42,500 nt of DNA from a virus. Its lineage: Duplodnaviria > Caudoviricetes. The notes beneath the pieces were generated by a model that saw only the letters and a list, made by a program, of their open reading frames with translations, did no database searches and was not told the DNA's origin. Of this stretch, positions 1 to 42,500 are shown piece after piece. The position numbers and the translations under genes were made by a program. Location: positions 1 to 42,500 of the IMG/VR virus record IMGVR_UViG_3300038415_000202; one strand, given 5' to 3'. The first letter of the stretch is position 1. Every line of letters starts with the position of its first letter.

Positions 1-1
1 G

Positions 2-139
2 ACACCTACTCCAACGCCGACACCTACTCCAACGCCGACACCAACACCCACATCTACACCTACGCCGACACCAACATCTACTCCCACGCCTACTCCAACA
101 CCTACACCAACACCTTCACCAACACCTACTCCTACACCT
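2..139 (+). repeat. Low-complexity (Thr-Pro)n coding repeat
   Basis: ACN-CCN hexamer iterations with varied third positions. Confidence 0.9.
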
Positions 140-301
140 AGTCCTTTTAATAAATCTATTCTGGTAGCTGTAGGATTAGTATGGATTTGCATTTGTTTAC
201 TCTTTATACTAGCAAATGTAGAAGAAGGAATATTTATTCTAATAATCCTGGCACTACTTACTATAGTAGGTATAGCAGTAATTGTTCCACTAATTACTTA
301 G
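2..301 (+). CDS. 3' end of a membrane-anchored protein (Pro/Thr linker then two hydrophobic helices); 5' truncated by window edge
   Basis: Manual translation from position 2: TPTPTPTP...PSPFNKSILVAVGLVWICICLLFILANVEEGIFILIILALLTIVGIAVIVPLIT, stop TAG at 299-301. Confidence 0.8.
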   Translation, partial: TPTPTPTPTPTPTPTPTSTPTPTPTSTPTPTPTPTPTPSPTPTPTPSPFNKSILVAVGLVWICICLLFILANVEEGIFILIILALLTIVGIAVIVPLIT

Positions 302-330
302 TAGTAAGATAGATTTTACCAGTTAGTAAG

Positions 331-363
331 AAAGGAGTAGACAATCTACTCCTTTTTACTTTT
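331..363 (+). terminator. Rho-independent terminator
   Basis: AAAGGAGTAGA-CAA-TCTACTCCTTT perfect hairpin running into a T tract, 30 nt after the stop of the plus-strand gene. Confidence 0.8.
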
Positions 364-597
364 CCTTATATTTTTGCACGAATCGAATTTCGATATAAAA
401 CCACGTTCAAAAATGACATAGAACGCATTGATTCTTTGAAAATCTGCATATTGAATTACTAACGTGTGAATTTACACTTGCAAACAATTTAACTGTGGAA
501 TTTTTAAATTGTGGAGGTTGACATAATTAAAATGAGGTAATGCAAGGAGATAAAGAACTCTAATTAAAGTGCGGACTTTGAAGGTGGTTAGTAGCTA

Positions 598-864
598 CTA
601 TCTATATTTCTCTGGAATTATACATCTTCTAGCCCATTGGAAGAGAATGGTAGAAGAAAACCTGTCTGGGTGGACTACCTCTAAAGTTAGAGTAGAAGAG
701 CAAAGTGTACATCGTGCGGTTCTCCAATTCAACCACTCCAATGTAGCTCTGTGTCTACATCGTGCAGATTGACAATTTGAGTTGGGACAGGTTTTAGAGT
801 GGATACAGGTTGAGTTATCCTCATATGGTACTGGAACGTATGAGGGGTGAGTATTTTCTACCAT
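598..864 (-). CDS. Cys-rich hypothetical protein
   Basis: Starts 3 nt after the polB stop on the same strand; several Cys clusters. Confidence 0.5.
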   Translation of the reverse strand: MVENTHPSYVPVPYEDNSTCIHSKTCPNSNCQSARCRHRATLEWLNWRTARCTLCSSTLTLEVVHPDRFSSTILFQWARRCIIPEKYR

Positions 865-867
865 ATA

Positions 868-2553
868 CTATTTCTCCTCAATCTCAATTCTACTTTCCTT
901 GACAGTCACTACAAGTGGTCTAGTGTCTCTTCCATCCAAAATGCGGTTTTCTAACTGATGGTCTCCTCGTACCCTTCTAGGAATATTCTCCTTATTCAAA
1001 CCTTGTTCATTAAGTATGTCTGCCCAATTACCAATAGGTTTAGTATTATAGGCAACATCTTTACCCTTTAGCATTTCTTTGAAGTCATACTCAGTTAACC
1101 TGAAATCCCTGAAACCTGCTGCCCTCTGCCTCAGAATACCTTTAGTATCAATGTAGCCGTATAATTTACCTCTAATGAAATAAGCTCTTTGCGCTTTATC
1201 TACAAGTTGTAATTCTCCTGCCTTTAGCCCTAAAGGTAATTCTGCATTGGTATATATAGAATCAGTATCACAGTAATAAGGGTCCGACTTTAATAAGAAG
1301 TCAAGGTGCCTTACTCTTGCCATTGCTCTTATTCTCATTGCTACTGCTGGTTTGCAATAAGGGGCCTTGTTACCTGGTAGGTAAACTGATTTCTTATGAT
1401 ATACCTCACTTGAGTCGATAGGAGTATATCCTTCAAAGTCTTCTATATCTTCTGAATGGGCAATCTCTTCTCTCCATCTGTGTTGCCCAAATTTTCCGCT
1501 TACTCTTATACCTAAGAGCTTATATAACTTACCTAGTTCTGGATTAGAAGAATACCTTAAGAGAGAAACATACTCACCAAATTCTTTTAATATTGGGTAT
1601 TCATCACATTCTAGTTGCTTTATAAGTTTGACATTTACTCCTACTTCTTCAGCCTTTCTTAATTCTACCATATCCCACCAATCAGGAAATGTACCTACTG
1701 GAAATGCTAAGTGGTTGCCCAATTTATAAGGAAGAGGACCTATCTTCCAGTCTTTAGGAATTTCAACCCAAGCATAACCTATTGAACCTTTTTCTATTTT
1801 AGGCTTTCTCCAAAACATTTCTCCCACAGGTATTGGAGAATCATAGCAAGAGATATACATACTCCTTATATCATAGAGGTTTAAATTTTCACCATACCTT
1901 TTATAAACTTCATTCCTACCTGCGTACATAGCCCTTCTAATAAATGGTTCAAACTTCTCATTGGACTTTATATCTGATACCTTGAAGAAGTTTTTATTGA
2001 AGGCCTTTACAGCGGTAAGAGATAAAGTGGCAGAAGGAGTGACTGCAAATGACCTTATAAGCATTTTGCAGTATTCTTCCATTGCCCTACTAAGAGAAGT
2101 AACATCTCTCTGTAGATATGCACGGAAGGAATCTAACCTATGTTCGAGCTCCCAAATATTCTTTGTAGTACGATGATCCCAATCTAACTTTCTGGGTATA
2201 CCGAATGCCTTGCATAGATTTGCAAGTCCAGTTCCTACTACAAGCATACTATCTTCGAAAGATATTTCCTTATCTGTCCAGGTAACCCTTCCTAAACCTG
2301 CCTCTAGTTTTATCTTCTGCTTATGCTTTATTAAAGAGTCTAGTATAAACTTGTTGTCATATCCCCCAGCATTATGGGCAAAGATTCCCATACCTTCGCA
2401 ATTATCACCGATGTAAGAGAGGAATTCCCATATTACATCAGTATCTTCAGACCTTTTTAGGAACTCAAAATACTTTTCACCATCTGTAAAACCTACGGCT
2501 ATAGGTTCAGTCCAGTCCCTTGCCTCAATATCAAAAGTTGGTACTCCTGTCAT
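868..2553 (-). CDS. Family B DNA polymerase, protein-primed type, with divergent motifs A/B
   Basis: Exo I FDIE, Exo II HNAGGYD, Exo III YLQRD, AGRNE, motif A YDIRSMY, motif B KLLGIRVSGKFGQ, motif C YCDTDS; TPR1-like PLPYK..LAFPVG.F segment. Confidence 0.85.
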   Translation of the reverse strand: MTGVPTFDIEARDWTEPIAVGFTDGEKYFEFLKRSEDTDVIWEFLSYIGDNCEGMGIFAHNAGGYDNKFILDSLIKHKQKIKLEAGLGRVTWTDKEISFEDSMLVVGTGLANLCKAFGIPRKLDWDHRTTKNIWELEHRLDSFRAYLQRDVTSLSRAMEEYCKMLIRSFAVTPSATLSLTAVKAFNKNFFKVSDIKSNEKFEPFIRRAMYAGRNEVYKRYGENLNLYDIRSMYISCYDSPIPVGEMFWRKPKIEKGSIGYAWVEIPKDWKIGPLPYKLGNHLAFPVGTFPDWWDMVELRKAEEVGVNVKLIKQLECDEYPILKEFGEYVSLLRYSSNPELGKLYKLLGIRVSGKFGQHRWREEIAHSEDIEDFEGYTPIDSSEVYHKKSVYLPGNKAPYCKPAVAMRIRAMARVRHLDFLLKSDPYYCDTDSIYTNAELPLGLKAGELQLVDKAQRAYFIRGKLYGYIDTKGILRQRAAGFRDFRLTEYDFKEMLKGKDVAYNTKPIGNWADILNEQGLNKENIPRRVRGDHQLENRILDGRDTRPLVVTVKESRIEIEEK

Positions 2554-2554
2554 A

Positions 2555-2845
2555 CTAATTTACCATTTCTGCATCTTTATAGATTATACCACATTCGTAT
2601 TCCCAATCTTTTTTGGAAAGTTCTACCTGGTTTTGTATAAACAGTTCTGCTAGTCCTACCTTTTCTATTTCAGTACTCTCTTTAGGATAACCAAATCTTT
2701 TAGTAAGTTTAAACCACATACATTTGGTTCCTAGACAATTAACCTCATGTTCGTAGATACTAGATAACCAGGGACATACTTTTCTTTTTGCTTCTTTGAG
2801 TTTCATTTTGTTCTCACTTTCTACTTCTTGCCTGTCTAATAGCAC
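2555..2845 (-). CDS. Hypothetical protein (CPW...C....CMW motif); start probably at the internal Met (MKLKEAK)
   Basis: ORF abutting the polB start. Confidence 0.6.
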   Translation of the reverse strand: MLLDRQEVESENKMKLKEAKRKVCPWLSSIYEHEVNCLGTKCMWFKLTKRFGYPKESTEIEKVGLAELFIQNQVELSKKDWEYECGIIYKDAEMVN

Positions 2846-2937
2846 TTTTTAATTCCACAAGTTTTGTTAGTCTCCAAAAGAGACCTTTCCATCCAAATAA
2901 GATCCAAAACTTCTTTACCTTAAAATTCTTCATTATT

Positions 2938-3120
2938 CTACTTCCTTCTAAATACCTTGAAAAAGAAGGTATCTATTAGATAAGTTATACTAATAACTAC
3001 TGAAAGTGAGCCAATAGTATAACCACAACTATCATTGGCAATTACTAGGATAGTCATACCTAAACCTAATAATAGTAAACTAAGTATTGAAAGAATCCAA
3101 GAAGGTAGTCCTAGAAACAT
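2938..3120 (-). CDS. Small two-TM membrane protein
   Basis: Two hydrophobic segments, basic C-terminus, start overlaps upstream stop. Confidence 0.6.
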   Translation of the reverse strand: MFLGLPSWILSILSLLLLGLGMTILVIANDSCGYTIGSLSVVISITYLIDTFFFKVFRRK

Positions 3121-3389
3121 TATTCTATTATTCCTTCATCTTTAAATTCTCCATCAGTAGGACACCAATTTGGGATTCCCCTAAAGATATTGATAGATAT
3201 AGTATGATTCTTCTTAAGGCACACTGGTATATGCCCTCTAGAGAATTTTTCTGAATCTAACCTTAATTTTAGTGATTCACAACCCCAACAGTGATATCGG
3301 GTAGGAACAGGTAATTCTGTAGTAGTAGAAATAGAGGTAGAAGGTATACTTGGTATAGGAATAATTTGGTTCTCACTATTTCCTGTCAT
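3120..3389 (-). CDS. Hypothetical protein, possible Zn-binding (CxxC...C...PNWCP)
   Basis: ORF in operon context. Confidence 0.6.
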   Translation of the reverse strand: MTGNSENQIIPIPSIPSTSISTTTELPVPTRYHCWGCESLKLRLDSEKFSRGHIPVCLKKNHTISINIFRGIPNWCPTDGEFKDEGIIE

Positions 3390-3396
3390 TCTCTTC

Positions 3397-3579
3397 TTAC
3401 TCCATCTCTGCCCGTTGCTGAAGTTCTTTAAGTTCCTTTACAGTCATTTCTGGAAACTTTTTAACAAGTCTCTGAAAGGAGGATATTGTAAAATGTCCTA
3501 TGAAGAATTCTCCTCCACCACAGTGACGGATATCACAGATAACCCAAGGAATACTTAGGTAAGTTGTGTCTTCTTCCAT
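3397..3579 (-). CDS. Hypothetical protein
   Basis: ORF in operon context with purine-rich RBS. Confidence 0.5.
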   Translation of the reverse strand: MEEDTTYLSIPWVICDIRHCGGGEFFIGHFTISSFQRLVKKFPEMTVKELKELQQRAEME

Positions 3580-3737
3580 TAGGTCTTCCTATCCCTCTTT
3601 AACAGTTTCTTACCTAATCTTTTTATAACAGGCTCCTTCTTAGTTATTGCCTTTTCTGCCTGCATTTCCAAAGATGCCATACAATACGCCGCAAATATTA
3701 TTAGTGCAATTCCTTCCATTTTAATACCCCTTTACCT

Positions 3738-4115
3738 TTATTTACTTGTATCAGAACAATCAGGAATAGAAGTTAAACTATTCCATACTGCACTGTCCAC
3801 ACTTAATCTAGTTCCATGTTCATCCACTAAATAATAATTTGTGAGAAATGACTTACCAGTACTCATTGTTTCTTTTACTTTGCAGACTGTAATATCAAAA
3901 GGCTTAGAAAATGAGGGGCCTAAAATTGCCAGTACAGATACCCCTAAGCCTATTAGAAGTCCCACTAGCAGCCCTAAACTCCAATGAATAATCCTACTTT
4001 TCCATTTACCCGGTTCTTCACTTGAAGTGGTAATTGTAGAGGATTCTTTAGTACTCTTAATTCCTTTTAGTTTAGACCATATAGACTTTCCATATTTGTC
4101 TGGATATTCAACCAT
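3738..4115 (-). CDS. Single-TM membrane protein
   Basis: Hydrophobic stretch WSLGLLVGLLIGLGVSVLAIL. Confidence 0.65.
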   Translation of the reverse strand: MVEYPDKYGKSIWSKLKGIKSTKESSTITTSSEEPGKWKSRIIHWSLGLLVGLLIGLGVSVLAILGPSFSKPFDITVCKVKETMSTGKSFLTNYYLVDEHGTRLSVDSAVWNSLTSIPDCSDTSK

Positions 4116-4116
4116 A

Positions 4117-4665
4117 CTACGTCAATTTCTCCCCTACTACAGGAATATACCCAGCAGCTACTGCATCTGCCAAGTGTACTATTAATGCGTCATTTCCTTC
4201 CGGTACTGGACTGGACCAGCGCCCCATATGCGACCTAATACACTGTACAATAGGAGGTATAACAGATGGTAGTTTAGTGTCTAAACCTATCTCCTTTGCC
4301 ATCTTCGCAACCCAATCCGCACCTAACTCTGCATGATTATTTAAAGAGTGCTCAGAGGGTTTAGATCCTACTCCATACCGGGCACAGTCATGTAAGAGTA
4401 GTGATACTCTTATTATATCTGGGTTGCAGTTGGGTAACATACTATTATGAAGTCTCTCACCCACATCAAATGCCCTTGCAGTATGTAGTGCTAATCCTCC
4501 AGGCAAATGTTCATCCCTTGGGTGATATTTCCCCGTCGATGACGAGGGTTTCATCCAGAAGTATTCAGGTAACCTATCTAGGCATAGGATAGTGAAGTTT
4601 CCAAGGTCTTCGTCTTTTATTAAATGTGCCCTAGAGTATAGAAGTTCTTCATTCAATTTTACCAT
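4117..4665 (-). CDS. HD-domain phosphohydrolase
   Basis: SSTGKYHP...GGLALHT, LLHDC, HAELG, HMG, HLAD: full H..HD..H..H..D set. Confidence 0.9.
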   Translation of the reverse strand: MVKLNEELLYSRAHLIKDEDLGNFTILCLDRLPEYFWMKPSSSTGKYHPRDEHLPGGLALHTARAFDVGERLHNSMLPNCNPDIIRVSLLLHDCARYGVGSKPSEHSLNNHAELGADWVAKMAKEIGLDTKLPSVIPPIVQCIRSHMGRWSSPVPEGNDALIVHLADAVAAGYIPVVGEKLT

Positions 4666-5076
4666 TTATTCCTCTTTCATCTGTTCCTCAATCAACTTTG
4701 CAATATCTGGATGTACCCAACCTTCTGGTTTAAGTATCTTTCCATTCTTATCTCTTAGTCCACCTGCCTTAAGCATGTTGGCTTCATGTACTTTATCCCA
4801 AATTGGACCTAAATCCACACCAAATGAAACTGCACAACCTATTAAGACATAGATAGAATCAACTATTCCATCTGCTATATCTGCCTCACATAAAGATCTG
4901 TAGCCTGATTCCTCATATAATTTTAAGGCTGGAAGAAGTTCTTTGTTTACTTCCTCATCTATTAATTTATATCTTAACTTAAGTGTCTTTTTGGAAGGTA
5001 AAGTAGGTTTGGTATGACATTCCTGTCCCATTTTGGTTTGGAATTCTACTGTATCTTTTTGCCAATCATTGCCCAT
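4666..5076 (-). CDS. MazG-like / PRA-PH-like all-alpha NTP pyrophosphohydrolase
   Basis: LIDEEVNKEL, DGIVDSIYV, VHEANMLK, GKILKPEGW motifs. Confidence 0.88.
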   Translation of the reverse strand: MGNDWQKDTVEFQTKMGQECHTKPTLPSKKTLKLRYKLIDEEVNKELLPALKLYEESGYRSLCEADIADGIVDSIYVLIGCAVSFGVDLGPIWDKVHEANMLKAGGLRDKNGKILKPEGWVHPDIAKLIEEQMKEE

Positions 5077-5175
5077 TGGATATTTCCTCCTTTAGTACCT
5101 GTCCTACTGCAAGGACCAAGAATATTGCAGTGATTCCAGGCATTAGGAATAGTATAACTATATTAGATAGTATTT

Positions 5176-5826
5176 TCACTCTTCAAGCTCCGGATCCTCT
5201 TTACCTCTTCTATTTTCCTCTTCCCTCTTCTCAACTTCCTTTTCAAGTTCCTTCATTCTAGGTCTGTAGGTTTTCTCTAATACCTTTGACCTTGCTTCAA
5301 AATCCTCTCTATGACCTGACCTTATAGAAATAGTCATCTGAATTACTTTATAAGGTAACTTCTTATTAAGGTAGGGTCCTGGACTAGTTGAATTAAGTAT
5401 ACCTATTATTTCTTCTGCTTTACTGGATAGGAAAGGTTTTGATGCTCCTTCTGGAACTTCCACACTTGTACCCCATATCATAGTATCAGTATCAGGGTTC
5501 TTACCAGCAGTGTACTCTCTAGTTGCAGGTAATTCTTTAGTTCTACCTTTTGCATTAGGATTCATCTCAATAAGGAATCTTCCAAACTTATATCTTTCAT
5601 CTGAGTACCTCTCCGCCTCTGCATATGCTGACATGAGGATTTCATTTACATACTTCTCAAATTTCTGAGGAGTGAGGCCTTTAAACAGAAATTTTATGTC
5701 CACTCCAGAATCTGTTAAGAGGTCACTCCTTTTTACTTGCGTTGGATAGGTTCTGAGTAAGCCTAAGTGGAACAATTCCACCGTTTGTTTCGGGTATTTC
5801 CCTTTTATGTATGGCCGTATGTCCAT
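5176..5826 (-). CDS. Hypothetical protein with charged coiled-coil C-terminus
   Basis: 216-aa ORF; no family recognised. Confidence 0.7.
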   Translation of the reverse strand: MDIRPYIKGKYPKQTVELFHLGLLRTYPTQVKRSDLLTDSGVDIKFLFKGLTPQKFEKYVNEILMSAYAEAERYSDERYKFGRFLIEMNPNAKGRTKELPATREYTAGKNPDTDTMIWGTSVEVPEGASKPFLSSKAEEIIGILNSTSPGPYLNKKLPYKVIQMTISIRSGHREDFEARSKVLEKTYRPRMKELEKEVEKREEENRRGKEDPELEE

Positions 5827-5845
5827 TCCTTTAAAACCTCTCTAT

Positions 5846-6097
5846 TTATTCCTCTATTCCAAATATTTTATTTATCTCTTCCATACATACTGGGCATTGT
5901 CTTACCTTGAAGGATAAATCTCCGTCTAAGTTATGAGAAGGTACAGCACAATTACAACCTAATGTTTGGATAACTAGTTTTGCCTGTTCCTCCAGGAGAC
6001 GTTGACCTAGATTAAGACCACTAGGATTACTTTCTAATTCCTCTTTAGTTATTAACTGTATACTTCCTGGAGTTAGTAGAAAATCTTTCTTTTCCAT
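5846..6097 (-). CDS. Hypothetical protein (CxC...H...CxxC)
   Basis: AGGAGG RBS; operon context. Confidence 0.65.
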   Translation of the reverse strand: MEKKDFLLTPGSIQLITKEELESNPSGLNLGQRLLEEQAKLVIQTLGCNCAVPSHNLDGDLSFKVRQCPVCMEEINKIFGIEE

Positions 6098-6109
6098 TTC
6101 TTCCTCCTT

Positions 6110-6310
6110 TTAGGGTAATTTACTCTCGTCGATTCCCTTGGTATATAACTCAGGATTTTTGCAGTTCCGGTGTTGGATTTTACCATCAGCTCCGAAAAAG
6201 TATTTATGGTGCAATAAGATTGGATAACCACATTTCTGGCAAATCCTCTTGTGTTCATTTCCCCAAGGTTTGTGACAAGTCGGGCAACGGTCTTTAGTTT
6301 GTGGACTCAT
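6110..6310 (-). CDS. Small Zn-finger protein
   Basis: CPTC, CQKC, HxxC; RBS. Confidence 0.65.
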   Translation of the reverse strand: MSPQTKDRCPTCHKPWGNEHKRICQKCGYPILLHHKYFFGADGKIQHRNCKNPELYTKGIDESKLP

Positions 6311-6357
6311 TTCTTCTCCCTTTTAATATTCTTTCTACCTTTAAGTATAGTAATACC

Positions 6358-6624
6358 TTAACTGCCTCTTTTGTTTAGTTCTCTAAGTAATCCTACAATG
6401 CAACCTGCTATAAAGCAAAATACTATTATTCCTACAAATATAGGCCAATGCTCTTTAAAACTTAGGGTAATCCAGAACATAGGTCCAGTTGGGGGATATT
6501 TAGGGTCGATTGATCCAGTTGCACCAAGTTGGTTAACATTAAACATATAACTTCCACCAAACCTCATAAGAAGAACCAAAAGGTTGTAAAGAAACCTGAA
6601 AAATAAATACCCCCACGTAGCCAT
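6358..6624 (-). CDS. Small membrane protein
   Basis: Two hydrophobic segments. Confidence 0.55.
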   Translation of the reverse strand: MATWGYLFFRFLYNLLVLLMRFGGSYMFNVNQLGATGSIDPKYPPTGPMFWITLSFKEHWPIFVGIIVFCFIAGCIVGLLRELNKRGS

Positions 6625-6698
6625 TTAATTGGGTAAGTTAAAAAGGTTATTAAAATAACTATGATGTATATTATTACTATATCCCAAATACTCATTCC

Positions 6699-6914
6699 TT
6701 AATACTCCTCTTGAACTATTATATAATCGAAGTGATATACCATTTTCCAAATCCACTTAAGTTTACTAGATAATCTCTTATCTTTCTTATACTTAAAGGC
6801 TATGTAATCCTTCTCAATCCACTCTTTATTATCAAATATCAACTGCCATAAATAAACAGTTGGTACTACAAATTTAGATACTAGAAACCGCTCAACTTTT
6901 CTTTTGAAGGTCAT
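6699..6914 (-). CDS. Hypothetical protein
   Basis: ATGA overlap with upstream stop. Confidence 0.55.
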   Translation of the reverse strand: MTFKRKVERFLVSKFVVPTVYLWQLIFDNKEWIEKDYIAFKYKKDKRLSSKLKWIWKMVYHFDYIIVQEEY

Positions 6915-7576
6915 TCTTTATCTATACTCCTATTCATTTCATCTTGTAACCTTTTCTGATTACTAACTGGATTTGCCCAAATCTCTTTTATTTTACCTTC
7001 TGCCTTACCATCAGGTAAATACCAAATAGTACAGAATGTAAGAACTGACTTCTCGAATCCATTCCAGATAAAATCAAAGTGCTTTACCATCTCAACAAAT
7101 GGTGCAATAGCATAAGCAAGTAAAGGAACTGTTAGAGAAGGTAACCACAGTATAGAAATAATAACCCAGAAACCATAAGGTATCTTAGTCCATATTACAG
7201 TCTTTCTTTCAAAAGGTAGCCAAGGAAACCTATATACACCTCTTCCTATGAAATAAGTTAGTATGATTAAGTAGATTGTAACTGGCATACCTATTATAAG
7301 TAAATCCCATGTATAGCCTTGGATACCATTTGGATGAGCAGCCCACGATACTCCTATTATTATACCCTGGATTGCTAAGATAAAGAACCCAAGAGAAGCA
7401 GGAAAGCCTATCCAATTACTTTTTCTCTTAGTTTCTAGTTTTTCTCCTTGATAGTATTCTATCTTAATATCATTCCAATCTTTATATCTAGGTTTGTATT
7501 CAAGTACTCCTAGTATTTTCTTAGGTTTCGATACTTCTATTATAGTCATTTCTTCTCCTTCTACTCTAGACTCCAT
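6911..7576 (-). CDS. Multi-pass membrane protein; start probably at the second Met (MTIIEV)
   Basis: Three hydrophobic segments; AGGAG RBS before the second Met. Confidence 0.7.
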   Translation of the reverse strand: MESRVEGEEMTIIEVSKPKKILGVLEYKPRYKDWNDIKIEYYQGEKLETKRKSNWIGFPASLGFFILAIQGIIIGVSWAAHPNGIQGYTWDLLIIGMPVTIYLIILTYFIGRGVYRFPWLPFERKTVIWTKIPYGFWVIISILWLPSLTVPLLAYAIAPFVEMVKHFDFIWNGFEKSVLTFCTIWYLPDGKAEGKIKEIWANPVSNQKRLQDEMNRSIDKE

Positions 7577-7830
7577 AAAATCTTTAATTCTTGTACTGCC
7601 ATACCATCTTTTACAGTAAAGCCTATTAGTAAAGATTTACCTAAAAGGTAGCAAAGACAAACAGAAGCTATTACAGGAAATAAAGACAATCCTATTAATA
7701 TTAAAGGAATAGTTCCAAGAAGGTATATAAAATTAAGGAATACCCAAATAAATAGAGGTAGTTTTGTCCAACCTGTTCCATCTTTTTCAAAAGGAAGAGG
7801 CCATTCTTTTCTTTCCTTTCCAGTGGTCAT
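7561..7830 (-). CDS. Membrane protein
   Basis: Long hydrophobic core; AGGAG RBS. Confidence 0.6.
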   Translation of the reverse strand: MTTGKERKEWPLPFEKDGTGWTKLPLFIWVFLNFIYLLGTIPLILIGLSLFPVIASVCLCYLLGKSLLIGFTVKDGMAVQELKILWSLE

Positions 7831-7894
7831 TTCTTCTCCTTACCAAATTTAATACTATTCCAGTAAAGCTATTCTATACCTAGTAGTTCCTTTT

Positions 7895-8305
7895 CTAACT
7901 ACCAAATCCACATGCTATAATACCTATTAACAAAATTGGAGCAAAGAAAACCATTATGGTTGCTACTGGTCTAGAGGACCCATGCCAAACACTTCCCTGT
8001 AATCCATAAGGAACAAAAGCCCACTGAGAGCTACCAGAAACTATGAAGTCATAAGTAAGATCAACTGAGGTACTATTCTCCTGAATAATATCTATTCTTG
8101 GACTTTGGTAGTCTGAACGGTCGCTAATTAGTTCACTTGTTTTTATTCCTTGATATTCAGTTGGGGTTAGAATCGCTTCTCCTTTATATAAAGTGGCATT
8201 ATCCCAATTAAGTCCCCATATACAAAATAGGGATACTCCTATATAAGTAATCAGTATTAGTATTAATAATCTTGTTCCGTACTTCTTCTTCTTCTTCATT
8301 TCCAA
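7895..8305 (-). CDS. Membrane protein with N- and C-terminal TM helices
   Basis: Basic N-terminus then TM; C-terminal TM. Confidence 0.65.
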   Translation of the reverse strand: MEMKKKKKYGTRLLILILITYIGVSLFCIWGLNWDNATLYKGEAILTPTEYQGIKTSELISDRSDYQSPRIDIIQENSTSVDLTYDFIVSGSSQWAFVPYGLQGSVWHGSSRPVATIMVFFAPILLIGIIACGFGS

Positions 8306-10758
8306 TCCTTTAGGTCACCCCAATTCCGCCCAAACTTAGCTTCCTCTACGAACTCGATGCGATTCCCAGTAATATCACCACTGAACGTCTCCATTTCCGA
8401 CTTGAGGAGTGGAATTACTTCTGGGTCTGCAATATCAAATAGTATGGAGTCATGAACTGGGAATAAAGGTTCAATTCCTAATTTGTGCCTCATTCCATAT
8501 AAGTGAAGCATACAGTATAAGTTAACATCAGAAGCCATTGACTGGATTTTAAAGTTTGAACCTTGCCTATATAACTCACTTTTGTTTTCCCTAGTTATTA
8601 GAGGGAAACGCCTCTTCCTACCGAAGAATGATTCTAGATAACCTTTGGAATGAATTTCTTCTTTTATAGTTTCATTATACCCAGTTACTCCAGGAAACAT
8701 ACTATCTATAATAGCAATTAAATTAATAGCTTCTGGTTTTGTCATCTTCATACCATAGATGAAAGATTCAAGTCCTCGTCCATAAAGTCTTCCGAACACT
8801 CCTGCCTTAGCAGTGGTCCTCATATCTTCCATTCTTGCTTCACCAAAAGCGGTATAAGATACAAGTCTATGAGGATCCTTCATCTTATCAATCTTTGATT
8901 CATTAAGAAGTTGAATAAGTTTCTGGTCATTAGTAGTACAGCAGTAACACCTTAATTCCATCTGTTTCTGGTCAAGTTCAGCAAGATAATGGTCTTTGGA
9001 GTAAGGTACATAAATTCTCTTTATACCTCCTCCACCTTTCTTGGTTATATTCATTACTGAAGGATCTTCGGTTGATAGCCTTCCTGTTACCGCACCATAT
9101 AATTTAGTGATAGGATGTATCTTCCTATCTACAACAAATTTTGCTAGTCCAACTACATAAGTAGACTTAAGTTTAGATATCTGTCTACACCTAAGTATGG
9201 ACTGTACTACAGGTACAGATTCATATTGAGACAGTGCAGCCTTAGCTGTACTTCTACCATATCTCTTTATTACAGGTAGTTCCAAAATGTCATATACTAG
9301 GTGGGCAACTTCTCCTTCAGGTCCTGAAGAATTAGGATTTATAGTACCACCTACAAGATTCCCTAGGTTCTGTAGCTCTTCCTCTAATTCCTCATCTAGA
9401 ATATCATCCATCTGCATAATTGCCATTATGTCTACTGGTATACCTCTTTGTCTAATCTGAGAGAACATATTGGCACAAGGCATTATTAAGTCTTTAAATA
9501 TACCTGAGTTTATTTTCTCCTTGAACCTTTCATAGAGCATATAAGTGCAGACCACATCCATTGCTGCATAGGTATAGAGTTTAGAATCAGGTATTAAGTC
9601 ATAACTACTCTTACTTGTAGGTAAGAAAATCTTTATATCTGACTCCCAATCAGGAGCACCTAAATACTTTCTTGCTAGTGCCTTTAATCCATGAGAGCCC
9701 ACCCTTTCATCTAATTGGATATGAGCAAGCATGGTATCATAAAAAAGGTTAAGATCAGTGAAACCTAATTGTAGAAGGAAGGCAATATCGAATTGTCCGT
9801 TATGGGTTATTAATTTCCTATTCCTCAAGAACTCTTTTGTTTCTTTCCTATCCACAAAATTAGGATGTTGATTTTCAGGATAATAGATAGAACTTTCTCC
9901 TGGAAATATATAGGCTTCATTCACGTTAGGTGCAATAACTAAGCATCTCACTCCATCAGGAGGATCACCATAAGGATATAAACCATTTCTAGTTGTTTCA
10001 AGGTCAAGTACTAAGAATGGGTATTTATCTAATCTATTTAAAACCTCTGAGAAGTTATCTTCATTAACTATTGTTATATTAGGTGGGTTAATTTGTTGGT
10101 AAGAACCTTGAAGGGAACGAAGTCCTTCATCTATCTGTTCAGTGAAATCTCTGAAACCATCAGGATTACTCTTCTGAAATGCCGCAGGGTGAATAGCCGC
10201 AAGTGTAGGTCCAAATTTACCAGGGAATACTCTTCCAGCAAGACTAGTAATTTTTCCTGGAGTATTTAAAAGTACACCTGCAGGTATATTTCCTAATGCT
10301 ACTACTAAGTCAGGACAGTGCCTACTAATTTCTGCTTCTAGTCTAGGCAAACAACAGGCTATAGCTCTATCTTCATCCCCAGATTCCACATCTTTAGGTT
10401 TTTCGCAGAGCATTACATTGGTAAGGTAATATCCAGTATAGCCCAACTGGTTCATTGTCTCTTTAAGTATTCTTCCTGAAGTTCCAGTAAAAGGAAACCC
10501 AGTCTTTACTTCAACATCTGCCGCATATATACCAACTACTACAATCTTATATTCTGTGTCAGTATTTCCATAGAACATTCCAGGTACAGGTCCTACTGGA
10601 ATACGCATCTTGTACTTCTCGAAGGACTCTTTAATCTTTGGATTAACTGTAGGTTTAAAAGGGCATATATCACATCTACAGAGGGATAGCTCATAAGGAG
10701 TAGTCTGGTCCTCTGGATGGTATCCTTCAGTTAGGAAGTCAAATTCAGTCTTTGCCAT
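8296..10758 (-). CDS. polA: DNA polymerase A fused to an N-terminal uracil-DNA glycosylase (family 4)-like domain and a 3'-5' exonuclease
   Basis: UDG-like CDIC, GFPFTGTSG, TNVMLC, VALG, HPAA; exo DLET, HNGQFD, YAAMD; pol TGRLS, DQKQMELR, RTTAKAGVFGRLYG, IQSMASD, VHDS. Confidence 0.95.
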   Translation of the reverse strand: MAKTEFDFLTEGYHPEDQTTPYELSLCRCDICPFKPTVNPKIKESFEKYKMRIPVGPVPGMFYGNTDTEYKIVVVGIYAADVEVKTGFPFTGTSGRILKETMNQLGYTGYYLTNVMLCEKPKDVESGDEDRAIACCLPRLEAEISRHCPDLVVALGNIPAGVLLNTPGKITSLAGRVFPGKFGPTLAAIHPAAFQKSNPDGFRDFTEQIDEGLRSLQGSYQQINPPNITIVNEDNFSEVLNRLDKYPFLVLDLETTRNGLYPYGDPPDGVRCLVIAPNVNEAYIFPGESSIYYPENQHPNFVDRKETKEFLRNRKLITHNGQFDIAFLLQLGFTDLNLFYDTMLAHIQLDERVGSHGLKALARKYLGAPDWESDIKIFLPTSKSSYDLIPDSKLYTYAAMDVVCTYMLYERFKEKINSGIFKDLIMPCANMFSQIRQRGIPVDIMAIMQMDDILDEELEEELQNLGNLVGGTINPNSSGPEGEVAHLVYDILELPVIKRYGRSTAKAALSQYESVPVVQSILRCRQISKLKSTYVVGLAKFVVDRKIHPITKLYGAVTGRLSTEDPSVMNITKKGGGGIKRIYVPYSKDHYLAELDQKQMELRCYCCTTNDQKLIQLLNESKIDKMKDPHRLVSYTAFGEARMEDMRTTAKAGVFGRLYGRGLESFIYGMKMTKPEAINLIAIIDSMFPGVTGYNETIKEEIHSKGYLESFFGRKRRFPLITRENKSELYRQGSNFKIQSMASDVNLYCMLHLYGMRHKLGIEPLFPVHDSILFDIADPEVIPLLKSEMETFSGDITGNRIEFVEEAKFGRNWGDLKDWK

Positions 10759-10759
10759 A

Positions 10760-11473
10760 CTAATCCTTACAATACCTTATAAAGTCTGCCACATTTTCCT
10801 GTACCTTTACACTATTAGACTGGTAATTAAAGTCAAGTTCTAACTTTGAACACTTAGAGGAAAGACTTTTATTCTCTATACCTAATCTAATAGGTAAAGA
10901 GGATACTATACCTCTATAACTCTTATCTATTACTTCATTCCTAAGTACTCCATATATTTCTAAAAGTAATGACTTCTTCTTCTGTATATGTAAAGATTCC
11001 CTAGGACACACTAACTCTAAAGAGGAGGGTACCCCAAGTAGGTTAATCTTGTCAAAACTACCTAGTATTCTGGCACAACTCTCTATTTCTTCTTGTGAAG
11101 AGCCTTGTACTATACCTAAGTATTGGAATCCAGAACCCCTGCCATAATACTTTTCATCTGATGCTATCCAAGATTCAACCCACTCTAATGTTTTACTTTT
11201 ATTAAACTCAACGCAAGGTAGTACTATATGAGTAGGATTAACTACTAGACGAACTGTATGGTAGTCTTTATAACTATATCCTTTAGAACTTCTAGGTAAT
11301 GTAGGAGACCAGTCTAGTAGAACTAACTTCTTTTGGTTAAGAGAAGTTATCCTAGAATAGTATTCGAGATATAAGGAATTATTTACAGCTATCTCACCAT
11401 AGCAGTACTGAATATGAGAAGAGCTAGAATATTTGGAAAGTAGAGTAGTTGGTGAAATTATTCCTATTTGCAT
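10760..11473 (-). CDS. TGT/DpdA-like TIM-barrel paralogue, probably catalytically degenerate
   Basis: Colinear with 23463-24509: LLDWS / IVLPCV..KTL / GIVQGSSQEE / LGVP / GIVSSLPIRLG; two of three conserved Asp and HLLG are missing. Confidence 0.6.
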   Translation of the reverse strand: MQIGIISPTTLLSKYSSSSHIQYCYGEIAVNNSLYLEYYSRITSLNQKKLVLLDWSPTLPRSSKGYSYKDYHTVRLVVNPTHIVLPCVEFNKSKTLEWVESWIASDEKYYGRGSGFQYLGIVQGSSQEEIESCARILGSFDKINLLGVPSSLELVCPRESLHIQKKKSLLLEIYGVLRNEVIDKSYRGIVSSLPIRLGIENKSLSSKCSKLELDFNYQSNSVKVQENVADFIRYCKD

Positions 11474-11862
11474 TAGAGCTCCTTTGAACTTGCTTCCTTT
11501 GGATGACCTTCAGCTACTTCTATATCCCCAACTCCTAAAGATTCCTCAATGCTTCTTCCAATAGCATCTGGACAACTAAGGTAGCCTTGCCCCTTTTTCC
11601 TAGAGGGAGGTTGACTCCCAGCACACCTTATACCTTTAAGTTCTTTAACTATATCATCTGCAGCTACCCCATTCCTTAATGCCAAGGAAATTAATCTACC
11701 CACAGCCTCTATCCATGCCCTCGTGCATTCTCCAGATCTACCCATGTGCATCATAACTTCCAAGGGCAGGTTAACTGTTACAAACAAACTGCCACAGTGG
11801 GGCATCTTTACTCTATAAGTTATTCCATTTAAATCTTTTGGGCGTCTCGCCGCTTCACCCAT
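11473..11862 (-). CDS. Stand-alone TSCPD-domain protein (class II ribonucleotide reductase C-terminal / NrdJb-like)
   Basis: CGSLFVTVN, EAVGRLISLALR, LKGIRC, SCPDAIG. Confidence 0.85.
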   Translation of the reverse strand: MGEAARRPKDLNGITYRVKMPHCGSLFVTVNLPLEVMMHMGRSGECTRAWIEAVGRLISLALRNGVAADDIVKELKGIRCAGSQPPSRKKGQGYLSCPDAIGRSIEESLGVGDIEVAEGHPKEASSKEL

Positions 11863-11869
11863 TTGTTAA

Positions 11870-12355
11870 TTACCTCTTACTCTTCGACCACATCTTGATT
11901 AGTTTACCAGGTTCAAATCTATCGAAATCCACAGTATACTTTCTCTTTGACCTATACTGGGCCAAGTCACCTTGTTTAACTCTATATCTTAAAGAAGAAT
12001 CTTGTGAACATTTATTCACTTCACAGAAGTGCTTCTCTAAAGTATCTAGGTAGTCTTTAGGCTTTTTACCATTATGTACTTCAACTACTGACTTACCCCA
12101 ATGCTTTATATCATGGCAGTATTCACAGATACAATGGACATCTTTTAGTTTCTGAATCTTCTTTCTTTCATCATAAATCCACTCTTCATGGCAATGTAAT
12201 CTTCTGTTAATACAACCACAGATTTCACAGGAATAATTACTCTTCTTATATACTTCCCTTCTAAAGGTATTCCAAACTTCTGAAGGAAGTACATGGGCAA
12301 GACTTATTCCCCAATTACACTGAGGAATAGGTTCGATAGTTAATTTTAGGACCAT
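11870..12355 (-). CDS. HNH-type endonuclease-like protein
   Basis: CEICG..LHCHEEW...CEYCHDIKH; start moved to MVLKLTIEP, overlapping the upstream stop. Confidence 0.75.
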   Translation of the reverse strand: MVLKLTIEPIPQCNWGISLAHVLPSEVWNTFRREVYKKSNYSCEICGCINRRLHCHEEWIYDERKKIQKLKDVHCICEYCHDIKHWGKSVVEVHNGKKPKDYLDTLEKHFCEVNKCSQDSSLRYRVKQGDLAQYRSKRKYTVDFDRFEPGKLIKMWSKSKR

Positions 12356-12540
12356 AAAAATATTGCAATTAGAGTTAAGAATGACCAAAGAAGTGATAGA
12401 AGTAGAGCTATTTCTCTTGCTTTGAAATCCTTAGGGTATTGGGCTATTGCTTCTAAAAGGTTACTTAAGTACTTAGTTTCTAATACAGCCTTCTCTAACT
12501 TCTCTTCCTCTGTAAGTTTCTTCTTCCAAGGTAGTTTCAT
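12346..12540 (-). CDS. Small C-terminally anchored membrane protein
   Basis: C-terminal hydrophobic helix. Confidence 0.55.
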   Translation of the reverse strand: MKLPWKKKLTEEEKLEKAVLETKYLSNLLEAIAQYPKDFKAREIALLLSLLWSFLTLIAIFLWS

Positions 12541-12550
12541 TTAGATATCC

Positions 12551-12835
12551 TTACTTAATCCTTTTTATAACTACTATATTTACATCTTCGTGGTAGGACC
12601 TAAATTCCTTCTTAGTATCTTTGCTCCAATTTCTAATTGAGGAAAGTAAGGAGCACATCTTTCCGGGTCCTAGGCAAGAGTAATTAGGATGTACTACCTT
12701 TAAGGTATCACCAACTTTCATCTCACTTATTGCTTTCCTCTCTGGTGAGAAAAGTCTTTCCCTCTGTTTTGAAGATTTAGGGTCCCAAGTTGTCCTTACT
12801 GCTGCGAATTCCTTGTCACATTTGTGTAGTTTCAT
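12551..12835 (-). CDS. Hypothetical protein
   Basis: Start overlaps the queE stop. Confidence 0.6.
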   Translation of the reverse strand: MKLHKCDKEFAAVRTTWDPKSSKQRERLFSPERKAISEMKVGDTLKVVHPNYSCLGPGKMCSLLSSIRNWSKDTKKEFRSYHEDVNIVVIKRIK

Positions 12836-13515
12836 TAGACTCCTTTCTTATTTCCCCAAATAAACTTATGGATTTGAAGGCTGAAGGTTAAGTGCCTTTC
12901 TACACAGAAAGACGCAACCACAGGTAACCATTCATAAGACTTTCTATTAATCCTATCATTTAGGTCAAATTGGATACAGGGGGATATTAGAACTTGGGAA
13001 GTTCTATTCTTACACCTCACTAGAGTATTCTCGACGAATTGGATATCATACCTATCTTCAACAACAAATTTGACCTGATCCTTACTAGTTAAGAATAACC
13101 AGTCCTCAAGAGACTTTCCCGACATTCCAGATGATGGACACTTAATATCTGCATTCCAACTGTCAATCCTTTGTTTCCAAGAGGGAGGAAGATATGTTCC
13201 ATTTGTCTCTATAGTTATCTTCCACCCCTCTACATTTGACAAACCTATAAACTTCTCCAGATTACTGCTCTGGAGTAGAGGTTCCCCTCCAGTTATGCAA
13301 ATCCAATCACCTTTTCTTGTAGGTAGTGCTTTAAGTTTAGATACTACCTCAGTTACAGACAACTCTTCAAACTTAGAATCTGCTCTACTTGCGTAAGTAG
13401 TATCACACCATCTACAATTTATATTGCAGCCTTTCAGTCGGAGAAAGGACATAGGTTTACCTGCATATAATCCTTCCCCTTGTAAAGATCTGAATATTTC
13501 ACTTACCTGTAGCAT
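12835..13515 (-). CDS. queE: 7-carboxy-7-deazaguanine synthase (radical SAM)
   Basis: EIFRSLQGEG, FLRLKGCNINCRWCDT, ITGGEPLLQ, IETNGT, SLQIHK. Confidence 0.95.
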   Translation of the reverse strand: MLQVSEIFRSLQGEGLYAGKPMSFLRLKGCNINCRWCDTTYASRADSKFEELSVTEVVSKLKALPTRKGDWICITGGEPLLQSSNLEKFIGLSNVEGWKITIETNGTYLPPSWKQRIDSWNADIKCPSSGMSGKSLEDWLFLTSKDQVKFVVEDRYDIQFVENTLVRCKNRTSQVLISPCIQFDLNDRINRKSYEWLPVVASFCVERHLTFSLQIHKFIWGNKKGV

Positions 13516-13996
13516 TGGTTGGACCCTCGTCTAAATATTCTTTCCCCTCTTCTTTAGTATTCTTTCGATTCTTCGGCTCCCATACTCCAACCAGTTTGAA
13601 TGACTTAAAGGCAATCCAGATTCCCAGTGCAAATACTGTAATTAGATACCAGGCACAGCAGATATTAACCATAACATGGTTAAAAGTAGTATCTTGCTTT
13701 ACACTATTTATAAAGTATACATTCATTGCAGGCCAGAACAGTTTATCATAAGTGATTAAAATCACTGCCAGGTAGATTAGTATCCATACCGCTGCAATTG
13801 CGAAGAGGAATATGCGGGCCAGTAGAACTGATGTTCTTCTATCTTTTGGTGAAGTAGTTGTGAAAAGGTCCTTGAGGGACTTCCTCGATAGAGATTTAGG
13901 TAAAACCTCTTTAGATTGGTCTGGAGGAAGGGAAACTTTAGATTGTGATTGGGTATTCCCCACTTCTTCTTTTGTAAACTTGAACGGATTTTTCAT
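13499..13996 (-). CDS. Two-TM membrane protein
   Basis: Two hydrophobic segments; AGGTAGG RBS. Confidence 0.65.
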   Translation of the reverse strand: MKNPFKFTKEEVGNTQSQSKVSLPPDQSKEVLPKSLSRKSLKDLFTTTSPKDRRTSVLLARIFLFAIAAVWILIYLAVILITYDKLFWPAMNVYFINSVKQDTTFNHVMVNICCAWYLITVFALGIWIAFKSFKLVGVWEPKNRKNTKEEGKEYLDEGPTNATGK

Positions 13997-14014
13997 TGTT
14001 TCCTACCTTTCTCT

Positions 14015-14350
14015 TTATGCGTATGTTATCAACAGACCTACTAATACTATGACTATCATTAAAACTACTAGTATTCTAGTTCTTCGTGACCACTTTGGTA
14101 GAATAGAAGCTACTGCTCCTACTCCCGGAAGCTTATCTGCCCAAGATGCATAGTCGCCCTTTTTATGCCTCTGGGCCAACTTCTTCTCCATTTGTTCTTT
14201 AGTCAAGTATACTGATTGTACCTGACTTCTCATATGGTAGAAGTCGAACCAGAATAGTATCGGATTCCACTTTCTGTCGCATTTTATACAGTGAGGTTTA
14301 GTGAAAATGGAGTCTACTAATCCCCCGCAATGCTTATGAGTAAATGCCAT
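14015..14350 (-). CDS. Zn-ribbon protein with C-terminal TM anchor
   Basis: HxxC...CxxC; C-terminal hydrophobic helix; start overlaps the queD stop. Confidence 0.65.
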   Translation of the reverse strand: MAFTHKHCGGLVDSIFTKPHCIKCDRKWNPILFWFDFYHMRSQVQSVYLTKEQMEKKLAQRHKKGDYASWADKLPGVGAVASILPKWSRRTRILVVLMIVIVLVGLLITYA

Positions 14351-14730
14351 CAGCAGTCCTCCGGGTAAATAGTTGCTAGGCTATTTGGTGTTTCCCAAAC
14401 TTCCACTTTCGACACTTTTACAGTACCTAGTACTTCCTGTGCAAAGGTAAGTATATGCTTACCTATGTTCTCTGCAGTAGGAGGAAAGTCTTTAAGGTCA
14501 AAAGGAGATTTTTCATTAAGAACATAGTGGTCAAACTTATCTTCTAAAGGTACTATAACTAAGTTCTTAAGTAAGGAAAAATCCATTACCATACCTACTT
14601 TTGGTTGTGTCTTACCAGATACTGTTATTCTGATTGTCCAGGTGTGACCATGGAGACGGCTGCACTTACCAGGATAGTTTGGTAAAAAGTGTGCTGAGTC
14701 AAGAGTAAATGTTCTTGATACTTCTGCCAT
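14350..14730 (-). CDS. queD: 6-carboxy-5,6,7,8-tetrahydropterin synthase
   Basis: SAHFL, CSRLHGHTW, GMVMDF, FDHYVLN, PTAENI, VWET. Confidence 0.96.
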   Translation of the reverse strand: MAEVSRTFTLDSAHFLPNYPGKCSRLHGHTWTIRITVSGKTQPKVGMVMDFSLLKNLVIVPLEDKFDHYVLNEKSPFDLKDFPPTAENIGKHILTFAQEVLGTVKVSKVEVWETPNSLATIYPEDC

Positions 14731-15161
14731 GTTAAACTCCCTCTATAAAACTTCAGTTAAAAGGAAAACTTTATTCCTTATCTTCAGTAGATTTTTCTGG
14801 TTGCTGGTCCTTCTCTTGACTCTGTTTCTTCCATTTCTTTGACCAGACAACTGTCGCACCTATACATACTACAAGTGCAACTACTCCTAAAATGATTGCT
14901 ACGATACCGTGCATGTTACCTCCTTCTTATTCTTCTCTTAATTGAATCGAAAATCAGTACTAAAGGCCAAATTGTAAGTGATAGTATACAATTTGCTGTT
15001 AGAAAGTATCCCAATAGAACGTATAAAACGAAGCCAAAAGATATAGTTAGTAAAATGAAGCCATATTCCATCTATTCTTCTTCACCTCTATACATAATTA
15101 CTGCTATAACAAGGTTTATGACCATGATAATATCGGCACCTATCCACCAACCTATACTCAT

Positions 15162-16160
15162 TTATTCTTCCTCATTAATCTTATAAACCCGCATTTGAGA
15201 AACTGGTTTACTAGTTTTCACTTTTGGTAGATTCTCTGCTCCAAATAACTTTATGAACTTACCCTCATCAAAACTGCTCTTTGGGTAGATACTTCTTATA
15301 ACCTTATGATTATCAAGTAGAAGTTGCTTTGCATCGCCTAATCTTTTAGAGAATACTTCTCGGGCTTCATCCTTCATGAACTTGCCTAATGTTTCATAAT
15401 ACTTGCCCTTCTCATACTTCTCTTCAACATCGGGCATAGAATCTTCTTCTATATCAGATAAGTCTACTGTAGTTTCTTTTTCTCCCCAACATGGGGTACT
15501 ATCTCTACATCCCTCACACATATCTATCTCTAGAGGAGAGGGAATGAAACTTCCTTCAAGAATTCTACAGGTAGTTTCAATTATTGGGTGTATCCAATCA
15601 GGTTCATACTTTATCTCTATATCATGAGGATTAGAATCTTCCTTATGTTTGAAATAAGTCTGGATAGAATCAATACCTAATTCTCTCCATTCCCAACTAT
15701 CCATATAACTTTGGACTTGACATCTAATACTTTGGTGTTTCTCAAGTCCAGATGACTTTGCATTTGAAAATCTGGAGAAGTTCATACCTTTTATCTCCAG
15801 ACCACGAAGACCAGAATTTAGAACTAAAATACCATCTGGATGACCTGGAATAAATAAACGTCCAGTGTGAACTACCATCTGCTGTTTACCAGTATACAAA
15901 ATGGTAAATCCAGCATGACGCAACCAGTAAAGTACAGACTGTTCCTGAAACTCTCCATCTTCCATAAGTAATCTAGATTTGGGAGCAGGTTTATGAGCAG
16001 AAGGATTTTTATTTGCCTCCTTAAATCTATCTATATTGTACTTAGTTTTCATTGGACAAGGAGATACTAGAGATAAAGAGAAATATTCTCTAGTAGAATT
16101 TGGACGGTCATCCATACTTGCTAAAACCGCTGCCGAAAGGAATCCAGTATTATCTATCAT
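15162..16160 (-). CDS. Cas4/RecB-like PD-(D/E)XK exonuclease
   Basis: N-terminal CP, GHPDG, LEIK, QVQSY, C-terminal CEGC....PC cluster. Confidence 0.8.
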   Translation of the reverse strand: MIDNTGFLSAAVLASMDDRPNSTREYFSLSLVSPCPMKTKYNIDRFKEANKNPSAHKPAPKSRLLMEDGEFQEQSVLYWLRHAGFTILYTGKQQMVVHTGRLFIPGHPDGILVLNSGLRGLEIKGMNFSRFSNAKSSGLEKHQSIRCQVQSYMDSWEWRELGIDSIQTYFKHKEDSNPHDIEIKYEPDWIHPIIETTCRILEGSFIPSPLEIDMCEGCRDSTPCWGEKETTVDLSDIEEDSMPDVEEKYEKGKYYETLGKFMKDEAREVFSKRLGDAKQLLLDNHKVIRSIYPKSSFDEGKFIKLFGAENLPKVKTSKPVSQMRVYKINEEE

Positions 16161-16393
16161 CTATCCATCCTTAGTCTAAACCATAATCCAAATGCTATGG
16201 AGAGGGCTCCTAACCCAGCAAATACTTCTATAGATACTATACTTTGGTATATAATAGCTCCTATCGTCATACCAATAATGCAAAACATTAGTACTACTAG
16301 GGAAATTGTAAGTAGTATTGCATACTTTTTCATCTAGACCCCATCAGAACAAGTTCAACTTGTTGACAGGGAGAATAACTCCCTGTTTCGGTC

Positions 16394-17305
16394 TTACTCC
16401 TTCGACTTGGATTCAGGTTGAACTGACAGTGCCTGCATTATCTGACTCTTCATATCAGTTACTCCACCTGGAGTATAAGGTATAAATACTACCTTATCAT
16501 GCCCACTCTTTGCCATCTCTGACATGACATCGTAGTGCTGAGTCATTACCATAAGGCTCATTACTTCCTCTGGATTGACTTTGAGTCCTCCTACCATGTT
16601 TCCTATGGCCTCTGACCAACCCTTTGTTATCTCTTTCCTCTGGTTGGCAATACCAATACCTGCCTGCTTCTTTGCCTCAGCATCTGCCTCTGCTGCCTTT
16701 ACTACAAGAATCTTATTTGCCTCTCCCTTATAGTTGGCAGCGGCCTGAAGTCTCTGTTGGGTATTGATTTCATTCATAGCTTCTGCTACTTTACTATCTG
16801 GTATAATATCAGTAAGTAGTGCAGTATGAATTGTGAACCCATACTCCTTCATCTTAGTTGCAAGTGTGTCCTGGACCTCTTTAGCAATTTCATCTTTTTT
16901 CTCGAATACCTCGTCCAAGGTCATTACCGGAACCTTGGCACGAATGGTATCGAACATATAAGATTCCATCTGCTTACCAGGATTAGTCAGTTTATAGAAG
17001 GCATTCTTTACATTTACTTCCTCTACCATAAACTGAACTGCGATTTTAAGGTCTACAAAGACGTTATCTTTTGTCTTTGTCTTTACTATAGGATCCAGTT
17101 CTTGGACTCTCAAACTTACCCTACCTGCTATACTATCGAAGTAGGGAAGTTTAAATTGTAGTCCAGGACGAACTATTTTCTGGAACTTACTGAATCTTTC
17201 GATTACCGCATTTGTCTGTTGTTCTACCGTGAAAATCGGCTTTCCTGCAAGGACAGCTAGAATTAGGAAAACCACTATTCCTGCAATAACATATACTGCT
17301 ATCAC
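16394..17305 (-). CDS. SPFH/band 7 membrane protein
   Basis: N-terminal TM, IERFSKF, TKTKDNVFV, LDEVFEKKDEIA, AMNEIN, AEADAEAK; GTG start at 17305 after AGGAGG. Confidence 0.92.
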   Translation of the reverse strand: MIAVYVIAGIVVFLILAVLAGKPIFTVEQQTNAVIERFSKFQKIVRPGLQFKLPYFDSIAGRVSLRVQELDPIVKTKTKDNVFVDLKIAVQFMVEEVNVKNAFYKLTNPGKQMESYMFDTIRAKVPVMTLDEVFEKKDEIAKEVQDTLATKMKEYGFTIHTALLTDIIPDSKVAEAMNEINTQQRLQAAANYKGEANKILVVKAAEADAEAKKQAGIGIANQRKEITKGWSEAIGNMVGGLKVNPEEVMSLMVMTQHYDVMSEMAKSGHDKVVFIPYTPGGVTDMKSQIMQALSVQPESKSKE

Positions 17306-17315
17306 CAAAACCTCC

Positions 17316-17651
17316 TTATTTTTCCCAAGGTATAAAGTATCCACTCTCTCGATGGTCTTTTACCTTTGGGTTATTTGGATTGGAATTACTTTTCCCTTTT
17401 AGAAACCTTCGAGAATGTTCGTGCTTTGCTACTCCACTTGAAAAGAAATTTTCTGCTTCTTCTCTACTTCGTTCTCCTTTCTTTTCTATTCCTACTTTCT
17501 TATTTTTCTTATGTTTATTATAGTGAAATCCTCTTCCTATAAACCATACCGCAGCAACTATAATTAAGGTAAAGATTATTATAGGAAGTACTGTTCCAAC
17601 TAGACTTGAGTTATCAGAAAAGATACTAGTATTCATTCTTGTCTCCTGCAT
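17316..17651 (-). CDS. Single-TM protein with basic tail
   Basis: N-terminal TM, Lys-rich C-terminus. Confidence 0.55.
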   Translation of the reverse strand: MQETRMNTSIFSDNSSLVGTVLPIIIFTLIIVAAVWFIGRGFHYNKHKKNKKVGIEKKGERSREEAENFFSSGVAKHEHSRRFLKGKSNSNPNNPKVKDHRESGYFIPWEK

Positions 17652-18172
17652 ATCCTAAGTCGTTCCTGTCTGTAGAGAAGGGTAAAGATATCAGGACTGT
17701 TTAAATCTAAACCTTCTTTTAAAGATACTACCCTTAAGGCAGAGGATACACCTACTGAGTTCATAGAATCGATTAACCTTTCAGGTTTAACTATATCAGG
17801 AACTTTGAATCTAAGGCAATCCTTGGGACGAAGCCTTGCTATTGCGAACTTGGAATCAGGAACATAATCTACTGTCCATATATCTACAGTATTAAACCAT
17901 CCTGGATCCCGATATTTACCATCATAGATTATTTCAACACTCCAGTGCATAGATTTGAGTGCTTTTACTAACTCACCCATACCTATTCGAGTAGTATCTT
18001 CTCCACAGAAACATATCCAGGAAGTTTTAATATTAGGATATAAGTCTGTTACCAGCTCTTCAAGTGTGGTATACGACCTACCTGTTCCTAATTTGACAAA
18101 GGTAGTCATAACCCCCTGGTTAGGTCCTTCTGTCCTAACATCTTCATAGATTCTGTTTACTTCGATTTCCAT
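17633..18172 (-). CDS. QueE-like protein lacking the radical SAM cysteine motif
   Basis: RIYEDVRTEGPNQGVMTTFVKLG matches the QueE N-terminus; WICFCGE matches WICITGGE; DCLRF matches DQVKF; CxxxCxxC segment absent. Confidence 0.65.
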   Translation of the reverse strand: MEIEVNRIYEDVRTEGPNQGVMTTFVKLGTGRSYTTLEELVTDLYPNIKTSWICFCGEDTTRIGMGELVKALKSMHWSVEIIYDGKYRDPGWFNTVDIWTVDYVPDSKFAIARLRPKDCLRFKVPDIVKPERLIDSMNSVGVSSALRVVSLKEGLDLNSPDIFTLLYRQERLRICRRQE

Positions 18173-18215
18173 TTAAACCTCCAGGTTATTTCCCATAAAA
18201 AGTCTTTGACTAATT

Positions 18216-18728
18216 TTACTTTACCTCATGTGCGAGATTCTCTTCTCGAGGTATGTATACTATCTCCAACTTAATACCAGATTTAAGTTCTTCCCATTTC
18301 TCAATACCTAATAGAGCAGATTCTTTATACAGACCTGTCTTTACCTGAAATTCTCCCAGAACCTGTTGTACTAGCATCATTGAGTCTGACTTTACTAAGA
18401 TTGACAGTTGACTTCTTGGTAATGTAAAAAAGGGCATATTACCTTTGATATAATCCAGAAGTGAAATTAGAGCCCCCCACTCTGCAACATTATTAGAGAA
18501 TTGAGGACCTGAGCCTAATACATTAGATTCAGAATGCTTCTTCTGTAGTGTAGGTCCGGTATGGTCAAATAGTATGAATTTTGAAACTGCAGTTCCACCT
18601 GGGTTCTTTGGAGCACAAGAACCATCTATATAGGCTACGTAATTATACTTCTCTTCCATAAAATCCTTTGCCGTTCCAGTTAAAGTCATGCCTTGGTCTA
18701 GATAACCTGTTACAGTTATTATTGCCAT
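18216..18728 (-). CDS. Ribonuclease HI-like protein
   Basis: YIDGSC, NPGG, NNVAEWGAL, SDSMMLVQQV, IPREEN; last catalytic Asp not evident. Confidence 0.85.
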   Translation of the reverse strand: MAIITVTGYLDQGMTLTGTAKDFMEEKYNYVAYIDGSCAPKNPGGTAVSKFILFDHTGPTLQKKHSESNVLGSGPQFSNNVAEWGALISLLDYIKGNMPFFTLPRSQLSILVKSDSMMLVQQVLGEFQVKTGLYKESALLGIEKWEELKSGIKLEIVYIPREENLAHEVK

Positions 18729-18875
18729 ATTTACTCTCTATCTATGTCTAAGATAATAAAAGACCGCAAATCCAACTGAACCTATTAAAACTACTGCCCC
18801 TGCAAAATGAGGTGAGAAGTAGGCAAGTAATAGAACTGGAATTGCTAAGAGAAAAAGGAATTTCTTCATACTATC

Positions 18876-19349
18876 TCAATGTAATGGAATACCAAAGTAA
18901 TCTATACCTCTTTTACCACATCTATAACATTCAAAGTAGACCCGATTATTAAATACTTCAGGATTCCTTAACCAATGAATCTCTCCACCGCAAGTACACT
19001 TTAATTCTCTAAACTTACCACTTAATTTAGAAGGTCCTGGTATTCTGTTTAATATACTTTGGATATCAGATAAATTCTCTTTAGTATATTCTATCTGATG
19101 TTTCTTATTCAGGTAACTCTGGCAGAGGAGGGTGGGAAGACCTTGATAATCACCAGGATCTCCACAACCCACTACTTGTTGTTTGCAGGTGGAGCAGACC
19201 AGCAAATCGACAGGAATCCGGATTTGTTGTCCACCCTCCTCTATCAGAATCACCTGACTTGAATCACTTGGTTCGAATTGTAAAAAGGTTAGTATCTCTC
19301 CTGTTTCTGTATCAACTACCTTGTGGGTAGGAGTATTACAAACTGCCAT
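18876..19349 (-). CDS. Zn-ribbon hypothetical protein
   Basis: CSTC, CTCGG, CYRC. Confidence 0.65.
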   Translation of the reverse strand: MAVCNTPTHKVVDTETGEILTFLQFEPSDSSQVILIEEGGQQIRIPVDLLVCSTCKQQVVGCGDPGDYQGLPTLLCQSYLNKKHQIEYTKENLSDIQSILNRIPGPSKLSGKFRELKCTCGGEIHWLRNPEVFNNRVYFECYRCGKRGIDYFGIPLH

Positions 19350-19357
19350 TACTAACC

Positions 19358-19906
19358 CTACTGTACTGATTCATTAACTTCAGCCCAACTCTGCAAGTGA
19401 TAAATTCCTTGGTCTCCAGATATGGAGAAGTAAGATAAGTTAAGGGTAATCATTTTACCTATTTCAGATTGAGGTATTGTATTAGGAGCAGATTGGTACT
19501 CAAATGCTACGTCGTAAGTATCACCATTAGTAAAAGTGTACCTGGTTCCATCATTTGCATAGGTTATTGCTTCTACAGTCTCACTCTTTAAAGTTCCGGT
19601 TACTACTTTATAAGACAACTTAGCAGGTGTTACGAAAATAAGTTTCCAATAAACTCCTAATAAAGAGAAACAGATAATACCTATAATTGAGACTATTATA
19701 TAAGGTACCAATTTAGAATTAGGTTTTCTTTCCCTATAGGTCTTTTTACGAATAGCTTCTGGAGTAGCAGAAGTAGGAACTGGAGAAGTATCTTTACTCC
19801 TAGTTACTCCTACATCTGACTTGGAACTAACTGGTGTACCCCAGAAATTTTTGTCGCCAGAACTTCTGTTATCTTTGTTCCTCAAAAGGTTCCAACTTTC
19901 TCCCAT
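19358..19906 (-). CDS. Single-TM membrane protein
   Basis: Central hydrophobic helix. Confidence 0.65.
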   Translation of the reverse strand: MGESWNLLRNKDNRSSGDKNFWGTPVSSKSDVGVTRSKDTSPVPTSATPEAIRKKTYRERKPNSKLVPYIIVSIIGIICFSLLGVYWKLIFVTPAKLSYKVVTGTLKSETVEAITYANDGTRYTFTNGDTYDVAFEYQSAPNTIPQSEIGKMITLNLSYFSISGDQGIYHLQSWAEVNESVQ

Positions 19907-20228
19907 TTAGGTAAATATCACATTCCAAAGTTTTCTTAGGTAACTTTTGCCTTGACTGCTCTAGTAATAGAATAAATAGTCTACCCATTTTACTATAACT
20001 ACCATTCCTTCTATAAGGAAGTAGATATTCTAAATTTGGATCCATTATACCCCAAGTAGTTTTGAAGTTAATCCATTCCAAAGATTCAACAGCTCTTAGA
20101 GAGCTTCTAGGATTTATGTATCTAGTATAGATTCTTTCCTTATTCCTCTTGGAAAATTCAGACCACATTAAAAGAGAAGGTGCAGACATTCTTGAACCCA
20201 TTCTTCCTTCATAAGTAATTATTGTCAT
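19869..20228 (-). CDS. Hypothetical protein, possibly a degenerate P-loop ATPase remnant
   Basis: N-terminus MTIITYEGRMGSRMS resembles a decayed Walker A. Confidence 0.45.
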   Translation of the reverse strand: MTIITYEGRMGSRMSAPSLLMWSEFSKRNKERIYTRYINPRSSLRAVESLEWINFKTTWGIMDPNLEYLLPYRRNGSYSKMGRLFILLLEQSRQKLPKKTLECDIYLNGRKLEPFEEQR

Positions 20229-20250
20229 TTTATTAAATTAGTAGGTCAGC

Positions 20251-20429
20251 GGTATGCAATTTGGATTAGGACGATAGTGTAACTGTTTTATTCAATTTTC
20301 TAAGGAGTGTGCTGTTCGACCCTATGTACTCGGAAATCATAGGAGGATTGGTTTTGACTTGGAACTCTAAAGAAAGGTTATTCGCATGGCGACGAATAAT
20401 TTGGGTAAGTCCAATCCAGTTCCCATACC
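20251..20429. ncRNA. Putative structured RNA (about 180 nt, multibranch)
   Basis: Intergenic; closing helices GGTATG/CATACC and TGGATT(A)GGAC/GTCCAATCCA; internal hairpins CCTATG/CATAGG, TTATTCG/CGAATAA. Confidence 0.55.
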
Positions 20430-20445
20430 TTAAGGTTTAATCTCC

Positions 20446-20949
20446 TTACTGACCTACTTTAATTCCAAACCTTGCTAAATTAGCTTCTACAGGTTGCATT
20501 GCATCCCAACCTGGTCGTACTCTTGATGCCTTTACCTTAGTAAAGATACCTCCTCTAGGAGTATACTCAGATACTACTATAATGTAGAAGGGTTCTATAA
20601 GTTCATATAGAGAATTAACTACCATTGCAGGTATCTCTTCATGGAATACTTCAGCCTGTCTATAACTTGCGAAGTACATCTTAAGGGATTTAAGTTCAGG
20701 ATTCCATTTATCTGGGAAAAGGTCTACAGTTATCTTTGCATAGTCAGGCTGAGTAGGGTTAAAAGGACACAGAGAGGTAAACTCAGGTTCACAATGCTCT
20801 ACTTCAACCTGTCCTGGATATTCATTAGGTACTCTAATTAAGAGTTCTGGCTGAGGGGAAGAAGTGAAATTAAGTTTTAGAGCTTTTACCTTCTCATATA
20901 TTTCTGCCCGGGACATACTCTGATCACCCTTAGTTGATTTGTCTACCAT
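20446..20949 (-). CDS. queF: NADPH-dependent 7-cyano-7-deazaguanine (preQ0) reductase, type I
   Basis: EFTSLCP, QPDYA, QueF motif ELKSLKMYF, FHEE, RGGI. Confidence 0.9.
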   Translation of the reverse strand: MVDKSTKGDQSMSRAEIYEKVKALKLNFTSSPQPELLIRVPNEYPGQVEVEHCEPEFTSLCPFNPTQPDYAKITVDLFPDKWNPELKSLKMYFASYRQAEVFHEEIPAMVVNSLYELIEPFYIIVVSEYTPRGGIFTKVKASRVRPGWDAMQPVEANLARFGIKVGQ

Positions 20950-21108
20950 TTAAGAAGCCTTCTTTCCTAAAGTTTTATAACTTGCCTTACAATCTTTAAA
21001 AGGACAACTAGAACAGTTAGGATGATATATACATCCAGTAGGCTTAATTACTCTTGGTCTACCTATATCAGTTCCTTTTCTTCTTGATTTACGTATTCCT
21101 GTAGTCAT
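20950..21108 (-). CDS. Small basic Cys-rich protein (52 aa, not in ORF track)
   Basis: Manual translation MTTGIRKSRRKGTDIGRPRVIKPTGCIYHPNCSSCPFKDCKASYKTLGKKAS; fills the gap between the GNAT gene and queF. Confidence 0.65.
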   Translation of the reverse strand: MTTGIRKSRRKGTDIGRPRVIKPTGCIYHPNCSSCPFKDCKASYKTLGKKAS

Positions 21109-21109
21109 C

Positions 21110-22039
21110 CTACTTTACTTCTTTACTTAATTTCTCTTGTAGAGCTTGAATCCTGAAGTATATTACCTTGGCATATAAGGCCAGGTCAAGGCATTCATTC
21201 ATTGCCTCTTCAAATGGGTCTGTCTTAAACTCTGGACCATGCTCCTTTGCACCTTTGGTCCACTTATTTTTCATTTCTAAAGTAAAAGTATCTATTCTAT
21301 TTATAGCCTCTTCTGGAGTAGAGGAGGATAGGGGAGGAAGAACATCTTCAGTAGATACCCTCTTCCATTTCCCCACAACAAAGTTGGAATAGTCACCTTT
21401 CCAGATATTCATGAAGGTATAAACCTTCTGGCCTTCTACTTCAAATCCTTCTCTGATACAGAAATCTCTTACAGGTGAATTTAAGGAAAACCAAATCCAA
21501 ACTTCATCGAAGTTTTCCTTCTGGTAATCAACCAGTGCCTTCATTGAACCTTTACCTGGGCATGCAATCTGTGACTTTAGAACCTTTAAAGGAGGCTGAA
21601 GGAAATTTGTTAATACTCCTTCATCTACTTGTTGAAGGTTCTTTAAATATGCCAAGGTCTTAGAGTCTTGTCTACTATTAGATACAGAATGTTCAGCTCC
21701 TCCAAGTTCACCTGTCTTTGGGTCTTCAACAACTACCCATTGGTCAATATACTTAGAAATAAGATTTGCATCCAAACCATAAGGAGGTACAACATCTTTA
21801 ACTGGAATAGATAATTCGGCTATTTCGGGTACGTCACCTAATTCTGCAGGACGAACTTTCCAATTTATCCATTCAGACTGGTTCACTTGTGATTCCTGGA
21901 AAGCTTTAACAGTATCTTTAGATTTAGAATGGAGGTCCCGATTAACTTTATTAATTTCCCTACCCAGTCTTCTATCATTTTTTGGCATAAAATCATCTTT
22001 CCTTTTAAAGACTTTACTTCCTATCCTCTGCAATTCCAT
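21110..22039 (-). CDS. GNAT-fold acyltransferase fused to a C-terminal MazG-like helical domain
   Basis: VRPAELGDVPEIAEL, PGKGSMKALVD (motif A), NSPVRDFCIREGF (motif B); C-terminal KGAKEHG...EEAMNECLDLALY. Confidence 0.65.
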   Translation of the reverse strand: MELQRIGSKVFKRKDDFMPKNDRRLGREINKVNRDLHSKSKDTVKAFQESQVNQSEWINWKVRPAELGDVPEIAELSIPVKDVVPPYGLDANLISKYIDQWVVVEDPKTGELGGAEHSVSNSRQDSKTLAYLKNLQQVDEGVLTNFLQPPLKVLKSQIACPGKGSMKALVDYQKENFDEVWIWFSLNSPVRDFCIREGFEVEGQKVYTFMNIWKGDYSNFVVGKWKRVSTEDVLPPLSSSTPEEAINRIDTFTLEMKNKWTKGAKEHGPEFKTDPFEEAMNECLDLALYAKVIYFRIQALQEKLSKEVK

Positions 22040-22856
22040 CTAGTGGTTCATAAGTCTTTCTAGTCAAGTTAGGCCATTTCATTTCCTCTTCAGTATAGGC
22101 TCCCGCCGATTTCATTGAAAGTGCCTTCCTTTGACATCCAGGACATCTATATATCTCTTTCTTAGATTTGAATCCACAAGTAGGATCCCAATAACAGTTA
22201 TAAGTTAACTTAAGATTAAGGTATTCATGTAACTCTTTGCCTACTTGCTCCTCTAATAAATCCCTGATAGGTAATAGTAGATTCATTTTACCTTCAGTTG
22301 CAACTGATAATACCATATCCATTAATGAATCAAATTCACCTGGTTTGCAACCTGGAGCCACATTCTCACTGTGAGAACCTATTGCAATATAATTGTAATC
22401 GTTTCCATGTATATAAGCCCAAGAAGCTGCTGCTCCTATAAGCATTACTTCTCTACCATTAAGATTTGCAATTCCGGGTTCTAGAGTAGGATTTAGAGAA
22501 ATGGTCGATTTTTCTACAGATTGTAAGAAGCCCTTCCAAATAAAAGGTGCCTTACTATAATACTTTAAGATAAGGTTATCTATACATCTTCTTACCGCCT
22601 GTTCCTCTAATCTTTTTGGATACTGTCCATAGTCAAAGAACAGAGGAGTTACATCAAATCCTACTGAACAAAGTCTTGCAATGCACAAAGTGGAGTCTAA
22701 ACCTCCAGTTGCCAGAACTATTACTTTAGGAGAATGAGAGTAAGCAGAAATGTAGTCTTGGGAAACTTCTTTTAAATGGTCTAGTTCTGTAGGAGGGACG
22801 CACAATCTCCTTACCTTTGGTTTTGAAGTAACTTTAACATTCTTCGGATTTTTCAC
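22014..22856 (-). CDS. Divergent QueC-like PP-loop ATPase (second copy)
   Basis: LATGGLDST, FDYGQ, GREVML, PGCKPGEF, TYNCY...CG...CPGCQRK. Confidence 0.85.
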   Translation of the reverse strand: MKNPKNVKVTSKPKVRRLCVPPTELDHLKEVSQDYISAYSHSPKVIVLATGGLDSTLCIARLCSVGFDVTPLFFDYGQYPKRLEEQAVRRCIDNLILKYYSKAPFIWKGFLQSVEKSTISLNPTLEPGIANLNGREVMLIGAAASWAYIHGNDYNYIAIGSHSENVAPGCKPGEFDSLMDMVLSVATEGKMNLLLPIRDLLEEQVGKELHEYLNLKLTYNCYWDPTCGFKSKKEIYRCPGCQRKALSMKSAGAYTEEEMKWPNLTRKTYEPLDGIAEDRK

Positions 22857-23022
22857 TTTTCACCTTCTTAACTTTTACTGGAGAATCTAAACCTTCTTCT
22901 TCACAAGCCTTAGATAAAGAATTTTCCAGTCCTTTTAGAAACTTCAGTTCTAGTCCTGAGAGTGGAACTTCTACTTCTCTAGTCTTCTTTCCTTTTATAG
23001 TAACTTTAAACTTTTGTAGCAC
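22834..23022 (-). CDS. Hypothetical protein
   Basis: Translationally coupled small ORF. Confidence 0.5.
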   Translation of the reverse strand: MLQKFKVTIKGKKTREVEVPLSGLELKFLKGLENSLSKACEEEGLDSPVKVKKVKSEKSEEC

Positions 23023-23249
23023 TAGACTTTCTCTACTTTTATAAGTCGTCCTTCTGGTAGTTTTATAGTATCTAGAACGTCTTCCTCATTAACGCAACCC
23101 AGAAGGTATAGAGGAGTAGCTCCTAGTTCCTGTATAATACCAATTACTATTCCTTCTATTCCTGTTATACTGTCTTGGAGAATATCTCCCATTTCATAGA
23201 TAGGTTTATCTTGCGCTACTATTTTCCTAACCTCGTCGTTAATACTCAT
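23022..23249 (-). CDS. Small SH3/KOW-like hypothetical protein
   Basis: GDILQDSITGIEGIVIG motif; GGAG RBS. Confidence 0.6.
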   Translation of the reverse strand: MSINDEVRKIVAQDKPIYEMGDILQDSITGIEGIVIGIIQELGATPLYLLGCVNEEDVLDTIKLPEGRLIKVEKV

Positions 23250-23260
23250 GAGTAAGTCTC

Positions 23261-23452
23261 CTATAAGGCTTCCGAAATTTGTTCGTCTAACTTAAGATTT
23301 GCTATTGCATCCTTAACCTTCAGTCTAACTTTAGCCATTATCCTATCTGACTTACAATATTTACACCTTTTAGGATAAAAAGGACACTTAGTTAAAGTAT
23401 TACAAGAATCTTGAGACTCTATAATTTCAACCTCACTTCTTAATGTATCCAA
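23261..23452 (-). CDS. Hypothetical Cys-containing protein
   Basis: AGGAG RBS, TTG start. Confidence 0.5.
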   Translation of the reverse strand: MDTLRSEVEIIESQDSCNTLTKCPFYPKRCKYCKSDRIMAKVRLKVKDAIANLKLDEQISEAL

Positions 23453-23462
23453 AGAAGTCTCC

Positions 23463-24509
23463 TTAAAGCAAAGTCTTTAGGAATGCTATATTCCAGACTG
23501 CCCTACCAACCTCAGTGTCATGATAATCTAGTACTTTAGCCAAAGGATTTACTTTCATCAGATTCAAGGTAGGGTCTTTCTTAAAAATGTATTCTGTAGG
23601 GTACCTAAGTCCATTTAGGCCTAAGAGTACTGGACCCCCTGTATCAAGTGAATCTATTCCATCTCTTGTAGGTTTATCAAAGAAGTAGAGATATAGTTCC
23701 TCTAAACTTGTTAAGCCTAGAAGGTGGATAGAATTGAAGTTTAACGTGTTCACTAAGTAATGAACTATGGCAGAACGAATCCTTGCCATCCTGTTCACAG
23801 GCTGCATTTTGCCTAAAATCAGGTCATAAGGTACTGCAAGTGAAGTGAAATTATACCCTCTTATTACATGGGCACAGTGTAATACTTCCTCTAAAGATGA
23901 ACCTTGGACTACAGGTAGTAAATCAGAACGGCCAAATGCTTCTGTTGCCTCTGGTAAGGCCTTAAGTGTCTTCTCTGAGTCTCCAAGAAAATCCTGTGCA
24001 ACCACTTTAGTAGGATTAATTAAGAAAGATGCTTGCCTCATCTCATCTAGAGAACAAGGAGTACCTTCTTCATTAACGCTCGTGTCCAAGTACTTGTATT
24101 TAGGATATGAAGTTATATAGGCAAAATTGCTGCTACCAGTAACTGGTCTCTTTAATACTTCTGCAGCTAGAGAGAAGTAGATATCCCCAAGAGGTAGTAT
24201 ATAATCTACTATAGAATCAGGACACTCTAACCCTAGTTTTATCTTTCTATGAAATTCACCTTGGTCATGAAGATAAGGAATTTTAAGTAGAGAGGCTTTC
24301 CTTGTAGGAGACTCTTTTACTGTTAGAGTAAAATCTGGGTGAAAAGTAGCTCCCCTGTCAGTGAAGTACCTTAGTCCCACACAACAAAGGTAATCTTGAG
24401 GATCAACTGGATTTCCCAGAATACTACAATTTTTCCTTCCAAGATTAAACTCTGTGCAATTTCCACATACCCACTTTTTAAGTGGAATTTCTTTTGAAAG
24501 TACTGTCAT
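23463..24509 (-). CDS. TGT/DpdA-like guanine transglycosylase (TIM barrel) with N-terminal Cys-rich extension
   Basis: LDTSVNEEG, VAQDFLGD..KT, LPVVQG, IHLLG, IDSLDT; directly downstream of folE. Confidence 0.75.
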   Translation of the reverse strand: MTVLSKEIPLKKWVCGNCTEFNLGRKNCSILGNPVDPQDYLCCVGLRYFTDRGATFHPDFTLTVKESPTRKASLLKIPYLHDQGEFHRKIKLGLECPDSIVDYILPLGDIYFSLAAEVLKRPVTGSSNFAYITSYPKYKYLDTSVNEEGTPCSLDEMRQASFLINPTKVVAQDFLGDSEKTLKALPEATEAFGRSDLLPVVQGSSLEEVLHCAHVIRGYNFTSLAVPYDLILGKMQPVNRMARIRSAIVHYLVNTLNFNSIHLLGLTSLEELYLYFFDKPTRDGIDSLDTGGPVLLGLNGLRYPTEYIFKKDPTLNLMKVNPLAKVLDYHDTEVGRAVWNIAFLKTLL

Positions 24510-24539
24510 TTAGTTATCCATAAACCTTTCTAGTACTAC

Positions 24540-25136
24540 TTATGACATTGACCGGTATTTCATAGATACTGCAAGCATAAACTCTTCTTTAACTGAAGAG
24601 CTGGTAAGGAACAGCCCCCTTAATGCAGTAGTATCTACAGTATTACTATGGGGTTGCTTTACTCCTCGGGAGAGCATGCAGGTATGAGAACCCACTACAT
24701 GTACCGCTGCACCTTTTGGTTTTAACCTTTTGAAAATATAGTCTACTAATTCTGTGGTAAAAGTTTCCTGCATTACAGGACGGTGTCCCATAATATCTGC
24801 CACTCTAGTATACTTAGATACTCCAGGTACTTTACCATCTGGAAGAATTCCGATTGTAACTAAATATTCGCATGGCAATAAATGATGTGGGCAGATTGCC
24901 CAAATTGAAGAAGGTCCTGCAACAATCATCTCTTGGCAATCATCATCAAAATCCTTGAAAACCCTACCTAGCTCCTTCTCAATCTTTTCGGGTGACCAAC
25001 AACCCAAGGTATACATTTCCATCAATCTCTCTACTGTTCCATTAAGTTGGTTAACACCTTTCCAATCCTTATAGAGAGATTGTAGTTCTCCCACAAGTAG
25101 TTTCGCCGCTGGTTCAAAATTGGGTTCGTTTGTCAT
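24540..25136 (-). CDS. folE: GTP cyclohydrolase I
   Basis: CPHHLLP, GVSKYTR, RPVMQE, HTCMLSRGV. Confidence 0.95.
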   Translation of the reverse strand: MTNEPNFEPAAKLLVGELQSLYKDWKGVNQLNGTVERLMEMYTLGCWSPEKIEKELGRVFKDFDDDCQEMIVAGPSSIWAICPHHLLPCEYLVTIGILPDGKVPGVSKYTRVADIMGHRPVMQETFTTELVDYIFKRLKPKGAAVHVVGSHTCMLSRGVKQPHSNTVDTTALRGLFLTSSSVKEEFMLAVSMKYRSMS

Positions 25137-25555
25137 TTTGTCTCCTTAAGAACTTCTCGAATTTTCATAAGTATATCTCCCAATTTGTTTTGGCCTCTAC
25201 CATTACAAACACCCCAATACTGGTCCCCCCAAGTATTACCTTCTATCAGTATCTCATTTCCAGTCTTTAGAAGCATCTCTTTTAGAGTAGGATTAGAAGA
25301 AAATTTATTTAGAACTATGTCATACATTACTTTGTACTTTATATCTTCCCATTCCGGTCTTAAAGTTAATCTTTTTCCCCTCTGTTTTGCTTCGTAAGGG
25401 TCTAACTTAGTAAACTCATTTCTAATAGAGTCTTTAATACTTTTTGCAGACTGGAATGCAGCTTCTGCATTAAGATATATCCTATCTTCATAAGTAACTT
25501 GAGTAGGATAAAAATTACTTAGGAATCTGTATTTACCTGGGAATCTATCTATCAT
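25133..25555 (-). CDS. NADAR (YbiA-like) family protein
   Basis: FLSNFY, EAAFQSAK, KF, EGNTWGDQYWG, GQNKLGDILM. Confidence 0.93.
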   Translation of the reverse strand: MIDRFPGKYRFLSNFYPTQVTYEDRIYLNAEAAFQSAKSIKDSIRNEFTKLDPYEAKQRGKRLTLRPEWEDIKYKVMYDIVLNKFSSNPTLKEMLLKTGNEILIEGNTWGDQYWGVCNGRGQNKLGDILMKIREVLKETK

Positions 25556-25565
25556 CGAAATCTTA

Positions 25566-26258
25566 TTAAGTAACTTTATACTTCAAAGGATCGGTTGCCC
25601 CAGCATCCGAAAATCCTTTCAGCCTAATTCGACAGGAGTCACATTCCCCACATGCACGACCTTGTTCATCTGGACCTTTATAGCACGACCAGGTCTTATC
25701 GTAAGGAACTCCAAGTTCAAGTCCAGTATAGATTATCTTTGCCTTGGTCATTTCAATCAGTGGAGTTATCAGACCAAATCCTCTTCCTGTCTCCACATAC
25801 TTCTTTGAGGCAAGATTCAATGACTTCTCCATGTGAGTAAGAAATTCCTGCCTACAATCAGGATAACCAGAGTAGTCAACTGCATTCATACCCGCATAGA
25901 TGAAATCTGCCTCAACTGTCTCTGCATAGGCAAACGCTAGTGCTAAGAATATACTATTCCTTTGAGGTACCCATGTTGCAGGAATAATTTTTGGATCTAC
26001 TCCTGAAGTAGGTATAGCAGAAGAGCCTACTAATGCAGATTCAACTAACCCCTTTAGTCCTACTGAAACTACTTGGAATGGAGAACAGAGTTCCTCTGCA
26101 ATCTTTCTGGCACATTGCAGCTCAAAAGAATGCTTCTGCCCATAGAGAAAGGACAGGGGGTAAATTTTTCCTTTGGCCCCCATTTCCTTGCGGGCGATGT
26201 AGGCAACGGTGGAACTGTCTAGTCCACCTGATAAAAGTACTACTGCGGATTTGCTCAT
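25566..26258 (-). CDS. queC: 7-cyano-7-deazaguanine synthase
   Basis: LSGGLDS, YGQKH, TWVPQRNSIFL, DYSGYPDCR, TWSCY, CGECDSCRIR. Confidence 0.97.
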   Translation of the reverse strand: MSKSAVVLLSGGLDSSTVAYIARKEMGAKGKIYPLSFLYGQKHSFELQCARKIAEELCSPFQVVSVGLKGLVESALVGSSAIPTSGVDPKIIPATWVPQRNSIFLALAFAYAETVEADFIYAGMNAVDYSGYPDCRQEFLTHMEKSLNLASKKYVETGRGFGLITPLIEMTKAKIIYTGLELGVPYDKTWSCYKGPDEQGRACGECDSCRIRLKGFSDAGATDPLKYKVT

Positions 26259-26289
26259 AAAACCTCCAGATAAAATATACTATTTGTTC

Positions 26290-27075
26290 TTAATCTGATT
26301 CTAATAGATAAAAGAAACCTGCAACTAAAGATAATGCTAGTATAGCTCCACATACTGCAAATGGTACTAACCAACACCAATCAAGACACATATTTGTAGG
26401 TATTGTTGTAGATTTAGCATCCCAATTAATACTGAGTCCAGATACAATCATAAGTGTTATCACGTAAGAGTAGAAAGAAACACCTAACTGGGTCCACATA
26501 TTAGTTTTTACATTCCTATTATGCCATAAATCTTTTATAGATGATTCTGCCTGTCCATCCTTCTTTTCAAAAGTGAGAAGTACAGTCTCAAAGATAGTAG
26601 CTATGAACCAATAGGGTATAAGTTTTGAAATTAGCCACCAAGGCAACTTAACTAGAGAATACAGTATCCAAAGTGCATAAGGATAATTTGTCCAAATCTT
26701 ACCACTCTTATCAAATACTGTAAATTCTTTACTAGTGGACTCCATTGGATTTTCCTTCCACCTTAAGTAGGCTTTTTCTATAACAGTTAACATTTCCCTA
26801 GCAGCATTAAGGTTACAAGCAACATTTGTTCTATTATTCTTCCAGACAGTATATTCTCCTCTGGAACTACAACAAGTTTCCTCTCTCCAGAGCCCCTTTG
26901 CAGGACATCTACTACAATTATAATCTACACCTACTTTAGATGTAAATTGACAGAAGGAGCAGTCTGTCCAATCTGAACCTTTAGCACATTCCACTGGATC
27001 AGTAGCCTTCTTATACCAATGAAGCCAAGCCTCAAGGAACACTTTCTCAGTTAAAGGTTTATTAAAAATTCTCAT
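26290..27075 (-). CDS. Membrane protein with N-terminal Cys-rich domain
   Basis: CSFC...CSRCP...CC then 3-4 TM segments; membrane half shares a motif with the 6911-7576 and 7561-7830 products (DG.A...IK.LW). Confidence 0.7.
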   Translation of the reverse strand: MRIFNKPLTEKVFLEAWLHWYKKATDPVECAKGSDWTDCSFCQFTSKVGVDYNCSRCPAKGLWREETCCSSRGEYTVWKNNRTNVACNLNAAREMLTVIEKAYLRWKENPMESTSKEFTVFDKSGKIWTNYPYALWILYSLVKLPWWLISKLIPYWFIATIFETVLLTFEKKDGQAESSIKDLWHNRNVKTNMWTQLGVSFYSYVITLMIVSGLSINWDAKSTTIPTNMCLDWCWLVPFAVCGAILALSLVAGFFYLLESD

Positions 27076-27123
27076 CTAAAATCCTTATGATAAGATTGGT
27101 TAACTTAAAAGGAGAACTTAACC

Positions 27124-27327
27124 TTACAGAAGTACTGGGTTCTCTTCCTCAACTTGCTGTGCATATACTAGCTTAGCTAGTGGACAATTCTTCGCCCTAG
27201 GAAAATCTCCTAGTTTACATATTCCCCAATTACCCTTGTGTCTAGCTAATGGGCAACTTTTACAGAATACTGTCCTGGTTTTCATCTCAGTCTTAGTAAT
27301 TTTGGTTGATTTCTTTTTACTGGCCAT
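27124..27327 (-). CDS. Small basic Cys-containing protein
   Basis: CKSCP...C...CPL. Confidence 0.6.
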   Translation of the reverse strand: MASKKKSTKITKTEMKTRTVFCKSCPLARHKGNWGICKLGDFPRAKNCPLAKLVYAQQVEEENPVLL

Positions 27328-27344
27328 TTAATTCCAATCCTATT

Positions 27345-27878
27345 TCAAGTCCAGATTAAAACCAGCAGTGATACTTCCCCAGGAATATAAATCTCATTCT
27401 GAGGTTCCCAAGATGGAAAAGTTAAAAGATATTCCCACTTCGATGAAGGTTCAACAGGTACTACTTCTAGCTTTCCTGAATTATTACTAGTCCAGTAATG
27501 TAAAGTAGTATTTGATACTTTTACTTTACCTTGATGGATACCAGTAGAATCATTATAGTAGTATATGTAATACTGTACTTCATCAATAGTTCCTGTGCCT
27601 AAGAAAGAACTACCATGTACTAAGGAATTATCAGATAAGGCAATTAATTCATAAGTTTGTTGAACAGTACCTACTTTATGAGGTAAACTAGAACCTAGAA
27701 ATGAAAAAACTAATACTACCATACCTGCAATAATAACTAATCCTATAGGAAAGATTATACTAATACCTTCTTCTTTAGTTCTAGTTATATATAGAATCCC
27801 TATTATAAAGCAGAACCCAACTATTAAGATCTCTAACATCTTAGTTCCTTTCCTCTGATGTCCAGAACTTCTTACCAC
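27345..27878 (-). CDS. Membrane protein with soluble beta-rich C-terminal domain; start probably at MLEIL
   Basis: Two TMs then GSSFLGTGTI...YIYYY. Confidence 0.65.
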   Translation of the reverse strand: MVRSSGHQRKGTKMLEILIVGFCFIIGILYITRTKEEGISIIFPIGLVIIAGMVVLVFSFLGSSLPHKVGTVQQTYELIALSDNSLVHGSSFLGTGTIDEVQYYIYYYNDSTGIHQGKVKVSNTTLHYWTSNNSGKLEVVPVEPSSKWEYLLTFPSWEPQNEIYIPGEVSLLVLIWT

Positions 27879-28260
27879 ACCCTACACATCGGTGTTCCCT
27901 TAAATATCCTGGAATTCCAAAAGTAGGCATTCTTTTGGTATCTATATCTATACAATTACAACTAAGACAAGTATTAAAACTATGCTGAGAGGAACTAGTA
28001 CTACCTGTAGAATTAATTCCTTTTAAGAAGAACCACTTCTTCAATGCTAAGGCACACATAACAAAGAAAATTCCTGCAAATATTAAAACAATACCTAAGG
28101 CTATGAAGAAGTTACCTTTATGAAATAGTAGAACTGCTCCTCCTACTAAACATACTCCTGAAATTACCCAAGATAAAAAGGTGATTAGTGTCCTTTGGAA
28201 AATAAATTTAAGTTCATCCATTTTATTACCTACTGTAAGACTCCTAAACAAGGTATCCAT
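27841..28260 (-). CDS. Two-TM protein with C-terminal Zn ribbon
   Basis: Two TMs, CxxC...CxxC. Confidence 0.65.
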   Translation of the reverse strand: MDTLFRSLTVGNKMDELKFIFQRTLITFLSWVISGVCLVGGAVLLFHKGNFFIALGIVLIFAGIFFVMCALALKKWFFLKGINSTGSTSSSQHSFNTCLSCNCIDIDTKRMPTFGIPGYLREHRCVGCGKKFWTSEERN

Positions 28261-28355
28261 ACATGAGTTACTCCCATTTCTAATAGTAAATGTTTGAGAA
28301 GATTTCTCAAATGGACACTGTTTAGGAGTCCTACACTAGGGATAACTTCTGGGTT

Positions 28356-28573
28356 AGCAGGAGGAAGGGTTTAAACCTTCAAGATGTATCCCAAACGTAT
28401 TCATGACTACCTTGGGCTGATATACTCAGGAACGCAGAAAAAGTGCATACCTGTCACAGTAAGTCGTGAAGATACCTCTCTAATTACATCTTTTTGCCAG
28501 TGACTAATCTTCACTCCAACCAAAGAGTTCCGATTAATCTGCCCCAGCGCGTCTACTATTCCGCCACTCCTGC
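28356..28573 (-). ncRNA. tRNA(Leu)-like RNA with expanded anticodon and variable arms (218 nt)
   Basis: Acceptor GCAGGAG/CTCCTGC, D arm TGGCGGAATAGTAGACGC, T arm GAAGG-TTTAAAC-CCTTC; no normal anticodon loop. Confidence 0.7.
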
Positions 28574-28578
28574 ATAAT

Positions 28579-28672
28579 TTGCCAGGTAACTAAAGACTGC
28601 CTACTGTCCTACCTACTCTCTCGGCGTCTCCCAACTACGGGCTTAACGTTTCGTAGGGTGGTTACCTGGCAA
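28579..28672. ncRNA. Putative structured RNA, three-way junction
   Basis: Perfect 12-bp terminal repeat TTGCCAGGTAAC/GTTACCTGGCAA enclosing two hairpins. Confidence 0.55.
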
Positions 28673-28890
28673 GAGAAACTGTACTGTACAAGATTTTAAG
28701 GACCATAAGACTCTCACCTATGGGATCTTTCGACCTAACTCCACTCCTGGTCCATACGTAAGTTACGAGGGCGATACCTATTCTCACTTAACGTCTGTTT
28801 ATCCTACCACCACAGTAGGGACCTAAGCTGCCCTTATACCCTGTACAGTGGGCTGTGTGGTTAGCACATTTTTGCGTTCTACAGTTCCCC
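28673..28890 (-). ncRNA. Putative structured RNA (218 nt)
   Basis: GGGGAACTGTA/TACAGTTTCTC and ACTGTACAGGG/TCTTGTACAGT helices; GGTC-GAAA-GATC and CCATAGG-TGAGAGT-CTTATGG hairpins; G-U pairs favour minus strand. Confidence 0.6.
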
Positions 28891-28978
28891 AAGAAAGATC
28901 AGGATAACTCTAAGCATCACCGAAAAGTTATACCTTACCAAAATAAACTAAAATAACTACAATGTACTAAAATAGGAT

Positions 28979-29122
28979 TGCTGGTAAGGTAGCATTGCCT
29001 ACGCTGTTCCTGCGATACGGTCATCTACCTGTGGTCTTACTGGGATATATCCCCAGTTGTCCCGTAAATTACTTTTTCCCAACCTCCTGGCCTAGGAGTG
29101 CATTCCTCTCTGCCATACCAGC
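28979..29122 (-). ncRNA. tRNA-like RNA with expanded variable region and T arm (144 nt)
   Basis: Acceptor GCTGGTA/TACCAGC-A, TG linker, D arm GCA-GAGAGGAA-TGC, CTCCT-AGGCC-AGGAG arm, AGGTAG/CTACCT helix stacked on acceptor. Confidence 0.6.
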
Positions 29123-29140
29123 AATTCATAAAGGTTCTAG

Positions 29141-29262
29141 GTAGGACCGCCAGGGACTAAGGAACCCAGTTAAGATGGAACCAAGATTAGAAAACTCCGA
29201 AATGTCTTAACCTGCCTCTAAAAACAGAGACCTTAGTTGATTCCCTCGCACCAGTCCACTAC
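29141..29262 (-). ncRNA. Putative structured RNA (about 120 nt)
   Basis: Nested helices GTAG/CTAC, GACTG/CGGTC, AGGG/CCCT, ACTAAGG/CCTTAGT, TCTCTG/TAGAGG, GTTAAGA/TCTTAAC. Confidence 0.55.
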
Positions 29263-29265
29263 TTT

Positions 29266-29592
29266 TCAATGAATGTGGTCTAAGCCCACCGCCAAGAGAA
29301 CAGCCGCAAGAACTATGCCTCCTACTATCAAAGCATAGACATACCAAGGTATCTTCTGGTACCAAGACTTCTTCTCTGGTTCAAACTTACCCTTAGAGGG
29401 CTCATCTGAAGGTAAATCCTCTCCCACATGATTAGGAGAACTACCAAAACCAGAGTCAAGAATCTCTATAGGTTCATGCTGTCTAGGTGTAGGATTTACC
29501 ACTTTCTCTTCCTTTTTGCCCTCATCCTTTGGAGCCTCATCAACTTGAGGAATCCTTCTAAGTTTAGGCTCCTCTGATGAAGGCTCTACTGT
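29266..29592 (-). CDS. -1 frame extension (low-complexity linker plus C-terminal TM anchor) of the upstream protein
   Basis: Frame is open across the upstream stop: TVEPSSEEPKLRRIPQVDEAPK...IPWYVYALIVGGIVLAAVLLAVGLDHIH. Confidence 0.65.
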   Translation of the reverse strand, partial: TVEPSSEEPKLRRIPQVDEAPKDEGKKEEKVVNPTPRQHEPIEILDSGFGSSPNHVGEDLPSDEPSKGKFEPEKKSWYQKIPWYVYALIVGGIVLAAVLLAVGLDHIH

Positions 29593-29598
29593 TTTGGG
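29532..29598 (-). promoter_or_regulatory. Putative programmed -1 ribosomal frameshift signal
   Basis: In-frame C_CCA_AAA heptamer (29598-29592), 5-nt spacer, hairpin GAGCCT(T)CATCA...TGATGAGGCTC (29586-29532). Confidence 0.65.
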
Positions 29599-30029
29599 CT
29601 TGCCTTTTGGCCAGGAGTAATTGGAGTCTGGACTCCAGCTACTACCTTCTGGGCAACCATATCCACATCAGGATTACCTTTAGATGATGTAGGTCCTACT
29701 CCAGACTGCTCTCCCCCGACAACCTTTCTGGAAATCATGTCGACTTCGGGAATTCTTGCAGAAGTGTTTGTAGGATTACCACTTGGTACCCCGAAATGCG
29801 TCTCCTCGGTAAACATTCTGTACATACCATTGGCATTTACCTTAGCGCCATACAGACTTTTACCAAGTTCACTCTGAAGGAGTTGCTCATCGGAGAAAGG
29901 AATCGCATCAGGTATGGAAATCATACCTATGTTCATTATTCCCTTTCCATCTTGGACACCAGATACCTGTGCAAACTGGCATCCACCATACTGGGTGCGA
30001 ACTGTTGCCGCACCTGACTTGTCTGACAT
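29586..30029 (-). CDS. Hypothetical protein with internal P(E/D)VDM..KVV repeat
   Basis: AAAGGA RBS before MSDKSG at 30029; repeats PEVDMISRKVVGG / PDVDMVAQKVVAG. Confidence 0.7.
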   Translation of the reverse strand: MSDKSGAATVRTQYGGCQFAQVSGVQDGKGIMNIGMISIPDAIPFSDEQLLQSELGKSLYGAKVNANGMYRMFTEETHFGVPSGNPTNTSARIPEVDMISRKVVGGEQSGVGPTSSKGNPDVDMVAQKVVAGVQTPITPGQKASPKQ

Positions 30030-30149
30030 TATAGACATCCTTTCCGCCGAGGTGTCAAGTGTAAAAGAGGTCAAGCCCTCTTATACCTTTATAGGACACT
30101 CTCGAACTTTTAAATTTTATAGAGGGTGTTCCTGCCCTCTGAAAACACT

Positions 30150-30440
30150 CTAACTTCTTTTACTTGGTGCTTGCCATCTTGCAAGTTGAGGAGATAACTC
30201 AAGAGTGAAGATATCCCTAATCTCTGAAACCATTCGTAATTGGGAAGGTTTTAAGAGTACCTGCTTTCTCTCCACACTCTTATCCCATATTGCTAACTTG
30301 TTCTTAAATTGGTGGATTATACTACCTGCAACCTTCTTTTCTCTATCTAAGGTAGTATTATCCTTAATTATTTGCAGGTAAGGAATTAACTCCTCAAGAT
30401 CTTTCCTAGTCATTACTACCAGCTGCTCCCCAGTAGACAT
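30150..30440 (-). CDS. Hypothetical protein
   Basis: GAGGT RBS; operon context. Confidence 0.65.
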   Translation of the reverse strand: MSTGEQLVVMTRKDLEELIPYLQIIKDNTTLDREKKVAGSIIHQFKNKLAIWDKSVERKQVLLKPSQLRMVSEIRDIFTLELSPQLARWQAPSKRS

Positions 30441-30468
30441 TTGACTACCTCTTTCTTTCTCTAAATTC

Positions 30469-30696
30469 TTATTTATGAAAGTTAATGGTCTTCTGTTTCT
30501 TAACTACTTGGTAAATGCAATCCCTATCTACTCCTAAACAGCATTTATCTTGGATAAGTCCTGCATTTAGTTGACATCCACAAGGATTAGTACATTTTAA
30601 GGTAGATAAGACAGACTCTTTAAGTCTATCTTTTACCTTCCTTTCAGTAGGAGTAAACTTTGCTACCCTCCAACCATCTACAAATACTACTCTCAT
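30469..30696 (-). CDS. Cys-containing hypothetical protein
   Basis: AAGGA RBS; operon context. Confidence 0.6.
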   Translation of the reverse strand: MRVVFVDGWRVAKFTPTERKVKDRLKESVLSTLKCTNPCGCQLNAGLIQDKCCLGVDRDCIYQVVKKQKTINFHK

Positions 30697-30715
30697 ATAT
30701 TCCTTAAGTCTTTAC

Positions 30716-30880
30716 TGGAAGTACTAAGGATTTGAGCAACATCACACCAGATTTAACTGAAAGTTCTTAAGTTGCCGTTGTCACCTTAGATAGCAGGCAG
30801 TCCCACCTTGCCGTTTTCCCATAGTAATTTAGCCTGCCTATTCCCCAATTCTTAGCGTCTACCTTTTCCGCCATACTTCC
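30716..30880 (-). ncRNA. tRNA(Leu)-like RNA with insert in the T loop and remodelled centre (165 nt)
   Basis: Acceptor GGAAGTA/TACTTCC-A, D arm TGGCGGAAAAGGTAGACGC, T stem CTAAGG/CCTTAG with loop T[insert]TCAAAT. Confidence 0.7.
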
Positions 30881-30896
30881 AATTAACTAAAATTTT

Positions 30897-30999
30897 TGGT
30901 GAGGGTTGTCGGAGTTCTACCGACGCCTCTAGTTCCACCTAACTAGTATTTCAATGGTGTACTTCCCTGGTGTTCTTAGACAGTTAAAACTATACCTTC
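30897..30999 (-). ncRNA. Atypical tRNA-like RNA with encoded CCA (103 nt)
   Basis: T arm GTCGG-TAGAACT-CCGAC, AACCCTC-A-CCA end, D stem GTTTT/AGAAC, CTAGTT/AACTAG arm; imperfect acceptor stem and an extra segment after the D arm. Confidence 0.6.
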
Positions 31000-31009
31000 A
31001 TAATACTGT

Positions 31010-31402
31010 CTATGGTATTAATTCCTTTGGTAAAGATTCATCCCAGATTGTGAAAATTAACTTAGGTTCAACTGTTTCATCTATTGAAATCTTTCCAGAT
31101 ACATTCCTGAAATACTTGTCATCTACCCCTAAGCCCTCTTTTAATGAGTCATTTACCACTTTATAGAGATTATCTAGATCAGGGTACCTCTCATCTGGAA
31201 ATACTGCTGATATCTGGATAAATACTAAAGGTTTAAGTTGTCCCTTAAAAGGTTCTGCTTTCTGTGCTAAGACTGACATCCAAACTTTAACTATGGGGTG
31301 ATAGGAATTAGTTCTAACTCCACCTTTACCTCTTATCCAGCAAGAATTCAAGGAAAGTACCCCGCCGATGTAAGGCATTTCTATTACGATTAACTTGTCC
31401 AT
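31010..31402 (-). CDS. rusA: RusA-like Holliday junction resolvase
   Basis: SLN, PDLDNLYKVVNDSL, DDK; start moved to MDKLIVIE. Confidence 0.85.
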   Translation of the reverse strand: MDKLIVIEMPYIGGVLSLNSCWIRGKGGVRTNSYHPIVKVWMSVLAQKAEPFKGQLKPLVFIQISAVFPDERYPDLDNLYKVVNDSLKEGLGVDDKYFRNVSGKISIDETVEPKLIFTIWDESLPKELIP

Positions 31403-31417
31403 ACTAATCAAATAAAG

Positions 31418-31474
31418 AAGGGGAGTGGGAGGGCAACCCACGATGCGCATCCGTCTTTACGACGTAACCCCCTC
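31418..31474 (-). ncRNA. Miniature tRNA-like cloverleaf (57 nt)
   Basis: GAGGGGG/TCCCCTT 7 bp, CGTC-GTAAA-GACG, GATGCGCATC, GTGGG-TTGCCCT-CCCAC. Confidence 0.45.
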
Positions 31475-31484
31475 TTTAAGGACT

Positions 31485-32003
31485 TTACTCGTCCTTGTCG
31501 CCTGCAAGCTCTTGGCCCCAGGTACCACCCGGGCGGAACTGGGAAAGGCGATTGCTATCGGCATAACCACCGGTTCCCTTCTGTATCCGGATTGATACTG
31601 CCCACTGCTGACCTTCCATCTGGGCCTTGGTCGGCAGTTTGAAATTAGCGACTTTAATATCCTTATCTGACTTGTAACCCAGATCCGGTGTGGCAAGTAG
31701 AATCGGGATAAGGCGCCCTTTGGTATTCACATTCTTGAGGTTGATGTCCTCAAAAATCTTCCTACCCTTGAACTCTTCGGGTTCGAGAACTGTTACTTCG
31801 GCATGAACCTTGGGCTCACCGGAATTCTTGCCGATTGCGTTCTCATCCCATACCGTGCAGATAACCAAGGCAGGTGTCCTGTCCGGAATTGCCTCAAATA
31901 CTACTGCATCGGACATGTCTACTGAGACTTGCTTACTGTTCTTGTCTGCCAATGTGAACTCTCTTTCTGCAACGCCTAGTTGCAATGGGAGACTATCTGT
32001 CAT
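31485..32003 (-). CDS. Putative ssDNA-binding protein (DUF669-like)
   Basis: FEAIP, SGEPK, EFKGRKIFE, Y.DSNRL, acidic tail; downstream of Sak; true start may be the TTG at LADKNS. Confidence 0.7.
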   Translation of the reverse strand: MTDSLPLQLGVAEREFTLADKNSKQVSVDMSDAVVFEAIPDRTPALVICTVWDENAIGKNSGEPKVHAEVTVLEPEEFKGRKIFEDINLKNVNTKGRLIPILLATPDLGYKSDKDIKVANFKLPTKAQMEGQQWAVSIRIQKGTGGYADSNRLSQFRPGGTWGQELAGDKDE

Positions 32004-32142
32004 CCCACTATCTTTAAGGTTTGCCCTCCCCTGCCCAATCTACATTAAACAATAATAGGTCTACTCCCAGAAAAGGAAGAAGTAAAGTAATAACTGTAGC
32101 CCAGATAAAGAAAACTGTTAGGTTAGTTAACTTGTCATTCAT

Positions 32143-32874
32143 CTAAGAAACCTTTGGTAATTTACCAATCAAGGCAAATATATCTAGTTTATCCAGGTCT
32201 GCTAACTTCTTACCTGAAGTTTTCTCAATCCATTCTATTGCCTGTTCCCTTGTCCAATTCTGATTAATTACTTTGGCATTCTCAAGGAAACTTTTTAACT
32301 TAATATCTTCATCTGATAGGCCTTCAAATTCATCTTCTCTACGACCATAGATATCTCTAGTAAAGCCCATTAAAGAGAAACACTTCTTCATCCCATCTGT
32401 AGAAGCAGACTTCAAGTCATCTGCAAGGTCAATTACTGTTCCATCTTTCTTCTTCTTTAAATCAGAACCACCCCATTGTTCTTTAACTACTGTAAAAGAA
32501 GGAATATCAACTTCTTCAATAGAACCTTCAGAACTGGTTCTCTTACAATGGCGTTCAGGAATATAGACTTCAATTTGAACTAGGCAAGAAATCTGACTAA
32601 TCTTTTCATCTACTCTATATTCCTTTATCCTCATTGACCAACCATTCAATCCAAAGATTGCGTTGGCCTGTTCAATAAACCACCAACCAGGCACATAATC
32701 CTGTTGACTTCCACCTCTACCTGGTTTCTTGAAAACAACATCTTTAGGTGTCTTACCAGTTACTAAATAACCTAAAGATTCAGAACGGGCTTTAAGAAGT
32801 ATATTCTGATGTTCCTCTAAGTCAACTGATAAGGTTGTTGGAGGTAAAAGTGAAAAAGAATTAGTCGTAGTCAT
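32143..32874 (-). CDS. Rad52/Rad22-family (Sak) single-strand annealing protein
   Basis: PGRGG...YV, ANAIFGLNGWS, KSASTDGMKKCFSLMG. Confidence 0.88.
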   Translation of the reverse strand: MTTTNSFSLLPPTTLSVDLEEHQNILLKARSESLGYLVTGKTPKDVVFKKPGRGGSQQDYVPGWWFIEQANAIFGLNGWSMRIKEYRVDEKISQISCLVQIEVYIPERHCKRTSSEGSIEEVDIPSFTVVKEQWGGSDLKKKKDGTVIDLADDLKSASTDGMKKCFSLMGFTRDIYGRREDEFEGLSDEDIKLKSFLENAKVINQNWTREQAIEWIEKTSGKKLADLDKLDIFALIGKLPKVS

Positions 32875-33196
32875 ACTTTCTTCGCCTGTCCTCAGAGCAC
32901 TTGGTTTTGAATTCCGATACTTTCCTTCCTTTATCTCTTATCTGATAAGGACGTAGAGGAATACCTAATTCATCTTTAAGTTTGTGTTCCTTAATAAACC
33001 TTACTAATGCAGCATCTATCGCATCATAGCGACGAACTACATCTGGGATTCTGTACTCACCTTGTAAAGTTTGACCTTTCCATTCAAACCTGATGGAAAT
33101 GTCCCAAAATAAAGGTCTCTTCTCTTCTTCTTTCTCTAAAACTGAAGAGCTAGAAGAATGTGAACCACTTGAGGCATTGGCTGGCTTCTTACTCAT
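32861..33196 (-). CDS. Hypothetical protein
   Basis: First sizeable ORF downstream of the leftward promoter. Confidence 0.65.
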   Translation of the reverse strand: MSKKPANASSGSHSSSSSVLEKEEEKRPLFWDISIRFEWKGQTLQGEYRIPDVVRRYDAIDAALVRFIKEHKLKDELGIPLRPYQIRDKGRKVSEFKTKCSEDRRRKYDYD

Positions 33197-33417
33197 TTTT
33201 AACTTCTGTTCCCTTTCTGGTTAGGTAAATAATTTTTACCTTTCCTTAATAACTGTATTTCTTGAGACTTTACATAAAGGGAACAAATCCGCTGATTCCT
33301 GTCGTCGATTTGCCTGTTTGGAAAACTTTCTGCCCGCAAGACAAGTTGCAAAATAAATTTGTTTGCGGGTGCATTACATAATTGTTTATTATAACATATT
33401 GTGTGCGTTGTGCGTGT

Positions 33418-33446
33418 ATCATATCATATTTACGTTTAATTGTCAA
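33418..33446 (-). promoter_or_regulatory. Sigma70-type promoter, leftward
   Basis: TTGACA (33446-33441), 17 nt, TATGAT (33423-33418) with extended -10 TG. Confidence 0.85.
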
Positions 33447-33655
33447 TATTATACATCATTTTCAGTTGCCAGGAAATGTGGTTTAAAATCCAAAGTAAGA
33501 CTTTTCTTAAATCTTTTGTTTCTAAAATTTGTGGTGGTAAAAATACTTTTGGAAAATTCTTGGAAAGGTGCAAGCAAAAGATTTTGTTTTTAATAATTTG
33601 TGGATGTGGTTTGTTTCCTACAATTTTCAATTTGTAAAATATGTCATAAAATGTA

Positions 33656-33684
33656 TTGACATTACAATATAAATATGATACAAT
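33656..33684 (+). promoter_or_regulatory. Sigma70-type promoter, rightward
   Basis: TTGACA (33656-33661), 17 nt, TACAAT (33679-33684) with extended -10 TG. Confidence 0.88.
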
Positions 33685-33750
33685 TAATAATGCGATTAAT
33701 ATGGTTGGAATTACGTTTTTCGATGTTAAAAAAAAGAATGAGGAGTTAAA

Positions 33751-34083
33751 GTGACTAAGAAAGTAGTTACTGCAATTTTAGTTTCAGGACCTGGAGATGA
33801 AGATTCAGGAAATTGTGATTCCCAATCTCGATACCTTAAATCCGAAAAAGGTAAGGAAGCAGTTAAAAGGTATAAGAAGTCTGAAAAAGGGCAGAAGGTA
33901 ATCGAGAAAATTAACAAGTCAGAGCGTCATAAGATATCTGCCCAGAAATACCGCAACAGTCCAAAAGGTCAAGAGAAACTTCAGGAAATAAGTGAGAAGA
34001 ACAGGAAGATGCGGGAAATAGATAAGTGGTTAAAAGAGCATGAAGGGAAGACCATTGAAGACTACAAGAAGGAAAAGGAATAA
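33751..34083 (+). CDS. Basic protein with YxxSEKG-type repeats, possibly DNA-binding
   Basis: GAGGAG RBS, GTG start; RYLKSEKGK / RYKKSEKGQ / KYRNSPKGQ. Confidence 0.7.
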   Translation: MTKKVVTAILVSGPGDEDSGNCDSQSRYLKSEKGKEAVKRYKKSEKGQKVIEKINKSERHKISAQKYRNSPKGQEKLQEISEKNRKMREIDKWLKEHEGKTIEDYKKEKE

Positions 34084-34565
34084 TGGATAGACCAATAATT
34101 CCTGAACAAACTGCACTCTGGATGTCATCCTCAAAGGGCAGGCATATTCCCATAAGTGAAATGAATGACCGTCACCTCCTAGGTGCAATCAAGAATGTCC
34201 AGACTTATGCCAAGTGGCAGTGGGAAGATGATGAAAACCGTGACCCACAAGGTAACTGGCATGACCGCTTGCCTATGAATACATATATTCCTTTAGTACA
34301 AGAGTGTATGAGTCGCTTTCTGGATGTACCAAATGAGGACGACGAACTATTCCTACTTGAACTTGCAGCAAAACCTAGAGTCGAACCAGTAGACTGCTGT
34401 TGCAACTGCAAACATAAAGAAAATGGACTTGAAATAGATAAAGGTAGAAATGGTAACAAAACCTACTTAATGATATGTGGTAATCCAGGTTCTGAAAAGG
34501 CAACAGAAACAGTATTCTGTCCAGAGAAATGTGAGAAATGGGAGAAGAAAGGACTAAATGTATGA
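34083..34565 (+). CDS. Hypothetical phage protein with C-terminal Cys cluster
   Basis: W...KGRHIPISEMNDRHL motif; CCNC...C...C. Confidence 0.7.
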   Translation: MDRPIIPEQTALWMSSSKGRHIPISEMNDRHLLGAIKNVQTYAKWQWEDDENRDPQGNWHDRLPMNTYIPLVQECMSRFLDVPNEDDELFLLELAAKPRVEPVDCCCNCKHKENGLEIDKGRNGNKTYLMICGNPGSEKATETVFCPEKCEKWEKKGLNV

Positions 34566-34876
34566 GAGATAAGAAAGCAATTTTAATAAATACAGATGGT
34601 AAAGTTAAAGAGTTAGGTCTCAATCCTCCATACAGAGATTTGGTATCTCCTAAGAAACTCACATTAGAGCAGTTACAGAAACTAGTTGGAGGTTATATTG
34701 AAGTTATTAGGCAGGTACCTTATGAAGGTAGACTAGCTACCATGATAGTAGATGAGGAAGGCTTACTAAAGAATAAACCAGTAAATTTTACAGCTACCCA
34801 TTTATACCGGTGCACCAAGTTTGGTGCTCCTAGTATCTTTGGAGATGTAGTACTACTTTTAGGATGGAGAATGTAA
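34538..34876 (+). CDS. DUF3846-like protein; start probably at MRDKK
   Basis: LEQLQKLVGGYIE, IVDEEGLLKNKPVN..AT, IFGDVVL. Confidence 0.8.
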   Translation: MGEERTKCMRDKKAILINTDGKVKELGLNPPYRDLVSPKKLTLEQLQKLVGGYIEVIRQVPYEGRLATMIVDEEGLLKNKPVNFTATHLYRCTKFGAPSIFGDVVLLLGWRM

Positions 34877-34899
34877 GAAAATAAAAGAAGGAGAAGAAA

Positions 34900-35151
34900 A
34901 TGGACGAAGGAACATTTATAGTATTGGCAAGTGAAACTGGAAGCCTGTTCGATGCAAAGGTAGTTGCATATGGGACAGATGAGGAAGTGCATGAATTCTT
35001 TAAAGGATATGACCTTAGTAAGAACTTCGTGGTACTTCCAGTCGATGGCTCTTACAGTGTAAGAGAATCGGTAGATAATCTTGAAGACGTGGGTCTTACA
35101 GTAGATGATGAAGGACATACTGTAATAGACCCTGATTTTGGACAGGACTAA
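34900..35151 (+). CDS. Small acidic protein
   Basis: AGGAG RBS; Asp/Glu rich. Confidence 0.65.
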   Translation: MDEGTFIVLASETGSLFDAKVVAYGTDEEVHEFFKGYDLSKNFVVLPVDGSYSVRESVDNLEDVGLTVDDEGHTVIDPDFGQD

Positions 35152-35165
35152 ACTAGGAATCTTAA

Positions 35166-36665
35166 ATGCAAGATAATAGCCTAGTCCATGATACTGGATT
35201 ACTTCCCCAGGGTTTCAACTCAAAGATGAAATTACCAGAAGACCTTTTCGAGTATCAAAGGGAAGACTTAACCCGCTTACTAAATTCCAGCGAAGGATTC
35301 CTCAACTTAAGTGAGATGGGTACTGGTAAGACTCCTGTCGCAATAGGACTTGCTAAATTGGGAGACTTCAAGAAAACCCTTATAGTATGTCCTAAGACAC
35401 TCCGTTGGGAATGGTCAAGGCAAATTCAAGATTGGTATGGAATAGAACCTACTGTAGGAAAAGGTTCCTTCCACAGATTGGATGAACTTGCTGACCAATA
35501 TGAAGGAAATTCTCCTGATAATCCTTTCTTCATAGTTAACTATGAGACTTTCAGGAAAGAAGACCATAGGATGCTCTTGAATATCATCCACTTCGACTTG
35601 GTAATTCTTGATGAAGCTCATAGAGTAAGGAACCCTGAAACAAGTATGTTTAGGGGACTATCTGAAACCTTAAGTAAGTACAGCGGAGCAAAAGTACTTG
35701 CTATGACAGGTTCTCCTGTTGTAAATAAACCTGATGACTTATACAGTCTTCTCTGTTTAACTAGACCAGAACAATTTCCAAGGAAGGAAAGGAATTCTTT
35801 CATACTTGAATACTGCTATACTATTGCAAGAAGGAATAGGTTCAAGGTTATTGGGGTAAGGAAGAAGGAGCAACTCCAGGCAATGATAAAATCCTTCTCT
35901 ATCCAGAGGAGGAAGAAAGAAGTTCTTCCATTCCTTCCTGACAAATACTACAGAATAGTTAACCTTGAAATGTCAGAGGAACAGAAGAAGATTTATGATA
36001 AGGCAAGAGACCAGTTGATGATAGAACTGGATAATGGAGAAACTATCAGGTCAGCAGGGATACTTGCACTTCTTATAAGATTAAGGCAACTTAGTCTAGA
36101 CCCAAGAATTTTGGGATTAAGTAAAACTCCTAGCATTAAATCTGAATTCCTTAGGGAATTAATTGAAGACCTAGGAGATGAGAAACTTGTTGTATTCTCA
36201 ACCTTCGCAGATTATATAGATATACTAGAGTCTGACTTTAAAGATATTCCACATATTACTATAACAGGGAAGACTCCTAGTGAACAAAGGATGGCAAATG
36301 TTAAAAGGTTTCAAGAAGATGACAACTGTCGCCTCGCTTTTGGCACTATGCAAACTATGGGTGAGGGAATTACTCTTACGGCAGCAAGTAATGTAGTTCT
36401 TACGGACAGATGGTGGTCACCTACTGTAAATGAACAGGCAATAGATAGAACACATAGAATAGGTCAAACTAATAAAGTTCAAGTTATATTACCTGTTGCA
36501 AAAGATAGTATAGACCAGAGTATGGATAAAATACTTCAAGGTAAGAACCAATTTGTCAAAGATGTACTTGGAACAGGTAATGACTATGAAGTAATGGAAG
36601 CAGTACTAGATGACATCAAAGATAGCTTCCGAAGTAATAGACATGCCTGGGAGAGGGAATTCTAG
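35166..36665 (+). CDS. SNF2-family (SF2) helicase/ATPase
   Basis: EMGTGKT, LIVCP, ILDEAH, MTGSPVVN, VVFS, GEGITLTAA, QAIDRTHRIGQ. Confidence 0.95.
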   Translation: MQDNSLVHDTGLLPQGFNSKMKLPEDLFEYQREDLTRLLNSSEGFLNLSEMGTGKTPVAIGLAKLGDFKKTLIVCPKTLRWEWSRQIQDWYGIEPTVGKGSFHRLDELADQYEGNSPDNPFFIVNYETFRKEDHRMLLNIIHFDLVILDEAHRVRNPETSMFRGLSETLSKYSGAKVLAMTGSPVVNKPDDLYSLLCLTRPEQFPRKERNSFILEYCYTIARRNRFKVIGVRKKEQLQAMIKSFSIQRRKKEVLPFLPDKYYRIVNLEMSEEQKKIYDKARDQLMIELDNGETIRSAGILALLIRLRQLSLDPRILGLSKTPSIKSEFLRELIEDLGDEKLVVFSTFADYIDILESDFKDIPHITITGKTPSEQRMANVKRFQEDDNCRLAFGTMQTMGEGITLTAASNVVLTDRWWSPTVNEQAIDRTHRIGQTNKVQVILPVAKDSIDQSMDKILQGKNQFVKDVLGTGNDYEVMEAVLDDIKDSFRSNRHAWEREF

Positions 36666-36968
36666 ATGATAGAGATATGTAACCTTAGAAAAACCAAACA
36701 AAGTGAGCCTTGGGACTTCAAAGTTGATAGAACTACCCCTTTAGGTAACACATTTATTATGAGTGGAGAATCAGAAAGAGAATGGTCCTGTAACTCATAT
36801 GAAAGGGGCTTTAATAACCTAATCCAACATAAGGAACCTATGGAGTACTTGAACAAACTAATTGAGACTTATAAAGAATACGGAAAACTTAGACTATTTT
36901 GCTGGTGTGCTCCAAAAAGGTGTCATTCTGAAACTATAAAGAGGTATATTGAGGAAACAGTTAAATGA
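36666..36968 (+). CDS. DUF4326-like protein
   Basis: VDRTTPLGNTF...LFCWCAPKRCH. Confidence 0.8.
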   Translation: MIEICNLRKTKQSEPWDFKVDRTTPLGNTFIMSGESEREWSCNSYERGFNNLIQHKEPMEYLNKLIETYKEYGKLRLFCWCAPKRCHSETIKRYIEETVK

Positions 36969-37380
36969 AAGACAAGAAGCCTTAGAGATGGCACGAAAAC
37001 ACGTCAAGGGCGGCGGCGTAGTTTGCCCATACTGTGGGGGACAGGATATTGAGGGCGGGCCGGTAGAGACCGGCAACGAAGAAGCAACGCAGGAGATGAA
37101 GTGTCTAGCCTGTCGTGAGAATTGGATGGACTCCTATAAGCTGAACGGTATCTATGATGAAAATGCCGAATGGGTAGAGCCTACGCCGGAGCCAAAGAAG
37201 GTCTATATCGATGTCGATGGCGGGAACATCACCGGCGTCTACGGGCCAGCCGGTTTGGAGTGCCTTATCATAGACGCTGATAACGGTGCTGTTGACGAGG
37301 ATGTGCGAACCGAGAATGAGCGCAAACAGGCCGAGGAAGAGGCCGCAATAGATAGCGGCGAGATCGTGGAGCTATATTAA
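36949..37380 (+). CDS. Zn-ribbon protein with acidic C-terminal domain
   Basis: CPYCG...CLAC; GC-rich codon usage. Confidence 0.7.
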   Translation: MRKQLNERQEALEMARKHVKGGGVVCPYCGGQDIEGGPVETGNEEATQEMKCLACRENWMDSYKLNGIYDENAEWVEPTPEPKKVYIDVDGGNITGVYGPAGLECLIIDADNGAVDEDVRTENERKQAEEEAAIDSGEIVELY

Positions 37381-37396
37381 AGGGAGGTTAGAAATT

Positions 37397-38311
37397 ATGA
37401 CGATGAGAATTGTATCACACACTAATCCCGATGGCACAGTGGTAAAAATCACCGTGGCCGAATCTGCGACCATAGGTGCAAAGAGCAGCATCGGTGAAGG
37501 GAGCAGCATCGGTGAAGGGAGCAGCATCGGTGAAGGGAGCAGCATCGGTGAAGGGAGCAGCATCGGTGCAAAGAGCAGCATCGGTGAATGGAGCAGCATC
37601 GGTGAAGGGAGCCGCATCGGTGCAAAGAGCAGCATCGGTGAATGGAGCAGCATCGGTGAATGGAGCCGCATCGGTGAAGGGAGCAGCATCGGTGCAAAGA
37701 GCAGCATCGGTGAATGGAGCAGCATCGGTGAAGGGAGCAGCATCGGTGAAGGGAGCAGCATCGGTGAAGGGAGCCGCATCGGTGAAGGGAGCCGCATCGG
37801 TGAAGGGAGCCGCATCGGTGCAAAGAGCCGCATCGGTGAAGGGAGCAGCATCGGTGAATGGAGCCGCATCGGTGAAGGGAGCCGCATCGGTGCAAAGAGC
37901 CGCATCGGTGAAGGGAGCCACATCGGTGCAAAGAGCCGCATCGGTGAAGGGAGCAGCATCGGTGAAGGGAGCAGCATCGGTGAAGGGAGCAGCATCGGTG
38001 AAGGGAGCAGCATCGGTGCAAAGAGCAGCATCGGTGAATGGAGCAGCATCCTGCCCAATTCAAAATTTCCTGATGACAAAAATCCTCTTACTGGCCTCGT
38101 ATTCTCCTATGGTGCATTCGTCTGCACTATCAACCAAAAGGGCGATGAGCTGATCGCCTGCATCGGATGTGGACAGCATCCAGTCGAATACGATCTCGAA
38201 ATCAGTATCGACGAGGCCGAAAAGAAGGGCTTACCGCGCTGGGCATACGACAATTATCAGTGGTTTCTACGCTCGGTGCTAGAGAGGGCAAAGGGAATGA
38301 AGGAGGTATAA
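37397..38311 (+). CDS. Left-handed beta-helix (hexapeptide repeat) protein
   Basis: GGGAGG RBS; 32 x IG(EG/AK/EW)S(S/R/H); C-terminal domain with IGCGQH. Confidence 0.85.
   Translation: MTMRIVSHTNPDGTVVKITVAESATIGAKSSIGEGSSIGEGSSIGEGSSIGEGSSIGAKSSIGEWSSIGEGSRIGAKSSIGEWSSIGEWSRIGEGSSIGAKSSIGEWSSIGEGSSIGEGSSIGEGSRIGEGSRIGEGSRIGAKSRIGEGSSIGEWSRIGEGSRIGAKSRIGEGSHIGAKSRIGEGSSIGEGSSIGEGSSIGEGSSIGAKSSIGEWSSILPNSKFPDDKNPLTGLVFSYGAFVCTINQKGDELIACIGCGQHPVEYDLEISIDEAEKKGLPRWAYDNYQWFLRSVLERAKGMKEV
37472..38047 (+). repeat. 32 tandem 18-bp repeats (consensus ATCGGTGAAGGGAGCAGC)
   Basis: Directly visible; near-identical units without spacers. Confidence 0.95.
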
Positions 38312-38312
38312 C

Positions 38313-38525
38313 GTGGCTGAGAGAAAAAGCGAGATCAAGCCGAATATAATCATAGTCCCGCCAGACCCGCTAAATCCAAATACTATAGGGCTGCGCGTTG
38401 AGGGACACTTAGCAACTGTATATTATGACCGTGATTTTATCAAGTCGCAGAAAGCTCACCACCGGCGCGAACTTGCGTATTATGAGGAGCTGATGTCTAT
38501 CTGTGACGAGCGCGGTATAAAGTAA
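38313..38525 (+). CDS. Hypothetical protein
   Basis: AGGAGG RBS, GTG start. Confidence 0.6.
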   Translation: MAERKSEIKPNIIIVPPDPLNPNTIGLRVEGHLATVYYDRDFIKSQKAHHRRELAYYEELMSICDERGIK

Positions 38526-38663
38526 GAGAAACTACATGACTAAATGCCAAGGATCGATCAGTAGCATATAGCCATGAGAACAGCGGGAAAATAGATTGGG
38601 ATGTCTACGAAATTTGTAGGCAGGATTGCAAGGTTGCGATACTGAAGGAGTTGGAGGAAAAAG

Positions 38664-38858
38664 ATGAAAAACTTCATCCATCACTCTAGACCTTCCACAA
38701 AGAAAGAAATTAAAGAAACTATAAAAGACTTAGATAAGCAGATACACTACCAAGAATCTATTGGCAAAACTGACAAAGAAGAATACAATGGCTTTAAATA
38801 CCTGAAATGGCAACTCCAATTTTGGAAGGATAAATTGAAAGAGATGGAGGGAAGATGA
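38664..38858 (+). CDS. Hypothetical protein
   Basis: GGAGG RBS. Confidence 0.6.
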   Translation: MKNFIHHSRPSTKKEIKETIKDLDKQIHYQESIGKTDKEEYNGFKYLKWQLQFWKDKLKEMEGR

Positions 38859-38982
38859 TAATCTCAATTTCGATAATAGCAGTAGCTTCTATCTTAATTA
38901 ATATTGCTCTAGTTGGTCTAAATCTTAAATTATATACTGAATACTTTAAAGCTGAGAATCAGAGAAAGAAGAGAGAATAATT

Positions 38983-39345
38983 ATGGATGAGTATAGAACC
39001 GAAAAATGCACCTTATGCAATCTATACAAAATACCAATCGAAGACAAACCTGGAAACTTTTTCTGCTACTGTACCATCCAATCCAAGATTTCAGAACTAG
39101 AAAGCGTAGTATCATGTAGACTTAACTGTGATTTAGCAGAATTAAGTATAGACCTTACCTCTTTAGCCAAACTAACTTGGAAACTAGCACAATACCAGAA
39201 AATTGCAACTAATCCTAAAGGAGACCCTCGTAGTGCTGCTGAAATAGAAGATGTAAAGAAACTGATTGAGAAGGCTAAGAAAGCCAATTCCGTTGATATA
39301 GATACAATACCTGGAAATTTGCCTGAAGACTGTAAAGAGTGTTGA
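38983..39345 (+). CDS. Cys-containing hypothetical protein
   Basis: ORF in operon context. Confidence 0.6.
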   Translation: MDEYRTEKCTLCNLYKIPIEDKPGNFFCYCTIQSKISELESVVSCRLNCDLAELSIDLTSLAKLTWKLAQYQKIATNPKGDPRSAAEIEDVKKLIEKAKKANSVDIDTIPGNLPEDCKEC

Positions 39346-39358
39346 AAGGAGTATTAAA

Positions 39359-39574
39359 ATGAGATTTGAACTAGATAAACTTAATCCAAATCAAATCTAT
39401 CTTTACCCAGAATCAGATTACGATATCTATATATTAGGCCAACTCCGTAGAATAATAAAAGACTTTACTTGTGTTACCTGGGACAAAGATTTTAAACACT
39501 TACTCTCATGTACTGTTAGACCCACTGAACTAGTTTCTTTCTTAGTAGATGACTCCTCTAGGAAACCTTTATGA
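39359..39574 (+). CDS. Hypothetical protein
   Basis: AAGGAG RBS. Confidence 0.6.
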   Translation: MRFELDKLNPNQIYLYPESDYDIYILGQLRRIIKDFTCVTWDKDFKHLLSCTVRPTELVSFLVDDSSRKPL

Positions 39575-39879
39575 TAGTAGCATTTGATGTAGATGGAACT
39601 CTAATCGATTTTGAAGATAAGCCTAGGTACGACATAATAGACTTGCTTAGATGGTTCTACCTAAATCTACATGAATTAGGAACTGAAGATAAACTCATAA
39701 TTTGGTCTGGTGGAGGAATAGAATACACTAAGCATTGGGTAAAGAAACTAGGTTTAGAGAATTATATTTCAGATATACTTGAGAAGTGTTCCATTGATGT
39801 AGACATTGCTGTTGATGATGCAATGGATACTGAAAACTGGGGTAATGAACATAAGTGCAAAGTAGTAATTAAAGTGTGA
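39571..39879 (+). CDS. Minimal (capless) HAD-superfamily phosphatase
   Basis: FDVDGTL, WSGGG, K, VDD motifs. Confidence 0.8.
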   Translation: MIVAFDVDGTLIDFEDKPRYDIIDLLRWFYLNLHELGTEDKLIIWSGGGIEYTKHWVKKLGLENYISDILEKCSIDVDIAVDDAMDTENWGNEHKCKVVIKV

Positions 39880-39892
39880 AAAGGAGACTAAA

Positions 39893-40183
39893 GTGGAATA
39901 CAATGAAAATATAAAACCTGGATTCCAGGTTGCCTATATACCAAGGCATGCAAATGGAGATATTAAACATAAAGATGTAGAATTTGGATTCATAACTAGT
40001 ATGAACTCAACTCTAATGTCTGCATTTTGTAGGTACTGGAATAAAGATTTTAGTAAAGGCTTAAGAACTACATCTTGTAGTGAACTAACTGACCCTGAAC
40101 TACTAATACCTTATAACTCTCACCCACAATTTGAAGTTGACTACCTCTTAGAGAAAATAAATGCTGGTATAGATTTAGATTAG
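39893..40183 (+). CDS. Hypothetical protein
   Basis: AAGGAG RBS, GTG start. Confidence 0.6.
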   Translation: MEYNENIKPGFQVAYIPRHANGDIKHKDVEFGFITSMNSTLMSAFCRYWNKDFSKGLRTTSCSELTDPELLIPYNSHPQFEVDYLLEKINAGIDLD

Positions 40184-40198
40184 AAGGAGAAAAAGAAA

Positions 40199-40360
40199 AT
40201 GCCAACAATAAAGACAAGTGAACCAAAAGACTTATTACCTTGTAAAGATCCAGACCACTTTCCTGCTAAATGTATAAAACGTGAGCCTGGTACCTATAAG
40301 CATATCTGTCCATCTTGTGGAGACCACATGACCTTTAGTGTACCTAAACTTTCTTGTTAA
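40199..40360 (+). CDS. Small Zn-ribbon protein (53 aa, not in ORF track)
   Basis: AGGAG RBS; MPTIKTSEPKDLLPCKDPDHFPAKCIKREPGTYKHICPSCGDHMTFSVPKLSC. Confidence 0.6.
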   Translation: MPTIKTSEPKDLLPCKDPDHFPAKCIKREPGTYKHICPSCGDHMTFSVPKLSC

Positions 40361-40367
40361 GAAAAGT

Positions 40368-41528
40368 ATGACTAATCGTATCGAAGGAAAAGAATTTGTC
40401 TTCACTGGTCGTATCAGGATTACTAGATACGAAGCCTGGCAACTTGTAATTAAGTGTAAAGGTTTCATAAGTTCTAGTGTAACCCATGATACTGACTATG
40501 CTGTTGTAGGAGATGATCCTGGTCAGAAATCCAGCAAGGCTAGAGCCTATGGAATAGAAATAATAAATGAGGATACCTTCTTCCAATGGGTAGATGAAGC
40601 ACTTCTTGAAATAGAGAACCAAACTTCAGAAGAAGAAATTACTGAGGTAGAAGAACTAGAAGAGCCAGAAGTTCCTTTAACTGAAGCACAAAGACAAGAA
40701 TTCTGTTGGACATGCCCTACTTGTAATCACTTCTATTACAAAGAAATTAAAGAGTGCTTCCTTTGTAAGAGGAAGAAAGAAATAAGTCTACTATCTTTTA
40801 ATAATAAAGATACTTTGGAAAAGCTCTTAGTAAGTAATCCTGGAGTAGAAGTAAGTACTAGTATTAATTGTCCTGGATGTGGTAATCTTATAAGGTACAG
40901 CATATATGGATATAAACTCTACTACTGCTTCACCTGTAAACATTATTACACCCGAATAGATAATAGGTCTGATTTTGAGGATTTACATGGAACCCTTCAT
41001 CACTATGAACCTGGTTGGAAAATGGGTCTAGTAAAAGATCCTTCTGACTTATATACCTTAACCCATCAAATGCTAGCAGGTGGTTACCAATGGAAAGAAT
41101 TTTCTAAAGATGAAAAAGGTTCCACTTTGATAAATGAGGTGGGAAAGGCCATTTTCTTGACAACCGACGAACTCATCAGAAATGACGAACTCGTCAGTTT
41201 GAGGGATTTTGGGAACTCTCTTGAATTTCTGTTAGATGTTCGCAACAAATACAAGACCGTAGAGGAGTGTTCGACGGTACTAACGAACCCGATGGGTGAT
41301 GATGTTGTCGATAATGGCGTGGTAAATGGGGAAAGTAAACAAGAATTTGTTGCAGTAATAATGGGAAAAACCGATGAGGAATTACGCATCCAATTCTTGG
41401 AACAACGGGCAAGGAAATTGGCACGGCGTGAATTAAAACACCAAGAAAGGTTCGATCAGAGGCAGGAGAAGTTATGGAAACAAGGAACAACTGCAGGTGT
41501 AGGAAAAGGTTTAAACTCTCCCTTTTGA
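40368..41528 (+). CDS. BRCT-domain protein with Zn ribbons
   Basis: GKEFVFTG..TRYEA...G..SSSVT..TDYAVVG..PGQK..KA..YGIEIINE..F (ligase/RFC-type BRCT), acidic linker, CPTC/CFLC and CPGC/CFTC. Confidence 0.85.
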   Translation: MTNRIEGKEFVFTGRIRITRYEAWQLVIKCKGFISSSVTHDTDYAVVGDDPGQKSSKARAYGIEIINEDTFFQWVDEALLEIENQTSEEEITEVEELEEPEVPLTEAQRQEFCWTCPTCNHFYYKEIKECFLCKRKKEISLLSFNNKDTLEKLLVSNPGVEVSTSINCPGCGNLIRYSIYGYKLYYCFTCKHYYTRIDNRSDFEDLHGTLHHYEPGWKMGLVKDPSDLYTLTHQMLAGGYQWKEFSKDEKGSTLINEVGKAIFLTTDELIRNDELVSLRDFGNSLEFLLDVRNKYKTVEECSTVLTNPMGDDVVDNGVVNGESKQEFVAVIMGKTDEELRIQFLEQRARKLARRELKHQERFDQRQEKLWKQGTTAGVGKGLNSPF

Positions 41529-41599
41529 AGGGCAGGTCTTGACAAAAAGGTAATTTTGTGATACATCGAATCAATTATAATAATACGTGTGTGTGAGTA

Positions 41600-41628
41600 T
41601 TGACAATCATGTGTGATTGTGTTATCAT
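41600..41628 (+). promoter_or_regulatory. Sigma70-type promoter
   Basis: TTGACA (41600-41605), 17 nt, TATCAT (41623-41628) with extended TG; a weaker tandem copy TTGACA-17-TACATC lies at 41539-41567. Confidence 0.85.
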
Positions 41629-41685
41629 ACAATCAAATACATATGCGTATGTGTGGATCACGACGCAAGAAAGGAACAGGACAAA

Positions 41686-41907
41686 ATGGCAGGTACAGAA
41701 GAAAAAGGATTACGGGTATTCGTAGCCGATGCTGAGGACTTTTATGTCTGGTCAATCGCAAAGGATAAGGAAGATGCGTTAAAGAGAATCCAGGCCAACT
41801 TCAGATTTCATAAAGGTAACAGAGAAGAAGCCTTCTTAAAAAGGGTTTCAGAAATCCTTGAAGATTGGGGTCCTTGTCATCCTTGTGAAAGAGTAATACT
41901 ATGGTAA
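41686..41907 (+). CDS. Hypothetical protein (start MAGTEEK)
   Basis: ATG after AAGGAACAGGA, downstream of the promoter. Confidence 0.6.
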   Translation: MAGTEEKGLRVFVADAEDFYVWSIAKDKEDALKRIQANFRFHKGNREEAFLKRVSEILEDWGPCHPCERVILW

Positions 41908-42071
41908 AAAGTATTCCTTGCTATCATTCTGATTGCAATGGTGTAATGATTCCTGCAGACCATGGTTGGGCATGTACCACTTGTGGTTCATGGGTATCAA
42001 ATATTGAGATGGGATTACTTGCCGCTATTGACATGATAATGTCAGGCACAGGTAGTCCCATTGTGATGTAA
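41901..42071 (+). CDS. Small Zn-ribbon protein (56 aa, not in ORF track)
   Basis: MVKSIPCYHSDCNGVMIPADHGWACTTCGSWV...; overlaps upstream stop. Confidence 0.6.
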   Translation: MVKSIPCYHSDCNGVMIPADHGWACTTCGSWVSNIEMGLLAAIDMIMSGTGSPIVM

Positions 42072-42084
42072 GAAGGAGGTCGAA

Positions 42085-42500
42085 ATGGCACTAAAAACTT
42101 ATACTGATAAAGAATCAAAGGAAATCCTAATCAAACATACCAAATGGCTATTAGGCGACAAAGAAGGTAAAAGAGCAAACCTGGGAGGAGCAAACCTGGA
42201 AGGAGCAAACCTGGAAGGAGCAAACCTGGAAGGAGCAAACCTGGAAAGAGCAAACCTGGAAGGAGCAAACCTGGAAGGAGCAAACCTGGGAGGAGCAAAC
42301 CTGAGAGGAGCAAACCTGGAAGGAGCATACCTGGGAGGAGCAAACCTGGAAGGAGCATACCTGGGAGGAGCAAACCTGGAAGGAGCATACCTGGAAGGAG
42401 CATACCTGAAAGGAGCAAACCTGAAAGGAGCATACCTGAAAGGAGCAAACCTGGAAGGCACAGAAGTTGTTGAAGTTATCTCACTACTACCCTTCACTAT
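42085..42500 (+). CDS. Pentapeptide repeat protein, 3' truncated by window edge
   Basis: AGGAGG RBS; ILIKHTKWL..GKR then 19 x A(N/Y)LxG-type units. Confidence 0.9.
   Translation, partial: MALKTYTDKESKEILIKHTKWLLGDKEGKRANLGGANLEGANLEGANLEGANLERANLEGANLEGANLGGANLRGANLEGAYLGGANLEGAYLGGANLEGAYLEGAYLKGANLKGAYLKGANLEGTEVVEVISLLPFT
42175..42459 (+). repeat. 19 tandem 15-bp repeats (consensus GCAAACCTGGAAGGA)
   Basis: Directly visible. Confidence 0.95.

Follow-up and report, generated by a model that had tools for sequence, protein, structure and literature searches.

AG/CT-free promoters in a virus with a deazaguanine gene set: a possible imprint of context-specific DNA modification

What keeps one dinucleotide out of the promoters of a virus that otherwise uses it freely? 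The window (the whole 42,500-nt stretch of viral DNA analysed here) holds 14 AG/CT at 11281-11340 and none in two stretches of 120 and 117 nt (windows 1 and 2, Table 1); these counts, given in a preliminary description of the locus, are exact, and each stretch does cover a TTGACA-17-(-10) promoter (P1 and P2). They are the longest AG/CT-free runs in the 42,500 nt, and the expected number of such runs is 2e-5 and 4e-5, respectively. The third-longest run, overlooked in that description, holds a third TTGACA-17-TG promoter (P3).

Table 1. Promoters, AG/CT-free stretches and deazaguanine-related genes
Feature	Coordinates	Strand	Remarks
Window 1, AG/CT-free	33345..33464	-	~-53 to +67 of leftward promoter P1
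Predicted promoter P1	33418..33446	-	TTGACA-17-TG-TATGAT; consensus match; faces leftward recombination/que/dpdA/polymerase arm
Window 2, AG/CT-free	33619..33735	+	~-72 to +45 of rightward promoter P2
Predicted promoter P2	33656..33684	+	TTGACA-17-TG-TACAAT
Third window, around P3	41549..41668	+	72-nt run (41597-41668) and 48-nt run (41549-41596), one AG between
Predicted promoter P3	41600..41628	+	TTGACA-17-TG-TATCAT; free zone ~-38 to +34
TGT-like paralogue, second	10760..11473	-	Probability 98%; D289-equivalent aspartate absent
queE-like radical SAM	12835..13515	-	
queD	14350..14730	-	
queF (preQ1 synthase QueF-II)	20446..20949	-	TIGR03139 101.8 bits, cut-off 86.9
GNAT-fold protein (residues ~54-230)	21110..22039	-	Conserved as queF neighbour in five relatives; candidate tailoring enzyme
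Second, divergent QueC-family protein	22014..22856	-	Under QueC cut-off; candidate tailoring enzyme
DpdA-like transglycosylase, TGT fold	23463..24509	-	Invariant D142, D173, Q202-G203, H262, D289
folE	24540..25136	-	
queC	25566..26258	-	Over NCBIfam cut-off

P1 and P2 are divergent, and each faces one gene arm. All three predicted promoters have the housekeeping-sigma layout: a -35 box, a 17-nt spacer and an extended -10 box upstream of co-oriented genes. Four sigma-70 matches of 11/12 occur in 26000-42500. Three of them combine TTGACA with a 17-nt spacer and an extended TG, and all three lie within AG/CT-free runs; the fourth (-26946, TTTACA-18-TATAAT, within the ORF at 26290-27075) has 16 AG/CT. 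Relative to transcription starts placed about 7 nt past the -10 box, the AG/CT-free windows fit the predicted polymerase footprint plus the early transcribed DNA; window 2 ends at the ribosome-binding site preceding the ORF at 33751. Direct and inverted ACAATCA repeats at P3 are a possible operator. The same or variant sequence covers the windows in contigs from other runs (X2, X3, X4), which rules out an assembly artefact.

The depletion is significant against a composition-matched null, as the preliminary description had anticipated, and the depleted runs overlap predicted promoters. In 100,000 shuffles for each of the three windows (picked on the trait itself), observed against expected AG/CT counts were 0 vs 11.6 (p<1e-5), 0 vs 9.4 (p=2e-5) and 1 vs 13.2 (p<1e-5). 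Pooled, the three hold 1 AG/CT against 34.2 expected from local composition, in keeping with the earlier view that this is not simple AT richness; GA/TC stands at 26/34, AA/TT at 86/95 and GG/CC at 6/13. AG/CT is the sole dinucleotide class lost. Over the whole window it is in excess (O/E 1.275), equally with GG/CC (1.273), and CG is at 0.37. The whole window also avoids GATC (0.30), and the CG avoidance is absent from the promoter windows, where CG is at expected levels.

The trait is specific to these promoters. In 95-nt windows anchored on the -35 box, P1-P3 carry 2, 1 and 1 AG/CT vs 8-10 expected; among 145 distinct control phage promoters out of 134 viral loci, AG/CT O/E over 95 nt is 0.91, none of the 145 has one or fewer and one has 2. 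Of 16 intergenic segments in the window, 13 are above expectation, one is level and two are below, both of the latter being the promoter-bearing ones. A local depletion scan of 29 genomes and loci, corrected for local composition and for each genome's own dinucleotide rate, ranks this virus first (-14.9), and six unmodified control phages reach -11.0 at most. That control maximum comes from T5 and likewise concerns AG/CT; T5's 18 predicted promoters carry 5-18 AG/CT. T5 9751-9850 (L318), near the end of the terminal repeat, has a single AG/CT in 100 nt. Without the genome-rate correction GA/TC ranked first in phages iggy and CAjan, yet unmodified PA73 scored -12.9, so the corrected scan was relied on. 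A palindrome test was dropped: 6-mers bearing AG/CT are avoided less than others (0.82 vs 0.71) here and in 6/7 dpdA relatives, and the signal is weak, G005 and phi47:1 having the same pattern. In L019/L020 a GG/CC-free run of 151 nt turned out to be AT-rich DNA and took no rank after composition control. Another non-coding segment of the window, 366-520, is AG/CT-poor (7 vs 16) and CG-rich, lies beside a hairpin at ~331-356 and has no strong promoter match; it is possibly a weak promoter or an origin.

Avoidance persists in relatives whose promoter sequence differs. In L010 and L011 (Rad52 identity 91%) the sequence past the leftward -35 box has been replaced, with an inserted stretch downstream of that box in L010, and AG/CT-free runs of 71 and 51 nt are still present; in L012 (Rad52 identity 39%) they measure 65 and 53 nt. 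Contigs of run X4 have at least 23 substitutions in the two windows; of those listed, 15 from one low-depth contig, none yields AG/CT, and 33% of possible single changes would. L033, which carries dpdA, queF, the GNAT gene and a second QueC, has 7 AG/CT vs 28 expected at three promoters (p=2e-6). The windows are a real, selected feature. A Rad52 single-sequence scan gave no matches.

A survey of 20 family loci, 14 of them yielding 25 distinct promoters, gives a bimodal picture. Scored for AGH/DCT, a pattern chosen post hoc after the data had been seen, 12/25 promoters have at most one in 75 nt vs 3/146 controls (the window, L010, L011, L012, L033, L050 and L021; L034 has 2), and 12/25 have a control-like 3-10 (G001, G002, G003, G004, L026 and L023). 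For plain AG/CT, 9/25 have at most one. In 16 promoters picked as AG-poor, observed/expected counts are AGA 10/49, AGC 4/16, AGT 16/48 and AGG 15/17. AG as the avoided word, proposed earlier, is borne out by the AG/CT depletion at promoters but is probably too broad: since relatives tolerate AGG/CCT and not AGA, AGC or AGT, the word is likely AGH.

The distribution of avoidance narrows the earlier proposal further. Avoiders do not form one clade (single clade rejected, p-AU 0.0002), and L050 is sister to the non-avoiding G004 in both the DpdA and Rad52 trees, so that avoidance follows neither. L033 avoids AG with a dpdA of its own, as the proposal would have it, but G001, G002, G003, G004 and L026 all carry dpdA, folE, queC and queF and keep AG (the cluster of L023 lies beyond its contig). 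The core pathway is therefore insufficient to force the windows, and DpdA alone does not suffice, even though promoter specificity and survival of sequence replacement agree with promoters being kept AG-free. A second QueC stands near queF in 3/3 avoiders with a visible cluster (the window, L033, L050) and within the cluster in 0/5 non-avoiders (none seen in G001, G003, G004 or L026; G002 has one elsewhere), an association that is suggestive only. The further claim that AG is enriched for protection is unsupported, since GA is depleted genome-wide in iggy (O/E 0.80) and CAjan (0.87), L033 avoids AG at its promoters and has an AG O/E of 1.0, and GG is equally enriched. Most relatives with dpdA have an AG O/E of 1.25-1.55, whether or not they avoid AG at promoters, and in the window the enrichment extends to codon junctions.

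The que/dpdA route named in the preliminary description is present. The preQ0 route (folE, queD, queE, queC) is complete in the window, and QueF points to preQ1 in the available parts of the relevant papers (PMC10516641, PMC6884629). These genes lie in the leftward arm, the operon facing P1, with the second QueC-family gene and the GNAT-fold gene between the dpdA-like gene and queF. In the 21110-22039 product, the part C-terminal to the GNAT-fold domain looks MazG-like by eye, and similar fusions occur in Atlas clusters. A NADAR domain gene (25133-25555) sits between folE and queC.

The DpdA-like enzyme belongs to the TGT fold. D142, D173 and D289 are invariant in 17 homologues, and we take them to correspond to TGT D102, D156 and D280. 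The top Foldseek matches listed are all TGT (E ~1e-6, TM ~0.5); there is no Pfam match, no match in a sequence search against the PDB and none by tblastn on 50,697 phage records, and viral contigs, GTDB genomes and GenBank phages yielded no close DpdA relatives. Against the single CAjan DpdA sequence it is not alignable (hhalign probability 0.7%, E 0.08). A Cys-rich N-terminal extension (residues 1-88) is common to ten homologues and confined to its own clade. DpdA1 enzymes (CAjan, iggy) target GA or GGC; the AG/CT-free windows hold GA/TC at 26 vs 34 expected, including one in every -35 box. The second TGT-like paralogue is predicted from its sequence to be catalytically inactive; it is kept in G001, G002, G003 and L020 and could be a non-catalytic partner or a DNA-binding protein.

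Taken together, a context-specific modification at AG/CT probably explains the windows (we put this at about 0.75). The more specific version, to which we give slightly better than even odds, is that the DpdA-like enzyme swaps the G of AG(H) for a bulky preQ1-derived 7-deazaguanine, which is kept out of the polymerase footprint. FolE, QueD, QueE, QueC and QueF would make preQ1, DpdA would place it at the majority of AG(H) sites once the DNA has been replicated, and the GNAT-fold protein, the second QueC or both may enlarge the inserted base; further acylation of preQ1 is our own suggestion. With a bulky base at AG, initiation by host RNA polymerase would be impeded. Incoming DNA would be modified and the first promoters would have to fire before unmodified copies exist, so that the span from about -50 to +35, or a longer one, would be cleared of AG on either strand. 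In the -35 box the G sits in a TGA context and would stay unmodified, so that consensus TTGACA can be kept. Relatives that keep AG may carry a less bulky base, have another target or infect a host with higher tolerance. According to the accessible text of PMC4838386, the polymerases of E. coli and B. subtilis hardly transcribe DNA that carries bulkier 7-substituted deazaguanines, the block probably falling at initiation, and small ones are tolerated; this fits avoidance that is confined to promoters and, among lineages, to those whose base is larger.

The main rival to a DpdA-made base, an explanation to which we give a minor share, keeps the same logic and assigns it to another enzyme, encoded by the host or by genome sequence beyond the contig, that acts on the A of AG or on either base of CT. 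The sequence does not reveal which one of the four AG/CT bases carries the modification; the contig is a fragment (relatives span 54-110 kb), so that such an enzyme may lie outside it; and avoidance is decoupled from the DpdA tree. Set against this, no DNA methyltransferase or thymidine-hypermodification family occurs in the window's 58 proteins or in 69 proteins selected from G002 and G003 (the methyl- and glycosyltransferases present in G002 are generic), and a complete deazaguanine route sits in the operon facing P1.

Explanations by DNA mechanics or protein binding, with no modification at all (pyrimidine-purine bending or melting steps, operator repeats, escape from a host nucleoid protein), seem unlikely. 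They would draw on TG/CA at 1.8x and CG at 1.9x expected in the windows, on the repeats at P3 and on the AG/CT-poor window in T5. However, the TG and CG excess follows from the ban on AG/CT, other purine-purine steps hardly change (AA 0.9, GA 0.76) and TA is not raised. The 145 control promoters lack the trait, the replaced promoter sequences have no common repeat, and AGG is tolerated (15 vs 17) where AGA, AGC and AGT are not.

Less probable still is a host defence acting on AG/CT where promoter DNA is opened, by marking or cutting it (an ADP-ribosylating toxin would be one example), with the NADAR of the cluster as antidote. NADAR acts against guanine ADP-ribosylation, the position of its gene within the cluster would suit such a role, and patchy avoidance would fit dependence on the host. 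The windows (-70 to +67) nevertheless reach far past the melted region, replication forks would expose every AG, and NADAR was found in one relative only, G002, which keeps AG. Chance in AT-rich intergenic DNA (the windows are ~75% AT) is refuted by the composition-matched nulls and the independent relatives, and its probability is very small.

If promoter clearing reflects modification, the windows suggest a genuine cost to transcription, met by keeping 70-120 nt round promoters clear. Three short promoters and a single gene cluster would be enough to test the question of sigma block, and the windows offer a sequence-only prediction of the targets of DNA-modifying enzymes; mapped DpdA motifs in the cited papers so far come from two phages. 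A broader generalisation is tentative and rather doubtful as a whole: motif-hypermodifying viruses would purge their motif from promoters and other protein-contact DNA, leaving targets readable from sequence, and here a new DpdA-like family would have a 5'-A-defined target, AGH, and make an undescribed acylated preQ1 base by way of the GNAT-fold protein and second QueC, in a virus family that is perhaps tailless.

The virus family may be non-tailed: no terminase, portal or HK97 capsid match appeared in the scanned proteins (69 by Pfam, 33 by PHROG). A Zot/M13-gI-like ATPase is conserved in relatives (G002:C1:86704-87372, G003:C1:48750-49448). Two DNA polymerases are conserved in the family, a UDG-exonuclease-PolA fusion (8296-10758) and a PF03175 B-type polymerase (868-2553). 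Hexapeptide-repeat genes lie on tandem DNA repeats (37397-38311, 42099-42497, 1-140), and about 1 kb at 28261-29265 has no ORF of 80 aa and is 44% GC, a possible non-coding RNA.

Phages with mapped motifs provide the nearest comparison. In the sections available, iggy is described as modifying nearly all GA with a strict motif (PMC10484667), and the motifs mapped in CAjan are GA and GGC (PMC7544227). An analogue of the depletion exists in iggy, where two non-coding stretches have 5 GA/TC each vs 31 from composition (~25 after rate correction). They lie in L227 (iggy 59949-60628) and L226:3179-3286 and are absent from the available text of PMC10484667; Pa-X belongs to the same genus, repeats them and does not count as an independent case. 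For iggy the corrected scan places GA/TC second (-12.0), after an AC/GT stretch in coding DNA, and the GA-poor stretches are not known promoters. GA/TC leads the scan in Pa-X and TIVP-H6 and also, at control level, in phi47:1 and 033B. In CAjan the GA/TC signal vanishes at 100 nt after rate correction; at 200 nt it ranks first without exceeding control level. The positive control thus amounts to one good case, iggy, among two mapped phages. None of 14 queC-bearing phages has promoter-centred depletion, seven of them lacking a strong sigma-70 match; BSP7 (10 promoters) and Dp-1 (9) have no depleted dinucleotide.

Published work touches on the transcriptional question at one point: in the portions available, Hutinet et al. 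2019 (PMC6884629) raise the concern that sigma factors might be blocked by deazaguanines, and discount it on the ground that sigma sites are AT-rich. The word 'promoter' is absent from the main texts of PMC7544227, PMC10484667, PMC10516641 and PMC6884629 (supplements apart), and the available parts of PMC8056088, PMC12707154, PMC11780129 and PMC10710427 add nothing on promoters cleared of a modification motif. In the literature covered, mostly open papers without supplements, there is no report of DpdA-motif-cleared promoters, of an AG target or of acetylated preQ1 in DNA. The templates of PMC4838386, as described in its accessible text, carried synthetic groups at every G, whereas natural preQ1 derivatives at one context are proposed here.

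Viruses with preQ1-derived bases, namely dPreQ1 (Dp-1), mdPreQ1 and fdPreQ1 (available parts of PMC6884629 and PMC10516641), resemble this one in combining QueF, DpdA and an adjoining tailoring enzyme, but the candidate tailoring enzymes here are a GNAT fold and a QueC paralogue rather than DpdM or the formyltransferase DpdN. In Dp-1 about 1.7% of G is modified, and the predicted promoters are undepleted. With the DpdA systems of CAjan and iggy this virus shares folE/queD/queE/queC and a TGT-fold transglycosylase, the near-complete modification of a dinucleotide context (here predicted) and, with iggy, non-coding DNA poor in its own motif. It differs in that its predicted context, AG(H), is set by the 5' base and theirs by the base that follows G on its 3' side; among the DpdA motifs mapped in the cited papers (CAjan, iggy), a 5'-A context has no precedent. 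This virus also adds QueF, the GNAT-fold protein, a second QueC and an inactive-looking paralogue; its motif is enriched genome-wide where theirs is depleted, and its consensus TTGACA promoters are kept.
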